A stretch of DNA of 64,000 nucleotides, taken from Mytilus trossulus. Lineage: Eukaryota. Location: NCBI RefSeq assembly GCF_036588685.1, contig NC_086374.1:100502001-100566000 (forward strand). Reading direction: 5' to 3'. A program made the translations under genes and the position numbers. Under the pieces are notes generated by a model. That model was not told where the DNA came from, did not search any database, and saw nothing but the letters and a program-made list of their open reading frames with translations. This document shows positions 1 to 64,000 of the stretch, piece by piece (positions within the stretch are counted from its first letter, which is position 1; each line of letters begins with the position of its first letter).

Positions 1-477
1 CCATAAACACACCATTATTCTTTTGTAATTAGGACGGTAACAGAACCCAATCATATTTCAATTCCGTCAGACAAGGCCTTAGCTTGTATCTATTTATCAC
101 TTATATAAATTTACTCAGTGCAAAGAAAGATCTCTTTGACTTAATCCATGTATTTACAGAAAAACAGATTGAAAAATATCTTTGACAGAATTTTTGAAAA
201 ATTTCTAAATAATGGGATATGTAGAGATAAGTGCCTTTGATGTTGTTATTAGACTTTTTAAACAAATTACAGTGATAGTGAACACCTTCTTTCTCACTTA
301 CCCAAATATTTACAACGCTCCGTTGAATTAATTTAGAATAAGTTTCACTAAGCTATTTGTTTATATAATCAACATAATTTAAAAATATAAACAGGCGTTC
401 AATTCATCTATGCAACGAAAACCGAGGAACTGCTTTACGCAGCGGAGGAAATCCAGACTCGAAGCTGTGAAGAATTA

Positions 478-536
478 GGGTCACCAGAGGTCAAAACCGT
501 TGAAATGTGATTGGTTGAGTATTAAATGTGTCAGTT
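478..536 (+). promoter_or_regulatory. Putative Lox2 proximal promoter: DR4 (GGGTCA-ccag-AGGTCA 478-493), inverted CCAAT (ATTGG 510-514), initiator TCAGTT (531-536)
   Basis: Motifs read directly, 75-130 bp upstream of the first ATG. TCAGTT matches the protostome Inr TCAKTY. Confidence 0.55.
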
Positions 537-609
537 ATCTGTTGAAAGGGCTACAGGGTCCCTGAGACATCTCAAACAAATTTCTGGAACTGAAATAATA
601 TTTTCGTAG

Positions 610-1102
610 ATGGTGTCCTCACAACAAAACACTGTGGACGGCTCTCACACTTACAAACATTTTGGAATGAGCTCGTATTTGCCCTTACGACATACGGCGT
701 CGACGAGAGGTGATGATTTACATGGTACAACAGAAAATTCATCATACATGGATCATTTTTTGAACATCCCCGATATTTGTCCAACAGGGGCTGATTATAG
801 GTCCCAACGGTACTATATGGGATATAACCAGGCCGAAGCATGTCGTATGGAGGCTCTACAACGGACTCATGATCTCAGCCAAAGAATGGGTATGCACGCG
901 GGACGTCCATCGTTTTATCCCAATATGAGTGTTTCTGGGAATTTACGTTATAGGGAAACTTGTCCGGAAAATATTCCTACAAGTAATAATATAAATAATG
1001 GAACCAGTAAAGATCCAATTAGTCCGCTGACACCAGGGACCCCATCTGGAAATGAGGATGGTGAGCCACCACCACCGTTCTATCCGTGGATGTCAATTGT
1101 AG
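610..1102 (+). CDS. Lox2: Hox gene Lox2, coding exon 1 (N-terminal MSSY motif, hexapeptide FYPWM)
   Basis: The ORF 610-1107 contains MSSYL (ATG at 667, the typical Hox N-terminus) and PPPPFYPWMSIV. The donor G|GTTAGT at 1102/1103 is phase 1 and joins exon 2 in frame (G+GA = Gly). The start could be 610 (261 aa) or 667 (242 aa). Confidence 0.93.
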
Positions 1103-4100
1103 GTTAGTAGCCTTGTTTTATTTCATTTTACAAATAAAATACACATAAAACTAATGATTGGGCAGTAAACATGGATATATGACCCCTCATCTGGGAGATT
1201 GTTTGTCCAATATAGTTATAAAAATTGAGATAGAAACTTATTAATACAAATGTCAAAATGTATTATTTATTAGTGTCCGGAAAATAATAATAAAGATTTC
1301 TTAACCACAGAACATCAATTTTATCTTGCGGCATTTTTTAGATAAATTTTTCTAGTGCATAGTGATTTAAGGATAAACATGTATTTATTTTTACGATATG
1401 TTTACGTCCTTAAATTTATTGCTTGTATTTGATATTGAAAATTTTCTCTATTTTATTACAAAATTTATTACTAAGTAACGCTAGGTTTCAGATATCAAAT
1501 TCATTTCTGTTTGACATTTAGAACTTGTTCTATAAGCACAAGCATTTTCTTTTGCCATAACATTTTCTTTTTATTTCTTTTGCCCTCAGAAACCCTCAGA
1601 TACTCGGCAATAAAAATGCAATACAGGCATTAAATCAACGAACACTGTTGGTTTTATAGTTTTCAGAAATTTGTTCTCGTTTACAAGATAAAATTGTTTC
1701 TTGCTATTTTTCTACTTTTAAAAATACTAAAAAATAAACAATGAAACAAATTAGGTGAATATATTCTTTAAAATTTATTTTTTTGTAAATAAAGGTGGTG
1801 AAAAATGTAAATTGAAAATTACTGACTGTAGAAATTTCCCCTTAAATCATTTTGTAAATTGAGCAATGTTTCAGGGCAATAAAATATATGATCACTATGA
1901 ATATTTAATAGAAATTGTACCCGCATGTAACAAAAATAGCAATTAATTGTTGAAAATGGCGAGAATGATCAACTTAAGTGTTGTATCATCATTTCAACAA
2001 ATTTTAAAATTCAAATTTAATAATAAAGACATTTTAATGACAGAAATTACAAACGACGCTTCATTGTTAAACGTGTACTGCCTGTTAACCGAGAACTTCA
2101 CAATGAGTAACAAAAACATATAAAAATGAAATAAATTTCAAAATTCATTTTAGACAAAATAACCTAGTACAACTGAACAAGTTCTTTTACTGTAACTAGT
2201 GAATAACATTGCAAGTGAAGTATGGTACTAAATATTTCATGACGTCTCATGCGAATTTTTCTCTTGTAAAAAAATGACAAAGATTATTTTTTTGTTTTTC
2301 TGCTGTAATCATATAACAATAATTACATCTGATAACGACCAAAATGATTCAGCTTTTCACTCTCGAGTTGTTTCCCTTTTATTGTATTTTTTACCAGTTA
2401 TAACATTTGAACATCAACTTTTTTTGGCGAATTGCCTGATCAAAATAAAGATAAAATCACACGAAAAGTTAAAATTAAAAACAATTAACGCCTGTATTAA
2501 ATTATAAAGTTTAAAAGGTAAAATATGTGACCCTTTGAAATTAGAACATTGAACAAGATCGTTGTTTAAGCAACACTATTTAGGTTTAGTAAATATAGGC
2601 TAAAAGATATTTCAGTCAGACAAAAAAGTAACAAAAAATCGCCGAGGTTTGAGAAGTTGAGTCTAGACAGATAGCTATGGATTAATTCATTTTGTGATGT
2701 AAAAGTTTAACTGCATATTTTTGAGATTAAAATGTTTAATTGCCATTACACTGCTCACAGTCAAATATCTTTCATCAAAAGCGAACTTTCTGCAAAATTT
2801 TTAACAGGAATCCAATGATCATTGAAGTTCTTTGTATAAAACAGTGACTCAAAAGTTATAAATGAAACATTGAAAGAAGGAAAAACATTTAGTTTATTCA
2901 ACACTCTTTAGAAAAAAATATTTTTAAATTTAATAAATATCTATTGATTGATTGTTGGTTGCTTTACGCCGCATTATCACAAAAAAGGCTATATATCTAT
3001 ATTAGTTCATTAAGGCTACCTATAGGATAAAAAGGATTATTTTTTCCCCTTCAAATTAAAGCATAAAAATTGTCTCAAGTTTTCAAAATTAGTTTGTTGT
3101 GTATATGTAAAAAAAAATCAAGATTTTAAATTATCCTTACACAAAATATCAATTAGATCTTATTCACCCTTTTACAAGTTATTATGGTCATTGTCAAGAA
3201 ATACAAAATATCATTCAAATAATTTTTGAACTTGAAAAAACCACAAAGAAAATATTGTTGAAAGTTTGAATAGGGTTATACAAACGTGATAATCCGTGAC
3301 GTATTATGGCTGTCCAACAAAATGAGAAAATAATCAACTGTTTAATAGGTAGTGCTGTATAAATCTCAAAGATCCACAACCAAAACTATTAAATACTCAT
3401 TATTCCTGACAGGATTTGATGGCGGATCAAACTAATTCATAAAAATACGAACCATCATTAAACACAATTATATTAATGTCAGATCACAATAAATTTATTT
3501 GTATTATTTAATAGCTGCTTCGTGATACCTCAAAAAGGATTTTGGGTATGTTTGTTTTTTGTTCCTGAAGTTGAGCACTTTGTTGATAGCCCGATGATTT
3601 GTTTCAGTTCAATTGGAAAACAAAAATATTTATTTGTTATAAGTCAGCCTCTAGTCAAGCTCTATAAAATTAATTTGCAAATATATGAACATTAAATTTT
3701 TTATGTTTTTTTTTAATTTAAGATATTGTACAAAATATATGGAAAATATAAAGAGACAGTTAATCGTTAAAAGATTAAAAGAAGTTGAAATGAATAAATA
3801 TTCTAGATTTGTGTGTGTCATAGGGTTGCTGTCACTGACATATACCCTGTACTCTTTTATTTTTACATGTTTAAAATTGCCCATTGATACTTAGGTATGT
3901 GAAAACATAACTCTAACGTGAAATACTTATACTAAATTAGATTTATAAATTTCTATAACTCATTACAAAATATATTGCGAATTCATTTTAAAAGAAAATA
4001 CAAATATATGTAACCGAAGAGTATTTTTATTTATAAGCTTTTCTTCATTTTGGGGAACAAGGTTGGTTAAATCATTTTGTAAACACAAAACTAAACCAAT

Positions 4101-7100
4101 TTAGAGCTTGACATATGAGTGGTCAATTGTCTATTGTTGGAAACCGTATGTTGACTTTTTGATGTTTTAGTTGGTTGGTTGTTGTAATTTGGCGTCTACC
4201 CCACACCTCATAATAGGTAGAACCTTCAGACTGATACAATATTTAAATGCAGAAGATGGACAAGTCTCCTTTGTTGTCAAATCATACACAACAGCGAAAA
4301 GAAGACTAGATACATTCTTATTGTGAAGTATAAAATTTTGGGGTTTTAAGCATGTTCTGTTTTGAATTGATTATCTATCGGTTTAAGGCGCCTTTTTTGT
4401 CAACTTTTATCGTTTGTTTGGTTGTTACTGAAGACTTACCAAGACTGCTTTATTAACTTGCTTTAGGAACTTTTTGAAAGAAAAATGTGAATTTTCTTGT
4501 ATCGTATACCTTACAAAGCGATCCTTATAAACGAAGGGGAAAAAATATTTGTAAAAAAAAATCACTGCTACACTAAAATATTTGAATCGAGATTAAGTTT
4601 AAAAACACAAAAAACTTTACAGGTTTGCCTAAAATGAGGATTAGTTGTTTAAAATTCTTAAAGGGGATTCTGTTCATCAAACGTTAAGATATTCAAATCA
4701 ACTATTGAGTTGTGTGTTAAAATGCAAATCAATCCATGTATTTCCACCAAGAAAAGCAGACTAACTCATATCATACACATTACCCATTTATTTTATATCA
4801 AATATGAAATTATAACTAACTCCTGTAAAGGCTTTAATTTCATTTTCGTCCGATTCAATGTAAGTAAAATTATCTAGCCGTATAACTTTACAGAATAAAT
4901 AAGAGTAAAATAGATTGTTATTACTTCCTTGGTCGCATTTTAGATTTAGAATGAAATCAAATTGTACCATGATTGAAAAGTTTAATCTTAAATAATATGA
5001 ATTCATTTGATTTTTCAAAACTTTTTTCATTCGGTCACCATGTTTTTAAATCTTTATATTGAATAAGAGAAACAATAGTATATGAATTCCGTCCGAAGTG
5101 CTTTTTCTGGATTTACCATTGTGGCACCATCATGAACCCTTAGAAAGCAAAGGATGTACAATTACCGAAACAGTAGAAAAGCTATGAAACAACAATGCCC
5201 TTTTAAAAGGCAAATCCACTAAATGTCCTTGCCTGAGGGAGTTACAACCTCAGTTTCTTTATGATAAGATTGAAGGACAGCTTTATACTTTTGGGTTTGA
5301 AGTGTACCAATAGAAAATGGGGGACGAATGAAGAGAATCAAAATTAAGAAATAATTAAAAGCGCTTTCATGAAAATTATATTCAAATTCAAATATTTTAT
5401 TGGACAAAGCACATATGATACAATGCGTATTCCAAGATATAATCAATTATATAGTACCTTCTAATGTAACCTCCTTAGTTCAACTTTTAATAATTATTAA
5501 GGAAAGGAAAGAGTATAGGGAAGGGGTCAAATGATATTAAACATTAATTCCGATTATACAATCTTTTATTTTAAAATTATATTTTTCTTGTTAAAGTAAC
5601 TTCTAGCAAATATTGTGGAAATGTACATCGCCAACACGAATTGGTACCTTTAGAGTAGTTCAATTTGCAACTCCAATATGCTTACTTATTCAGTCAAAAC
5701 TTCGAATTGGTTTGCAAAAATATTCAGACTCCCAGGACCTACGTAAAGATATTTGGTTGCGCGGGATCTATTAATTCTTTGTTAAAAGAAAAAGATAACT
5801 ATTAATTCAAGTTTTTTTTAGAAATTTTCTCCTCTGCAAATGCTGTTTTTACAGATTTGAAATTGTACTTTACCTTTCTAAGGATTTAATTTCATACCCT
5901 TCTGATTCAATGTAAGTAAAAACATCTCACCGTATGCCTTTCGAGTAAATCAAAGTAATTATTTTTTACAATTACTTATAACCAGATTTAGACTTAACTC
6001 GACCTGGCATTAACTTGACCCGCAACGGTGATAAACATTACATATCGACAAGTCGATCAATCGACCAATTTCTTAGTTACTAGTAACAATCTTATCAAGC
6101 AAGCTTGCAATTCATCTGTCCTCTCTGAATAATTCCATGAAACATTTCTATATTTTCTATTAACATTATTGTAATTGTTTGTTCTCTCTGGACAATCTGA
6201 CTTCCTCCACCAATGACAACTGACCGCAATGAAATAGCATAGTAGTGCTGAAAGTGGTGTTAAACAACACATAATCAATCAATTAACAATTATCATTTCG
6301 AATCAAGTTAACAACTTGTAATGAACAGTAAACTTGAATTCTTTGATATGAGCCACTTTAAACTTTCTGGGTCTTGAAAAACATTTATGTAACTTCGAAC
6401 AGGGGTTTGTCTTTCTATGAACATTGTATGATAACGTGTATCTGCAATTGTGACTTTTAGCATACAATTTGCTTTAACTGTTTTCAAATTAAATTGACTA
6501 GTTATCATCTTTAATGTTAGTTAGTCAGTATAGCAATAGTACGTCTTCATTGAACTAGTGACTGGTCACAGAAGTACAGAAATTATATAAGATATTAGGC
6601 TTTCTTTGATTAATTCTTGAGTGACAATTTTCTACGTTTCAGTACTTTATTAAAAATTGTGAAAACGGTTATAATCACAGAGAAACATTGTGATCTTTGA
6701 TGAGCTGTCTGAAATATATAACTTTTTGCTTCAAATGTTTAGGAGCCTCGGTCTATACCTCTCTTGTTTAGATCTTTCTGTTATATCTGGACTTCCGTTT
6801 CCTTTGGTTCATCTTTCAACCAACTAGTCTGGACACATTTTGTCTAACTTGTCTTTAAGTAACCATCTGTTTCATGACCATGCGTTTATCTCAATATTTA
6901 AAAAAAAATGAACGTTTCAGCATATACCCGGTATAAGAATGAACACACATCTTAAGTCCTTTGGACAACACAAGACAGACACAACTGAACAAGACAAGGA
7001 AATATTAATAAACAACATACAACTGTTTTCTTGTCTTTGGTCGGGTTGTTGTCTCTTTGATTCAATCCCCATTTCTATTCTCAATCTTTACAATAGAAAA

Positions 7101-8502
7101 TAAATAAATGCAAGCAAATTCCAATAATAAAAGCCAAGCCGCATTGCCAGCATGTAGTCGTATCACGTGATCCGGAAGGGCTATCTTAGTCTCTAAACAT
7201 TGACCATAGCACTTCCTGTTTCTTCTAAACAATTGTTTTATCTTGGTTTTCCAGAAGTCTCATATACGTTATATGCTTAGCCATCAGATATATGAGTCAT
7301 TCTAGAAATTGAAAAGCAAGAAAAAGCTTTTGACTTGTATGTGTCAATTAACTGTCAAGCGTCATGTAACTGTTTCGTGTTTCATTCATAGAGATGAAGT
7401 AATTTGACATCCGTTTTAAACGTAGTGAGAATGGCGTTTTAGGCAAAGAGATAATTATATGGATTGCATCTTTTTTCTATGAAAGATATGGTTACCATAG
7501 AGATAATTTAGAAAATATGCCTAGAGGATAGTGTTCAATATTTTCCTAAAGAAAATTAGGTTTTCGAGGCAAAAAAAGCAAACTGAGCTTACGTAAATTG
7601 TAATTACACATTTCCGTGATGTTTTGGTAAAAAAGCTAAAATCATCCACACAAGGTTGACAAAGCATTTTCTTGAAAACTGATCTTGTTTTAAAATGAAA
7701 TGCATAATTATAGTTTTCCTGAAATCTTACAAATCGATTCATACATTTTATACCATAAAATATGTCTATGATTTCCTTTAGTCAGATTTATAAAAAGAAA
7801 ACAAGTTGAAATCCATGTCAACGAACAAAAAATATCAAATAATATATTTTCTCAGGGATATAAAACTTATCTTTGGTTGTGAAGACATTTTGGGTCTGTT
7901 ATGGTCTTCTGATAGTCTTTGTAGGTGATCATTAAGGTCTATCTATATTTCATACTTTTATTGCAATCATATGAAATTTTCAGCATAATGGCAATCACTT
8001 AAACCAGTACATTTGGAGGCGGTTGAAAAAAAAAAGATAAGAAATGGACATGAAAGCAAACTAAAACTAGCTAAAAAGACTCGCACATAAAGTTGCTTTC
8101 AAATCGTTTGATAAATTTAACTTTGTTATCGAATATGAAATGTTAGCAATATAGTTTCAACTTTTTCGAGACTTCTTCAGATTTAATGTCAACCGTTGTA
8201 TGTTAACTTTTTCGGGATTTCGTTAGATAAGATAAGATAAGATAAATTTTATTTTCCAAATTAGGTCCCCAGGGGGGCATATACACATAACATATATGAT
8301 TGATACAACATACAGTATTTTACATAACATTGTAAAATAAACTATTGAAATAGTCATACAGGTATTATTTGTTAAATAAAAAAGTATTTGAGAGTTGCTA
8401 CTCCAGAGATGTGGCAAACCCCATTTTTTTTCTCACTTGATTTTATAATATTTTGCTGAAAATGTATAAATATAAAATATAAAAAAATAAATGATTGTTT
8501 AG

Positions 8503-8580
8503 CTGCAACAGACACCAAGGGACGATGCTCTAGGATTGTGATCTTAAAAGCTCTAACAATCCTCCTCGTATCTGATGCAG
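8503..8580 (-). ncRNA. Structured RNA motif in LINE 3'UTR, copy A
   Basis: Minus strand: CUGC-AU-CAGAUAC-GAGG-AGGAUUGU-loop-ACAAUCCU-AGAGCAUCGUC-CCUUG-GUGUCUG-UU-GCAG. Confidence 0.6.
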
Positions 8581-8674
8581 AAAAACAAACACAAATGAAA
8601 AAAGTTTATGTATATTCACAGCAAATAACATATACTGCAGTAAACAGGTATTGAGAATAGTGTAGGTTTCCCTA

Positions 8675-8746
8675 CTGCAACAGACACCAAGGGGCGGTAC
8701 TCAAGGAGCTGTGGTATTTACACAGTCCTCCTCGTGTCTGAAGCAG
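8675..8746 (-). ncRNA. Structured RNA motif in LINE 3'UTR, copy B
   Basis: Minus strand: CUGC-UU-CAGACAC-GAGG-AGGACUGUG-loop-CACAGCUCCU-UGAGUACCGCC-CCUUG-GUGUCUG-UU-GCAG. Confidence 0.6.
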
Positions 8747-8763
8747 ACAAGAAGGCCACATAA

Positions 8764-9423
8764 TTAACAATTTTTCGAAATAAATTTACATGCAGCAGTG
8801 AGAATAGACTTATCTTCTGTGTTCATAAGCCATATCAGTTTATCTCTTGCGTTAAGAGTTAAAAAGTTGGGGCAACTTTTAGTTATCTCTTGAAATAGAT
8901 GATTGCGGTCATCATTAAATTTAACACATTGGAATAAAAAATGATATTCATCCTCCACATCTCCGGAGTTACAACGAGTACAAGTTCTGTCATTTAGGAG
9001 AGTACCCTGATACCTTCCAGACTCAATTCTTAAGTGGTGTGATGAAATTCTGAGCTTTGTTAAGCTTCGTCTCTGTTCAAAATTCCCAATAATGGAAAGA
9101 TATTTTTCTCTTCCAAAAACTGATTTAAATGTAACATAAGTTCTAAGTTTACCATCTGAATGCTTTACCAATTCAGTGTTCCACAAGTCTATAAAATATG
9201 ATTTTAATATTTTTTTCATATTAACTTTGAAGCTATTAATTTTTGGTAATGGTGAAGATAGATGATTGATGTCTGGGATCATTTCAAGAATTGACTTCAT
9301 AGAGCCATACCAAGATGTTTTTTTTGAGTGAGAAAGATTCTGTGATGTTACATAAGCATCTTTAAGAAGAGAAAATTGGGAATCAAGATTTTCCAAGCGA
9401 TACCAGTAATTTAACATGGATTT
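8764..9423 (-). pseudogene. LINE ORF2 C-terminal fragment (post-RT region with CCHC zinc knuckle)
   Basis: KLRTY..FK..FGREKYL...LRISSHHLRIESGRY...CTRC....EDEYHFLFQC. No stops in about 220 codons, but 5'-truncated. The 9441 start in the ORF track lies in the flanking minisatellite. Confidence 0.85.
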
Positions 9424-12400
9424 GTTAGATCTGAATGTCAACCGTTGTATGTTTACTTTTTCGGGATTTCGTTAGATCTGAATGTCAACCGTTGTATGTT
9501 TACTTTTTCGGGATTTCGTTAGATCTGAATGTCATCCGTTATATGTAGGCCACCAGCCAAGATGCTACTCTGCTGGTAAAACTGTAAATCAGATCCAATA
9601 TCCATAATTGCGTATTTTTTGACGTTGTAAAGCAAGAAAAGCCTTCGGCGACAACAAGGAACTTTACTCCTGTACACAATTTTTGCCCATAAATCTGCGA
9701 GATCAAAACTAATGCCCGCATGACAAGTCTTTTCCAATATATTTCTTCGGAATTGACACAAACGCAAGATGAATACAACGGAAAATCATAAAGATTTCGT
9801 AATATTTTTGATTTACTAGGCTAGAATGTATATTGATTGTACAAGAAATGAGAAAAGGAGAAACATATCCAACTATAGCAGTCATCACGTGACTTTTGTG
9901 ACGTCACACATCACCCGTATCAAGCCCAAGTAAATTGTATAGAAATGCATAGGGGCTTTCTGGAATCGATGAAATACATTACTTTAAATTCATGATACTA
10001 AAAGTGTGGGTCTTTGTAGTAATTCCTCATATATTTAGAAATAACAATATTCCTTTTGGAATAGTTTAAATTTTGATCTTCTCCCTTCCAAATGCTTTTG
10101 AAAATTTGTCTTGTTGTCTCGATAGTTCACACTGTTAAATCATACAACTACGATAACTATTGGATTTTCTGTCGTCTTTAGCCTTAAATTGCGATTTAAA
10201 CAAAACAGATGGAATAATTGTGGGTCTTTGTGCTTATTATTATATTCATAAATATTTGAAATATCGTATAAAGAATAGTTTAATTTTCTAGTATGTCCCT
10301 TCCAAATTGATTTGAAAATAAGCTATTTTCAGAAAATCTGCTATTATTTTTCAAGATGGCGACCAGATTGACAGCGTGGGGCGACATGGTAAAAATATAA
10401 TTTGTACGATTTTTACAATGAAAATTAAATAACTGTTGGATGCTCGCGTTTTCAGTCACTGTCTTACCTTAAAGCAGCATGTAATCGAACATTGGTTCCT
10501 TTTTATCAAGCTTAAACATGCTGTTGTTATTTTTATAAAACTTTGAAAAAATGGCGAACAAATAATTTTCAAACGTAGAGGATGTTCGACACTTATTTTG
10601 TTAATGCACATAATTCAATTTATTTTCACTGTTTATATTGCAATTAAATATGACACGTTATTGTAACTATAGGAATAGCCTTAGATATAGCTAGATTAAG
10701 GAGATATTAATTAAGTCATAACATCAACGTGATCAAAGAAAACAAACATGGCACCTAATCACGATGTAAGTTTTGACAATACCCATGTAGATGCATGCTT
10801 TGACAATACCTATGCCGGTTAGTGATGTCCGATTATCAATGAAATTCTTTGCAATATTATTTTATATTCATAAAAGAAGACATCGAATGGATATAAACCG
10901 AGGTGAACTAAATATATTTTTCAATTTTCTTTAAATAATTCATCAGGTAACCAGTAAAAAAATCCTAAATGAACCAGTCACATGCAGAGTTATCGAACGT
11001 AATTATGACTGTAATAGTTGCATATGGCTAGAAAATTGACCACAACATAATATTTATTGACAAATGACTATAAATCATGTACATATGGCGAGGAATGAAT
11101 ATTTAACTGATTGCTGCAACGACGGACAGAATATTGACAATTCAAATTTGTTTTCAATGGCTAGCTTCCCACGTTTTGAAGATCGTTTTGCAGATTTGTT
11201 TGTCTAATTTTAATGAAGTATCCAAACTTATTTATTTTTTAATTGTTGTTCCTGAAAGTTTTACAACCCAAAACAATTTACTTCAAAGTTGCAACAATTA
11301 GTAAGAGTCATATTCATGTTGAAGATTTCGTAGTTTCTTTTCTGTTAAATGTGTAAATATGTTTCTGCAAGTTTAAATTGCCCCAGGTTATGTATTTTTG
11401 AAACATTAGTTTTAAGTTTAATCTTAGAATAAGTCCAAACTTGACTTTTGAGCAATATAGTTTCAACTAATGGATGCCATAATTTTCTAAACTGGAAAAC
11501 GAAGTCGGGATTCAACCGATTTTACGAGCCTGATGAGATCATTGTTATATCTAACTAAGAACTTCAAACAATTTTACTGCGGACAGGTGTGAACAAACAG
11601 GTGTGCTCTAATAGCAGTTTTATGCCTAAGTTTACGAGTAGCTTATTTCGTCAAGTATAATTTTATGTCCCATTCTCGCATATTTCTCACTAGTAACTGT
11701 AATGACCGCCATAATAATTACAATCACTTATGCATTCTTAAGATTAGAAATATGCAAGAATTGGACAACCATTATCTCTAAAATGAATATGTTTTTCGTT
11801 ATTCCTATTATCATCGGAAAAGTACATCAAACTTTATTGCTCGAGTGACCATAAAAAGGACATAAAGGGACTTAATCCGGTCACAATTCCGGTATTTGTA
11901 ATCCAAAAGTAAACAAGTTTGTCATTCCTCGATTTCCATACGTCATGCTTGTGTAATGTTTTGGCATAATTCGACCATTTGTCACCGTCAAAAGTCCGAG
12001 TAACCCACACGTGCAGGTGTGAAAAAGGTCGTTTCTTTCAATAAGGTCAAATAGATAATCTTGAGGAACAAATCTTAAAAATACATTAAAAGAACGGAAG
12101 GTGAAATTTTTAAACTTTCAATCAGGACATTTATAAAACCGTTACTAGTGACTAACCTCGTAGTCTCGTGATATTTTTAATGAAAATGTTAAGATTTTCT
12201 GTGTGTGGGGGAGGTAAAAGAGACAGAAAACATTTATCTTTACACTTCGAGTGACAATTCTTTTTATTTGTGTGTTACAGGCATATTTCATCTACAAATA
12301 TATTGCTTTAGGCATGTAGAATAAAACCAGAACATCCTGAGATACCATTATTTCGAGATGGCCAATGGCCACAAACTTTAGTCTGTCCATTTTCTCAAAT

Positions 12401-15400
12401 CCCAATCGTTATAATAACACTTTTTCTTTTCCAAAGAAAATGACAATTTGACATGTAGAACATAGACAGACAAAACCTTGTATAAACGATGTGAGGTGAA
12501 CAAAAATGAGACAGCAACCCAACGACAAAAAAAACTCCAAAGAAACCAGTGCTACATGATACTAGCAATAACAATAACAAATATTTTCGACATAAGGACA
12601 GGGTAAGAAAGAGATAACAAGTTCCCTATACTTAGGAAACGGTTAAAACCAGTAACAGTTACAGAGTTACATGACATTAAAGAACACAAATCCATATTCA
12701 GTCATCTTTACTTAAGGAAGTTAAAATAGCTATTGAGATATAATTTGAATTTCATATACATTTTGACTTAATTTTTCTATAGTATTGAAATACTCGTGAA
12801 TTTAGCACAAATGAATTTAGTATCTTATTAAAATAGATCTTTTTGTAGAATATTTACAAGTCGGTACTATAAACTCTTTGTGGTACCGACTTGTATGTAA
12901 GCAGGCATAGAACAAAACGTTTTGCAACATTAATTTCTAAAACTAAATGAATTAAGTCCAGCGAAAGATATATCATGCATATTTAGAACGATGCTTTAAT
13001 ATGTACCTTAGTAAATATTTAGTGTTTATCTTTCAGGAAACGTTTCGATGACGACAAACAATTTTTGTTCTGAAATTTTGGAATGAGAATTTAGATCAGA
13101 AATGTTAACAAAAAATTGTATTGGACATACGAAATATTACCATCTGACTGTCTAAAAAATACAACCAATGGGAGGGCAATTAAGCTTTCCGTGACCTGAA
13201 TCTCCAAGAACATTTATGCCATTCAGGGGGCAACCGATATTATTCGATGAAAAAGAAGAAATCAAAACATCAAAAAAGCGCGTAAAACGTAAAAGTCGGT
13301 CACTTAGAATTCTAACGAGTTTGAAGAAAGTAGAGTACAAATAAGTAGGAGTTTATTGGTATGTGAAATCCCAAAATAGAAGTCTGGTTTATATTAACAG
13401 TTCGTGATTTTATGGCTCGTAACAATAAGGGCCTTTTCCGAAGTTTTTCTATTCATTGATCAACGGTTAAACATCTAAATGCATGGCCCTTGAAACCTTC
13501 TTTGATTCTCAAGATTTATATTTATGACCAACTAAAATTAGGATATTCAATTTCCCAATAATACCAAAGTACAAGTATCAACGAAGAAGATGCTAATTAT
13601 TAATTTCAGTTTAACTTTTTCTTGACGATTATTCAAAACTTAAATAATATAATAATTTTCTCTAGGGATTTTTTTTAGGAAGTTGTAGATCTAAAATTAA
13701 TTTCCGATGTTAATGATGGCACATTATATTGTGAAAATTGCAGAATAGATGTATTCATGTGCATAAAAGCATAAAACAATGCACTCCAATAACTACTTTG
13801 ATATTTTCTACCATCACACAACGTTTAATCATCTGTAAGATCTTCGATGTCACAATATTGTTCAAGAAAGTAATACCGGAACATCACTCTTCAGGTGCAA
13901 GATACAAAAAGCCTTGTAATAAATATACCGGAACAGTACTCTTCAGGGGAAAGATACGAAAAGCCTACAAAGAAGAAAAATAGTTCTCGTGCAAATTTTT
14001 TTAATCATGATTTAAAAAGATAGAAAATCGTGTTCATCAAAAGTCAAAAGTTAACTTCATAAATGAATATGTGACTTAAGGTATTCAAACAAATTTGAAA
14101 TACCTTGTGGTAAAATTTAAGAGAAAATAGTTCATATTTATCATATATAGGCCCTAAATTTTAATGTGATATCTTTAAAATCTGATGACGGGTGTTAACA
14201 GTTTTAACATTGAAAGTTAGAGAAACCTTGAACTCCAAACACGCCTGACTTTGTTTAAATAATACAGAAAATAATTGTATATTGTAGATAGTTTTTGTCT
14301 TACACCTTATTTGAACCAATTGACCGTGTAGGCACATAATTAAAGACCTTAGTCATTTTATTTTTTATTCATATTGTCCCTCGTTTTATATTTAATGTTC
14401 AAATAGAAGAAATAACCAGATATTGGGAAATCCTGCATTAAGATATATTTGAAATCATAGGACATCTAAACCGAGGTCTAGGTCTTAAACGCTATTTTCA
14501 TTGTCTTCACTAAAGAAGGTACAAATTCGTACCACGAAACAAGCTGACCTCGCAGGGTGTAGTAGATCTTTTACATTGATACACTATTAAAAGGCTTTTT
14601 GGTTGCTTTGTAGTATCATTACTTATTCTTCTGCATATTTTTGGTCATGCGGATATTACATTCTTTTTGCATTACTGCATTTCAGCAAATCAAGAAATTT
14701 ATTTAAGTTTGTATGCCTTTGTCTAATGTGGACTTATTATTTCGTAGTTTTGGGTGTCTAGTGGCTTTTGTTGATGAATATTGAAATCTCTCGGAGCTTT
14801 TTACTACTCGAGCGTGTTATAGAACAGTTCACTGTCACCAAATCGTTGAAAACCATAGTGTGATATTCTATGGATGATATTTATAATTTTTCTCGATGTT
14901 TTATTGAGATCTAATTCACGTAACTGGTCTTCACAGATTCTATCATGCTGCTTTATTCATTCACAATGATGACAAATGATATATATTCCAATTGTAAACA
15001 AATTATGAACATTATTTTGGCATACATATACACAGAGAATAGTTAAATATTCATTTCATTTTCTATCGAACATTCAACTAAACATACTCCCTCACATTAA
15101 CATACATAAATATTATTGGCAAGACATACATTTCCCAAACCTTTTACTACAAGGTTAATTTTAATATGTCATTTATACATGCATAGTCATGCCATACATT
15201 TGTTTTTAACCACATATATGGTAAAATGTGATTCAACTATAAATATTACTTTTGTTATAAAACATTTCTACAGCAAATACCACAAATGTCAAACATATTT
15301 TTCTATCCAAGAGATTTGACCTGATCTGAAACAGGATTATCTACATTTTCGTGGCAACTTGTGAGGACTAGTGCTGAATTAAATTTAAAAAATGTAAATA

Positions 15401-17775
15401 AGGAACACACGGTGCGACTTCACTGAAATGTAGGTCATAGCAATGACAGTAAAAAATTGAGACAACTTTAACAGAAAGAGGTTAAACACCGGTTTAACGA
15501 TATACACATGAAGTGTTCTTGGCCTATTCATGACGAAACAAAACACAATACACAAAACATCGATATGTTTATTTTCTTCCGTTTAGCAAATCTACGGTTC
15601 CAATCAAATATTTAGAGGCGAGCCCAAAGTCAAAATTTTGTTTACTGGTTGTTGCTTTCAGTTTTTACCACTTAGGAATTGTCAATTCATTTACAATGTT
15701 GACCCTTAAATTAACTTTATGTTTTCTTTTACCTACTCCTGATTTTTACCAAGCCACGCATCCAAATGGCAGATTTTCGTTCGTTTCTGTTTCATTCTTT
15801 TACAACTTGTGTAGTTCGTTGTTGTCTTTCATTTTGGTGTTTTGTGTTTTGTCTTGTCATAAACAGGCCATTGTTTTCCAGGCTCATTTGGACTATTATA
15901 ATTTTTACAGTCTTTTATATCTTTCTATACTGAATGGGTTTTACTTATCTGAGAAAACCATATACTTTACAGCTTCTTAAATCCTTGTCTTTTTCGTCTC
16001 TATGGCTTTTATACTTGTCTAATTGACAATCATAAATGTGTAACACAGTAAGCTTGATGATTCGTGTATTTATGATATGTGTGATTAAAATTAACACAAT
16101 CGGTACACGAAATATGAACCCATTTTAAAAAGTAGGTGTATCTTCATCGAGATTATACTACATTTAAAATTTTAATTTTCGACTTACGCAAATATATAAT
16201 GTTCATTTACCAAGAACACGAACACAGTATTTAATGGATTAAGAAAACGTTTGAAAAATTCTCATACGAACTAATTTTTTTTCTTCAAAATGTAGGTCTG
16301 TGTTTGATATTTAAAGCTTAAAAGAGTCACTATATCACTTCCAAATGATATGCAAATATATGTCTAAGACAAGGCTATAAATTTCTTTGAATAAGTAAAA
16401 TTAGGTAACATCAAAGTGTACAGGTAAATTAATCAGTCTATAAAACACAGGTGTTTAGCAGCTTGATGTAGGTTCACAAATGACACAAGCGTTGAGAATT
16501 TTGGGAGGTCAAAGTTTGCGGTACAGCACATGCAGTAATTTATGTCGTCGTTTAAATTTTCGATACTCTTCTAGCCGCTACCATGGTTGAAGACTGCATA
16601 TTTAACGGTTTTCCATTTATTTATTTACTGTTTCTAGCCATAAATAAGGATACTATCAATCCATATAATCGCATTTGGCCTACATTATGTTTAACGTTAT
16701 TTGATAAATAATGACTAAATATATAAGTTTATATGTTTATCAAAGGAAATCGAGTCCAAAGTGAATTTGCGAGAATACGACATCCATCATATACCAATAT
16801 ACAGCTATCTGTTTGCGACGATATTAAAATATTGAAAAATCAAAACAAAATAATACGTATAACCTTATTTGTTTCATAGATAAACCGACATACATAGAAA
16901 CCACGAATTACCAAGGTTATTTCAGGACAATATATATTGTTATCAATACATCTTCATCAGATAACATAACTAGACCTTTTGATGTGTATTAAATTATGAC
17001 AAATTGACCCATTATCAAACAAAAGGCGGTGAACACCTGAAGTGGCCTTCAGACAAAACATAAATAGAGTTGGTCATTGAGTACATGTCCAGTGGCACAT
17101 GGCTTGTTCCGGTCTTCTGCTTATTTGGGACGTTTTTCCAAGTATAAAATTCCTTTTGATATCTACAACTTCAACTCAATTCTGCATTTTAAAGTTACAT
17201 TCAAAATATACAGTTTTAGACCTGTTTCACGGTACTAGTATAAATATTAATCTGGTCGTTGACCTTCCCATTAGAATGTGCCAATCCGTTTACTGGACAT
17301 AAGAAAAAGACGCATAAATTCTTCACACATATATGAGCGTAAAATGGTATTTTAGACCGTTATACGTAACTCTTCTACACTTATTTTTATTAGGTCTTCC
17401 ATAAGACGACATGTGGGATCAATGAAGTAAATACTTAACGGAAATAATAATTTTGATTGAAATGATTGATTTATCATTGATATATCGATTAATAACCACT
17501 TTTTTAAACACCAAGAATATTGTATTCATGTTCAGGACGAAAGCTTTGATATAAAATTAGAAAAAAAAGTTTCATATTGCATACAAATACATAAGCTTGC
17601 CATTCATTCCCAGGCTGTCATTTTTTATCACACTATTGCCTAACTTGTATTCTCCGCCTTAATATGGCTTATATAGTATTGTTCATAATTTTGCAGTCTC
17701 GTTTTTGTCGTCTTGACCAAAGTTGCATGAACTATTTTCCACTGGACTTTTTGCAAATTCTTAATCTATTATTCT

Positions 17776-17901
17776 CAGTGGCGGATCCAGAAATTGAAGG
17801 GAGACACTGTCTGCCTAAGAGGGGGCCTAATCTAGTTATGCTTCATTGATTCCCTATATATTCAACCAAAAAAGTGGGGACAGGTCCTTAAACCACCTCT
17901 G
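17776..17901. mobile_element. Short MITE remnant (cagtggcggatccag...ccacctctg)
   Basis: Degenerate short TIRs. A related end, caggggcggatccag, lies at 57050. Confidence 0.45.
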
Positions 17902-19074
17902 ATTCTTAATTAGTAATGTCTCGTCTTAAAGCAGCCTATAATACTTGTCACTGGTGATAGAAAAACCAAATCTAATTAACCTAATTATTTCCCAAAAAGG
18001 TAAAGACAACTGCATGAAAGCAAAACAAACCGCGGCATCGTGCCATGATGATTTATATGACTTTTATAGTAGTTATGTGTATATATATTTTGTGTAATGA
18101 ACACATTATTTTACATAAGACGAAGACAACTGATTGACAATTTAACTAATTTCATTAAATAAAAGTATGTTAGTTGAAAGGCTCCCATCAGCCAATCTAA
18201 TTTTAAACTTAATAAAAAAAAAACACAACACTTAGCAGAAAAGGGAAAGGTACCAACGCGACAATTAAAAAAGCACTATCCGCAGAATAAACATAAAACG
18301 CGACTACCTCCATATAAAGATGAACCTGAGACAAAAACTGTCCACCTGGAAAACGAAATAAACCATCATATAACGTATATGACAGCTAAAAAATAGATAT
18401 ATATAGGATAGGAAAAGATGTATAGGATAGGAAAAGATATCCATATAGCAGTTGAAAATATACATAATAAATATCTTTGTTGGGTTCGAGTTGTTCAATT
18501 TAAAAAAAAAGAGGTTTTATGTATAGTGTTGTTTGGACTGCTGCTTGTCTTTTTAATTGTGTTTTTCCTCTTTGATCATTTGCCACTTTGGTACTTTTCA
18601 TTTTAGTAATTGATTAATTTTACAACAATCAAATTACGGAATACGCACCGAATATTACAGACACAAAATTTTATTACGAGTTTCAAAAGTTTTGATTCAT
18701 TATATTTTTGAAACTACTTGATGTCATTCAAAATAAATGCAACAACTATTGGCAAAAATGCATATACATACAACTCGCTTATTTTAAATTTTATAATTCC
18801 GCATCACGCAAAAAAGTCTTAAAAAATTGATGCGTCTCGACGTATTTCAAAAGCAACTATATGTCTACCTAAAAAACAAATAAAACTTATTCAATATCAG
18901 TTTCATCCACTATATCACAATATTAATGGAAATATAGGTTTTTGCATTTCATTGATATGCATGCATCTTTTATCTAAATTGATGCGATTTTTCTCTCAGA
19001 AAACTAGAGGCCCAAGACTGGATCGCTTACAGAACAATTTTACAATATTTTGATGTTCTGACTAGCATTACTGT

Positions 19075-19348
19075 TTACAGCCGATTGCATTGAGTGTAAG
19101 GTCAAAGGTAAATTCTTTGGTTAGCTTACTTGCTAACTTTACCTTGAAGTCATTGTTAGGTTAGGTAAACTACCCTTCTTTACGAGTAGACTAGTCCGTC
19201 AGATAACCAATCTATTTGTCTGTAGGACTAGACCACTTCGTTCGAAAGGAGGTAGTATACCTTACATTATCATGGCTACACAGTTCAGCTAGCAAGAAAG
19301 CTAATCAAAATTAACGTTTGCCTACACATTCAATGAAATCGGCTGTAA
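19075..19348. repeat. 274-bp imperfect palindrome (decayed foldback MITE) in the Lox2 intron
   Basis: Nested symmetric pairs: ttacagccgattgcattgagtgt/acattcaatgaaatcggctgtaa, ttagcttacttgcta/tagcaagaaagctaa, ctacc/ggtag, ctagtcc/ggactag. Confidence 0.8.
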
Positions 19349-19949
19349 TATATAATTTTTGGAAGAACGTAGCTTCTGAAAGAAATATTGTTCAAACAAG
19401 ACGTTCCAGTGGAGTTTTTTTAAAGATATTTTGAAATGTTTACGACCCACGATGAACACTAAGATACGAGAACAGTTCTCGTTATACCTTTTGGTCAGGT
19501 GAGCTTAAATGATGTTCATTTAGCCATGTTAAAATGCCTGCCAAGTTTCCAAAGTATCATTCACAAATATTGTTTGAGACACTGCCAGAAGAAAATAAAT
19601 GAACGAGTATATGTAAAGCTCAGACACAAAATACTAATTATAATATCAATGTCTGTGCTTGATTGTAAATCGTCTGAATATGTTGATTGAAATACCTGGC
19701 TGTTATATTTCTCAACGAAAAATACCACGATAATCGCAAGTTTTTTGGCGTCAGTCGCCCGTCGTAAGAGACAGTGCATACCCATTGAGGGGAACCAAAC
19801 GCATGTAATAGAGGGATGACATGGGGTAAACATTCCCCAAGTCATGCTTTATTTGTATCCCCCCTTGTTTTCCTTCTTTTTCTCGTATCCTCTTTTCCCC
19901 ACATCCTCTCTTTTTCTATCCTCATATCCCACGTTCCCACATGTTCTAA

Positions 19950-20258
19950 TCACCCAAATCCCACCAAGCGTGTCACTCCCTCTCAATAAATTTGTGTAAC
20001 AACTACGAAAGATGAGAAATTAAAGAAATAAAAATAAGGAACTTGGGAGCAGATTAGAAATATGTAATAGTACACTATCAGTCTATATTTTGCAGAAATT
20101 TATCGCCCATGTCCCAAATCTCCTCAAGCGTGTCACTCCCTCTTAATCACTTTTTGTAACGACTACGAAAGATGAGAAATTTAAGAAGAAAAAATATGGA
20201 ACTTGGGAGCAGATTAGAAGTATGTAACAGTACACTATCAGTCTTTATTTTGCAGATA
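19950..20258. repeat. Two tandem copies of a ~160-bp unit
   Basis: caagcgtgtcactccctct...actacgaaagatgagaaat...ggaacttgggagcagattagaa...tacactatcagtct at 19965 and 20125. Confidence 0.9.
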
Positions 20259-21581
20259 TTGATTTATTGTTTTGATATATTTAAAAGTTTTAGCAACACT
20301 AATTAAATCTCAATTTTTAAATTTCTGCTGATGACGTAAAACAACGTGTGTTCGATTCCAACCAGTAAACCAAGCTAACGCCTGTGATACTAATTGAGAA
20401 CTCATTCATCAACATAGCGACACTGTTTTACCAACAATGTGGTCAATATATTATTGCAGTAAAATATTTGTTTCTAAATAAAGCAAATTTCCTTAAAATC
20501 AATGAAACCAAGTGTCAAATAACCAAGTTATTAATCGAATATGGCTTTAATGTAATGAGAATGAACTCGTTATGTTAACAAAAACTTTTTCTCAATGTTG
20601 TTGCTTTCAGTGAAAACAAAAACTAATTTCAAAGGAAATCGATCTTTTAATGTGAAATCTCTGCAATTTTGTCTAATGTTCTAGTAGAGTCTAAGTCCTG
20701 AAAGTGACATGCAACTGAATACAATATTGGTAAAGATAACAATAGTTTCTTTTTTCACTTAACTAGTACAATGTCATGTTGTAGAGATCCAGTAGATATA
20801 GTCACGAGCAGAACGTGCCTGTAAAGAACGATCGTAAAGTTGTTGTTATTTTTTCAAATGAAAAAGATTCCCAAACGTACAGTATTCAAGAAGATTATAT
20901 CACATAGTATTTTTGCAATACTTTTTCATATTAGTGATGTGGATTGTCTGTTTTACAGCTCGAATGTAACGTATTCCTGCGGGCTATAAATAATCTGTTA
21001 GCAGGGCTATAAATAGTCAGTCAGCATCGTTACAATGACCAATGGCATAACAACTGATATACTATTCTATATGCTGAATATCTGTATGAGGGTGGGGGTA
21101 AACCCAGAATCTATAGCCTCCTTTTCATATAGCCCTATGCGTAATACAATGCACAAAGTATATACTCTGCATGAGTGTTCAATTGATTGTCTGTTTTAGA
21201 CAAAATTTTAAACTTCAAACTAAACGATGTCATTTGCTGTGTCCACCGAATTGAGATATGTTTCAATTGTTTTTTTCGTCATTTATATACCTTTATTACT
21301 AAACTCAGAATATAAATTAAACAACATACACGAATTGTTTTCATTTAGTGAAATTTGACGTGACTATAATACAAGTGAGAGGTTAGGCTAGCTATAAAAC
21401 CAGGTTTAATTCACCATTTGCAACATAGGTACCTAAAGGTACCATGACTTGCTAATTTGGATTTTCATTGTAGTTCCCTTTTTTTGTAAACTTTATTTAA
21501 AGATAATAAGTAGTTTTTCAAAACAAGATATCGACCTGAACATATGCAACAAATACCGAAGCTGCTTCTGAACATTTTGCA

Positions 21582-21583
<2 letters not shown>

Positions 21584-21627
<44 letters not shown>

Positions 21628-21633
21628 TAATCA
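21584..21633 (+). repeat. (CAAT)n microsatellite, probable SINE tail
   Basis: About 11-12 CAAT units. Similar short tails at ~6270 and ~2945 (inverse). Confidence 0.9.
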
Positions 21634-23009
21634 ACTAATACGCTATCCGAATCTCGAGATCCGAATGGAAACAAAATTGCAACACACAAGTGATACCAGT
21701 TAAATCCAAAGGCTCAAATATACAACAGACATTATTTTTAATTTATACACGAATAACATAAATTATACACAAAAACTACTAAAAAGACAGAGGAAATTTA
21801 TTTTGTGTCTTTCACATCTGTAGGCACGAGAAGAAACACGATATTGTTGTTGAGACCAAAATGTTGCAACATTTATCATAACAAATGCATGAACAAAAGC
21901 ATTTAAACACACCAAACAAATTTGTTAACGTTCACATTTCACACTTATAGTTTCAACACTTTGCACATTTACATGAGAAATTATCTTTGTCACGATAAAC
22001 ACTACACGCAACTGTTACATGTATTATGTAATAAGGTCGTAGACACTAATACATAGAACACCAAGAGCGAATTGTATAAAAATTGAGGAAATGAAATATA
22101 GCCATGATCGGTGAAATATTGATGTTAAAATTACGCTTTAAGCAAGATAGTTCATTAATAAAACATGTTCTTTTGTCATAAACTAGATGCAATTAACGAG
22201 TCATTAAAGCCAAACGATCCGTGTTGACAAACCATGTGAAATGTTTACATTTATTCAAGTTCTAGATATCACTGCGCTTCTGAATGTGTAAGTCGGTATT
22301 TCCGATTTTGATTGTTTAATCCACATCATTCCACTAGGACACACAATTATTTAATCAGAAACTAAATCACAAACTCTGTCGAAATAAAGTGCAAGTATTG
22401 AACATGCTTTCATTCATGCTATCAGTCTAGCCGTCTTATGAAATCACCGCTGACTTGCGAATTTTAGACGCCTCGGAACAGTTTTATATGTTTCCTTATT
22501 TAGATTGGCTGACACCACTTCCGGTTTATATACATTTCGACTAGTCATATAGTTAATTGTTGATACATGTATCTTTTGTTTTTCCACATTTTTGTTGTCA
22601 GTTGGTCTGATCTGAAAAAATAATCTGGTTTTATTTGCAATATGCATCACCAACAGTGTAGTGTAATCTTGTTAATTCTAATGTTCGTTTCTTATTTCGC
22701 TAGTAGCACAATTTTGAATTGAAAATGTCTCATGGCTATCTACCCAAGCGACATTAATAGATAATGCAAGCTAACTGAGAGTGCTTGAAAAGGCGTTTCA
22801 AGCATCCGATATTTTTCTTGTTTTTTTTGCTATTTTGTTATACGGCTACTACAATCGAGTGATGAGAATCAAGGATAATAAATCAAAATGGAAAAAGGAA
22901 ATGAGTTTGGCCGTTAGTTTTCTCGTTTGAATTGATTTTCATTTGAAATACATGGACCTTTTATCATTGACTATGCTAATGGGTTAATCCGCTTTGCTCA
23001 TTGTTGAAA

Positions 23010-23166
23010 TTTTGGCTCATTTTGGAATTTTGGGTCCTCAATGCTCTTCTACTTTGTATTTGTTTGGCTTTTTAACTATTTTGATCTGAGCGTCACTGAT
23101 GAGTCTTATGTAGACGAAACGCGCGTCTGGCGTATAAAATTATAATCCTGGTACTTTTGATAACTA
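23010..23166 (+). mobile_element. 157-bp hammerhead-bearing Penelope-derived insertion with 6-bp TSD, nested in another repeat
   Basis: TTGAAA is duplicated at 23004-23009 and 23167-23172. The host repeat (gctttgctcattgttgaa|gccgtacggtgacc) resumes after the insert. Confidence 0.8.
23090..23133 (+). ncRNA. Minimal type I hammerhead ribozyme (Penelope-like-element type), intact core
   Basis: GCGUCA-CUGAUGA-GUCU(uaugu)AGAC-GAAAC-GCGC-GUC^-UGGCGU. Stem I 6 bp, stem II 4 bp, palindromic ACGCGCGU stem/loop III. Predicted cleavage after 23127. Confidence 0.88.
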
Positions 23167-26100
23167 TTGAAAGCCGTACGGTGACCCATAGTTGTTAATT
23201 TCTTCACAACGCAGTCTCCTGTGAAGAGTAGTCTCATTGGTTATCACACCACATCTTATTAATTTTTAGTTAATAATAAACCCAGAAGTGCAAGAAACAT
23301 TAAAGCTCAAGATAAACGCTATAAGATGATAAACATTAATAAAAGCGCAGTTCAATTGCATTTTGTGTTATTTTGGTGCGCGTGTACTGATTTTGTTTCA
23401 TGGCCATTATATAGGTACTCCATATTTTTTCTTTTCTATTATGTTTTGCATCTAAAAGTTAAAACTTTAATTTAAAGAAATACGAATATTTGTTAACAGT
23501 TAAATAGGAATCCATCTTATTTTTCAAAATTCCGCTATTTTAAAATATAATACACATAGAGATACCGACATCATGATATGTTAGAAAATATCTTCACCTG
23601 ACAAGAGATAATATACAACACGTGTGAACAAATTTAGTGTTGGCAAATGTACCAATTTCACCTTAGATAATAATCCATCATAACATCTTTCACTCAACTA
23701 AATAAAACGATATCATAAGCATAAAAAAGCAGCAAGTCACTCATGTGAAAACATTATCATATTTTGTAACATAAAAATGTGAATAGCTGAGTACACCAAT
23801 CATTCAAATGGGCCATTAGTAGCTACGCCGTTGTAGGTTAATGTTTGCTACTTGCCTGTGGTATCAAACAACCAGATGCATCGAAGCTAAGGGCGGTCCG
23901 ACTGCTTAAGCTGTGTGGCTTCATCCCAAGAAGATTTTTCATATGTTATCTAAAGTGGGCTTTTGATGGAAGCAAAAATTAAACAAGATTCATAATGGAA
24001 ATATAATTTAGTCGAGTGGCTTTTCTTTAATTTGAAGGTTGTGAAAGATGTTTTCTTCACACACAAGAAATAGAAGGTTACCGTAGGTCATCGAGTGCTC
24101 CTATAAATTGTGTATTTAGGTCAAATTTGACTTTTAAGATGGAATATTTAATTAGCGTATGAATTAAACATGCATTTGTTTCCTGTCGAAATAATTATCT
24201 AAAATATGCATTCAATTTTGATTTATTCAACTGTCATTGAATGGTTATATAACTCTTATTTGTTAGATATGTTAGTAAACGGAGATAAAGGGCATACGTC
24301 AATACGACAGCAAACTAACAAAAAAAAAGTAAACATCAACATACGCTGGTCAATAATAGACTTTTAATATGGCTATATAGTATGTCAAGCTCTAAATCGT
24401 CATTTTTCTCAAACAGTTGGACATTTTAACAGTTATCAAATGTACCACCAACCCGAAATCTCCAAACATAATTATATATGCCCTTTATGGGTTCTTGATT
24501 AGATTAATACAATTCTTATCTTATCTTCTTATACGGTAACTCGACAGTAAAGCTTCTAACTTGTTTTGTGTTTAATTTGGATTTTTTTTGTGATCTCTAT
24601 CGCCCTAGTTTTTAATCTGGATTTGTCTATAAGACAATTAACGTTTTCAGCCAAATACGTAACATTTTCACATATCTCCCCGTTCTGGGTGGTGGTCTGT
24701 ACCAATGTTAAGTATGTGGGAGGTTTCAGACTTTCGCCCATGTTGTCTAAAAATTGTCATTGGGTTCTTTAGTCCATATTAATATTTAAAAAAAAACACG
24801 CTGTTTTTAAAAGACGTCATCACACTAGAGTCCCTTACACCTGTTAATGTTTTAAAAAAGAAATAATGTTTTCTTTCGTAATGTAATTTATAGAGTGAAT
24901 AAAAATGTAAAAATATCGCTTCAGCCATTATCTAAATAGTTCTAATGTTCATATACGTTATTTATGGCATCTAATGGACGTATACCTCACACATTTACAT
25001 GTCAAATTCTCCACCTTTTCAAATTTAGATTGGAGAAATGGAATATGATTTTTATAAACAATGTCGCGGGACAATACAAACAGTAGCGGCGGAGTGATTT
25101 ATGTATATGGGTAAAGTGTTCTCGTTTTTTCCTTAGTAAATAATTCATCAAGTATACCGATGAAGCATAAATTATATTTTTCATAATAATATGTGATATG
25201 ATTATTAATTTGACACCCAAGAAAAACGATGTGATTTCCTGCCATTCAAAGACCTCCCTGTTTAAAATTTCTCAGTAGATTGAACTATTTGAACCGTTGA
25301 AGAGAACATAAGCTTTTTTGCAATATTGTTTTCTTGTTCAAATCATATTCATCTTAGAAGTATAACTGTGTATTTCAACCTTCCAAGCCAATATTAACAT
25401 AAATAAGATAGAAAATATAATGCTGTTTTGGTTGTTGTCTGCCATATTTGTTTCTTGATTATTGTTTTGTCTTAAATCAAACCGTTGCATTTTCTTTTAA
25501 ATTTGTTTCACTTTTTTCGTGTTAAGGCCTTTTATAGCTGAATATACTAGTAGATGGTATTGTATTTGCTCATCGTTGAAGGTCGTACTGTAACCTATGG
25601 GTGCTTATATTCACGTAATATGGACTCTGGTGTATAGATGTCTAATTTACAATGATATCACATCTCCTAATTTTTTTAAATAAATATTTAATGTAATAGA
25701 TATCAGTATAACTATATGGTTATTTTAAAAGTCTGGTTCATTTTTCAGACTCGTCGTCTTTTAATTTAATGACCCAAACAAAAACAAAAAACATCCTTAT
25801 AACAGAACTTACAAATATTTTAACCATCTGACATCTCTTTCTTGTTTTTGTTTCGATTTTCGAAGTAAAAATAGGCTTCAGTTCATGTCAGTATATCCTA
25901 TACCTAAGATGAGGACACTAGCATGGTTTTCACATGTCTGCTCTTTCCCCGGCACAGCTTTCCCTCAGTTTTGAAATTTTATTCTGAGACTGTTGATTAA
26001 AAAAGACCCCGACTGTTTTAAAAAACAAAAAAATACAAAACATGCAATGACAAGAACTGATAGATATAAACATATTGAGTATCTTATTTTAAGGAATATG

Positions 26101-28112
26101 ACTAAAAGGAGGTATGAGGTACACTCCGGTATTCAACAAAAAGACAGACATCTGTATAAAAAGACAAGGCTCTATAGACACGGATACTTTAATAGTGGAA
26201 AGCTATATTAATAACATTCGTAATAAGTATTTTATTTGCATGCATGTGACATGCATTTGTAAGTACATGGTACTATTCAACAAATGTCAAGAAAACATCA
26301 AACAGTGTTATAATACATGTATAAGATTGCACAATGTAATTCTAGTCAAGAAAGACTAAATTACCAAATTTTAAAAATTGCATAGTTAAATCTATTGATA
26401 AAACTTCAAAGCTAAATGAGAAATTTGATAGGTGTCATTTTAGGTAAGTAAAGTGGGACCTTTTGGACCTTTGTTATATATAATTGACTCTTTGACTTAA
26501 TGCACAAATGTTGTTTTTATTGACCCGATTCTTTGCTTTTTAAGTTCGTTTTTAATTATTTGAGATTGGAGAAGATGGTACCAGTTAGATCCTTTGGAAT
26601 CATTTAAACTGCATGAGTGCAAATTACGTCTCTTTACTATTGCTAATAAAAGGTGCATGTTCTTCTTTGTATCATGAAAGGCAAGATTACATTTAGGACT
26701 TTATTAAAACAGGGTTATTGATTTATTAAATTATATAACTTAGGCCATACCATAACCAATGAAAAAATGTTGTTCTGTTCCTGCTTGCAAGTCGGCTTTT
26801 AATAAAATGTGCAGAAATAGAACTCATTCCCCCATAGATCGAATGTATATTAACATTCTAAAATGTGTCTTATTTTGCTCTAAAAAATAATTTAACAATG
26901 ATATATGTAAGAACACTACTCAAGAACACAATAAAAAAACTAGAAAATCTCCATTTATACCTTTTGAAATTCCATATATTAAATTTTGGACGAATCTTCG
27001 ATTTTATTTCAACGAAATCTGATTGATTGGTAACACGCAGTTTATTTTGAAAAACACAAAAAGTTAAAACTCACTTACACACAAAACAATGATAAAAACA
27101 TAAAGGGAAGAAAATATTTCATTTTTAAGTTTCTCTCCCCATTTGAATGACCATACATTCCATCAATGATTTAAATAAAGGTATAATTCAAGATAATTAT
27201 TTCTCGATCCTTTGATCTTTGATTTGTTGATAGTGAAAAAATTAAAAAGCATTTTCAGAACTTAAGTATTGAAAATTAGAGGCCATCAGAAAGAAAGATT
27301 AATAATATTTTTGTACCTTTCGACCTTTGGTAACCATTGTTGTATTTTTTTCGTTCTTTCTAACGCTGCTAGCTCCAGATGTGGAGTTTAGGGGACATTT
27401 ACACTAAAAATTACAGGATTAAAAATAAATAAAAATGAAAAATGACTGGAAATCTTGAACATTTCATTGCCAATTCCCAATTTACCTCTACCGAGACGTA
27501 AGTTATCTGCTTCTTTGTCAGAAAGTGAAAACAATAGTTTAAAATTTAAATTTTGCCATGGGTCGATTGTCTTTTTTTCTTGGTAAAACTATGCAAAACT
27601 ATAGTTGTTAATGTTTGTGTCATTTTGGTCTTTTGTGGATAGTTGTCTCATTGGCAATCATACCACATCTTCTTTTTTATACATATTTTTTTTGTCGAAC
27701 TTTTGAAATATGCTTTATATACGTTCTTCGTTCACTTACAATCAATAAAAGCATCACTTTGGAAATTCATTGCGTCTTTAATGGACAATCAAATACTGCT
27801 GTAAAATAATCGAATTTAGACGTTGATATCTCTTGATTTCTCTTGATTTCTTGAGGCGTATATATATTCTCAAATATCCTACGACTATTTCAAAATTTAA
27901 TTTTAAAACTTTATTTCAATCAAGAGTTTCCTCCCATTGAATGCTTTAAAGTTGAGATAATTTTAAGATATATTAAATTCGTTAAAAATTATCGTATTAA
28001 TTACGTAACACAATCGTTTAAGAGTGAGAAAAAACACCGCAGAAGTATAACTGATGTTTGAACTATCTAAATATATAAATTATTATAATAAATTTTATTT
28101 CTTTGATTTCAG

Positions 28113-28405
28113 GACCAAACTCAAACCAGAGAAGAAGAGGCAGACAAACATATACAAGGTTTCAAACATTAGAACTAGAAAAAGAATTCAAATTCAATAG
28201 ATACCTCACGAGACGGAGACGAATAGAACTTTCTCATATGTTGTGTTTGACTGAAAGACAAATTAAAATTTGGTTTCAAAATAGAAGAATGAAAGAAAAG
28301 AAAGAACTATTAGCAATAAAAGAAATAAATGAACAGAATAAATCTCCAGAAAAAACTGTTATTAAACCGGTATCACCTGTGTCTTCAGGCGATGCATCAA
28401 GCTGA
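28113..28405 (+). CDS. Lox2: Hox gene Lox2, coding exon 2 (homeodomain 28130-28309 plus Ubd-A parapeptide)
   Basis: Acceptor tttctttgatttcAG|GA at 28112/28113. The translation is [93 protein letters not shown] and MKEKKE are Lox2-type residues (Lox4 has EFQFNHY/RKRRIEIAH/MKLKKE). Stop TGA at 28403-28405. Confidence 0.95.
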
Positions 28406-31400
28406 GAGATTATGTGTTCTTAGGTTCCTACCTCCACGGACTGAAGAGCTCATTCCCGAACATCCGGTGTTTCCTACACGAGAAGACTGAAACGAGAACT
28501 TTTACTTAAATTATACGTTTATCAGTAGAAAAATTAGAATTATTATTTCACATTATAGGATGACGGATACGGGAGCCCGACATTTGGTACTGCCCTAATA
28601 AACGAGAATGGTCTACCTATTAACGAGAATTTACGTGAATACGAAAGCGTTTCCAAGTGGCCTGCCATTTAAAATGGCGGATGCAAGTAGAGTGGAGATA
28701 TCATTTATTTTTACAAACCTTTTCATTTATCATCGCTATCGTCGCAAATGTTCATCGTCATAAATGTTTATAGTGCTATTATGTGTATATTTTTATGTAT
28801 GTACATTAACTTGTTGAAATTATATATAAAAAGATACTGCTCAAAATAATGTACTTCACATGTGAAAATTTCATGTTTTGCTTTGTATAAATCCGAATTC
28901 AAAGTTAACCATAATTTGATACTACTGAATTTTCTTGCCGTAAATAATAGTGCAATATAGGAGAAAAATACATTTACATGTTCTGTAATAGTAAAATTGC
29001 TTTTCGAACAAAAATCCGAATGTTGGAAGGAAAATTCAGATAATTCAGATCTGCAGTTGTTAGGGGAAAAAAATCTGCGATGGGGTTTACAATACTGTTC
29101 CTTTTCTACGGCTTTGATATATTTATTTTCATTTCATAAATTGCACCATTTAAATTCAAAATGCAAAGGACTCAAAATTTGTTTCCATAAAAGAAGAGTA
29201 AAGAGGGAATGTTGCCCATGATTTAGTTGTTCGATGTAGCTTAACTAGGATATAGTACTTAATTCGTTTTAAACATTTTTACTGTCAATTCTGTAAACCT
29301 GTCTGCAATATACTAATATCAAGAAGGAGCGAGTTTTTTTTTATTTTGCAATTTGGTTGGGTTTTTTTCCGGTTAGAATGTTCTAGGAGCTCGGTATTTT
29401 AATTTACCTTTTTCATACGTAATACAATGTAAATAAAATACACGTTTAAACAGTTAATTCCAGGAAATCTACTGAAATACATGTACAAGAAGCTTATTTT
29501 ATAAATAAATAATATTTTTAATGTTAAAACTTAAAATACACGATATAATGGATGATAGATTATCCTGTAACAATTGACCGCAGGTAGCCAATAAAATAGT
29601 GGACTAAATTAAACACTAATGTAAGAGATAAAAACTATATTTTTGTGTGGTCCTCACAATATCCATCTATGTTTTGTTTTATAACTAAATTATGACAAAT
29701 TTTATTCAATAATATTAACAATTTATAATTATGAACGATTCTACTTTAACTCCATCGATACATATCTATACTTGTGAATTTTTCTATAGAGTGTAATATT
29801 ACAATTAACAATTTTTCTTGTTAATTGTAATATTTTAAAAGAGAAATGATGAGCTGTAAATGATTAACTTTAGAAACTGAAAATGATATTTTTAGCGGTA
29901 ACGTATGCATATAGCTTAATCTTGCAGTTAGGTTTTCAGAGGTTACATAGCAACATATACAAAAATATGTAGATACAATAGTTATATAGAAGCTTTGTAG
30001 TTTATTTAATTTGTCACACCAGTCATGATGACTGAATTTTTCCTCAGGTTTTAATTTTGCGTTTTTACATTTGATTTTATATATATGTGTATTTTTTCAT
30101 CATTCTTAGGTGCTACAACGTAGATTGAAACTGCCTTTCAACATCTTTATTTCATTTTGCTCTGATGTCGTTTGTTTATAGGAATTCAAACCCGACCGGT
30201 CACATATTCAGTTAGAAAAAAATACGTCATCATTTTTATTTCTAAAAGTGGAAACCTTTTCATTTTCCCCCCGCATTTCCATTATTTCTAAATTATTAAA
30301 ACTTATAAAATTCACAACCCTAAACACAACCAATAAGTCAACTTCATTTCATATATTAATCTTTAAAAGTAAAGATATACACGATGATATCTGAATATAA
30401 ACTATCACACAACTAACATATTCTTTAGTTGATTACATATTCTTTTTTAGTAAGCCAATCAATACCATTACATTTTATGTTAAAAGAATTGAGCTGAATT
30501 CGTCGTAACGCGTTAAATCTATTATCTGGAATCAAATTCCCACTATTTAAATGTTTAATTTTGTTGATCACTCATTTTTGTATCTTAAAAATTTCAAAAT
30601 AATGCAACTCTTTTCAAACAATTCCCTAGAAACGAGATGATATTTTATATTTACCTTTATAAGATAGGCAGAGATCCCTTAATTTTAACCTATATGTATT
30701 TATAATTTCATAACGAGAATAATTAGAATTAGCAAAGAAACAAATTCCAAGTTTTGATTATGTTTTATCCTTGTAATAATTAACTGTATTTATGTTTCTC
30801 GATGGTATACATGTAGTTAGTTGTCAAATCATCAAGAGTGTGAAGAGCATTTGGGCATCCAACTTTTTAGAGCATTCGAGAAAAATATTTTAAGTATTCG
30901 AGCACACGATTTGTTTTAAGTATTCAAGCACCTGGGCTGTACAACATTTCATTAACCGAATTTTTACGACATGAAAAGAAATATGATGTACGTTGTCACT
31001 TTGCAATCAATCAATTAGTAAAATGACAAAAAGGTTAGAAAAAAGTAAGAACAAAAAGTTCCTAGTTGGAACAATTTTTAAGCCTATTTAAAGTTTCAAA
31101 TACTAAATATCAACATAAATTTTGATATTTAATGTTTGAAATTTCAGTTTTGATTGAACGCAGAGTTTACTAATTGTAATTAGTATAATACATATTTTAA
31201 CAAATTTTGCTACGTCAGATGTTTTCATATATTATAAAATGCATTCTGTTATTACAGTTTCTCATATGCTCTTTATGCTTAGTGTATTTACATTTGTGTA
31301 TTTCTCAACACTTTACAATAGTTGCTATCTACATATTTAGAAGCTAGTCAGAGCCTAGGTTGTTATGTAAAACTGTATAATTAAAGCTATTTATAGAAAA

Positions 31401-32040
31401 TAATTTCAGCAAGCAGACATCTCTGTTGAAAATAATGATCGAGAGGAACTTATTTAAAATTTTTTGGGAATTTGGGATTAACAAGAAAACTTTAAAAAAT
31501 TAAAAAAAAAATTCTTTGATGTAGTGCAAAACACTAATTCTACTTTCAAATCATTTAACATATAATTTTCCAGTACTATTACGAAATGAGTTTCGTGAAA
31601 AGGCTTTACCGTAACATTGGCTAAATAACCGTAACACAATTCTCATTTTTTGGGTTTAAAAGCAAAACATTTACAGATGCACTAATTTTCATCCGATATT
31701 CTATTTTGACAAACATTGGAAAATGTTAATTCAAAAGAAAGTGTACAGTTGTTCCCTAAGAAACAACAAAATATGATTTTCTTATGGCTATGTATGCTAT
31801 GACTTGTTCCTTATATATCAATAGACATATTGTATGTTTATTTTCATTTCGCATTATCTTATATATATATGTATATGTCATATTTGTTTTTCTTGAGAAA
31901 ATACCTTTTTATTAAACGATGGGGTAAATGAACATCATGTTCTACAATTGTATATTTATGTATCACTGTAAGTTAGTCTTTTTTTGAAAACCATAACGAG
32001 AAACGCAATAAATGACTATTGTTGATTTTTTATATAAAAT
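28406..32040 (+). other. Lox2: Putative long Lox2 3'UTR (AATAAA at ~29432, ~29507, ~29590, ~32007)
   Basis: No recognisable interspersed repeats until ~32090. The last AATAAA is followed by a GT/T-rich tract, and the AACGAGAA motif recurs up to 32002. The actual 3' end is unknown. Confidence 0.5.
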
Positions 32041-32120
32041 ATATGTGTTTATTCATTTTTGTCAATTTAAAGAACGTGTTGGTCCAAGAAGCTATCAAAG
32101 GTACCAGGCTTTATTCTAAT

Positions 32121-32162
32121 ACACCAGACTCGTTTCGTCTTCACAAGACTCATTAGTGACGC
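32121..32162 (-). ncRNA. Hammerhead ribozyme copy, degenerate (CUAAUGA; loop III shortened)
   Basis: Minus strand: GCGUCA-CUAAUGA-GUCU(uguga)AGAC-GAAAC-GA-GUC-UGGUGU. Confidence 0.75.
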
Positions 32163-33949
32163 TCAGAGCAGTTAAAAAGCCAAAAACAAGTACAACGTTG
32201 TAGCGCTGTTTTTTTCATTGTGATTGAAATTCATATCCCATGTCCAAGCTTTGTTTAAAGAACTCTTAAATCGTATCTGTTTTAAGACATTTTTGGATCC
32301 TCTTTTTGTGTCTGATTAACACACACCGCCACAAATTTGAAAGCTCAAATGTCATTGGCTGATGCCGTAAATGACAAGAACATAAAGTAAAACGGAGCCT
32401 TGTTAGATCTCGAACACTGTATTTTAATCAGATTGACACAGCAGTCAAAACAATAAAAAAACAACATTTGAGACGACTAGTTTCCAACTAAAGTACAAGT
32501 TCAAGACCTCATCACACAAAAGTAATAAGAAAAACGGATTGAAACTCCGTTTTTAAACAAATTAGACATTATACATATAATTTTAAATATACTTGTTACT
32601 TAGAATATTAGGGCTAAAATACTATGATATAGAACGAAATGTTTGTATAAACATGCATAGACAACTTAGAGATAATGCAAACGAATATAATACTTGCTCT
32701 TGTTATCACGATTAGTGAATTTATAGAACAGAGAACGCGAGAGAAAAAAAAAGTAAGTCGTATTTTTAGACATATAAATAAAGGTAACAGTAGTATACCG
32801 ATGTTCAAAACTCATAAATCAAAAGAAATAAAAACAAATCTGGGTCACAAACCAAAACCGAGTAAAACACATTAAACATAAGAGGAGAATGACGACACAA
32901 CATCAAAATGTATCACACACAAAAAACAGACTAAGCATTAGACAAAATCCGATGAGAATAACAACTATAACATCAAAACAAAATACATGAATTTGTGAGA
33001 AAGTGTTGGGTACTGTACACGAGACACAACGTACATTCTATTATAGGGCCTCATGGCATTTTATTTACTGGGTTTTCTACAAAGCTTTAATATTATTTTA
33101 ACTACAAAGCAAACATGCTCAAGATGCAGTCAAGTCAGATACAAAATAGAGTATTAATCCAATTAATCCCACAATCTTGAAAAGTGAAAAAATAAATAAA
33201 AACATATGAACAACGAAAATGATAAAATAGGTATTACTTAACTCATCATAGATACCTAGGTTGACAAATTTTGTATGGATATCAGTTAGGTACACGTTTA
33301 TAACTCCCTGAGGCAAAATTGGCTTTAGAGGGTCTTAACAGTATTTATTAACACTTTTTGATTTGATTCTCGAGTCTTACTGTGAATTTTGTTTCCATAG
33401 TTTTTGGTCTGGAGTGTATGCAATTGAAAGTCTTTTAACAGCACGTGTCGAACATACTGGAATGATATCATATATGCCATAAATCAGATGACCAACAACG
33501 ATTATTTAATTAGAGGTAACAGTAGTCGTCCACCTACATTCATCATAAAGAAGATACAAATCACGGTAAAATCCGAGGGAATCGCATCAAATATAACAGG
33601 AATAACATCTATAGGGAAAGCCTTTTTTTCTGTTATGCATAATACTCTTTTTTTTATTATCAAGTAAAAGGATATATATGGTAACTAATAACAAATTAAA
33701 AGGATAATAACAGTTGCAAAAAATACGAGACGACAAAGCAATTAATACATACCAATAAGTATTGGACCTACAAAGAAACAAACAAATCAAGAACGGAATC
33801 CATATGATAAGAATAACCTCTTTCAGATAAAAATATATAGTTCGATAACTTACGAATCTCGTACGAAGACGGTATAGATAATGATTTTTCATTCGTATTT
33901 TTTTGCAGTCTCTCCACCATCATACCCATGAACTTTACAAAATATAGAA

Positions 33950-35130
33950 AAGATAACAGTAGTATACCGCTGTTTAAAAGTCACAAATCGATTTAGAGAA
34001 AACAAATCCGGGTTATAAACTAATATCGAGGGAAACACATCAATTATAGGAGGAAAAATAAAGGCAACAGTAGTATACCGCTGTTCAATCTCATAAATCC
34101 ATGGACAAAAAACAAAATCGGGGTAACAAACTAAAACCGAGGGAAACGCATTAAACATAAGAGGAGAACAATGACACAACACTGAAATGTAACACGCACA
34201 GAAAAGGACCAAACATCAGACAAAATCCCACGAGAATAACAAATATAACATCAAAACCAAATACATGAATTTGGGATAGACAAGTACCGTGACACGTCTT
34301 ATCGCAATGTGAATTTACACTCAAAAATAAGAGAAAACAAACGACGCAACGTTAAAATGTAACACACACAGAAACGAACAATAATATAACAATGGCCATA
34401 TTCCTGACTTGGTACAGGACATTTTTAAAGGAAAAAATGATAGGGTTGAACCTGGTTTTGTGGCATGCCAAACCTCGCACTTTAATGGCAATGTTAAATA
34501 TAACATTGAAATGACAACATAATATAACAGGACTACAATACAAATAAATAGGAGAACATATTAGACTAAGAAACACATGATTAATAGATAACAAAAAGCA
34601 TCAGGTTTAAAATGCAATACGCCAAAAACGCGCCTCGTCCACACAAGACTAGACGACACAAGACGCCCAGATAAAAATGATCGAAAGTGAAAAAAGTTCA
34701 CAATTGTACAGCACTGAAGATCAAAAGTTGAAAAAGGTTGTGTCAAAAACGGCTATGTTTTTATGCTTGGGATAAGAACAGCCTTATTATTTAGAACAAT
34801 TAATGCTATTGCAAACAGTAAATTTTATCAAATGAATATAAAACAGATATACATAAAGAAACTGAAGTATTAACTAATTTCAGAAAACTAAAACGAAAAC
34901 ATAATGCTAAGACCAACACAGAATAGACACACCCGACACAGTCCAGGCTTCAACGCAATAAATCATAAACATGACGTCACATACGATGGCGGAAAGGCAC
35001 AACAAATACGTCAAATTTGAATTTATGAAATTTCTGAAACAGCATAAAAATGACGTCACAGATGAAAAACTATGATTTAAAAGTAAGATGGAATTAGGAT
35101 AGATTTAAGATTATATTAGAACTAAATAAT
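33950..35130 (-). mobile_element. Composite dispersed repeat (family 4) with duplicated terminus; related copies 32780-33000 and 45235-45398 (opposite orientation)
   Basis: The terminus aaaggcaacagtagtataccgctgttc...aaatcgggg..acaaactaaaaccgagggaaac recurs. The element contains a twister-like fold and a decayed hammerhead. Confidence 0.75.
34390..34493 (-). ncRNA. Twister-like fold, family 4
   Basis: Minus strand: GCCAU(P5)..GUGC-GA-GGU-UUGGCAUGCCA-CAAAACCAGGUU-CAA-CCCU..AUUUUU..AAAAAU-GU-CCUG-U-ACC-AA-GU-CAGG-AAU-AUGGC(P5). P2 and T2 are imperfect. Confidence 0.5.
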
Positions 35131-36105
35131 GATATTACATTTAAACACAATGCATATTGCAATACGTATTAATAACAAAGAAACAACAGAAATACTAAAG
35201 TGCAACAAACACAAAAAACAATGCAACATTCTTAAACACGGACTATTCGATAACAACTACCATATTCTTGACTTGGTATGAACAAACGATTACTTTTTAT
35301 TGCATTCACTGCACAAAGTAAATCACAAAAAATACCGAACTCATCAAACAAATGGAAAATAACTGTCATATACCTGACTTAGTACATGCATTTTCTAATG
35401 TAGAAACAATGGAATAAACTTTGTTTTAAAGATAGCTAAACATCTTACTTGCAAGATAATTTTAAGTAACAGTTGTTCTTAAATATTGTAGGATTGGTGC
35501 TCGGTCAGAACAGGTTCATTTACAACATAACTTACTTATCTCGTCAAAAGTCCATAATTGATAAATATATGAAGGGTTTTATTTATTATTTATAACACTG
35601 TGTCAACAGCACTGCTAGTGGAGTATCTTAACACGCGGGTATCATCAGTCAGTTCCTACGTATTGCAATTATTTATTTTTTAAGTTGCATAGATCTGTTT
35701 CGGTACGCATACATTATTTTTTTCATACATTGAATGGCATTGACTTTTCTGACGATGTAAATTCCACATTTGGACTTACGTATTAAAATTTATTTCTTTT
35801 TTGTCAGAAGGCTTGCACTTGATTTTGATTTTAATAAAACTGCCAGGTTAAATCTATACTAGTACATTGGTCATCTTGATTGAGTGTCTTCGAATTTTAC
35901 AGATATTTACAATCGTTTGATGGTAGGTATTCATTTGAATGGGGAGAAACTGCACACTTTTTAATACTCAGAAAGAAAACCTTTTATGTACTTTGAAATA
36001 ATATTTCGGTATAACCTATATACAACATTTATTCCAAAACAAATAATTACAAAGTTGTTTTATAGCAAGAATATGACTATCAAATTAACAGGCTTATAAT
36101 ATCAT

Positions 36106-36149
36106 ACACACAACGCGCGTTTCGTCTACATACGACTCATCAGTGACGC
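36106..36149 (-). ncRNA. Hammerhead ribozyme copy, core intact but stem I 3' strand damaged
   Basis: Minus strand: GCGUCA-CUGAUGA-GUC(guaugua)GAC-GAAAC-GCGC-GUU-GUGUGU. Confidence 0.72.
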
Positions 36150-38042
36150 TAATATCAAATTAGTTAAGAAAGCCAAACAAGTATGATGTTAAACAGCATC
36201 ATATACCCAATATTTAAAAAAGTGTGTTATTGACACGTTTAATGGTATCGACTGTTTGGTATTTGTTAACAAAAAAACGACATCAATATTGAAGAAACAT
36301 CTACAGTAAGGATAAAGTAAAAACACAAAAAAACTGAACTCCGAGGAAAAGTACGAATGGATAACAACTGTCATATTCTTGACTTGGTACAGGCATTTTC
36401 TAATGTAGAAAATGGTGGATTGAACCTGGTTTCGATATTACCTAAAAACAAATGATTTATAAATTAATAATAAAAGAACATAAATATATGAACGTTCACA
36501 AAAAGTTACTAACTACAGCAAAACGAAATCTTGAACATATAGATATAAATTTCTATTTTAAAAAAAATCGTTTTTTCTCTTGCCTGTCTGATTCAATGCT
36601 CTTCAACGTCATAATTTATTTAGCCTTGATTTTTTTTTCGAGCTTCACGGATGAGTCTTTTGTAGACAAAACACGCGTTAGACATTCGAAATTTTAAGTC
36701 GTGTATCTTTGATAGGTGAACTCACCGATACAGTATGTTACATTCAGCAAGGAAGGCACACAATTGCCCTTACCTATATAAACATTATTTAAACGTATCA
36801 TCATGTAGCATTGCCAGTTGTTTGAAATTGATGACATTTTGTATCTGGCGAACAGCGATAATATGTAAAGGCTATGTTATTTCGAACTTACACCGCATCC
36901 TCCCATAGACTAACTAAGTTTTTAATCCTGCTCTCAGATTTTCTACCCCCATGCATAGATGGACGTAGCAAAAGTAAAATAACAAAATAACAAACACCAA
37001 GAAAATTCAAATATGAAAGCCACTTATTAAATGTCAAAATATAGAGCTCAATCACATCAACCGAATGGAAAATATCTGTCATATTTCTGTCTTGGAACAT
37101 ATATTTTCTTATGATGAAAACAGTTGATTAGACCTGTATTTATAGCTAGCTTAACGTCTCACTTGTATTGGTGTCGCATTGAATTCCTTTATACTGTCAA
37201 GAATGTGTGAGCAAAATAATCCAGACAGAATAGTTAAAAATGTTAAATATAGGGCAATATTGTGTTATAATTTTAAACACCGTAAAACAACCCTATGTCA
37301 GAAAAGAAAAAAAACAAAAGTTCAAATAGATAAAACATATGAGCAAAAATGAATCAGAAGAAAACAAAAAACTACCACAACGCAACTTATTGGTGGAATG
37401 AATAAGTACCGATCATCGCCTAAATGATGTTACCAAAAATGGACAAACAATAAGCAAGACAGACACTTTTTTATACACTTACTTTGCAGTGTTACTCATC
37501 TACTGATTTAAACATTTCTAAGAAGTATTACGTAGATGGAACGAACCTTTTTACGTGCTAAATAATACGACTGGTGTTTGGACGATTTTTGGTACGGAGG
37601 ACGTTAAAACGTCAAACATATATTGGAAATATCTAGTGGCAATTAGATGAGTCTTGGCTTTTATAATGATAAATGGGAGTACATATATAACTTTATCATT
37701 TGAATCAGGAATTTACTCTTATAACTGGAACTCTTTGAGAGGACATTTCAATGTCACTTGGTCAAAGCATCATCGATGAATTCAATTTAAATATGGTTTT
37801 TGGAGAAGATATCTTAAACCATTAACCTTACTTTTGATGGAAGAGACAATCAGTATTGACATAATCTACGGAAATTTAGGATATTAAAAAACTTTTCCGG
37901 GTTTGTTTTCACTCATATCTTATAATATGGTTAGTTTTCTCGTTTTCTTGTTTGAATATTTTTACATTGTCATATCGGTGTCTTTTATAGCAAACTCTGC
38001 GGTATGGGCTTTTCTCATTGTTGAAGGCCATACGGCGACCTA

Positions 38043-38577
38043 CATCTTCGTTAGCCAACAGTTACGATCCACTCCCGTTCTCTTCACCTTTGGCGGATTG
38101 AAATAAAAAATTCGGAGACACAATATAAGGATTTTTATTGGTTGCAGTAGAAACTCGCTGCACCAAATCAAAAAGCGTTTATAACATTATCACGTGTAGA
38201 TGTAGAAAGTGTTTGTAAACAATTGCCACGTGTGTATTGTGCAACAAGTCTTTACATCACTAAACATACGACTTTATTAAGTGAAAACTTGAATGTTTTA
38301 ATCTAATAATAGAAGTTCCTGTGTATGTTTCATACACAAATGCATGAATGTTGACGTATATTTTCGTTTCAGGCTTTACCAAGTGTGTAGAATCAAGACG
38401 CTAACCTCCAAATTGAAGAGTTCAAGTGCTTCCATTGGTCAAGAATAATGTATTTTCGGAAAGGGCGTGACTTTAATCCTCCGATAGATGGCGCAACATT
38501 GATATCACAAATGTTAGCTCAATCTGCCAAGGGTGAAGAGAACGGGAGTGGATCGTAACCCTTGGCTAGCGAAGATG
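38043..38577. mobile_element. Non-autonomous DNA transposon (MITE), ~58-bp TIRs, degenerate 9-bp TSD
   Basis: TIR catcttcgttagccaacagttacgatccactcccgttctcttcacctttggcggattg with its near-perfect inverse ending at 38577. Flanks are ggcgaccta / gttgaccta (host consensus ggtgaccta). A 9-bp TSD suggests Mutator or Merlin class. Confidence 0.85.
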
Positions 38578-40030
38578 GTTGACCTATAGTTGTTTAAAAT
38601 GTCTATGTCATGTTGGTCTCTTTTGGAAAGTTGTCTCATTTGCAATCATACCACATTTTCTGTTTTATATTTACATCATTTATTATTTGTTTGATACCAC
38701 TGTTCGTGAAATTCGGTGGTATAGGTGTTCAACGAATTTCAGTGTTCAAGGGAGTACAAGTTTGAGATATACTGGTGAACCACGAAATTACATACTGTAA
38801 ATTCAGAAAATTTTAATTTTTACAATTTTGAGAAAATCTTGTTTAATTCATATAAAATATTTCAGAATGCGAATGTACAAATCTGTCGCATTTTTCGCAG
38901 TAATAAAAACCTCGCATTAATTTCTGAATTTGCCACGAAAGTACAACTTTTCTTCAATCCACTCAATTTTGAAACGCAGAAATGAATGAATCCACAGTAT
39001 ATTTAATAAGGTAGTTGGCTAAGTCCTACCTTACATGACTAGGTTCGGGGTTGAGGTTACCAGATATAAAGTATTGTGATACAGCTTTAATATACGTCCC
39101 GAATCAAACTAAGTGCTCATAATCATAATCAGTAAGTTGCCAAAAATGTTTGTTTTTACCAAAACGATTAAAGCAATATTCATATGATTGTGCAAACTTT
39201 ATACATATTTGAAAGGTCCGAACTACGTCTGGTACCTTTGTAATTGTTCGTTTCTAATACGATGGATTGCTTTGGAAGTGTATACCTCTTGTCCGTTAGT
39301 GCAATCCAACGATTCATTAATAAAAGTCATATCGCACAGTTTAATATTTTTTCGAACACACAATTATCGAGAAAATATATTAAAAAAATATGGATCAAAG
39401 ATCTGAAAAATGCAAGGTGTTCGGGATGGGTTAACTATAAGACTTAAAAATTAAAGTCTCAATACAGGCGGATTTTCAAAGTATTGATATTAAACCGTCT
39501 TGTGCTTTTAAAGAATTGAATTAAAACTTGACCATAAATAACAGACAATTGGCAAGAAATAACTCCCAAAGTGTTGTTTATTAATAGGCTATAAAGGAAG
39601 AAAGGCAATTACAAACAAATGATCAAGCAAGACATTAACAATAAGAGCATGATGACAACAGTTTGTAAATTTGATATGTAAAAAAATGCTTTTTGGCAAA
39701 CAACAAGTAAACTGTACAGAAGAATGCAATATTGTTTCCACTTGTTGTTTCGCGATACATTTGTTTTAAGCTCAATAGATAGCGTTGCTCATTATGAAGA
39801 ACATAAACAATATTATTGATGTATTGTTCCAGATTTAGTTTGTATTCATTCCTGTTGACCTATTTTGTTAGATTTTTGTAAATTTGACAATTGAAAAATA
39901 GTTTTTCACGATGTGAAAATGAAAACATCTTCCAAAGTTCTTTAGTTTCACAAGCAGATATAAGATAATTCAATAAACCACATACCTGTGAGTGCTTGCA
40001 TGTCAAATATTCCAGTCAATTTGAGATTAA

Positions 40031-40268
40031 GGTGGTACCCAACATTTTAACTACAATTAATTTGGCTCTTTTAATTTTCATAAAATTTTGTCAAAGTAAA
40101 TCCTTTATCAAAAATTTCAAAATTTCAAGTATTGGAACTAACCGTTTTGTCAGAAAAATTACATTGGTTATATAGCAGTTTATCATTAATATTCCTTTTA
40201 CAACACAACGTAATTAAAACGTTTGGAAGACTTTACAGAGTTATCTCCCTGTAGTGTTAGGTACCACA
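40031..40268. mobile_element. MITE with TTAA TSD (Kolobok-like termini)
   Basis: TTAA-ggtggtacccaacatt ... agtgttaggtaccaca-TTAA. Confidence 0.75.
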
Positions 40269-40298
40269 TTAAGGATTCTTCGATACTGGAAGGTATGT

Positions 40299-40632
40299 TC
40301 ATATCTCGATCTCATCTTCGATTTACATATAAGGACGACTTTAAACTAAAATCTATGAAAACACGAGATTACTAGTATTTCATTTTTTCCAATTGTCAGC
40401 ATCTCAATTTTTCTGCAGTAACATCCTGCCCCATTGTGCGTCGTAGATACCTCTCAGTTAATTCGTTACGCTCGTACACACTTAATGCCCACCATTACCG
40501 AGGGTGTGCTACTTACACAAAAACTGCTCAAACAAAGTAAAAAGAAAAAACAACTGAAACTGACACAACATAAATTTTACATTCACCATCACGCATTTAT
40601 TGACTAATAAGACATGCCTTTGTCTCAACTTA
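40299..40632 (+). pseudogene. Decayed Penelope-like-element reverse transcriptase C-terminal fragment
   Basis: Frameshifted translation yields SYLDL..TKIYE..FPIV..CSNI..SQLIRYAR..LTQKLLKQ..KFYIHHH. This matches the PLE RT thumb region (KLYDKRDDFNFPIVNFPFL.SNIP...YISQLIRYAR). Confidence 0.7.
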
Positions 40633-41759
40633 ATAGCGCCGTTTTTTGCTATGATAAATCTTACATAACAGAATAATCATTTTATTTGGGATTTTACCTA
40701 TTGAGTCCTATTTCAAATTATGACGTTTGACTGTGTTTGGATTAAATCAAGAAGCGTACCATATTGACACAACCTGTCTTGCTTCTTTTGAAGTTCATGT
40801 TATTCCCTGAATCTGTTTCATTGATTTTCTGTTTTAATATATTTTTAAAAAAGAGACTGAACATCGGTTCACTACTGTTAATGAGGAATTTGATGCGACT
40901 GTCATACAAAAGAAGTTTAACTATCTATAAAACCAGGTTTAATACACCATTTTCTACATAGAAGAAAATGTTTGTATCAAGTCAGGAATATACAATTGTT
41001 ATCCATTTATTTGATGTGTTTGAGCTTTTCGTTTTGCCATTTGGTTAGAGCCTTTCTGTTTTGAATTTTTAAAATTTTTATTGGTTTCATTAGCGCAGTC
41101 TTTAGATTTCCATGAAGTTATTTGTAGCATTTTGTTTGACCTTCGTCGTACTCCACATTTTGTCATGTCATTATCTGCTTTTGCTTGTCCCTGAGTATCT
41201 TTCTTGGTAACAAAAATACATTTAGTGAAGCTATTTACGTCACTCTTGACGATATCTGTGTACGGATTAGAATTTTGGAGGATGAAAGATCACAGCTAAA
41301 TAACTTTATCTGTATTCCATATTAAAAACATCACAAGAACTTTTCAAATATTTAAGCCTGAAACTATCAAACTAAAACCGTCTCTCTAGATGCAAAAAAA
41401 ATATCGAGCACTATAATAATCAGAAACTAGAGACTAATTGGTCAGATCCTACGGAGAGAGAAAAATGACGATACTCCATTTGACCAAAGAAGGTAAACGA
41501 ACGGAAGGAATGTCTAGAATAGCACGGAGACGAACTGTAGAGGCAGAAGTAATGGCAGCATCAACGAACATCGGGCATTCTAAATAAAATTACTAACAAC
41601 CGACAAAAGAAGAAGGAAAGTAATTAAGACAATTGTGTTGTTCTCTATTTCAATGGTCGCACTAATTTTCCTTACATGCCTGAGGCAATAATGTAGGTGT
41701 AATTTCAGAATACATCATCACAGGTTATTTTGGTTGTAATCGGTATGATGGTGATTGAG

Positions 41760-42329
41760 GGTGAGAATTTTTATTTATTTTTTGCATTCAAAGGACCTTG
41801 AGTAGACAGATCATTGTCCACCCATTTCATTGCTGTGGATCCATATGCTGGGACTATATGTATATGAACAACAGACAATAGTCGTTTATTAAGATTGGTG
41901 CGAGTGCACCTACCATGTGTCATGTGCGGGATTCGAACTCACAACATCTGTGTTGACTGGCTAATGATCATTATCGGACCGCGGATAATTTTCGTTTTGA
42001 TTGGCTTACAGCCATGAGTTGGTGACCCCTATTGATCCGTAGGGGGTAAGTAAATTTCAGAGGTGGTTCCTGACGTCACGTTAACAGTTACGTCATCTAA
42101 TAATGTTTTTGTTTTTCTTTATTTATTTTTTCAACAAAACAAGAAGAAAACGTTCAGCGTGCGATTAATTCGTTATACGGTAAACTTATACCCCCTACGG
42201 ACCATTGAATGTGAATAAAATTCATAGGAGATTCGGCCTTCGACCTCACCTCCTATGGATTTTACTTACCCTTTATAGATCCGGACCTATAATAGTTAGA
42301 CTACTTAGACTTCTCTACCATCGAAAGCC
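41760..42329 (-). mobile_element. tRNA-derived SINE interrupted by a foldback element
   Basis: Minus strand has an A-box-like TGGTAGAGAAGTCTAAG (~42320-42304) and a B box GAGTTCGAATCCC (41940-41928), separated by the insertion 41970-42293. The 3' boundary is approximate. Confidence 0.6.
41970..42293. mobile_element. Non-autonomous foldback element with internal inverted repeats
   Basis: attat...ataat ends. Inverted pairs ccgtaggggg/ccccctacgg, gggtaagtaaa/tttacttaccc and cataggag/ctcctatg. Confidence 0.65.
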
Positions 42330-43142
42330 ATTTTTGTTAACGAAATAATCTTATATTCTAATATGATGATAAATTTATGGACAAAACTTATAGGTTGAAC
42401 AACTATACAATCATATGTATATGATTTTTAAATATCTTGTCGTTAAATGTAAGCATTATTTCAAAAGTTCAGAGAAATAATTGCTAATTAATATTCACAA
42501 AGATTGTCGTTTTTAAAGCATTTGAGAGCAGTTCGGATGTTGTGTGTAACAACAGGAATGCATTTGTTTTACGTTGGTTGTAAATCAATGGTCTTTCCTT
42601 GAAATGGAAAGGAGTATTCTTATTATGCATGCCTTGCTTTCTTTCTGATTCAAAGGTTTACGGACAGCTAATTTGCCAAAACACACACAGTGTGTATTAT
42701 ACATAATCACAAAAAGGAGTCGATGTATATTGGTCTATAGATACTCTCGCGGTTAAAATATACGCCAGCAGAGGCAAATAATTTGTTTTTTTTAAGTTAC
42801 ACAATATATACAATAACCATGGAAGTTTTCGGGTTGAAATGTTTTTCAACTAAGGTTTTGATTGGCCCTCGAACTGTTTTGATTTGAGTATCACCGATAT
42901 TTTGTATGTATAGTCGAGGCGCGCGTCTGTCGTAACTAATGATATAAGCCTCGATTTTTACACCAGTTTATAGGAATAAGGTTATTGAATAATGCACAGT
43001 TATACCCCAATAGGGTAGAAGGCATACATTAATCATCAAAATAAGTTTACAATACATCATAAAAGAACAGAACAATATGCAGATGCAGTTGTTGAGTCAA
43101 TCCTCCTCGGTGACCATGACTTTTGTGGATATTTTGATTTGA

Positions 43143-43186
43143 GCGTCAATGATGAGTCTTATGTAGACGAAACGCGCGTCTGGCGT
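43143..43186 (+). ncRNA. Hammerhead ribozyme copy with C3A core mutation (AUGAUGA)
   Basis: Otherwise identical to 23090-23133. Confidence 0.8.
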
Positions 43187-46100
43187 ACTAAATTATAATC
43201 CTGGTACCTTTGATAACTAATTAAACAAATGGAGCAGCCTATTTCATAATTGATAGACACGAAAGACATACAACCAATTCATCAAAATAATCTTTATTAT
43301 CTATACATATTGTAATAGGTTTTTTTTACTTTCTGTAAAAAATCAAGTCTCAGATCTCCATTTTTTAGTGGGTTGCATTCTCGTTTTTTTGCACTTTAGG
43401 TTTTTCTGTAGTTTCGTTGTTTTCCTCATCTATTTTATATTTATATATATAGGGGTTCATGTTGCAATGAAGTCATTTTGTTACAAACGTGCAAATTTTA
43501 CATTTATTTGTCTAGTTTTGCATTGAAGGGGATTGCTAACCAAATTGAATAAATGGGTATCTAAAAGACAAGATTTAGTTTAACTTTCTACTTAATGTTG
43601 GTTTTTGTTAAGATTTGAGCATCTGTTAATGTTTGAAATACACAAATACTTTTAATTAGCTTACTTATTTTTATGCCAGGAGGCAAGTAGCAAACATTTT
43701 TTTGGGGTCCAATACAAGCTCGAAATAAAGATATGATAAATTTCACGCGTCCGAGGCGTTTTATTTCTATTTACCTTTATCATGAACGTTCAAAGCCAAA
43801 TTTGTTTAGGAACCGAAACAGTTGAAGAGCCAAATAAATAAAGGAACCTAAACATTGCCAAATCCATCTTGGATACCCTCTGAAACTGATATTACACAAG
43901 CAGAGGTATCGACACAGTGATGTAAATAATGCAAACAACACTTTAAAAAATTCATTTGTCAACTATGAATCAGCATACCAACAGCATCAAAACCTCCAAA
44001 AGCTCATTTTTGCCCCAGCAATAACATGCTTAGTTTTGAATAAGAAAAGAGGCAGACAACACTTATTATTTAAATAATGACAATACTCCCGCAATATGAC
44101 ATTATAGGTGGATGATAAGCATGTGGTAAAATTGTTCACTAACAGCAACACCATACTAATGTTATTACGAAAAATTTTTAATTTTGTTTGGAAAGCATAA
44201 AAAAGTTTAGCGATAAAATCAAAAATTGCTTACATAACGTAATGGCTGTCCTAAGTTAGGACTATACTAATTGTTTGTCCATTCGTTTGATGTGTTTAAG
44301 CTTTTGATTTTAGCATTTGATTACAACGTTTCCGTTTTGAATTTGCCTCGGAGCTCAATATTTTTGGGATTTTACTTTTTCAAAAATATTTTTATTGGTT
44401 TCATTTAGCGCAGTCTTTAAATTTCTATGTAGTTATTTGTGGCATTTTGTTTGACCTTATATTTTGTCATGTCATTATCTGCTTTTGCTTGTCCCTGAGT
44501 ATCTTTCTTGGTAACAAAAATACATTTAGGGAAGCTATTAACGTCACTAGTGACGATATTTGTGAATGGATTAGAATTTTGGAGGATGAAAGATCACGGC
44601 TAAACATACTTTATCTGTATTCCATATTAAAACATCATAATGATAAAGGATTTTCCAATATGATTTTTGTTGGAGATCGGTTTTTGTGTTATTTTACTTT
44701 TACAATAAACACAAATATTTGTGGAGGTAAATTTAGATTCAGGTAGTTGCAGTCTTATTTTGCGTGCAATTAAATGATACTACCAAAAAATATTAAACGA
44801 AACGAATTGAAAGTTGATCAGTAAGTATTTTGTGATCGTAAAGTGTTTGATAATTAAAAGATTTGAGGCCATTTATTGGAAATGCAGCTCCATTTACGAT
44901 AGTTGTAAATTGTAATTATCATTTTCAGTAATGCTTGCTTTTCTTCTCAATTGTAATATTAAAAGAAGAAAGTTAAAGGTGTTTCATTTCGAATTACGTA
45001 AACATCAAGACGAAATTACCTAACATACAACCACATTTAAAGATTATTTTAAAAATAACTTCAAAGTACTTTATTTAGAAAGTATTTTATCAAATATTTT
45101 GCTTACATTTGTCTTTTATCTCGTTATCTATGTCGTGTTTTCCAGGTATGAGTTTTTAATTTTAAAGGTTTATTCAGTCCTATGGTATCCTATGAATTAT
45201 ATGTTATATTTTTTTATCCTCGTGGTGTTTTGGCTGTTGTTTGGTCCGTTTCTGTGTGTGTTGCGTTTCGGTGTTGTGTCGTTGTTCTCCTCTTATATTT
45301 AATGCGTTTCCCTCGGTTTTAGTTTGTTATCCCGATTTTGTTTTTTGTCAATGGATTTATGAGTTTTGAACAGCGGTATACTACTGTTGCCTTTATTTGT
45401 AGACAAAACGCGGGCCTGGCTAACAATATTGTAAGCTTGCGTTTTATGGTGAGAATACTACCAATAAGTTCAAAACTATCCCATAAAACTAATATAAAAA
45501 AATTCCTAAAACAACTCTTCATGCCACATTCTGCCGTCTGATATTACACAATTTCTGTTTATTTACATCTTTTCCAAAATAATATATATAACGATAGAAA
45601 AATATCCAATAAATATTTAAATATTTTTTATTTCTCAACTTTCCGTGTAATATTTAAATCGCCCATATGTTTTATTTTTTGCGCCCCTTTTCATGTTGAA
45701 ACTCCGTTTGTTTTCAATACTAACCTTATCATCATAGTGTATAAATATGAAATGTTAATTATGTATATTTTAGAAATAATAATGTTGTTACATGATTGAC
45801 AATTTTTATATTCAACATCTTACAAAAGGAAATGCATATTCTCGAAATTTATTAAAATGTCAAAAATATTGTCATAGATACTACAGATATTAAAATGACG
45901 ATCGTCAATATGGAGAAAAGTGGCGTCACAAAAGAAAGCGTATTTTGAGAAATGGAAATTCATTATTCTGTCATAAATGGAAATTACTTTTTGTTTACTT
46001 TTCTTGAATTTTTATTTTCAATAAATTTACCATTCCATAATAAAATGACATATTACACCATACAACAATAGTTATTATTTGTTTTTAAGTATATATTTGA

Positions 46101-47907
46101 AAACTGATTCATGATTTCTTAACGATCGGAAATTAAAAAGGACAAATTTGACACATGATCTAAGCATTAATTAATTAATCATTGTTTCCAGTTACGCAAA
46201 TTAAACTATTGTATAACCTCCGTCTTAGGATTGCAACTTTTTTTGTCATTTGTTGGATAATCAAGGTATGGTTTTATCTAGGCTCGTGTGGGGTATAGTT
46301 TGTTGTTGTATAGCTTCGATTCTTAAATTCTCGAACAAAAGAATTTCTGAAAGAAAATTGAAAAATATTTCATTTGCCATACAATTTTAGAGGAAAAAAT
46401 TGATTGAAATTTGGATGAACAAAATCCTAATACAACTGTTTCGATTAACACTAAAGCATGTCCGTCTATTGAAAGATATCCCATAAACCAACACAAAAGA
46501 TAAATGACCGATACCTGAAAAAAATGTGTGCATTAACTTCTTGAACGTTAGAGTCTAAAGCCATAAATGTCGTATAAACAAAATTGTTATGGGGAAACAA
46601 AAAATATGTTTCAATGAAGTACAAAGTATAATTTTAAAAACAAGGAGATCTGGTAAATAAATCATTTTGTAAACTTGGATATTGAAACATTGTTTATAAA
46701 CTTTATTTTGTGAAACATGTACCTATCATATTCAAAGCTAAATGTAAATCAACAATTGGAAATGAGTTGATCACATCTCTCGGTCATACTGACCTCTTGG
46801 AAACGGACAAACCACATAATAAGATAGTCATTTAAATTAATAGTATAGCGGGTTTCTTTTCACTTCGCTCCCAATGTGGTCATTTTGTTAAGGGAGACGG
46901 AATTACATAAGTTTCTCTTGATTCCGAATCACTGCATTTTTATTTTATAATTGTAATTTGTGCTACTGTTAAAACTAAACAAAATAAAGAAGAATGTTTT
47001 CATCTTCTTTTCTATATAGCAAAAAGTAAAATCAAAAAAATACTGAACTTCGAGGAAATTTGAAATCGGAAAGTCCTTAATCAAATAAGAAAATCAAACA
47101 CATCAAACAAATGTTATATTCCCGACATGGTATATTTATTTTCTCTGTGGAAAATGGTGGATTAAACTTTGTTTTTAAAGCTAGGTAAACCTTTCACTTG
47201 TTCGACAGTCGTATATTGACAAAGAGGTGTGAACAAAACAAACCACTATGTGGATAATACAGCTGCCTGCAATGTTTGCTTCGTTTCGCATTCCATTCGT
47301 ATTCCATTTTTTTTGGGTATGTATATTAATTATAAACTTTGTTTTATCTCATTTTAGACTTGAACACCAGTAAGCCAATTCATAAAATCATATTGTTTTT
47401 ATTTTCCGGTTATAAGATTTTCCTTAACAAAAAATAAATTAAATAACTTTTCTCCTTCTCACAAAATCACCCCTTAAATTACAACTTATAGAAACTGAAA
47501 ACAACACATTTTGTAGGGTTATTTTCCTGCGGTTAACCCTTTGCAGTCTATTATTCGATGGTTCATGTTATTGCTTATCTATCTTCATTAGTGTACTTAT
47601 ATAAAAAGAGATATATTTGTTAACTAATTGAGACGATTTATATTCCCGTTATATTTTAAAAAAATGCGAACATAAATTGTTTTTCAGGGATTTTTTACAT
47701 TACCGCGTAAGGAACTAGTGCACTAGTGTTGGTCTTTCCTAATTTAAAAAGTGTTATGTTTTTGCATAGTCCTTTTGTTTTGCTACAATATAGTACATAT
47801 TCCAACAATTACATACTGAAATTAATTTAACAATTTAAAATGATTAAGGAAGTCTGCTGCTCAATTTCATAATAAATAACTTTCCATAAAACTAGTATAT
47901 ATTGATT

Positions 47908-48180
47908 GTGACCTACCGAATAAGACTATTTACCGGATTTGTAATCTCTTAAGCAACACGAAGGGTGCCACATGTGGAGCAGGATATGCTTATCCTTCCG
48001 GAGCACCTGAGATCACCCCTAGTTTTTGGTGGGGTTCGTGTTGTTTATTCTTTAGTTTTCTATGTTGTGTCATGTGTAGTATTGTTTTTATGTGTGTTTT
48101 TTTCAATTTTAGCCATGGCGTTGTCAGTTTGTTTTAGATTTATGAGTTTGACTGTCCCTTTGGTATCTTTCGTCCCTCTT
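47908..48180 (+). repeat. Dispersed repeat (gtgccacatgtggagcagga...gagcacctgagatcacccc...), probably Penelope-related 3' region; inverted copies 54695-54918, decayed at ~50190-50340 and 53285-53408
   Basis: Direct comparison of the copies within the window. Confidence 0.7.
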
Positions 48181-50616
48181 GTGAAAGGGGATAAATTGAA
48201 GAATCAAAAAAGCACAAAATTAAAAGGGGTCAATGTGCTTGTTTTTGAGATATAAGCCAGTTTTGTCACCTTTCCCAGGCTGCATCGATATCAATATATA
48301 TTGTTTTAAACAGAAAGATGATTGACGACCTTGTTTGAAGTTAATGTATTACTAGAAAAGAGTTTTTATCTGGGGGTAACGAGAATGACGACTTGTTCAT
48401 ATTAAATCCCTCGGAGTATTTCAAGATTATGATGAGAATATATATTTTTTTATGCCAAGAAACTATTAAATGCTGGTAGCACAATGTCCACTCAGTCGAC
48501 AGTGGAACAAATTGTAGAATGCATTGCTTTGTGTTCAAAACATGAACAGTCATCAAGCTATTGTTATACAAAGTGTCAATGAGTGTGTTGTGCAATAAAG
48601 TATCACCAATGAATATTTATGGTGTTTATATGACTTAAAAGTCTTTACAAAACATTGTTCTGGTATTTTAAAGATAAGACTATCCTTGCATATGTTACCA
48701 ATTCATGACTGTTTGGTCATGCAAAGAACCATGCCGAACATTTATAGTTGTATCAGCTGGTTATTGGAAACAGAGCCGGAACAAATGAAAAATACATGAA
48801 AAAAGGTGTGAACGTGTTTTATAGTAATGACAATGAAAAATAATGATGACGATGGCAGAATTATGTGGAATCATATAAAAATGATGAAAAGGAAGCAATT
48901 AGCTCCCTTCTCATAAATTGGAAAAAGAATATTATGTTATATATCAGCAGATAAGAAAGGCAAACAGATGCATTTCAATCCCAAATACTGGATAATAAAT
49001 GGTTGACTATTTGTTTTATCTCGTCCCAAAATATGCATGTAGTGTTTGCAACTGAGTGTTATCAGTCATCAACCTTTGACGGAAAATATTCCTTTCGTAA
49101 TGTTTTCAAAGAGATATTGGTCTCATTCTGAGAAAATTTGACAATTTCATCAAGAAGTTTTTATTTAACACACTTAATATTTGTCAAATAATTCAGTTTA
49201 TACGCAGAAGCTATCGTTATGTATATATGCAAATAGTAATACAGTCAGCTAGAAAAAAGCAAGTCATATGAACATGAATTAAAGCAGTTTCGTGGACAGT
49301 GGTTGGTTTTCGGTAATATTTACGTTATTGTGTTAGGAAACAGTGCAATGGATCTGATTCTCATAATTTAAAAGTGTTATACTATTTGCATAGTGTTTTT
49401 GCAGCTTTGTTTCGCTACAGTATGTTAATACGATGAAATTATTTAACAATATTTAAAAATTCAGATTTTTCCACCGATTCTAAACTTCATCGAAAACAAT
49501 ATACATTATTATTAGCTAAAAAGACCATTGACAACCTCGTTCACGTTTATGTATTGCTAGAAACAAGTGTGTATCTAGAGGTAAGAATATAACGAGATGT
49601 TCATATTCAATCCGTCAGAGTTTTTCATGGTTCACTATTAGTATGTAAGATTATTCAAAAAATCGTTCGATGCTGTAGCATACCTGTTCAATCGGTCAAT
49701 AATGGAACAAATTTTGTATCGCATCATTTGTGTTCAACATTAATAAAGACTTCAATCCTTTTTATTTAATGTGTTAATAAGTGTATTGCGCAATAATTTA
49801 TCATAAATGAAAAAAAATTATGGCGGTTATATGACTGAAAAAATTTGACAAAATATTTTTTGGGTATTTAAATTATCCTTGCATATGTTACAAATTCATG
49901 ACTTTTTGGTCATGCAAAGAACCATGCATTATATTTATAGTTGTGTTAGCTGGCTATAGGAAATAGTGTTTGAATAGATAAGAAATACATGGAAGACTCG
50001 CTTTATAGTTATGACAATAGAAATGATGATGACGATGAAAGAATTCGTGGAATCACATACACATGATGATTACCAATTTTGCTCCCTATTTTTGAGGAAA
50101 TCTGAAAGTAAGAATTTGACCTCATATAAACATGTACATTAACGAAGAACTTTTATGTGGTAGCTTAACGGGCACAACATAGTGGTAATTAAAATGTGAC
50201 GAAAAGACACACTATAATCCCAATAGCACTACACAGAAAACTAACAAATTCCAACAAAAACCCTACCAAATAATTGAATTAATTCCGGAGAGGTCAGCAT
50301 GCAGGTCATCTTCCCCTAATGTCATTTGTCGTGCTACTTCCATCAAAATACGATTACCTGTCATATTCTGTGATTATGCATCATACAGAAACAGATTGGC
50401 TTATGTTTTGGTCTAAAAGTTAGACATCACCAAATTCATAAACCAACCATACATGTAAATACTTTAAAACTTTGTTCGAAGTATTCTAAGTCGAAAGTTA
50501 GTACATTTATCCTTTCGGTAATTTAGGTACTGTACAAAAGGAAATAGCAAAAAAAGACTAAGAAGTTATTTCTATACAATAATGTACTAATCAAATGACA
50601 AGGTAATGTTAATTAA

Positions 50617-51229
50617 GGGCATACGATACAGTTTTGATTCCATATTTAAATTTTGCTGACAACTTGCATATAGGCTATTTTATGACTGATTAAATCAAAT
50701 ATGTAATAAAAAAATCTACCTGTATGTGCTACTTTTGGAGTAAAATGAGGTTCTAATTTTATATTTTTGCACAAAATTCCAATTTTGGGACGTATTTTTC
50801 TTTTTGATAAATCTTTTATTGTTGTTTTAATGTAGATAAACACAAGCTGTTTTTTTTTTAAATTATTTGTAAATTCTGTTTTATAAAATATCCTTTTAAC
50901 TTGTGCAATTTGTTTTTGAAATAACTCATATTTGTCAAATGTTCACGACTGTAGATAAAAAAACGTAATTTTTTGCTGTATATTTATCAAATTTCAAAAT
51001 ATTGCACCATTTACGTTTTCATGACAATTGGCACACATAATCTTCTTACGTTATCAAACCAAATTGCATTTCTAAAAAGAGGGGTCCATGAATTCGTTTG
51101 CAAGTTAGATAAGTTTGAATAATAAAAATCAGTCGAAAACTGAATCTTTTCCCGATAAGTCATAGTTTGACGTCGCGAAAATAACATTTACGCTAGCAAC
51201 GTCATAACCTCCCCTGTAACTGTACCGTC
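50617..51229. mobile_element. Non-autonomous DNA transposon remnant (TTAA-gggcatacgatacagtt left end; partial right TIR aactgtaccgt)
   Basis: Partial inverted termini, with TTAA at the left end. Confidence 0.5.
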
Positions 51230-51488
51230 AATTTACATGTCGGGGTATGTCTCAATCATCAGAAGAGCAACTTTGCTTTTAATTGTTTTGGATAAGAAGC
51301 TGTCACATGTGGTTATCTCTTTGGCCATCTGTTGCTATCCGTGTTCTAAAATGGTTTTATTATTGTGATCAGTTGATATCAATGTGCATCAGTTGTGGAA
51401 ATTATAAAATCAAAAATTATTATGCACTTACATTTACTTAATTTGAAAACAATAATCTCATAATAACATCAACGGTACCAATTTTTCT

Positions 51489-51532
51489 GCACCAGATGCG
51501 CATTTCGACAAAACATGTCTCTTCGGTGATGC
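51489..51532 (-). ncRNA. Minimal hammerhead ribozyme, second family (U4C variant core CCGAAGA)
   Basis: Minus strand: GCAUCA-CCGAAGA-GACA(uguuu)UGUC-GAAAU-GCGC-AUC^-UGGUGC. Stems I, II and III all covary relative to the 23090 family. Confidence 0.8.
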
Positions 51533-52184
51533 TCACAGCCAAAATATTTGAAATCCAAAATTTATACAGATATGACTTTTATCTCTTTACCTATGAAAAT
51601 ATTAAAAAAAGATGAATGAATAATTAAAAAAAAAAAAAAAAAAAAAATAAAAGGGAATAACATTTAAAAAGACAAACACCAAAAAGTCATGTGAAACTTA
51701 TGCGTTAACATGCTGTGTATGAAACCGAGGCAAGTAAAGGATTGTCTCACTATCAAACTAAAAAGCAGATAGTTTAATATCATTAATCACGGGAAGGCCT
51801 TTGCTTTAGGGTGTCCTAGGATCTGTCCTAAGTCAAATTATATGATAAAATTAAGAATGAACTTTCGATTTTCCTCCTCTAGGATGTCTTTACGGCAATC
51901 CTAAGTTATGGAGCATAAGTAAACAACTAAGTTACATAAAAATTAAACTATATTTTAAGATAAAACTGCCCAATCGGCCAGTGACAATAATAATATTTAA
52001 ATAATCATTGAGTAAGAAATACTCACAGTATGATTAAAATAAAGGGGGAAAAACAGACCTTACTACGTTTCCAATGAAAATTGACCAGTTATGGGCAATT
52101 TTTTTTTGAGTGAGCTAAATTCAAAATAGCACAGTTTTATAAATAACCAAATATTGCGCACCATTCTAATAACTAAAGATAGGA

Positions 52185-52285
52185 TATAAAAAAAGAAGAT
52201 GTGGTATGATTGCCAATGAGACAACTATCCACAAAAGACCAAAATGACACAAACATTAACAATTATAGGTCACCGTACGGCCTTT
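52185..52285 (-). repeat. Abundant short dispersed repeat (gaaggccgtacggtgacctatagttgttaat...ttgtctcattggcaatcataccacatcttc); copies at ~4120-4210, 22910-23262, 25420-25670, 27595-27680, 37925-38670, 54375-54468, 57545-57690
   Basis: Recurrent sequence in both orientations. Two copies are interrupted by younger insertions. Confidence 0.85.
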
Positions 52286-53955
52286 TTTCAATACTCCCAA
52301 AAAACTTACAAGGGAATATGAACAAACGGAGAAATCCTAACTTTATAGACACCAAATAATAGAAACTCCTGAAATCTAATTTATTTCATTTTTTAGTAAA
52401 AGTTCAATGTTAAAAAGCCAATCGTGTTAAATAGAGGGGTTGGTATATAAATTTAGTAATATACAATTATATAGTCGTAATTTATGAGTAGATTAAGACA
52501 CCTTAACTGGTGTACTTTACTAAGAATCTATAAAACACTAACTTACGACATGTCTGGAAGAACTACTTAGGTCCAATATATGTCCTAAATGGTCTTAGGA
52601 CATGTCCTTATCATAAAAAGTGCTTCGATATTAATAACACTAATAATTATTGTTTATAATTTTCAGTAGTTGTTTTTACCTGTTCACATCGACATTATTC
52701 TGAATCGTCTGAAAAACTAATGAACAGTTCTGAATTGACTGCAAGCGAATAATCTGAATAAAACCTAGTTTACTGCAGTAGATAGCCTTCATAAACTCAT
52801 CATATATACCAGGATTAAAGTGTATGCTCTTTCCGACTACAAAAGACTCATTAATGACGCAAAATTGAATAGGCAAAGGCCACATAAAGAGCGAATTCTC
52901 GAATTTGAAGAGCATTTAGGAACCGAATAGGTTTTGTTTAATACAGCTAATGTAATATATATCTGGGGGTAAAAAAAAAATAATAAGAATTTAGAAAATT
53001 GTCTGGAATACTGAAGATGACTGAAAAATGTATTGATAACCTTTCCAGATGTTGAAGATAAAAATTACCGTTTAAATCAAAATTGGTTTACTAGTGTAAT
53101 GATTGAATTCAAACGTTGTTTTCGTTTTGTCTTCGCACTTACAGTTGATGCAAAAAAAGACAGATATATAGAAAATGAAATCAAAAGGACAGTAATATAA
53201 AATAGCCAGTGGTTGAGGTACTTAGAACATTCCTTGTCCAAAAGGGAAAAAAAAAATATAACATAAGTAAACAAAAAAATGTATTTAAACTAAGAAGTGG
53301 TGAAATGTACCGAAGGGACATTTAAACTTATAAGTCGAAATTAAAACTGACTACATGGCAAAATTAAAACAAAATCAACAATACACACAGCAGTTTACAA
53401 AACACAACCTGGATCTCTCTCTCCCTCTCTCTCTCTCTTGTGTCTCGTTCACTCTCCTTTCCTCTTTTTCTTCGTCTTCCATCGTGTTACGATCACTTGT
53501 ATCGTCCACTTACCTTATTATTGAGATCATTCACAATATCCCTTTTACGCCTACACACAACTTTGTTCGCTCACTCTCTCATTTGTTCGTCCCCTTCTTT
53601 ACATACTCTCGTTTATATGGACTAAAACTCGGTCGCTCACCATCTCCCTCGATAAACACGTATTCACCTCTCCTAGTGAATTCTCAATTCACTTCCCTGT
53701 AAATCATGTTAATCCTACCATGTGTCTTTCAGGGTAATGATTCGGTCCCAATACTTAAAATGATTCAATCCTTTATGGGTGGAATTTACATAGCTATATA
53801 ATTCGTACAATAAAATTAAGCAATAAATGAGGTTTTTAAATTTTAGTGCTACTTTGTTACAGTTGTTTGTTTTTATAGTAATGAAGAGGATTTTTTTAGA
53901 TGTGTACCTGTTGTGTCTTTGTTTTGGTCACGCATCGTTGTCAATTAAAGTTGAT

Positions 53956-54047
53956 GCGACTTTCATACAAGTGAGAGGTTTAGCTAGCTATAAAACCAGG
54001 TTTAATCAACCATTTACTACATTAGAAAATGTCTGTACCAAGTCAGG
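53956..54047 (+). ncRNA. Twister-like fold, family 3; T1 ACC/GGU, T2 AC/GU; P5 3' strand decayed
   Basis: GUGA-GA-GGU-UUAGCUAGCUA-UAAAACCAGGUU-UAA-UCA-AC-C...G-UCUG-U-ACC-AA-GU-CAGG. Confidence 0.55.
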
Positions 54048-57000
54048 ATTAAGGAATTTGATATCCATTCGTTTGATGTTTTTGAGCTTTTGAATTTTCC
54101 ATTTGATTAGAGACTTTCCGTTTTTAATTTTCCTCTACTTCTTGTTTTCTAATCCCACGGTTAATTGCGGTTTGTATTAGGAATACCAATATCCCCATTC
54201 GGCAGTGAAGGACCCTGCTAAATAAGAATTCTGTTTGATTTTATGGGATGTATCATTGTTTTAAAAAGACTGTCTTTTGTTTTGTTTCATTTTTAGGTTA
54301 TTGTCTAATTGATATATACGGTACATTTCTTTAAGAAATAGCTAATTGCAAAACACGTCTAAATTCCATAGGTATAAGAAGATGTGATTGAGTGCCAATG
54401 AGACAACTAATTATCCAAGACACAATGTTGTAAAATTGTGAACAATTATAAGTCAAAGTGCGGCCTTCGATCACATTAAAGAATAGACGCAAAAACATCT
54501 GATTAATTTCGGATCAACTGTTTTGTTGCGACATATCTTACTCTCTACACATTACGATTTTTTTCTGAAAATGGCAGTAAGAATTGTTAATCTGACTTTT
54601 ATTGCATCCTTTTAGACCCTACAAACTCTTATACATTGTGTACATGATAATTAAGAAACTATTTGCTAAATGTGTCACAAACAGCATATGTAAGAGAAAA
54701 AAGGGGCGAAAATACCAGAGGGACAGTCAAACTCAAAGATCGACAGCAAACTGACAGCGCCAAGGCTAAAAATAAAACAGACAAATAAAAGTACATATGA
54801 CACAACATAGAAAATTAAAGACTAAGCAACACAAATCCAACCAAAATCTTGTGGTGATCTCAGGTGTTCTGAAAGGGTGAGCAGATCCTGCTCCACCTAT
54901 GGCATCCGTCGTGTAGCGCATATCAAATGCAATTTGTCGTTATAAATTATGAACTAGGGATATCCTGTTATTGCCGAATGGTTTAGGCAACAACGTTTTT
55001 TAAAGAGTTTGCCCAAGATGTAAAAAGTCGGGCGTAAAAGACAATTATAGCCTCCTCGTTGATATTCAACGAATCATTGGGTTAAAACGACTTTTTTTGG
55101 GTTAAACGAAACATTAATTGACATTTTTTGCTACAGGTGCATCCAAGATTTCACTTAATTTGACTAATTACAGTAAGACAATACTTGCTTTAAAAAATGC
55201 TTACTATTCCAGAGTATGTCCTAGTGTACTAAGTTTTATGAATGTCCTGTGTTTTAGTTATTTGTATTGAATTAGTTTGTATTAAAAGTCAACTAACTAG
55301 TGTTAGTACTATTGAACAGATATAAGGGTTATCTCTCCTTGACATAAAATCAGTACAAAAGCAGTACTTGCACAGCCAAAAACACACATAAAAGCAAAGG
55401 AATACGTCTTTTTTTTCCTAGTATATGTGGCCTTCAAAATGGAACAAAAATACATCTTAAATCAATGCCACTTTAATATGGCCCTTAGCACCGGTTTGAG
55501 CGGAATTCTTTGCAAAATAATTTTGTTTAATCTGTGAAATCTTGCAAAGCCATATCATGCCCGTCAATAAAATCATACTGGAAATCGGTACATATTTCAA
55601 ACAAAATAGGTGTAAAAATTAAACCAAGTAGAACAAATTTTGGCTATAAGACATCTTCAGAAAAGACATTTATCAAGTATGAAAACACGTATGGAAAAGA
55701 AGGTTCAATGAAGGTGATACATTTGAAATACATATCAAATATAAGAGATTGTTTGTTTTTAATTAATAACAGGTTAAACCATTATATGTCTCATTATACT
55801 TAAGACTATATTTTATAAGAGTCATTATGCTCGAAGAAAGAAAGCTTTTATATTATCAACTTTGTAACGAAAAAGACATAAGACTTATGGTGAAGAGGTT
55901 GTCATCTCAGACAGCAAGTCGAACATAAGACTTCATAAGAGATAATGGCTGAAACATAGAAAGGCAAATGACTTTTTCTATCACTTTTTATACTGTCAAA
56001 CTCAATGAATTGATGTTGTACCTCTAGTATAATGTCTCCCTCCACTTCTCAAAGCATATTGTTTCTATTCTGTCCTCTTGACCCTGAAATGCAGAAACTT
56101 AACCTCTTAAAATATAACAGTCAATTTCACTAATGCATCCAATGTGACAAAGGAATATCTTTTAACATGAAATAATTGGTGCAACATTTCTTAATTAAGC
56201 TTTGTTAAACACCTCTTGAAGACTACGTAGTGACTCACATGCTTTCATTACGCGACTCCTCAGTAACTTTCGGAAATCGAAAAAATTCAATAAATTTGAT
56301 CCCTGTAGAGTCATAAATCTCTAAGACGTATCCGGAATTTAATCAACATGAATAGCATCAGAAACTTGCTTTTCTTTGATGTCAGTATTGATATAGCTCG
56401 TATAAATCACCAGTACGGAAACTATTGCAATCCACCCGATCAAATAACGATTACGTTGTAGTATTTACACGATAGAACGTAGCTAATCTAGGCTGGATTT
56501 GTAAAGGTCTGCACATATATATAACCTTGAAGTAAGGAACATTTAAGCAGGATTTGTCGATTTTACCTGATTTTAATATAGATGGTAGCGGGGATCATGT
56601 TTTTATCTAAATTGAATGTGTTTCATGATTTAAAAAAACCTTAAACGGAATGAATGAAATTAATTAATGATTTGGGAACTTTAAAGACAATACTTAGAAA
56701 AGACAGACGACATGTCATATGTAATTAATACATATAATTGTATATACACGAACTCAGATTAGATCAAGATAACAGAAAAAAATAAATGTAGTCCGGTATT
56801 TTTTACCGTCACACAGAAGTAACAGAAATAATTTCACATCACAAATAAAAATGGCAGAGTTGTCATTATCAATCTACAACGAAAAATCAATGTCAATGGC
56901 AGTTTAATTCAGATATCTGAATTGTGTGTACATAAAAATTGTACAAATCGGATTGTTACTTCCTCATTGTAACTCAAAAATAATTAAGCGTATATACAAA

Positions 57001-57974
57001 ATTTAGTCCTGGTATCTATGATGAGTTTATATAATTAAGTATATTATATCAGGGGCGGATCCAGGATTTTGATAGGAGGCATAGTTCCATGAAACGAATT
57101 ATTTTGTTTTGGACGATTTAATGATAAAAAATGATATAAGTATGTTCAATTCAACGGAGCGTACACTCTTCATCCCCTCTCTTATTAATCCCGACCAACT
57201 GTGACTTTATCACATTATTGTCAAATTTCGTTTTACCATTCCTATGTAGAAAAAAAACACCAAAATGATGCAATGCAATAAATGAAAATGAATAATCCAC
57301 ACGCATGGTAATTTTAATCCAACAAAGTTCTGGCTTACCGATAATGTCATTGTTAGGTTTTGGCATTTATTACCAGACAAGACACCAAAAATCTGTAAGT
57401 TAGTATGTGTTACTTTTGTGAATTGATGGTTGTGCTTCCTGCCCATCTGATATGTCAAACCCTTTCTATTTGCTTATAGTGTGTTGTTATGTTCTGCTGT
57501 TACACCACTGTTCAAGGTGAGGGGCAGTTGAGCAATAGTCTGACGTAAATTTATTTTTTGCAATTGATTTATTATAAAACAGACCGTTTTGTCGTTCGAA
57601 TTCTACAATTTGTCATGTCGTAGCGTGTTATAGCTTACAATACGGTTTTTGACTTCGAGCATTGCTGAAAGCCATTCGTTGGTCTATGTCGAATTACGCC
57701 ACAAAATGGTTCTTTCGGAGATCACCTGGTTTTACTTTTAAATTATTATTTTTCTTCTTTCAACTGTACATGCTTTGGACTTGTTTATTCATCTCCAAAT
57801 AAGACCAACATTGAAGGTTGGGTGATTTCCATTTAAAATGATGTTGAATTATTATTGATTTACAACCGAGAGATAAATTCGATATTTTTCTGCTTGTTTT
57901 GACAAAATGAACAACATTGACTGCTGTTAGCGAACACACATCTTAAAATTTACTTTGATAAAATGGTTAAATAA

Positions 57975-58572
57975 ATCGGGAATGTACCATTGAACACAGA
58001 TGATGGCCTTTGTGACATTGCTTATCTACGACAAAAGTGACACAACCAAAATTTGCACTTGATTAAAGTTTTGTTGTAATAAGCATAAGCGTATAAGTAT
58101 TATACCATTTCCTTCAACCAAGCTTAAGCATTTTTTTTTTCATTTGTAAAGGGCATACCTCTAGAATGGTACAAGTGACGCTACTCAAATTCACACTTGA
58201 TCTATGTTTTGTGGTAATTAGCATTTTTGCTATAGTACTGGACAGGATCAAACTTCATTCTTCCCAAGTATTTCTTTATTTGAAACAAAGATAAATTCTG
58301 TCAATTTTTTAAAAGTGCAAATTTAACATGGACTTATAGGAGAAATCAATGTTGGTATTACACCTAGAACAGTAAAAGTGACGCCATCAAAACTCAAACT
58401 TGTTCTATATTTGTTGGTAATAAGCATTGTGTATAAGTTTCATAATATTTGGTTGAGCCTAACTAAAGTTAGAGAACAGAAACCAATTTTGGGACGTACG
58501 TACTGACGGACGGACGTACAGACGGACAAGGATAACACTTAAAAACCCCTCCCCTCAACTGGGGAATAAAAC
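57975..58572 (+). mobile_element. Helentron/HINE (DINE-1/pearl-like) element with internal tandem repeats
   Basis: Three decayed repeats of ...aaaagtgacgc.accaaaattcaaacttgat..tgttttgtggtaataagcat, then an (ACGG)n microsatellite at ~58493-58527 and a terminal cccc..gggg hairpin followed by aataaaa. Confidence 0.6.
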
Positions 58573-58853
58573 ATTATCACATTTTAATTTCTATTTTCAC
58601 TATTAATCATCTATAGCTATTGAGATGAACAATTTATTTTTGCCCTTAGTATGGCTTTCGCTTAAAATAGCTTCAAGTACTATACAAAAACTCAAGTACA
58701 GTTTATAATCCTACAAGTAACACAGTATTTACAGCAGTTAAATGAAAGCTTCGAGGAACCTGTTCCATCATTTGATGACAATTCGAATAATTTATTTGTT
58801 AATCATATGTTGATTTTTCAGTTTCTTTCTGTCAACTACAGTTTCCTCCGAAA

Positions 58854-58888
58854 CCCCCCCCCCCCCCCCCCCAAAAAAAAAAAAAAAA
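58854..58888. repeat. C19-A16 homopolymer junction
   Basis: Read directly. Confidence 0.9.
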
Positions 58889-59040
58889 GTTTGGTAAAAA
58901 TTGTAATTCAAAGGCACTATTGCTATACAGAGTCGATTGATGATTTTGATCATGTTGACCTGACGTAATTTAGCTGATTATTCTATATGTTTCAGAGAGA
59001 AAACTAAAGTTTCTGCACAAAAGTCATTTAACAATCTTCA

Positions 59041-59117
59041 TACATACAGAATGTGGCGGGGCTAAATATGTTAGCCGGATCTCAACCCTCTCCCTTACCT
59101 GGGGCAGTGGTGTAACA
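59041..59117 (-). repeat. Fragment of family-2 repeat with 5' half of twister-like fold
   Basis: Minus strand: CCACUGCCCCAGG-UAA-GGGA-GA-GGG-UUGAGAUCCGG..AACAUAUU-UAG-CCCC-GC-C-ACAUUCUGU. The P4 half is missing. Confidence 0.55.
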
Positions 59118-61774
59118 CGAACTATTAAAATCAGTTGAAAAAGGCTTGACGTGTCGTTTGTAAAAAAAAATAATGAAAATCAAAAAGGGCATACTTCTGA
59201 AGCTCTATCCTTCTCGAGCTATCTTTATATTTAGATAATATTAATCTTGTATAGTAAGATTCCTATAACAAATAACAGCACAGCTTATCTAATTATATTG
59301 TTAGAAGAAACCAAGTCAAAATGACGTATTCACTGGTTACGATACACACAAAAAAAGACACCAGTAGAATAAGTTCGTTTCGGAAAAAAATCTTATTTAC
59401 AATCACGGAATATTCTTCTGTAACGGTCTTTGTAAGTGGTGGTTGTTAAAGAGTTTAGAATTTCATTTTTATTTTGCTTTAAGTTTGTTATGATTAAGAG
59501 GGAACATTGGCAGATTTTATAGCTGAAAGGTGACAGTTTTATACCCTTTTCTTTGGCATGTTGTAATTACTGATCCACAACAAGAGATTTGAAAATCATG
59601 TTATCCTGTTTTGTAAGGAAGTATATGTCAATTATGGAGTTTACTAATCAGGCTAGTCTTGTACGAGCTGTCATTTTGAAGTCTTATCGTTGATCAAATT
59701 ATGCTTTGACTGGCGAAGGAATTATTTTTTATACAATCATACTATAACGGCAATAAAGCTGCTCACTGTGAAATAAACCGCGATTTTTGTTCACAATATA
59801 AAATACATAAAATTCAAAATTTTCTGACTTTGAAATTAAACACAGATGTTGGTTTTATGTTCTACATGACATGCGATTTTATTAGATTTGTCATGACACT
59901 GTAACGTTTTTTTTTCTGTCACATACTTCAGATTTTATGCCGCTGTTATTATAATTTTCTGTCTGGGGTCAATTTCAATTTTGTTTCAGCAAACTGTAAT
60001 GTTCTTATATAAGGGTCGATGTTAAAATGTATCGCCAAACTTTACGGTGCTTATCCGAAACTAGATATATTATTTGTTTGAAGGTGAATGACTAGAATTG
60101 GCGTTGATGCATAACATACAATAAAAACACATCGTCGTCGTCACCATCGTTATCGTCGCCACCAACTTCTTTTGTTTTGTGTTTTCATCATCCCCACCCT
60201 CATCTCAAATTTACACAGAAACATCATCAAATCATCGTCGTTTTCGTCATCGTCATCATCATTGAACAAGGATTTGCAAAATGTCTGTATCTTCCTCGGC
60301 TATCCGTCCTCATACACGGTTACTTATTGTCTGCATGTTGTTGGTTTTTGGTCAAACGCAGCTCATCTCCAAACAGAAAATTTCTTATGACCTAAGAAGG
60401 AATAGTAATATTACAGAATGACCTTTCTTGTGATACAATTCAACTCGAGTCAAATAAATGTCAAAAGATTTTTTTGTAAACAATCGATTTATTGCAGCGA
60501 ACGCAATGGCGCAATTTTAGACCCCATTTAAATATAACATTCAATTTGATTTGTTCAGTTTAATTTCAAATTAAAGATACGCTCTAATTAAGTTTTAAAT
60601 TGACGGAAATGGTCGTAAAATTTTAAAGAAAAGTTGATCTTGTAAATAACACTGTTTTCGACATCTGATAATGTAGTTCACACCAGTATATTATACTTAA
60701 ATGATAATAAAACCATCAAAACAGACGAACTTTAATATTAACCCTTTCCTAACGTGTAATTTGCATAATTGTAAACCACGGAATGTCGAGGCTAAATCCG
60801 ATGCGAGTCTGATGGTTACAATACCGCTGTACAAATACTTAGAGTCAGGCAAAATAGATTCATGTAATGAAAATTAAAAGTAGTTCACTAAATATACAAT
60901 ACAAAATTATATTAAGAACCACAGCTACATGCATTAGAAAAACAACGTTTAAGGATCGAATTTGAAAACATTATTTTCCAAATTGTTTCTGAATATTGAA
61001 CTGGTTTTAAAGTGATTGAAGCAGAACAATTCGACCCATTTCTTAATGCGTGTCCAAAATAGTGCATACAAGGCTCTTAATCACCTGTTAACAATGAACG
61101 TATTCTAAACTTACAAAACACATGCTTGTTTTAAATTCGCTTAAATGAAAATGGGAATTTTACGATTTTCGGAAAATAAACATGCAGTAAAAAATTAATA
61201 ACTGCCATCATATTCAAGCACTTAATAGCCACGTTAGAGATTTTATTCAAATTTTGACATTTACAGCTCATAAGAAATTGAGGTAAAGAAACAAGATACA
61301 AGTAGTGAGAAAAATTTAAACAATTGTTGGCTCTTAAAATTTGAAGTTTTATGTTTTAGTTGTTTTTTAATAGTCTTCCCGCCATTTGATCTCTCCCTAT
61401 TCATCTGAAGATATAAGCTATTTTGTTGGTATATCTGTTTCAGTATATTTGTTTGTTATTATTTATGTCGGTTTTACTGTCTCAAATGTTATTATTTTGA
61501 TTTATAAACTTATTTTTCAACAATTTTATGATTATGGTTTATTTAGGTAACTGTATTTCAACGTGTTGCATTATATCCACGAAATAATACATCTTAATAA
61601 ACAAAGCACTAAGTGACTGGAAGTTCTTACGTTTGAGGAAACAGTGTTGTTTTAATGGTTTTTGGACGAATTTTGTCAAGATGGTTTAGAAAAACACCAA
61701 ACACTATCAATTTGCATCAACTTTAAACTTTTCGAAAAGCACAAATATTTGAGCATGTACATAAGGAGCAGGTA

Positions 61775-62345
61775 AAAAGTAAAATCACAAAAATACTGAA
61801 CTCAGAGGAAAATCAATTTGGAAAGTCCATAATCACATGGCAAAATCAAAAAACAAAACGCATCAAAAACGAATGGACAAGAACTGTCATATTCCTGACT
61901 TGGTACAGGCATTTTCAAATGTAGAAAATGGTGGATTAAACCTGGTTCTATAGCGCTAACCCTCTCACTTTAATAACAGTCTCATCAAATTCCGTTACAT
62001 TTACATGATGCGTTAAATAAACAGTCACAATCAATAAAATAGTCAAAATATGGGAACATCAGTCATCATCGTATAACATTTTAACAGGACACAACAACAT
62101 CTACTATCTACGAACACTTGGATTGATTCGAGTGTCTGACGTCAGAAAAATTATATACGTCACATAAATTTGTCGTTCAATGTGCATACAATAGTTATCA
62201 AAAGTACCTGGATTATAAACAATTTTAAATTTTACATAGGCAATGAGCGCAGACAGGGTTAAAAAATCAAAAGTATGTAAGAATAAATTACAGAAATCAA
62301 ACTAGTCCAAAAGTTATACATAGAATTTATGAGAATCCAAAACTT
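61775..62345 (-). mobile_element. Abundant dispersed repeat family 3 (best copy); other copies at ~21355-21430, 35310-35455, 36315-36432, 36970-37400, 40885-41070, 44275-44385, 47020-47245, 53945-54135
   Basis: Shared block aaaagtaaaatcacaaaaatactgaactc...aactgtcatattcctgacttggtacaggcattttc...aatggtggattaaacctgg, seen repeatedly in both orientations. Confidence 0.85.
61882..61981 (-). ncRNA. Twister-like fold, family 3 (with P3 and P5)
   Basis: Minus strand: GACUGUUAU(P5)..GUGA-GA-GGG-UUAGCGCUA..AACCAGGUU-UAA-UCC-AC-C-AUUUUC..GAAAAU(P3)-G-CCUG-U-ACC-AA-GU-CAGG-AAU-AUGACAGUU(P5). Confidence 0.6.
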
Positions 62346-62692
62346 TTAAAAGGAACAATTTAACCTGCGGTCGTGATTTTGAACAGTTAGACCGCAGTTA
62401 TCAATTCCCTTTGAATCGTCTAGACTTAATTTTGAATTTATCACCAGAATAGAAATCAACTAATTATGCCAAGAAGTATGAAAAACAAAAAAAACTGGTG
62501 CTTAGTTAGATTTTAATATTTTAGAGGTAAAATAGAACTTTCACTGTGCAATTTCGATTTCACAGAAAAAATGTTTTTGTACAAAAACTGATTATGTGCT
62601 CGAAGGTAAGGCTCAAAGATATTGAGCGCAATTAAATCTTCATTATGTTAGGGTCTTTGACATATTCCCAGTTTTTCATTCTTAGTTTTATG

Positions 62693-63062
62693 TATAATTG
62701 ATTGGAAAGGTGTTCCTTTATTTATGCAAGAATTGAATGCTTCTTTTTGTAATTTAATTGGGGTGTAAAAGCGTTGACCGAAGTGCATTTAGCGCTTCAT
62801 TCTAAAAATTTGCGCACGGTCAACGCTTTTACAACCCTATAAAATTATAAAAAGAAGCATCCAATACTTATAATTATATTTTCTAGCTAGGATCACGAAA
62901 ACACTATTTTTAACACGGTTTTTACTTTATTGTCTTACCACGTGTTATCATAAATGATAAGTTTTATTGTGTAAGACAATTGATTAAGGAATAACACGTG
63001 ATGTGCAGTTAGCCAATCAGAATAACGTATTATAATGAAACATACATCTAATGTAATTATAA
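62693..63062. mobile_element. Non-autonomous element with ~50-bp-arm internal hairpin (62728-62869)
   Basis: atgcttctttttgtaattt..ggggtgtaaaagcgttgaccg / cggtcaacgcttttacaaccc..aaattataaaaagaagcat. Confidence 0.65.
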
Positions 63063-63110
63063 AGAATTGCATTAAGGTTAAAACACACTTCATAAAAGAT
63101 TATCCGTGCA

Positions 63111-63256
63111 AGCGCATTATTCCATACTAACACGTTAAAAGTTCTGTAAGCTTTCTGTCAGCGCATTATTCGATACCAACTGGTTAAGTTCTGTAAGCTT
63201 TCTGTTAGCGCATTATTCCATACCAACAGGTTAAGTTCTGTCAGCTTTCTGTCAGC
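63111..63256. repeat. Three tandem copies of a 47-49-bp unit
   Basis: agcgcattattccatac.aac.ggttaagttctgtaagctttctgt. at 63111, 63160 and 63207. Confidence 0.9.
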
Positions 63257-63524
63257 AAATTCACATACATTTGTTAATATATTGGTATTTTTATATTATT
63301 CGCTTATGTTATCTTTAATTTTTGTATTGCAATGTATCGAGGTAAGTTATTTTTATTGTAAGTACCTATTGTGACTAATGTAAATTTTGACATTGCACTG
63401 ATCGAGATTTAAAGAGTTCTTGATACAGATATTTTTTTTCCAATGAGAGTGATGCATGCATAGCAGAAGAGGCTTATCTTGGTGTCTCTCTCGGTCAATA
63501 AACTTTCAAGTATAATTAGTATAC

Positions 63525-63854
63525 TCAATAAAATTCGAAAGGAAATTGGGAATGTGTCAAAGCGACAACAACCCGACAATAGAGCAGACAACAACCGAAG
63601 GCCACCAATGGGTCTTAAATGTAGTGAGAAAATCCCGCACCCGGAAGCCTCTTTCAGCTGGCCCCTTAAAATATGTATACTAGTTCAGTGATAATGGACG
63701 TCATACTACACTCCGAATTATACACCAGAAACTAACATTAAAAATCTTACAAGACTAACAAAGTCCAGAGGCTCCTGACTTGGGACAGGCGAAAAAATTG
63801 CGACGAGGTTACACATGTTTATGAGATCTCAACCCTCCCCCTATACCTCTAGCC
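63525..63854 (-). mobile_element. Dispersed SINE-like repeat (family 1) carrying the twister-like fold
   Basis: A related tail (gtcgggttgttgtctctttga...cccatttctattctcaat) also occurs at ~7030-7090 in the opposite orientation. Confidence 0.65.
63763..63854 (-). ncRNA. Twister-like ribozyme fold, P5-type permutation (family 1)
   Basis: Minus strand: GGCUAGAGG(P5)-UAUA-GGGG(P2)-GA-GGG(T1)-UUGAGAUCUCAUAAACAUGUG-U^AA-CCUC(P2)-GU(T2)-C...G-CCUG(P4)-U-CCC(T1)-AA-GU(T2)-CAGG(P4)-AG-CCUCUGGAC(P5). This maps residue for residue onto the twister core UAA-P2-GCC...GCCGGUCCCAAGCCCGG...GGAGGG. Confidence 0.7.
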
Positions 63855-64000
63855 GTACTCAAACTCATTATACAACCAATCAAAATACGTGATTTGGTGT
63901 TCGAGCAGACATTTTGTACTCCAAATAAAGTTTAAGGACTAAGAGCGCGACTAGCCAGGCTAGTACTAATATATCAATTTAAGCTATCTTATATATAATT

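Follow-up and report, generated by a model that had tools for sequence, protein, structure and literature searches.

The window, a stretch of 64,000 nucleotides of Mytilus trossulus DNA, contains a two-exon Lox2 gene whose long intron carries a hammerhead ribozyme (Table 1). Exon 1 matches a 259-aa Mytilus protein at 99%, and the cluster of that protein includes 'Lox2 [Mytilus coruscus]'. Exon 2 is 94% identical to chiton Lox2 across 79 residues. The two exons correspond exactly to the start and the end of a 261-aa M. trossulus protein, which is not independent and may itself have been modelled from similar DNA. The corresponding proteins of three other species have 259-260 aa, and the lengths of 259-261 aa thus fit a single GT..AG intron between the exons. 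The hammerhead lies on the same strand as the exons, with its cut site 22,025 nt past the donor and 4,985 nt ahead of the acceptor. An earlier note on this DNA had described an intact sense-strand hammerhead about 5 kb before the acceptor of a 27-kb Lox2 intron, on a young 157-bp insert flanked by a perfect 6-bp target-site duplication; our measurements bear it out on gene, distance, structure, duplication and age. Repeat cover along the intron is 0-4% in the first 18 kb and about 12% thereafter, and the insert sits in this repeat-tolerant 3' third, within a pre-existing repeat. There is no second intact sense hammerhead copy within the intron. For the ribozyme to be present in every Lox2 pre-mRNA, both alleles need to carry the insertion.

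Table 1. Positions of the gene, the insert, the ribozyme and related copies (window positions, except for the sister family).
Feature	Position	Strand	Remarks
Lox2 coding exon 1	610..1102	+	ORF; hexapeptide YPWM close to its end
Lox2 intron	1103..28112	+	27,010 bp, GT..AG
Older interspersed repeat, split by the insert	22909..23267		ends approximate
Left target-site duplication, TTGAAA	23004..23009	+	
Insert, 157 bp	23010..23166	+	5'-truncated; corresponds to the 3' part of a tandem retrozyme unit of 355 bp
Private 5' junction	23010..23019	+	similar to the element and also to the flank immediately upstream
Type I hammerhead ribozyme	23090..23133	+	canonical metazoan geometry (helices of 6/4/2 bp); loop III palindromic
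Right target-site duplication, TTGAAA	23167..23172	+	first two letters also match the element's continuation
Lox2 coding exon 2	28113..28405	+	homeodomain and Lox2-type tail
Damaged copy of the element	32090..32206	-	downstream of the Lox2 stop
Damaged copy of the element	36078..36223	-	downstream of the Lox2 stop
Damaged copy of the element	36593..36714	+	downstream of the Lox2 stop
Damaged copy of the element	42838..42951	+	downstream of the Lox2 stop
Damaged copy of the element	43130..43223	+	downstream of the Lox2 stop
Sister-family hammerhead	L048:5834-5877	+	
Sister-family hammerhead	L047:3599-3642	-	

The motif is a type I hammerhead: it has the core CUGANGA / GAAA / UH and three helices, with helix I open. 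CUGAUGA occupies 23096-102 and GAAA 23116-19, and GUC ends at the cleavage-site C23127, with the predicted cut between C23127 and U23128. Helix I pairs 23090-95 with 23128-33 (6 bp, including two G-U pairs), helix II pairs 23103-06 with 23112-15 (4 bp, loop of 5 nt), and helix III consists of 2 bp closing a GCGC loop, ACGCGCGU being a palindrome. The Rfam model RF00163 matched end to end (model positions 1-45 of 45) at exactly the boundaries of the motif, with 33.0 bits and an E value of 1.5e-6. The gathering score of this model is 34, and a scan of the whole window at gathering level returned 0 hammerheads because the motif falls one bit under the cut-off. It matches the model in every core letter and differs from it in a shorter loop II and in the two G-U pairs of helix I. 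A structural descriptor found one match in the real window versus none in 150 order-2 Markov windows of equal size; the motif is not a chance occurrence.

The insert splits an older repeat whose best other copies are 80-84% alike over its right part. In 26 of 29 other copies of this host repeat, the left 13-mer, the six letters and the right flank are contiguous, as in an empty site; the other three, which failed the 2-mismatch rule, look contiguous too. The host repeat carries one TTGAAA (or TTGAAG) elsewhere and two at the Lox2 locus. Because the flanks are joined through a single six-letter word in the relatives, the TTGAAA duplication was made by the insertion. The sole match of the 5' junction across the genome was itself. 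The body of the insert (23020-23166, 147 bp) was found at 406 other genomic places within one mismatch, with no second exact copy among the best 100 of the 407 matches. Standing one substitution away from 406 other copies, the Lox2 insertion is young.

The insert ends 39 nt past the cut site, the usual 3' end of the family. Eight other young loci that we inspected share this 3' end, while 5' ends vary in the family. Clean duplications of six or more letters were present at 2 of the 15 loci examined, the Lox2 copy included, so target-site duplications are optional in this retrozyme family. Neither AATAAA nor ATTAAA occurs in the 157 bp. The Lox2 copy has one hammerhead, and a tandem pair is needed to release a unit. 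Another young copy (98.7%), at L052:5020-5178 (+), is truncated within two letters of the point at which the Lox2 copy is truncated. It lies between two genes that we take, from their motifs, to be Antp-like and Lox5-like. Six alignments in the Hox cluster begin near that point, a possible pause site of reverse transcription.

We looked for the insertion site in contigs over 22400-23900 from four of 24 runs (X1, X2, X3 and X10). Their unique flanks stop at ~22935 and resume at ~23175; no contig of these runs spans the insertion site, and the joints seen are short-sided and fit other repeat copies. Run X1 held 0.78 of the sampled words despite nearly identical flanks, which an empty site and dropped records explain equally well. 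A flank motif specific to this locus has a single occurrence in the genome and no match in metagenome contigs.

The 44-mer of the hammerhead has 9,492 exact copies in the genome (4,804 + 4,688; 7.3 per Mb), and its backwards control has 0. Many copies sit in head-to-tail arrays of 354-355 bp on several contigs; one array has 23 listed units of 354-355 bp, and another is longer. Long arrays of near-identical 355-bp units occupy G000:C1:269289-296241 (about 27 kb) and C1:23689252-23697221 (at least 8 kb). The near-identity of array units may reflect either rolling-circle copying or unequal crossing-over. A sister hammerhead family, which we first met in the Hox cluster, numbers 3,122 exact copies, arranged in arrays of about 350 bp. 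Between the two families, 4 of 12 pairs change on both sides, spanning all three helices, and the palindrome of loop III is retained through compensatory change. These double changes all come from one sister-family split and count as few events; 10 of the 12 other rows were picked by the structure descriptor, which makes the paired percentage circular.

The element has the features of a non-LTR retrozyme, namely tandem units of 150-450 bp with one type I hammerhead each, low GC and neither an LTR nor a coding frame, and two related ribozyme families are present in Mytilus. It is likely the published Mytilus non-LTR retrozyme, judged by genus, unit size, tandem arrays and the presence of two families. 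The 355-nt unit (L026) also contains an 11-nt segment, 72-82 nt past the cut, that is complementary to helix II and GAAA (duplex -13.2 kcal/mol). This segment might block the ribozyme in the circle; in the predicted circle it pairs locally instead. It is missing from the truncated Lox2 copy. An apparent second hammerhead on the opposite strand of the unit has no valid core or cut site and is better read as the core-complementary segment. At L002:1270-1660 lies a copy of one unit with a terminal repeat of 36 bp; its start is four letters past the cut site. This is the footprint expected of a ribozyme-cut RNA copied from an internal 3' start.

We wondered how unusual the position in Lox2 is. Nine Hox-like homeoboxes, Lox2 among them, lie on one strand within 1 Mb (G000:C2:100.53-101.53 Mb), and two further related homeoboxes lie 2.2-2.5 Mb away from this cluster; the Hox gene names other than Lox2 are our tentative assignments from motifs. 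Long frames at L059:9784 to L060:5357 (+), L109:8371 onward (-) and L099:2190-3905 (-) in the cluster presumably encode LINE-type retrotransposon proteins. The survey covered 864 kb (the 64-kb window plus 800 kb downstream) and found 57 copies that span the hammerhead core. Of these, 23 are on the plus strand and 34 on the minus strand (P 0.18), so that no strand bias was found at this low power. Fourteen family copies in the 864 kb are structurally intact (6 plus, 8 minus), and one more descriptor match is unrelated to the family. From the cluster densities, a 27-kb intron would contain a sense copy with a probability of 6% (exact copies) to 18% (intact copies). Only past the Lox2 stop codon, at 36.6 kb and 43.1 kb, come the nearest further sense copies, both of them damaged; the one at 43.1 kb is 94% alike, with C3 changed. 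Given 9,492 exact copies in the genome, the place of the hammerhead in Lox2 needs no special explanation.

Six Hox introns contain 1 of 65 family loci, the Lox2 copy, versus 6.5 expected by length (P 0.009); the Hox3 intron, its donor not placed, was left out of this count. Taken by itself, this deficit speaks against a passenger, in that Hox introns do keep such inserts out. Repeat cover is 6.8% in the six introns versus 23.8% outside, and scaling by general repeat cover lowers the expectation to 2.0 family loci (P 0.40). Four ribozyme-free control repeats placed 7/94, 1/84, 0/40 and 0/76 of their loci in Hox introns. Two of them overlap, and with one dropped the pooled controls give 8/218, from which the retrozyme is no different (Fisher P 0.69). 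Ribozyme-specific purging from Hox introns was thus not found, at low power, ribozyme-free repeats being equally depleted.

We conclude that the Lox2 intron contains an intact type I hammerhead on a young truncated retrozyme copy and that this copy is probably a near-neutral passenger; it would cut no more than a minority of the nascent transcripts. Multimeric transcripts of the source arrays would be cut by the ribozyme into 355-nt units that go on to form circles; circularisation of units is reported for the sister species M. galloprovincialis (PMC7229834). Reverse transcription by a Penelope-like enzyme would be primed at a nick in an AT-rich target, would begin 39 nt downstream of the cut and would end after about 150 nt. 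Mobilisation by Penelope-like elements (PLEs) fits, indirectly, the 39-nt tail and the 5' truncation, which agrees with the Penelope-related origin suggested in the earlier note. The lone Lox2 copy has no partner in cis and no contacts between loops I and II, and no circle can arise from it. The youth of the copy and the maintenance of the structure in the source family account for its perfect motif, not a need of Lox2 for it. We see no sign of selection at this hammerhead, which adds one more copy of a familiar kind of element at an ordinary locus.

The lone ribozyme may nonetheless cut in cis and lower the spliced Lox2 mRNA of the carrying allele measurably, by 10% or more, the insertion then being a mildly harmful or dosage-modifying allele and not an adaptation. 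Its core and helices are perfect, and the truncated copy, lacking the 11-nt complementary segment, could fold more freely than a full unit. A cloned M. galloprovincialis repeat is reported to cleave at about 0.1/min during transcription (37 C, 6 mM Mg; PMC7229834), and the mammalian polymerase moves at 3.5-4.1 kb/min (PMC10919898). Computed from these published rates, about 12% of transcripts would be cut within the 1.3 min that precede synthesis of the acceptor, and 39% if 5 min are available; a rate of 0.01/min would give 1-5% over 1.3-5 min. These figures set a modest upper limit on any effect on splicing. This published rate is nonetheless too high to neglect, and invertebrate motifs are said to be capable of cleavage as monomers, so the earlier claim that this hammerhead cleaves poorly as a monomer is not established. 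The CPEB3 ribozyme, with a half-life of 2-3 min and a distance of 9.9 kb from its exon, provides a precedent with a measured effect (PMC10919898). In addition, retrozymes are under-represented in introns both of Xenopus, where 42-44% of copies are reported to overlap introns, below the length expectation (bioRxiv 10.64898/2026.07.22.740005), and of the mussel Hox genes surveyed. The Lox2 intron is the last coding intron. Splicing of such an intron may wait for 3' end definition.

Several results speak against a measurable effect in cis. The rate of 0.1/min applies to 37 C and 6 mM Mg and possibly to the other family, and the cut fraction in a cold cell with low free Mg is likely lower than 12-39%. 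At cellular Mg, hammerheads that lack tertiary contacts cleave much more slowly. In the single-strand model, the hammerhead is not the preferred fold (z 0.92; probability about 2e-4 for the bare motif, and 2e-4 or less overall). In context at 37 C, the active fold lies 6-15 kcal/mol uphill, varying with the stretch folded, versus 6-10 kcal/mol for array copies; because array copies score about as poorly, the energy model does not discriminate active copies. The cluster has no detectable strand bias, and the depletion in introns is not ribozyme-specific. We therefore regard measurable cutting in cis as unlikely; a small effect on Lox2 splicing is possible and a large one unlikely. Separately, we rejected as unsupported the idea that the junction silences the Lox2 copy: a helix between junction and core, predicted with 90 nt of upstream context, had a probability of 0.0 with 150 nt.

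A broader claim would be that thousands of intact sense intronic retrozyme hammerheads, the Lox2 copy included, cut pre-mRNA, alone or in trans, enough to change output. We think this decidedly improbable. If true, insertions segregating across the genome would act as a source of variation in expression, in this case of a Hox gene.

Cutting in trans would have array-derived retrozyme RNA pair through loop III and helix I, the resulting two-molecule hammerhead cutting Lox2 and many other pre-mRNAs. The earlier note had held that the palindromic loop III suits a dimer, and our modelling agrees: for two strands at 37 C, the predicted minimum-energy fold is the dimeric hammerhead (-31.5 versus 2 x -10.0 kcal/mol). 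The palindrome is also the feature kept through compensatory change in the sister family, and mussel gonad and mantle are reported to contain abundant retrozyme circles (PMC7229834). However, the fold predicted for two strands at 15 C is not the hammerhead dimer, and the circles are reported to be stable, so the ribozyme within them is thought to be blocked. The few minutes available would probably be short for a reaction between two molecules. Cutting in trans is thus very unlikely. A further reading is that the ribozyme was co-opted and now regulates Lox2 splicing as a conserved element, in the way of the CPEB3 or amniote intronic ribozymes. The sense orientation and the intact core would suit this, as would its being the sole family copy in six Hox introns that are poor in repeats. 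We consider it extremely improbable, since one substitution from 406 other copies leaves no time depth, the repeat around the insert is decayed and belongs to the repeat-tolerant 3' third of the intron, no tertiary contacts have been gained and the base rate is that given above.

With the near-neutral passenger as the preferred reading, the Lox2 locus itself is of little weight, being one more copy of a very abundant family. It is nevertheless a clean test case, with a young, single, sense copy, a known empty-site sequence, a measured distance to the acceptor and a two-exon gene. The question it serves is whether lone retrozyme hammerheads harm host splicing in vivo. We found no literature in which this splicing cost was measured in mussels; the cost is inferred from the depletion in frog introns. 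Should such an effect exist, a genome that has >12,000 exact motifs would bear a large load of hidden expression variants.

How does the Lox2 copy compare with known systems? In search listings of the openly licensed literature, neither this locus nor intronic retrozymes of mussels were the subject of a paper, and a text search for the hammerhead motif returned no mussel paper. The closest relative is the retrozyme of M. galloprovincialis, described as about 5,000 type I hammerheads of two similar families in 350-390 bp repeats, with the usual loop contacts absent (Cervera and de la Pena 2020, PMC7229834; GenBank MN642551-MN642576). According to that description, the two share the genus, the type I hammerhead, tandem units of ~350 bp, two families and thousands of copies, as well as the lack of a tertiary motif between loops I and II, low GC and a duplication of >4 bp. 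In contrast, the Lox2 copy is a lone truncated fragment of 157 bp with one ribozyme, from which no circle is possible, and the 9,492 + 3,122 exact copies counted here compare with about 5,000 in an older M. galloprovincialis assembly.

The earlier note had classed the motif as a minimal PLE hammerhead, and here its geometry decides otherwise. Canonical metazoan type I hammerheads are described with a helix I of 6 bp, a helix II of 4 bp, a helix III of 1-2 bp and a palindromic loop of 2-4 nt, whereas min-HHRs, which lie in the pseudo-LTRs of coding PLEs, have a helix I of 4-5 bp and do not require helix III (PMC4209133). With helices of 6/4/2 bp and no coding frame in the unit or its flanks, the mussel motif belongs to the canonical class. 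PLE tails are reported to be 30-40 bp long, with reverse transcription initiated internally at AT-rich targets (PMC8557442, PMC11167929). The mussel element thus resembles the PLE hammerheads in a palindromic loop III suited to dimers, a fixed 39-nt 3' tail, 5' truncation and an AT-rich target, and differs from them in its canonical geometry and in having no reverse-transcriptase frame attached. A preprint argues that retrozymes are non-autonomous Penelope derivatives and reports no cleavage for 8 of 9 frog dimers tested (bioRxiv 10.64898/2026.07.22.740005).

Intronic ribozymes offer the second comparison. Fong et al. 2009, as cited in PMC10919898, found that fast intronic ribozymes block splicing and that slow ones are without effect. 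The CPEB3 ribozyme (PMC10919898) and the amniote intronic hammerheads (PMC7761336) are, like the Lox2 hammerhead, self-cleaving motifs on the sense strand, kilobases before the next exon. They are described as single-copy and deeply conserved, whereas the Lox2 hammerhead is young, belongs to a massive repeat, gives no indication of being conserved locally and comes from a family with a slower reported rate.

What the first reader, a model, noticed from the sequence alone, without database searches (positions are those of the whole stretch)
28478..32002. Octamer AACGAGAA repeated through the Lox2 3'UTR: signature of an unidentified Hox-regulating miRNA or RBP
Exact AACGAGAA occurs at 28491, 28601, 28622, 30712 and 31995, with ACGAGAA at 28478 and AACGAGA at 30631. 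All are on the sense strand with unrelated flanks, and I saw no reverse-complement copy in the interval. A rough expectation for this 8-mer in 3.6 kb at ~70% AT is below 0.1. The set has the geometry of miRNA sites (8mer, 7mer-A1, 7mer-m8) for seed nt2-8 = UCUCGUU, including two closely spaced pairs. I cannot match that seed to a miRNA I know. By analogy, miR-iab-4/8 repress Ubx/abd-A and miR-196 represses Hox8, so this could mark a lophotrochozoan counterpart, for example a star arm of a Hox-cluster miR-10 paralogue (speculation). No convincing precursor was seen in this window.
Basis: partly seen in the sequence, partly recalled or inferred. Interest (0 to 1): 0.85.

Follow-up and report, generated by a model that had tools for sequence, protein, structure and literature searches.

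The report
miR-1991-3p target sites in Lox2 3'UTR
The repeated octamer AACGAGAA downstream of the mussel Hox gene Lox2 is the exact target site for one arm of mir-1991, a microRNA gene that sits in the posterior part of the same Hox cluster; the same site follows the stop codon of five other Hox genes, so mir-1991 probably dampens more anterior Hox genes, as iab-4/8 does in flies and miR-196 in vertebrates.

Summary
Five exact sense-strand AACGAGAA and two 7-mer variants lie at the stated coordinates, with no antisense copy. The genome-wide rate predicts 0.11 octamers in this stretch.

AACGAGAA is the canonical 8mer site for miR-1991-3p (UUCUCGUUUCACAGGGUAUAUU, seed UCUCGUU). That arm was sequenced in oyster, where it is at least as abundant as the 5p arm.

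This genome has one mir-1991 hairpin (Rfam RF03858, 73.9 bits against a cut-off of 66). Its 3p arm is 22/22 identical to the oyster's. It lies between the Post1- and Post2-like homeoboxes, 2.35 Mb upstream of the window.

- **Other Hox genes:** sense ACGAGAA lies within 250 nt of the stop codon in 6 of 9 Hox genes, against 1 of 40 non-Hox homeobox controls.
- **Unbiased search:** ACGAGAA is the top 7-mer in a de novo search of the proximal Hox 3' regions.
- **Extra pairing:** 4 of 14 sites also carry CCCT placed to pair with miRNA nt 13-16. The Hox3 site pairs nt 1-10 and 12-18.
- **mRNA extent:** RNA-like contigs cover the Lox2 3'UTR from exon 2 to 31985.

Repression itself and conservation across species remain untested. 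I class this as a new member of a known kind (Hox-embedded miRNA acting on Hox genes).

The parts
28113..28405 (+). Lox2 last exon with the homeobox and UbdA-type tail; stop TGA at 28403-28405
   Evidence: Translation. Best named relatives are Lox2 of Antalis, Bulinus and Steromphala; a Mytilus galloprovincialis Antp-family protein is 95% identical. Pfam homeodomain hit at window 28133-28303.
28406..32030 (+). Lox2 3'UTR, about 3.6 kb; the 3' end is inferred from AATAAA at 32009-32014
   Evidence: RNA-like contigs of runs X3 and X2 tile 28172-31985, with zero depth in the upstream intron bin and beyond 32316. The 3' end is not directly shown.
28478..28484 (+). miR-1991-3p 7mer-A1 site (ACGAGAA), +73 from the stop
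28491..28498 (+). miR-1991-3p 8mer site, +86
   Evidence: duplex -14.8 kcal/mol
28593..28608 (+). miR-1991-3p 8mer site (28601-28608) with CCCT (28593-28596) placed to pair with miRNA nt 13-16; it overlaps a proximal AATAAA (28597-28602)
   Evidence: (duplex -19.3 kcal/mol, equal to the best of 500 random UTR 30-mers)
28622..28629 (+). miR-1991-3p 8mer site, +217
30624..30637 (+). miR-1991-3p 7mer-m8 site (30631-30637; contiguous match to nt 2-10) with CCCT (30624-30627) for nt 13-16
   Evidence: (-18.3 kcal/mol)
30712..30719 (+). miR-1991-3p 8mer site, +2307
31995..32002 (+). miR-1991-3p 8mer site, +3590, 7 nt upstream of the distal AATAAA
   Evidence: RNA contigs end at 31985, so inclusion in the mRNA is inferred.
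31922..31928 (+). single 7mer-A1 site (GGGTAAA) for the other arm, miR-1991-5p

Best explanation
The octamers are canonical seed sites (five 8mer, one 7mer-A1, one 7mer-m8) for miR-1991-3p in the roughly 3.6 kb 3'UTR of Lox2.

mir-1991 is a miR-10-family hairpin in the posterior part of the Hox cluster. In this genome it lies at G000:C2:98150461-98150526 on the minus strand, between the Post1-like and Post2-like homeoboxes.

Proposed mechanism (inferred): where mir-1991 is transcribed with the posterior genes, its 3p arm loads into Argonaute and pairs through nt 2-8 with these sites. At some sites nt 13-16 or more also pair. The result is lower translation and stability of Lox2 mRNA.

Single proximal sites would extend the effect to Lox4, Antp, Hox5, Hox3 and Hox2. 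This is a spiralian version of the 'Hox-embedded miRNA represses more anterior Hox genes' circuit.

Shown here: the motif, its enrichment, the exact seed match, the presence, synteny and integrity of the miRNA gene, and the extra 3' pairing. Shown in the literature for oyster only: that the 3p arm is made with this 5' end. Inferred: expression of the miRNA in this species, Argonaute binding and repression.
For: 1. Seed identity. cgi-miR-1991-3p is UUCUCGUUUCACAGGGUAUAUU. About 2,812 oyster reads start at UUCUCGUU, against about 2,192 for the 5p arm.

2. The gene is in this genome. There is one exact 18-mer hit in 1.3 Gb. Rfam RF03858 scores 73.9 bits against a gathering score of 66, E 1e-14. 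The hairpin folds at -29.3 kcal/mol, z -4.05. The 3p arm is 22/22 identical to oyster. It lies between the Post1-like (C2:98031983, minus) and Post2-like (C2:98326370, plus) homeoboxes, the position published for oyster, Lottia and Capitella.

3. Independent enrichment. Sense ACGAGAA lies within 250 nt of the stop in Lox2, Lox4 (+45), Antp (+154), Hox5 (+242), Hox3 (+25) and Hox2 (+20). From the genome rate of 5.58e-5 per base, P(>=5 of the 8 genes other than Lox2) = 2.8e-8. It stays at 0.01 even with a 4 kb window.

4. Controls. 1 of 40 non-Hox homeobox ORFs has the 7-mer in that position; Fisher P = 4e-5.

5. Unbiased search. ACGAGAA is the top 7-mer of 2,108 in the first 300 nt of the nine Hox 3' regions, P 8e-8. 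It is also the top seed-type 7-mer in the Lox2 UTR.

6. Strand bias. 14 sense and 2 antisense sites in about 40 kb of Hox 3' regions.

7. miRNA-specific 3' pairing. CCCT sits at the offset for nt 13-16 in 4 of 14 sites, P 3e-5. The Hox3 site pairs nt 1-10 and 12-18 at -26.9 kcal/mol; the Antp site reaches -21.1.

8. The sites lie in covered RNA.

9. Other taxa. Two mollusc-like Lox4 contigs from metagenomes carry 2-3 sites each, with a shared aAACGAGAAtgtag context.
Against: - No small-RNA data for this species were examined, so expression of miR-1991-3p here is inferred from oyster.
- The RNA nature of runs X3 and X2 is the tool's guess. It is supported only by the coverage pattern.
- The last site is not inside a laid contig.
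- A Lox2-like metagenome contig (L063) and about 15 clitellate annelid Lox2-type contigs have no site in 1 kb.
- Excluding Lox2, the 8mer count over 4 kb windows is not significant on its own (3 observed, 1.1 expected).
- In Drosophila, well-predicted Hox-miRNA sites had no major embryonic effect (PMC3290615). Real sites may therefore have subtle function.
- A supplement search of a Mytilus haemocyte miRNome paper found no small RNA containing UCUCGU.
Confidence: 0.85

Rival explanations
1. The motif is bound by a sequence-specific RNA-binding protein (for example an SR-type or other purine-motif reader acting on stability, localisation or poly(A) site choice). The match to miR-1991-3p is then coincidental.
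For: The motif is short and linear, and sits close to stop codons. One copy overlaps a proximal AATAAA (28597-28602). From memory, not tested: SELEX motifs of SRSF7 resemble ACGAGAGAY.
Against: Only a few arms of Hox-embedded miRNAs exist among 16,384 possible 7-mers, so an exact hit on one of them is unlikely by chance. The variation among sites follows 8mer, 7mer-A1 and 7mer-m8 boundaries. CCCT is enriched at the offset that pairs with miRNA nt 13-16, and the Hox3 duplex has 17 paired bases; a protein reading ACGAGAA would not predict either.
Confidence: 0.05
2. The sites are real seed matches but have little or no effect. The cluster arose by chance and local micro-duplication in an AT-rich UTR, or miRNA and targets are never co-expressed.
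For: 5 of 100 order-3 Markov simulations of the window give a comparable octamer cluster on one strand. Four Lox2 sites lie in two tight pairs that could be micro-duplications. Drosophila precedent shows weak phenotypes for predicted Hox-miRNA pairs. Annelid contigs lack sites.
Against: Proximal sites recur independently in five other Hox genes with unrelated flanks, with P 2.8e-8 and 1 of 40 controls. Sense sites outnumber antisense 14 to 2. Supplementary pairing is present. Two other taxa carry sites in Lox4.
Confidence: 0.08
3. It is a DNA-level element (a transcription-factor, Polycomb or insulator motif) at the 3' ends of Hox genes.
For: Hox clusters are dense in cis-regulatory DNA. A YY1/Pho-like AAAATGGCGG lies at 28672-28681 (the motif is recalled from memory).
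Against: The orientation is strictly sense. The sites lie inside the transcribed UTR just after stop codons. I could recall no DNA-binding motif that matches. The site-type boundaries and 3' pairing are specific to a miRNA.
Confidence: 0.02

Closest known systems
miR-iab-4 / miR-iab-8 acting on Ubx, abd-A and Antp (arthropods)
   Same: The miRNA hairpin is embedded in the posterior part of the Hox cluster. Multiple seed sites lie in the 3'UTRs of the neighbouring, more anterior UbdA-type genes (Lox2 and Lox4 are the spiralian UbdA-type genes). More than one mature product of the locus is used.
   Different: The hairpin family is unrelated (mir-1991 belongs to miR-10). The second product here is the other arm, not an antisense transcript. 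mir-1991 lies between Post1 and Post2, and in this genome it is 2.35 Mb from Lox2. Function is untested.
miR-196 acting on Hoxb8, Hoxc8 and Hoxa7 (vertebrates)
   Same: A posterior Hox-embedded miRNA has sites in several more anterior Hox 3'UTRs. One target is almost fully complementary: here Hox3, with nt 1-10 and 12-18 paired.
   Different: The Hox3 duplex has a bulged nt 11, so slicing as at Hoxb8 is unlikely. The sequence family is different. No experimental evidence exists here.
miR-10 and miR-993 (other miR-10-family Hox miRNAs)
   Same: mir-1991 is a paralogue, and both arms of this family are known to be used (arm switching, PMC3049427). The 3p arm shares the core CUCGUUUC with my recollection of miR-993-3p (memory, not tested).
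   Different: The seed is different (UCUCGUU). The mir-10 hairpin (C2:101072118) and the mir-10-like hairpin (C2:100624419) of this genome do not carry it on either arm.
K-box, Brd-box and GY-box motifs of Drosophila Notch-target 3'UTRs
   Same: Repeated 7-8-mers in the 3'UTRs of developmental regulators were noticed first and later explained as miRNA seed matches.
   Different: Here the cognate miRNA was already catalogued. Only the link to the target motif was missing.

Membership tests
Canonical animal miRNA seed site (for miR-1991-3p) | Watson-Crick match to miRNA nt 2-7 or 2-8, with or without A opposite nt 1 | tested here: met
   Five 8mer, one 7mer-A1 and one 7mer-m8 in Lox2; seven further sites in five other Hox genes.
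Canonical animal miRNA seed site (for miR-1991-3p) | The site lies in the 3'UTR of the mature mRNA | tested here: met
   RNA-like contigs cover 28172-31985, with none in the intron or downstream. Six of seven sites are covered and the seventh is inferred. The RNA nature of the runs is the tool's guess.
Canonical animal miRNA seed site (for miR-1991-3p) | The cognate miRNA gene is present and intact in the same genome | tested here: met
   RF03858 at 73.9 bits against a gathering score of 66; hairpin z -4.05; 3p arm 22/22 identical to oyster.
Canonical animal miRNA seed site (for miR-1991-3p) | The mature miRNA with this 5' end is expressed | not tested
   Shown only for Crassostrea gigas in the literature (about 2,812 reads starting UUCUCGUU). 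No small-RNA run of this species was examined. A supplement search of a Mytilus haemocyte miRNome paper found no sequence containing the seed.
Canonical animal miRNA seed site (for miR-1991-3p) | The sites are preferentially conserved in orthologous UTRs | tested here: inconclusive
   Two unidentified mollusc-like Lox4 contigs carry 2-3 sites. A Lox2-like contig and the clitellate annelid contigs carry none. Bivalve orthologues could not be fetched.
Canonical animal miRNA seed site (for miR-1991-3p) | miRNA-dependent repression of the target | not testable with these tools
   Needs reporter, inhibitor or knockout experiments.
mir-1991 precursor family (Rfam RF03858) | Covariance-model score above the gathering threshold | tested here: met
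   73.9 bits against 66, E 1e-14, full length 1-66. It is the only hit above threshold in the genome.
mir-1991 precursor family (Rfam RF03858) | Position between Post2 and Post1 of the Hox cluster | tested here: met
   C2:98150461-98150526 lies between the Post1-like homeobox at 98031983 and the Post2-like homeobox at 98326370. The Post1 and Post2 names are inferred from homeodomain signatures.
Hox-embedded miRNA that represses more anterior Hox genes (posterior-prevalence type circuit) | Targets are Hox genes anterior to the miRNA locus, not the flanking posterior genes | tested here: met
   Sites occur in Lox2, Lox4, Antp, Hox5, Hox3 and Hox2. None occur in 1.9 kb downstream of Post1 or Post2.
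Hox-embedded miRNA that represses more anterior Hox genes (posterior-prevalence type circuit) | miRNA expression domain overlaps or abuts the target domains, and its loss de-represses the targets | not testable with these tools
   Only the oyster co-expression of miR-1991 with Post1 (r = 0.81) is published.

The most novel reading that the evidence does not exclude
mir-1991 is the spiralian functional counterpart of iab-4/8 and miR-196. Both of its arms together have seed sites in seven of the nine non-posterior Hox genes. The 3p arm hits Lox2, Lox4, Antp, Hox5, Hox3 and Hox2. The 5p arm has 8mers (AGGGTAAA) in Lox4, Lox5, Hox5 and Hox3. Lox2 carries the heaviest load and Hox3 has a near-complete duplex. 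If so, miRNA-mediated posterior dominance over Hox genes arose at least three times, from different Hox-embedded hairpins in the three bilaterian superclades.
Probability: 0.45. Interest if true: 0.78.

Novelty: new member of a known kind. Interest (0 to 1): 0.62.

Why it matters
Post-transcriptional control of Hox genes by miRNAs encoded inside the cluster is established for arthropods (iab-4/8) and vertebrates (miR-196, miR-10). For Spiralia only the existence and position of mir-1991 had been reported in the papers I could search; I found no target.

This analysis gives a concrete, testable target map:
- a named miRNA arm;
- seven sites in Lox2;
- proximal sites in five further Hox genes;
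- a 17-base-pair duplex in Hox3.

It makes the question of whether miRNA-based posterior prevalence is general to bilaterians directly testable in molluscs, using reporters, inhibitors and in situ hybridisation. It also shows that the arm usually treated as the 'star' of a miR-10 paralogue may be the one that matters for Hox regulation.

Tried and rejected
Orthologous Lox2 contigs of Mytilus galloprovincialis, Sinanodonta, Lottia and others (proteins P0001-P0025) could not be fetched. This blocked the direct conservation test.
- **Full-text search for the raw seed strings** returned 8,873 papers, mostly primers, and was useless.
- **Rfam on the window** gave no family at gathering score.
- **Star arm of mir-10 itself, or of the mir-10-like hairpin between Lox2 and Lox4:** neither arm of either hairpin contains UCUCGU. 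The mir-100 arms also lack it (read by eye from the fold).
- **Mytilus haemocyte miRNome supplement:** no sequence with the seed. PMC11067994 has no supplement held as text.
- **The search of earlier findings by motif words:** The notes near this place concern other features and did not bear on this finding.
- **Taxon of the Lox4-like metagenome contig L102:** a protein search found nothing closer than Lottia at 80%, so it remains 'mollusc-like, unidentified'.
- **Crustacean-like Ubx/abd-A contig L120:** four AACGAGA copies sit in a GC- and purine-rich, AACGA-repetitive stretch. I treat them as compositional, not as evidence.
- **One gutless-worm Lox4-type gene** (contigs L095 and L097, which may be duplicates) has an 8mer at +239 that its congeners lack. 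I treat it as chance.
- **Read laying:** differences of organism D at the sites were not among the rows shown, so nothing can be said about conservation there. Organisms B and C are about 99% identical here and therefore uninformative.
- **Order-5 Markov null** (49 of 100 simulations with a comparable cluster): rejected as overfitted to a 64 kb training sequence and probably driven by low-complexity words (not checked).
Full report
**1. The observation**

The sequence holds exact AACGAGAA on the + strand at 28491, 28601, 28622, 30712 and 31995. ACGAGAA is at 28478 and AACGAGA at 30631. Neither the core ACGAGA nor either 7-mer occurs on the opposite strand in 28406-32100.

The sites follow a homeobox exon at 28113-28405, with stop TGA at 28403-28405. 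Its translation finds Lox2 proteins of Antalis, Bulinus and Steromphala among its best named relatives. A Mytilus galloprovincialis Antp-family protein is 95% identical. The genome is 1.30 Gb and mussel-like, and the window is G000:C2:100502001-100566000.

Genome-wide the octamer occurs 40,131 times on the forward strand. That is 0.11 expected in 3.6 kb, with Poisson P(>=5) = 1.3e-7. The count is inflated by a heptamer microsatellite, so the estimate is conservative.

One caveat applies. Simulated windows (order-3 Markov) show some comparable octamer cluster in 5 of 100 cases per strand. The cluster alone would not be compelling across a scan of many windows.

**2. Is it in the mRNA?**

I laid two RNA-like runs on 27900-33400: X3 from the same organism and X2 from a 99.6%-identical relative. 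Their kind is the tool's guess.

Their contigs tile 28172-31985. Depth is zero in the intron bin 27900-28083 and in 32316-32683 and 33052-33400. Two DNA runs cover most of those bins; 32500-32683 is empty in every run.

This supports a 3'UTR of about 3.6 kb. Both RNA contigs stop at 31985, at the end of a T-run. The last octamer (31995) and the AATAAA at 32009 lie just beyond, so inclusion of the last site is inferred.

**3. Independent test in the other Hox genes**

A Pfam homeodomain search of the genome places nine homeoboxes on the + strand of C2, from 100.53 to 101.53 Mb. From their order and homeodomain signatures I name them Lox2, Lox4, Antp, Lox5, Hox5, Hox4, Hox3, Hox2 and Hox1. The names are inferred from order and signature residues, not from a tree.

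Sense ACGAGAA lies within 250 nt of the stop codon in six of the nine:

| Gene | Position after the stop |
|---|---|
| Lox2 | +73, +87, +197, +218 |
| Lox4 | +45 |
| Antp | +154 |
| Hox5 | +242 |
| Hox3 | +25 |
| Hox2 | +20 |

The flanks are unrelated.

- **Against the genome rate.** The 7-mer occurs at 5.58e-5 per base per strand. The chance that at least 5 of the 8 genes other than Lox2 carry it in that window is 2.8e-8. The figure is 2e-5 for a 1 kb window and 0.01 for 4 kb.
- **Against controls.** Of 40 non-Hox homeobox ORFs treated the same way, 1 has a sense copy and 2 an antisense copy within 250 nt. Fisher P = 4e-5.
- **Unbiased search.** An enumeration of all 7-mers in the first 300 nt of the nine Hox 3' regions ranks ACGAGAA first, P 8e-8.

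The motif is therefore a shared, sense-strand element of Hox 3'UTRs.

**4. The trans-acting factor**

The two miR-10-type hairpins that Rfam's mir-10 model finds in the cluster do not contain UCUCGU on either arm. These are mir-10, between Hox5 and Hox4, and a mir-10-like hairpin between Lox2 and Lox4.

Searching the supplements of the oyster miRNA catalogue (Xu et al. 2014, PMC4138081) for the seed gave cgi-miR-1991-3p, UUCUCGUUUCACAGGGUAUAUU. Its nt 2-8 are UCUCGUU, so AACGAGAA is its 8mer site. In that data set about 2,812 reads begin at UUCUCGUU, against about 2,192 for the 5p arm. The 3p arm is thus a genuine, precisely processed product.

The same paper and a review place mir-1991 in the miR-10 family, between Post2 and Post1 in oyster, Lottia and Capitella.

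In this genome the first 18 nt of the 3p arm match exactly once, at C2:98150466-98150483 on the minus strand.

- **Family.** The locus scores 73.9 bits against Rfam RF03858 (mir-1991), whose gathering score is 66. It is the only hit above threshold.
- **Fold.** It folds into a hairpin of -29.3 kcal/mol, z -4.05.
- **Sequence.** Its 3p arm is identical to the oyster's over all 22 nt.
- **Position.** It lies between a Post1-like homeobox (98031983, minus) and a Post2-like homeobox (98326370, plus), 2.35 Mb upstream of the window.

**5. Evidence that the partner is this miRNA and not merely something that reads ACGAGAA**

In about 40 kb of Hox 3' regions there are 14 sense and 2 antisense sites of the three canonical types. 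None lie in the 1.9 kb downstream of Post1 or Post2.

Four of the 14 sites have CCCT at the offset that pairs with miRNA nt 13-16 (AGGG). The expected fraction is 1.4% per site, P 3e-5. They are Lox2 28601, Lox2 30631, Antp +154 and Hox3 +25.

The predicted duplexes are:
- -19.3 and -18.3 kcal/mol for the two Lox2 sites, against a mean of -6.2 for random UTR 30-mers;
- -21.1 for Antp;
- -26.9 for Hox3, where nt 1-10 and 12-18 pair around a single bulged nt 11.

A protein that recognises a 7-mer would not predict this.

**6. The other arm, and other miRNAs**

The 8mer for miR-1991-5p (AGGGTAAA) occurs six times in sense in the same regions: twice each in Lox4 and Hox5, once each in Lox5 and Hox3. 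The expectation is 0.88, P 3e-4.

In three of these sites, and in one further 7mer-m8 site in Hox3, a C precedes the match, extending it to nt 2-9.

TACGGGTA, the 8mer for miR-100, follows the miR-1991-3p site by roughly 20 nt in Hox5 and Hox3. A 7mer-A1 lies in Hox2. The mir-100 locus itself is next to let-7 on C6.

**7. Other taxa**

A scan of metagenome contigs with the Lox2 peptide returned 80 Antp-class loci.

- **Lox4-like contigs.** Two mollusc-like contigs from unidentified taxa carry sites. L102 has them at +131 (8mer), +165 and +471. L104 has them at +372 (8mer) and +414. Both share the context aAACGAGAAtgtag. A third Lox4-like contig, L091, has none.
- **Lox2-like and annelid contigs.** A Lox2-like contig (L063) and many clitellate annelid Lox2- and Lox4-type contigs have none in 1 kb.

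The circuit may therefore be molluscan, or sites may turn over quickly.

**8. Verdict**

The miRNA is miR-1991-3p.

| Status | Item |
|---|---|
| Shown here | Motif, enrichment and strand bias; seed identity; gene presence, synteny and integrity; supplementary pairing; UTR coverage |
| From the literature | The mature 3p arm, in oyster only |
| Inferred | Expression in this species and repression |

In the papers I could search, I found mir-1991's existence, family and position, and its co-expression with Post1. I found no target assignment. I therefore rate it a new member of a known kind: a Hox-embedded miRNA acting on more anterior Hox genes.

Noticed in passing
G000:C2:100624419-100624489 (+), locus L011:1501-1571; outside the window, between Lox2 and Lox4: A miR-10-like hairpin (RF00104 46.0 bits, just under the 47.5 cut-off; -36.5 kcal/mol in a 121-nt context). 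Its 5p arm reads UUUACCCUGUAGAACCGAGCGAGU. It may be the spiralian 'mir-993 / mir-10b'-type paralogue. Neither arm has the UCUCGUU seed.
   Followed up: partly
L004 (Hox5) +260, L006 (Hox3) +48, L007 (Hox2) +153 after the stop codons: miR-100 seed sites: TACGGGTA 8mers in Hox5 and Hox3, and a 7mer-A1 in Hox2. In Hox5 and Hox3 they follow the miR-1991-3p site by roughly 20 nt. ACGGGTA was the second-ranked 7-mer in the de novo search (P 7e-6).
   Followed up: partly
L001 (Lox4) +1035 and +1088; L003 (Lox5) +32; L004 (Hox5) +700 and +3788; L006 (Hox3) +2900; window 31922-31928: Six sense 8mers AGGGTAAA for the other arm, miR-1991-5p (0.88 expected, P 3e-4). Several are extended to CAGGGTAAA (match to nt 2-9). 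Lox2 has one 7mer-A1. Both arms of mir-1991 may target Hox genes.
   Followed up: partly
G000:C2:98031983 (minus, L039) and C2:98326370 (plus, L046): The Post1-like and Post2-like homeoboxes lie 2.2-2.5 Mb from Lox2 and are oriented divergently. The posterior pair with mir-1991 is thus split from the otherwise collinear nine-gene cluster (100.53-101.53 Mb, all on the + strand).
   Followed up: no
window 28597-28602: A proximal AATAAA overlaps the 8mer at 28601. If it is used, a short Lox2 isoform would keep only the first three or four miR-1991-3p sites. RNA-like contigs run through it.
   Followed up: no
window 32130-32315 and 32684-33051: Highly repeated elements just downstream of the UTR. 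Summed contig depth reaches 4e5 in the DNA runs, with many loose ends. They are also present in the RNA-like runs.
   Followed up: no
genome-wide, e.g. G000:C1:318849-318863 and C1:638518-638532: AACGAGA occurs as a tandem heptamer microsatellite (octamer hits 7 nt apart). This inflates the genomic background count of the motif.
   Followed up: no
window 19466-19483: A short inverted repeat on the minus strand, AACGAGAAC-TG-TTCTCGT. The stem is too short for a pre-miRNA and it was not examined further.
   Followed up: no
L009:373-451 (minus strand) and L009:1501-1571 (minus strand), on G000:C6 near 4.08 Mb: A canonical mir-100 / let-7 cluster: RF00104 at 61.6 bits and RF00027 at 62.1 bits, about 1.1 kb apart.
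   Followed up: no

Follow-up and report, generated by a model that had tools for sequence, protein, structure and literature searches.

The window, by which is meant the whole 64,000-nucleotide stretch of Mytilus trossulus DNA that was analysed (NC_086374.1, positions 100,502,001 to 100,566,000), contains a series of 3' ends of Naiad Penelope-like elements (PLEs), and a twister fold is read in it on the plus strand at 53971-54047 and on the minus strand at three other places. The features, in window positions, are as follows.

53918..54135, plus strand: 5'-truncated 3' end (3' UTR/pseudo-LTR, pLTR) of a family-A Naiad, 83% identical to the 3' end at locus L226, where a Naiad ORF lies upstream
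53971..53979, plus strand: P2 3' strand (53971-53974), G-A with the predicted general-base G (53975) and T1 3' strand GGU (53977-53979), whose pairing with L4 ACC covaries across families
53981..53990, plus strand: palindrome 1, UAGCUAGCUA, in the P1 slot; self-duplex -14.0 kcal/mol, hairpin 0.0
53993..54003, plus strand: palindrome 2, AAACC-A-GGUUU; self-duplex -8.6 kcal/mol
54003..54004, plus strand: predicted U^A cleavage site, from the twister consensus
54006..54047, plus strand: P2 5' strand, T2 (AC), P3 hairpin, P4 and L4 (UACCAAGU)
63527..63854, minus strand: 3' end of a family-B (selenoprotein) Naiad, 85% identical to the L061 unit, which has an ORF and a SECIS; twister 63774-63841, palindrome 1 63822-63831, palindrome 2 63811-63820 (one mismatch), predicted cut 63811^63810
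61772..62364, minus strand: family-C 3' end, its downstream part matching the published Naiad_Mgal; twister 61894-61968, palindrome 1 61951-61958, palindrome 2 61938-61948, predicted cut 61938^61937
34056..34907, minus strand: 3' end of a family-D Naiad, 89% identical to the L153 unit, which bears a DKA/GIY-YIG ORF; twister 34403-34480, palindrome 1 34461-34470, palindrome 2 34448-34458, predicted cut 34448^34447
40878..41069, plus strand: decayed family-A copy
36353..36432, minus strand: family-A copy truncated just upstream of palindrome 2
35329..35456, minus strand: decayed family-A copy
36970..37276, minus strand: decayed family-A copy, with the palindrome core AGCTAGCT at 37144-37151
44241..44380, plus strand: short 3' fragment with a decayed P4/L4 as its sole remnant

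A preliminary description of this DNA had placed four palindromes inside a twister-like fold, and all four do sit in one common RNA fold, the copy around 53975 on the plus strand and the other three on the minus strand. The positions given there for three of the palindromes (53981-53990, 61951-61958 and 34461-34470) are exact, and the fourth, UGAGAUCUCA, lies at 63822-63831 rather than 63823-63832. The strands run in the order P2', G-A, T1' (GGU/GGG), a linker of 21-24 nt, N^AA, P2, T2, a P3 hairpin and P4 closing L4. The resemblance to a twister is borne out by compensatory changes in T1, T2, P2 and P4. Pairing was tallied over 12 real copies that represent the families, were chosen with the GA, N^AA and AAG motifs and had their pairs parsed by script. 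The T1 core pairs are formed in 23 of 24 cells, with a double change from G-C to A-U in family H and a further covariation from G-C to U-A; T2 is likewise paired in 23 of 24 cells, in the versions GC/GU, AC/GU and CC/GG; and P4, which closes an L4 of the form U-N-C-Y-A-A-G-N, is paired in 46 of 48 cells as CCUG/CAGG, CCCG/CGGG or ACCG/CGGU, with compensatory versions also present in published consensi. P2 occurs as CCCC/GGGG and GCAC/GUGC, the latter contributed by the clam consensi, which are also the source of the T2 version CC/GG (Scon and Mmer) and of the P4 version ACCG/CGGU. The Naiad motif is thus a predicted type-P5 twister fold with a P3 hairpin.

P2 comprises 4 bp in families B, E and H and in Scon and Mmer, and 1-2 of 3 pairs in families A, C, D and F; it is weakest in the young, ORF-intact D subfamily, where 1 of 3 pairs forms and the palindrome is 8 nt long. 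The weaker stems, together with the very slow cleavage of PLE hammerheads in vitro in the experiments drawn on here (PMC4209133), would suit a fold that is kept as a structure or protein-binding site and either no longer cleaves or needs the help of a protein. Three-pair P2 stems are, however, frequent in microbial P5 twisters, and the twisters tested in the portion of PMC11662667 used here tolerate flaws in P2. Both pseudoknots covary, and all 12 representatives (selected with these motifs), as well as 5 published mussel/clam consensi, retain the G-A preceding T1', the N^AA and the AAG of L4, which makes a non-cleaving fold improbable. An alternative P2 register (CAC/GUG) in families A, C and D was rejected, since Bpla and Mphi do not conserve it and T2 would be lost.

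Rfam scans did not call the motif in the window or in the fetched copies, and a search of the whole genome with RF02684 gave 0 matches, a null that says little because the control genomes were equally silent. A weak Rfam Twister-P5 match lies at window positions 11840-11892 on the plus strand (21.4 bits, E 4.4); it has a different P4/L4 and no clear palindrome, and may be a chance match or the decayed remains of another element's twister.

In the 1.3-Gb genome the 16-nt P4/L4 word is matched exactly at 32,357 sites and its reversed control at 0; a variant of the word contributes another 6,127 exact matches. The copies have fixed 3' ends, 130-360 nt beyond P4, and ragged 5' ends. Tandem copies of family B have a 4,016-nt unit with a 1,002-aa ORF that contains an N-terminal GIY-YIG, a DKA motif and 5 in-frame UGA codons, and the family-B 3' UTR has a SECIS match of 32.8 bits (gathering score 35). 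The family-D unit, with a longer 3' UTR, measures 4,760 nt. ORF-bearing copies were examined for families A, B, D, E and H, not C or F, and the twister of families A, D, E and H likewise lies downstream of Naiad-type ORFs. The DKA motif is present in the Naiad-type ORFs of the fetched loci, and GIY-YIG lies N-terminal to the RT in the ORFs of L061 and L222, inspected by eye, and of L153, where a motif search was used; a Pfam search of the ORF end gave no domain match. The twister therefore sits in the 3' UTR/pLTR of Naiad PLEs, a host that the preliminary description had not named. Readings of the repeats as retrozymes, SINEs, Helitrons or RTE-type elements with a 5'-end ribozyme were rejected, given the fixed 3' and ragged 5' ends, the retention of both ribozyme halves and the Naiad ORFs upstream.

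The tandem context that dimerisation requires, as foreseen in the preliminary description, is present: two twisters about 4-4.8 kb apart flank complete elements. A twister-bearing pLTR lies immediately upstream of the B body in all 9 stretches that extend as far as its start; there were 12 B stretches in all, 7 of them picked for tandem spacing, and the other 3 of the 12 hold one truncated copy each. A family-A triple at L189 was rejected as a Naiad tandem, having no sense ORF and being part of a larger 4.2-kb repeat. At L222:3014-3490 a family-H element starts shortly past a B-type 3' end and so has an upstream twister with a non-matching palindrome, an arrangement that may reflect a chance neighbour or a template switch. 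Satellite arrays elsewhere consist of the P4/L4 hairpin and 10-25 downstream bases and lack the ribozyme's 5' half (L140 G000:C1:1155500-1159500; L212-L215).

The family A/C 3' end agrees with the published Naiad_Mgal when compared by eye, and the motif of the copy at 53918..54135 is the same as that at the Naiad_Mgal 3' end. The twister fold is present, unannotated, in five published Naiad consensi (Mgal, Bpla, Mphi, Scon and Mmer), read by eye in a survey of 21 of about 54 Naiad 3' ends where motifs interrupted by a line break of the supplement may be missed. The sections of PMC8557442 drawn on here report Naiads without canonical hammerheads, and the word 'twister' is absent from its supplement. 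In-frame UGA stands at cysteine positions in two mussel-type Naiad families, B and H, with the SECIS match in B (L061:5265-8273 and 4309-4373; L222:3491-6418); selenoprotein Naiads are confined to two clams and two spiders in the table of PMC8557442 consulted here.

The linker between T1' and the predicted cut is occupied by two self-complementary blocks, of which palindrome 1 starts 1-2 nt past T1' (GGU/GGG), 1 nt past it in the four window copies, and palindrome 2 ends at the nucleotide immediately 5' of the cut. The second near-palindrome that had been described after the first was recovered as AAACC-A-GGUUU at 53993-54003 and as AAACAUGUGU at 63811-63820, the latter one change off its family's usual AAACAUGUUU. 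A perfect palindrome of at least 8 nt lies within the first 14 nt of the linker in 127 of 150 parsed copies (drawn from 231 collected by P4/L4), compared with 4.4% of random 14-mers from the window. Copies within one family are not independent, so the real test is between families, and the palindromes pass it. Palindromicity that failed to persist across families had been set beforehand as the outcome that would speak against the proposal; the first palindrome takes 14 different sequences, and its self-complementarity is kept in them. Ten forms occur in the genome (UGAGAUCUCA, UGGGAUCCCG, UGAGCGCUCA, UAGCUAGCUA, UGGCUAGCCA, UGGCAUGCCA, UAGCGCUA, UGGGCCCA, UGGAUCCA and UGGUACCA) and four more in published consensi (UGGCGCCG, UGAUGCAUCA, UGGAGCGCUCCA and GGUGCGCACC). 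The 14 versions are 8-12 nt long, and 2 of them, from family E and Naiad_Bpla, contain a G-U pair that keeps RNA pairing and breaks the DNA dyad. Palindrome 2, 8-11 nt long, varies yet stays self-complementary (AAACAUGUUU, AAACGUUU, AACC-A-GGUU, AAUC-U-GAUU and AAACCGGUUU).

In the 12 representative copies the inner four pairs of palindrome 1 are formed in 48 of 48 cells, and the innermost pair shows all four Watson-Crick types. The centre of the family-H palindrome, with 30 flanking bases held fixed, reads GC in 55, AU in 37, UA in 6, GU in 1 and AC in 1 of the first 100 of 2,927 matches, tallied by hand; B-like copies with two strong central bases (n=40) read CG in 38, GG in 2 and GC or CC in 0; and the centres of families D and F are AU and UA, respectively. 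These counts amount to about four double changes, not hundreds, because the copies are amplified masters. Adjacent central bases cannot pair inside a hairpin, suggesting that the pairing is between two molecules, and the G-U forms point to pairing at the level of RNA rather than DNA. A reading of the palindromes as two intramolecular hairpins was rejected, given the covariation of neighbouring central bases and hairpin energies close to 0.

Template switching is able to perfect near-palindromes, and the palindromes might instead be a feature of the DNA, either a dyad bound by a protein or a side effect of such template-switch correction as the element is replicated or reverse-transcribed. Each subfamily stems from one master copy, so only a few such events are involved. 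The sequence, however, changes completely over the 14 versions and the lengths of 8-12 nt, which a protein site does not allow; the G-U versions persist; and the arms are only 4-6 bp, with flanking near-symmetric bases left uncorrected. An origin at the DNA level is accordingly very improbable, and it is highly likely that the palindromes serve RNA-RNA pairing.

The preliminary description held that no canonical P1 can form, which agrees with the absence of any contiguous P1 (0 bp) in 11 of the 11 linker types seen at least 2 times. Across 151 parsed linkers from the 231 Naiad copies, the remainder of which are truncated or decayed, the linker hairpin has a median energy of 0.0 and a minimum of -2.8 kcal/mol, whereas the self-duplexes of the 11 common linker types lie between -12.5 and -19.2 kcal/mol. 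As a control, 141 microbial P5 loci were reduced by a P2 and T2 filter to 92 distinct ones; a linker hairpin is present in 92 of 92 and reaches -7.8 kcal/mol or lower in 91 of 92, a value reached by 0 of the 151 Naiad linkers. The microbial set is higher in G+C, which widens the energy gap without explaining the zero pairs. A palindrome of at least 8 nt is present in 12 of the 92 microbial twisters. In microbial contigs it is common for at least two P5 twisters to lie on one strand at a spacing of 0.3-3.5 kb, as though they bounded a small unit (L251/L252, L258/L259, L289/L290, L298/L299, L303/L304 and L312/L313).

A second conserved, non-twister fold, here called motif X, lies about 200 nt past the ORF of another Naiad-type family (window; loci L231-L250). 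In the window it occurs at 47942-48050 on the plus strand, with its palindrome at 47968-47977, and again at about 54840-54930 on the minus strand. The motif X palindrome is 10 nt long and reads CCACAUGUGG or, in a G-U form, CCGCAUGUGG. The motif X pattern has 6,150 matches in the genome, and motif X with other palindromes is present in 6 of the 21 published 3' ends viewed (CGi, Sglo, Olur, Tgra, Pmar and Naiad-1_Skow). It has no Rfam match and is possibly a candidate new ribozyme class. The window also holds minimal hammerheads of type I whose stem III is the palindrome CGCGCG, a kind typical of canonical PLEs, at 23090-23133 and 43143-43186 on the plus strand and at 36112-36143 on the minus strand.

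A missing P1 does not by itself force a dimer, because P1-less twisters cleave at a near wild-type rate in the assays drawn on from PMC5408937, and P1 is reported as dispensable also in the corresponding part of PMC11662667. Given that palindromes also lie within the different fold of motif X, dimerisation may serve retrotransposition and not catalysis: the palindromes would then act as a pairing signal much as a retroviral dimer-initiation site does, keeping the two pLTRs or two RNAs joined for template jumping, end joining or packaging, and the twister would cut as a P1-less monomer regardless. The published Naiad_Mgal, in which the upstream part is of family A and the downstream part of family C, would fit template switching. 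The two palindromes, however, match the P1 slot exactly, from 1-2 nt past T1' up to the cleavage-site U, and we consider a pairing signal separate from cleavage rather unlikely.

We lean towards the reading that the palindromes pair two ribozyme copies and that this pairing would switch on putative twister cleavage. The linker of a lone copy would form no internal helix, and the T1 strand (GG/AG-UU) would mispair, either with palindrome 2 or at the U^AA site, so that the many solo copies transcribed as part of host RNAs would stay mostly quiet. Where one transcript spans two pLTRs, or two RNAs share a particle, palindrome 1 would pair with 1' and palindrome 2 with 2', and the partner strand, running from palindrome 1 into palindrome 2, would splint the T1 end to the cleavage-site U in place of P1. 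A transcript through two pLTRs would supply the partner in cis, and once both sites were cut, an RNA of one unit (4,016 nt in family B) would be set free with its ends held together. The same principle has been put forward for the minimal hammerheads of other PLEs, where another ribozyme is used.

Predicted secondary structures, whose energies ignore both pseudoknots, agree in part with this scheme of dimer-activated cleavage. In monomer folds the T1 strand pairs with palindrome 2 (families A and D) or with the cleavage site (B and C), and in the ensembles the T1 GG is mostly paired; in 6 of 11 linker types the probability of being unpaired is at most 0.06 for each of the two G. Pairing of the T1 G is lower in E, young D and H, where the monomer misfold is weak or absent (penalty 0-2.2 kcal/mol). 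In 7 of 11 linker types the predicted cleavage-competent dimer has the lowest energy of the forms compared, by a rough sum in which the second duplex was added by hand, since cofolding handles one duplex, and loop costs and pseudoknots were ignored.

Tentatively, and with less confidence than in the pairing of two copies as such, this scheme may be extended to a twister that is an obligate dimer. Its two palindromes, each of about one helical turn, would build a symmetric bridge of two helices and so restore P1 in trans. Such a ribozyme would in effect count copies: it would be silent in the tens of thousands of solo copies, cut only complete tandem transcripts and hold their ends for circularisation. 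In Naiads, other folds would have taken the place of the PLE hammerhead at least 2 times, once the twister and once motif X, with control by a dimer retained each time.

Four raw-read RNA runs, perhaps of related species, were mapped on family B, whose copies are old and mixed, with about 9-11% of mapped reads at least 99% alike. Read depth across the site is several hundred per orientation. No pile-up of read starts at A7 (L061:4614) appears among the 17 of 20 begin/end places listed, for which standard libraries are a poor test; its absence is what a fold that no longer cleaves would also leave. The ratio of sense to antisense depth upstream and downstream of the cut is 0.77/0.87, 0.79/0.80, 0.86/0.81 and 1.02/1.20, with no consistent change across the cut in the 4 runs. 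This near-equality is unlike what efficient cutting of solo copies would produce and counts against monomer cutting, weakly so with old, mixed copies and runs perhaps of related species. The read pattern fits quiet solo copies and a dead ribozyme equally and gives no positive sign of cleavage. The family-B ORF (L061:4899-8260) is covered by transcript reads at low depth, and in run X22 one orientation outnumbers the other; a few reads span the junction of pLTR and body. A read joint from 8260 to 4250 was rejected as a circle, being merely the unit's own continuation.

Naiads dominate many bivalve genomes and have been described as hammerhead-free, a puzzle that a predicted twister in the same place would answer. 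A twister in the Naiad pLTR suggests that self-cleavage of the pLTR is part of PLE replication and not a passenger. If the dimer reading is true, a twister that requires a partner would be new for its class, none having been found in the literature searched; two unrelated ribozymes would have converged on gating by a dimer; the requirement would explain how the genome tolerates more than 38,000 ribozyme cores; and the natural orthogonal palindrome pairs would offer a programmable RNA AND-gate.

A literature search, with most subscription papers outside it, found no paper on Naiads and twisters or on twister ribozymes of bivalve retrotransposons, and by title and abstract none on palindrome-paired twisters under the terms twister, palindromic and dimer. 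A 2026 preprint linking retrozymes to PLEs has no match for 'twister' or 'palindrom', and 'palindrom' and 'dimer' are absent from PMC8501958. The type-P5 twister and the Naiad clade were already known; the covarying palindromes in the P1 slot of the Naiad twister are new here.

The motif shares with the type-P5 twister (Rfam RF02684, clan CL00120) the order P2'-GA-T1'-[P1 slot]-N^AA-P2-T2-P4/L4, the conserved G-A, AA and L4, both pseudoknots and a P2 of 3 or 4 pairs. It differs in that the P1 slot, a hairpin in 92 of 92 microbial twisters, holds two palindromes and no helix, in its P3 hairpin and in the silence of Rfam. Its host elements resemble the Naiad clade of Craig et al. 2021, as described in the sections of PMC8557442 drawn on, in the N-terminal GIY-YIG, the DKA motif, Sec codons with a SECIS, 5' truncation, partial tandems that form a pLTR, a body of 3.4-4.4 kb and a very high copy number.

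The minimal hammerheads of PLEs are inactive as monomers and weakly active as dimers in the experiments drawn on from Cervera and de la Pena 2014 (PMC4209133; review PMC6765202). Like the Naiad motif, they lie in the pLTR of tandem PLEs and have self-complementary sequence in place of a helix adjacent to the core. They belong to another ribozyme class, however, with one loop of 2-6 nt against the two Naiad palindromes of 8-12 and 8-11 nt; their helix III is essential, whereas the replaced P1 of the Naiad twister is not known to be; and cleavage as a dimer, inferred for the Naiad twister, has for them been proposed or weakly shown. Retroelement twisters known from the parts of PMC8501958 and PMC7761336 used here are 5'-terminal and belong to RTE elements. 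The T-variant twisters of the Schistosoma mansoni RTE Perere-3 (Liu et al. 2021, PMC8501958) likewise combine a defective P1 with a non-LTR retroelement; in the account given there, they lie at the 5' end, obtain P1 from the target site and belong to copies that start at the cut, whereas the Naiad motif is of type P5, lies near the 3' end, has both halves encoded by the element and conserves its P1 slot.

Follow-up and report, generated by a model that had tools for sequence, protein, structure and literature searches.

A putative P5-closed twister-type ribozyme motif in the 3′ untranslated region of a Naiad-type Penelope-like element of Mytilus trossulus

The window, i.e. the whole stretch of DNA analyzed here, comprises 64,000 nt of one strand of the Mytilus trossulus genome (GCF_036588685.1, NC_086374.1:100502001-100566000), and positions are counted from its first nucleotide. 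Near its end, the minus strand reads like a twister ribozyme whose chain is opened at the P5 helix. This locus raises the question of whether the resemblance reflects a real ribozyme fold, to what kind of repeat it belongs, and whether RNA is cleaved there. An earlier note, made from the sequence alone, had taken the ribozyme to be the core of a SINE-like repeat and the repeats to be ribozyme-processed retroelements.

Layout of the motif and its copies in the window

The minus strand of 63854-63763, as read from the sequence, displays all the listed twister elements in order, with P5 and P5′ at its ends. The elements, their coordinates and the P5-type architecture are as the earlier note had described them, and its placement of the cut between 63811 and 63810 is correct. 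The features, all on the minus strand, are as follows.

63763..63854, minus: whole twister-type motif from P5 to P5′, 92 bases; covariance model (CM) R1 96.3 bits
63846..63854, minus: P5 5′ strand, GGCTAGAGG / GGCUAGAGG; pairs with 63763-63771 with one mismatch, the consensus being a perfect 9 bp
63845-63842, minus: junction TATA (UAUA) between P5 and P2′
63838..63841, minus: P2′ (P2 3′ strand), GGGG; pairs with 63805-63808 CCUC, with one G.U here
63833..63837, minus: L1, GAGGG; G63837 corresponds to the conserved catalytic G
GGG 63835-63833 with CCC 63784-63782, minus: predicted pseudoknot T1, L1 to P4 loop
63823..63830, minus: palindrome 1, GAGATCTC / GAGAUCUC; occupies the expected start of the P1 hairpin
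63811..63820, minus: palindrome 2, AAACATGTGT / AAACAUGUGU; adjoins the cut, broken here, consensus AAACAUGUUU
63811/63810, minus: predicted scissile bond U63811/A63810, following the 21-nt linker after L1
63810-63809, minus: AA after the cut, followed by the P2 5′ strand
63808-63805, minus: P2 5′ strand, CCTC (CCUC), opposite GGGG 63841-63838
63804-63803, minus: GT (GU), 5′ half of predicted pseudoknot T2; partner GU 63779-63778
63790..63802, minus: P3 mini-hairpin, one mismatch here; consensus CGCA-auuu-UGCG
63789-63786, minus: P4, CCTG (CCUG); partner P4′ CAGG 63777-63774
63785-63778, minus: P4 loop, TCCCAAGT / UCCCAAGU, closed by P4 (63774..63789)
63773-63772, minus: AG between P4′ and the P5 3′ strand
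63763..63771, minus: P5 3′ strand, CCTCTGGAC / CCUCUGGAC, one mismatch; consensus CCUCUGGCC

In the proposed fold the long P5 would clamp the two halves of the motif, giving a P5-closed (type-P5) arrangement. P2, P3 and P4 would form as in known twisters and the P4 loop would make both pseudoknots, i.e. T1 with the GGG of GAGGG and T2 with the GC after P2. The scissile U/A would follow the linker.

The window copy differs from the consensus by three C-to-T changes that leave wobble pairs and by two mismatches, and is thus a fossil. T2 consists of two wobble pairs here, and the earlier note had rightly called it weakened in this copy. With its 5′ truncation at P5 and several substitutions, the window copy is not expected to have an effect on the host.

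Other copies of the motif in the window belong to a diverged family, termed C, and to a family A′; the window copy itself is of family A.

61883..61980, minus: diverged family C motif in a repeat of about 240 bp; R1 39.1 bits, E 2.6e-8
59009..59111, minus: partial family A′ copy; 5′ half of the motif kept, 3′ half replaced
53953..54065, plus: family C copy with palindrome AGCUAGCU; R1 17.8 bits, E 0.052 (weak)
40895..40999, plus: decayed family C copy; R1 16.5 bits, E 0.13 (weak)
36364..36455, minus: family C copy without the 5′ half of the motif; R1 16 bits, E 0.18 (weak)
34388..34495, minus: family C copy with palindrome GGCAUGCC; a closely similar motif lies upstream of a Naiad reverse transcriptase on metagenome contig L111

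The host repeat

The repeat that carries the motif is a family A copy consisting of 3′ UTR and tail.

63527..63854, minus: tail copy of about 328 bp; identity with other copies about 90%

Its boundaries are sharp against 29 other copies, and on the 5′ side it is cut short precisely where P5 begins. A search of the genome with the tail gave 7039 first-look candidates, the best 40 of which are about 90% identical. In most copies the similarity runs on upstream of GGCU, and a stepwise walk gave upstream shared lengths of 660, 975, 1155 and >1900 bp with scattered 5′ ends, which is the pattern of a 5′-truncating retroelement. A tRNA-like or SINE-head reading of the 5′ end of the repeat was dropped, as copies continue upstream.

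Other family A copies reach 0.3 to >1.9 kb further 5′ and into an open reading frame with the reverse transcriptase (RT) motifs LPKLHKK, GIPMGTNCAPL and RYLDDIL. Searching the genome with the RT protein gave 47,845 first-look candidates, many with a 480 aa open frame, and pairs of RT matches are spaced 4016-4032 bp apart. The RT scores only 14.2 bits with Pfam RVT_1, which is below threshold, and has 3235 database homologues at E<=1e-10. The frame crosses an upstream TGA into a piece that displays a CxC motif and PADKAANNIIIV, and this TGA falls eight codons past DKA; at L061:2944-4005 (minus) the two motifs read MSCNCSN and PADKAANN. DKA (in place of DKG) and CxC are the diagnostics of Naiads, and selenoprotein Naiads of clams and spiders have a Sec codon 8 codons after DKA (Craig et al. 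2021, PMC8557442).

A marine-metagenome contig of unit length (L063) has an RT piece that is identical to family A. Its open reading frame extends from position 381 to 3503, with a TAA stop at 3503 and the motif at 3823, and includes four in-frame TGA codons (660, 753, 786 and 2061). An N-terminal GIY...YVGET motif is present, and the translation reads SIIYLLT-(TGA)-NKPGCGIQYVGETGRYLSKRTQEH upstream of CxC and the RT. The contig repeats itself with a period of 4032 bp, the tail end being joined to the 5′ region. The Naiad ORF ends about 100 aa past the RT core and is without a C-terminal endonuclease. Within the element some 320 nt separate the stop codon from the motif, and about 240 nt lie between the motif and the 3′ end. 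SECIS_1-like hairpins lie between stop and motif in this genome and in six metagenome contigs, with 23-32 bits against a gathering threshold of 35. Pfam finds no GIY-YIG domain in the split ORF pieces, and recognizes neither the endonuclease nor the RT at its thresholds; Naiad membership therefore rests on motifs.

The continuation into the RT ORF, CxC and DKA, the TGA codons, the GIY motif and the SECIS-like hairpin together identify the repeat as the putative 3′ UTR and tail of a selenoprotein-coding Naiad-type Penelope-like element of about 4.0 kb, and not as a SINE. The element shares with described Naiads the N-terminal GIY-YIG, CxC, DKA, the C-terminal RT, a length of about 4 kb and a head-to-tail arrangement; it also shares in-frame UGA codons 8 codons after DKA and before GIY, at positions of conserved Naiad cysteines, and a SECIS-like hairpin after the stop (PMC8557442).

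The TGA codons of the Naiad ORF are located before the GIY motif, inside the GIY-YIG hairpin, near a CH..C pattern and 8 codons after DKA. Reading frames of a selenoprotein-coding transposon of this kind in a mussel-like genome are found at L063:381-3503, L057:1171-2610 and L061:2944-4005 (minus).

Distribution of the motif was also analyzed in 80 marine-metagenome contigs, which were picked by RT homology alone (RT identity 36-100%) and searched with a CM built solely from copies of this genome. The CM matches 33 of the 80 contigs, always on the RT strand. In 31 of these 33 the match is downstream of the RT, 65-928 nt past the RT match with a median of 350. In the other two (L092:48-158 and L111:272-378) the motif precedes the RT match by about 2.1-2.3 kb on the same strand, which fits the upstream pseudo-LTR of a partial tandem. 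Where at least 700 nt follow the RT (33 contigs), the motif is present in 19; neither CM nor descriptor finds it in the remaining 14, most of which have an RT identity of 37-46% and which may represent other clades or loss of the motif.

These observations bear on the proposal of the earlier note that the ribozyme is the core of SINE-like repeats. Such non-autonomous, abundant repeats would have their RNA processed like that of RTE-type elements with 5′ twisters. Twisters at the 5′ ends of RTE-type elements, which the note had mentioned, are indeed documented (PMC7761336, PMC8501958). The family C copies of the window have a length of about 240 bp, and 7 of 7 aligned copies start about 10 nt before P5. 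However, other copies of the window repeat extend into the Naiad RT ORF, and family C-type motifs adjoin Naiad RTs on contigs L117 and L111. The cut of a P5-closed motif would moreover be internal, and 5′ processing would strip half of the ribozyme from the product, unlike the situation in RTE or R2; nor do the loose ends of the RNA-seq run described below (X24) include copies that start at the cut site. A SINE-like origin of the repeat is thus quite improbable, and what the note took for such a unit appears to be the 5′-truncated 3′ UTR and tail of an autonomous Naiad element of about 4 kb. The processing logic of RTE 5′ ends is not directly transferable to it, because the motif is in the 3′ region, about 320 nt after the stop.

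Some further features of family A copies were observed. Truncation exactly at the first P5 base occurs in 2 of about 30 sampled copies (window 63854 and L004:1501), and the 7 aligned family C copies start about 10 nt before theirs. Reverse transcription may tend to end at the base of the long P5 helix, or a sub-element may begin there. Several young copies have internal deletions in the motif (L054:9283-9366, L055:714-799 and L058:2924-3018), with loss of P2 to P3, of the P4 loop, or of all that follows P3; the same deletion is seen at two or three loci and these copies may be recurrent subfamilies. Type I hammerhead motifs are found near family A copies at L013:1211-1254 (+), L005:391-433 (+) and L006:1355-1398 (+), with 37.2, 32.7 and 23.8 bits respectively (gathering threshold 34); they sit in other repeats that adjoin the family A copies. 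In a tblastn search, the initial 28-60 residues of the ORF piece from L061 match these hammerhead spots on the opposite strand and also window positions 23022-23105. In its 5′ part the L061 copy may thus contain an unrelated, hammerhead-bearing insert.

Comparative support for the fold

Low-stringency searches of 335 kb of sequence gave diverged families of the motif. Family A′ has a P5 and a P3 that differ from those of family A. Family B displays GAAGG with loop UCCUAAGU and a P2 of UCCC/GGGA. Family C, with five copies within the window, displays GAGGU with loop UACCAAGU (ACC) and a new 9-bp P5. In these families the core is kept and the helices are changed in a compensating manner. An alignment of families A, A′ and B (A1) has 92.8% of its cells paired versus 35-47% when the partner is slid, with 8 pairs altered on both sides, pairing counts that are somewhat inflated as the structures were drawn from the same sequences.

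A broader comparison took in 23 lineages, some of this genome and some of marine-metagenome contigs, parsed by a fixed descriptor comprising 13 pairs with a register fixed by conserved letters. Family C is absent from this count; it needs a bulge or a 3-bp P2 and has no 4-bp P2 in register. In the 23 lineages 92.6% of cells are paired, while shuffled partners average 74% and never exceed 80% (0 of 2000 reach the observed value), figures to be read with the relatedness of the sequences and the descriptor's choice of the best register in mind. Compensatory change is seen in 9 of the 13 fixed-register pairs, distributed over P2, P4, T1 (positions 1 and 3) and T2 (position 1). The P2 pair that adjoins L1 and the cut is GC, AU, CG, UA or UG, and P2 position 20-59 is mismatched throughout one clade. 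P4 position 1 is CG, GC or AU and position 3 is UA, AU or CG. T1 position 1 is GC or AU, and position 3 is GC, AU or UG, with U.U in 7 lineages; family C, outside the counted set, has a U-A version of T1 (loop ACC with GAGGU). T2 position 1 is GU, GC, AU, UG or CG.

The window copy and the 23 lineages carry the core letters, i.e. N/AA before P2, GC after P2, the loop UCCCAAG and GAGGG, the limited variation in them being mutually compensating. No variation is seen in any of the 23 parsed lineages at the AA that follows the cut or at the GA within GAGGG, in part because the descriptor demanded these letters. P5 is an uninterrupted helix of 4-21 bp in 23 of 23 lineages, with unrelated sequences, and mismatched flanks taken from other lineages average 4.1 bp. 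P3 in other lineages is 4-10 bp or longer and likewise of unrelated sequence. Among the metagenome variants P5 reaches 17-21 bp, P4 is ACCG/CGGU or GCAG/CUGC, P2 is ACAC/GUGU or GCCC/GGGC, and where the P4 loop is UUCCAAGG or UUCUAAGU, L1 and the GC that follows P2 have changed to match. We conclude from these comparisons that the twister fold with both pseudoknots is real and has been maintained by selection in master copies.

Scores with curated models are low. A scan of 1 kb around the window copy with Rfam at E<=10 gave no match. In a scan of 161 nt, Twister-P5 (RF02684) is the best Rfam family for the window copy, with 14.5 bits and E 0.63 against a gathering threshold of 37.6, and the alignment leaves out the P1 part of the model. 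The same family is best for a consensus-like copy, with 23.4 bits and E 0.0033 against the same threshold. Consensus-like copies, with P2 CCCC/GGGG, T2 GCC, P3 CGCA/UGCG and a perfect 9-bp P5, are cleaner twisters than the window copy. The top score of a whole-genome RF02684 scan is 24.9 bits (E 2.6) among the candidates scored, so that the window copy, at 14.5 bits, is indistinguishable from chance by score alone. Metagenome relatives have 23-24 bits with twister-P1 (RF03160) versus a gathering threshold of 67.2. In none of the scans (window copy, genome, metagenome relatives) does a twister reach the curated threshold. Two of the checks that the earlier note had named for its reading were borne out: a match to the Rfam model, below gathering, and covariation across family copies in P2, P4, T1 and T2.

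The low scores would suit a chance resemblance to a twister in a GC-rich patch of the repeat, given that the window copy has just 14.5 bits and that chance alone should yield scores of 23-25 bits in a 1.3-Gb genome. Such an accident would nevertheless have to produce compensatory change in 9 of 13 core pairs, P3 and P5 helices that are conserved with unrelated sequences, and strand- and position-specific matches on 33 independently chosen contigs, and is hardly credible. The stretch in the window is probably the fossil of a twister-class ribozyme motif from the 3′ UTR of Naiad-type Penelope-like elements.

The missing P1 stem, cleavage and relation to known ribozymes

A canonical P1 is not present in the window copy or in consensus-like copies, where no complementarity was found between the bases after GAGGG and those before U/AA. 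Instead, a perfect palindrome of 8-10 nt is located in the linker 0-3 nt after L1 in 23 of 23 lineages. It is represented by about 16 different words, e.g. GAGAUCUC, GGGCGCCC, GCAGCUGC, GUAGCGCUAC and GGCAUGCC. Most lineages display a second self-complementary element with a 3′ arm that ends at the cut, such as AAACAUGUUU, AAACCGGUUU and AAGUC-A-GACUU. The self-complementarity spans the center of each palindrome, which a hairpin would not need and which points to pairing of two molecules or two units. In cofold predictions, which ignore pseudoknots, homodimers are 6.7-16.5 kcal/mol better than two monomers. This modeling suggests the hypothesis that, with palindromes in place of P1, two RNA copies or tandem units pair as a dimer. 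The two self-complementary words would then replace P1, and the paired copies or units would build the helix adjacent to the cut. Twisters without a P1 stem still cleave, inefficiently (PMC8501958), and small hammerheads of Penelope-like elements are reported to have palindromic loops and to cleave as dimers (as cited in PMC6765202).

With respect to cleavage in RNA, one raw RNA-seq run (X24) was mapped to a young copy at L060:2300-3300, in which the predicted cut is at 2972/2973. Depth is flat over the predicted cut, with values of 246/129, 251/112 and 247/126 in three flanking bins. In X24 at L060 no position has a fifth or more of the molecules starting or ending, and there are no loose ends at the cut. 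The reads come from both strands about equally, include subfamily variants, and stem from thousands of copies, many of them dead; the near equality of strands and the subfamily variants indicate that much of the signal is read-through of many copies. Efficient in vivo cleavage at the predicted site is not supported by X24, and neither is the view of the earlier note that the repeats are ribozyme-processed. Partial cleavage of sense RNA from intact copies is compatible with the data. Canonical Penelope-like elements have reverse-transcribed RNA that is intact at the hammerhead site; here as well, genomic copies are colinear across the predicted cut, and the RNA that was reverse transcribed was therefore uncut at the site.

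Two further observations were made with X24. At L060:2966-2999 five reads with three start points join 2999 back to 2966 with a 34-nt joint, which lies inside the motif just 3′ of the predicted cut and not at the cut itself; it may reflect either template switching or a short duplication carried by some copy. At L060:2878-3047 the plus strand first-mate direction is about twice the other (about 250 vs 120), while the two are equal elsewhere, and this excess begins near a 5′-truncated expressed copy with loose ends at 2915.

The fold may have been kept for a purpose other than cleavage, i.e. as a structured element of the 3′ UTR such as an RT binding site or a signal for RNA dimerization or packaging around the palindromes. 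Several results accord with a non-cleaving element: the X24 reads without ends at the predicted cut, the palindromes where P1 is missing, genomic copies that always continue through the cut site, scores that are without exception below the Rfam gathering threshold, and the P2 position 20-59 mismatch across a clade. On the other hand, letters of a catalytic rather than helical role (AA behind the cut, GA in GAGGG) are invariant in 23 lineages, which is partly imposed by the descriptor; compensatory change keeps both of the twister-specific pseudoknots; and loss of P1 does not abolish cleavage in twisters, although it makes it inefficient (PMC8501958). On balance we regard a non-cleaving element as rather unlikely.

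The most likely role of the motif would be to let head-to-tail or read-through transcripts cleave themselves within the pseudo-LTR region, as has been proposed for the hammerhead in canonical Penelope-like elements. Naiads may, as a tentative and somewhat doubtful proposal, carry a P5-closed twister where their relatives have a hammerhead, with P1 exchanged for palindromes and with activity only as paired copies. Two unrelated ribozyme classes would then serve the same step of the life cycle under the same dimer control.

Comparison with known systems places the motif as follows. The twister class (Rfam CL00120; RF02684) has in common with it the letters U/AA, GC after P2, the loop UCCCAAG(U/C) and GAGGG, as well as helices P2, P3 and P4, the P5 closure and pseudoknots T1 and T2. 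Unlike members of that class, the putative Naiad twister lacks the P1 next to the cut and has two palindromes instead, its P5 is up to 21 bp long, and its scores are below gathering.

In Schistosoma mansoni, the Perere-3 (RTE) non-LTR retrotransposons bear twister variants at their 5′ end (Liu et al. 2021, PMC8501958), and truncated twisters of RTE elements have also been mentioned (de la Pena 2020, PMC7761336). The domain syntax of the S. mansoni twisters (Table 1 of PMC8501958) is almost identical to that of the Naiad motif, including UUGG/UUGA after GAGGG, and both are embedded in an abundant lophotrochozoan retroelement. A P1 that is weak or supplied from outside the element is a further point of resemblance. 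[quoted passage not shown]

The hammerheads of canonical Penelope-like elements and animal retrozymes (Cervera and de la Pena 2014; Lunse et al. 2017; as cited in PMC6765202) are of a different ribozyme class. They occur in the same element order and in the same place, i.e. the 3′ region or pseudo-LTR of tandem units, and they too join a helix that is too short alone to a palindromic word, by which the hammerheads work as dimers. In Naiads no canonical hammerhead was found, and it was suggested that Naiads multiply without such a ribozyme and that the hammerheads are possibly mere parasites of these elements (Craig et al. 2021, PMC8557442). [quoted passage not shown] In the literature searched, with incomplete coverage, no paper ties a twister to Penelope-like elements, Naiads, molluscs or bivalves.

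Penelope-like elements are among the commonest repeats of bivalves and many other invertebrates. If Naiads have a twister in the same place, self-cleaving RNA would be a near-constant feature of the order. This would argue for a real function, and a comparison or exchange of the two classes would make the question testable. A further consequence would be a natural twister without P1, possibly dependent on dimerization. The link between twisters and retroelements would widen from RTE-type LINEs to a second, unrelated order of retroelements. For annotation, thousands of short mussel repeats listed as "unknown" could be assigned as Naiad tails.
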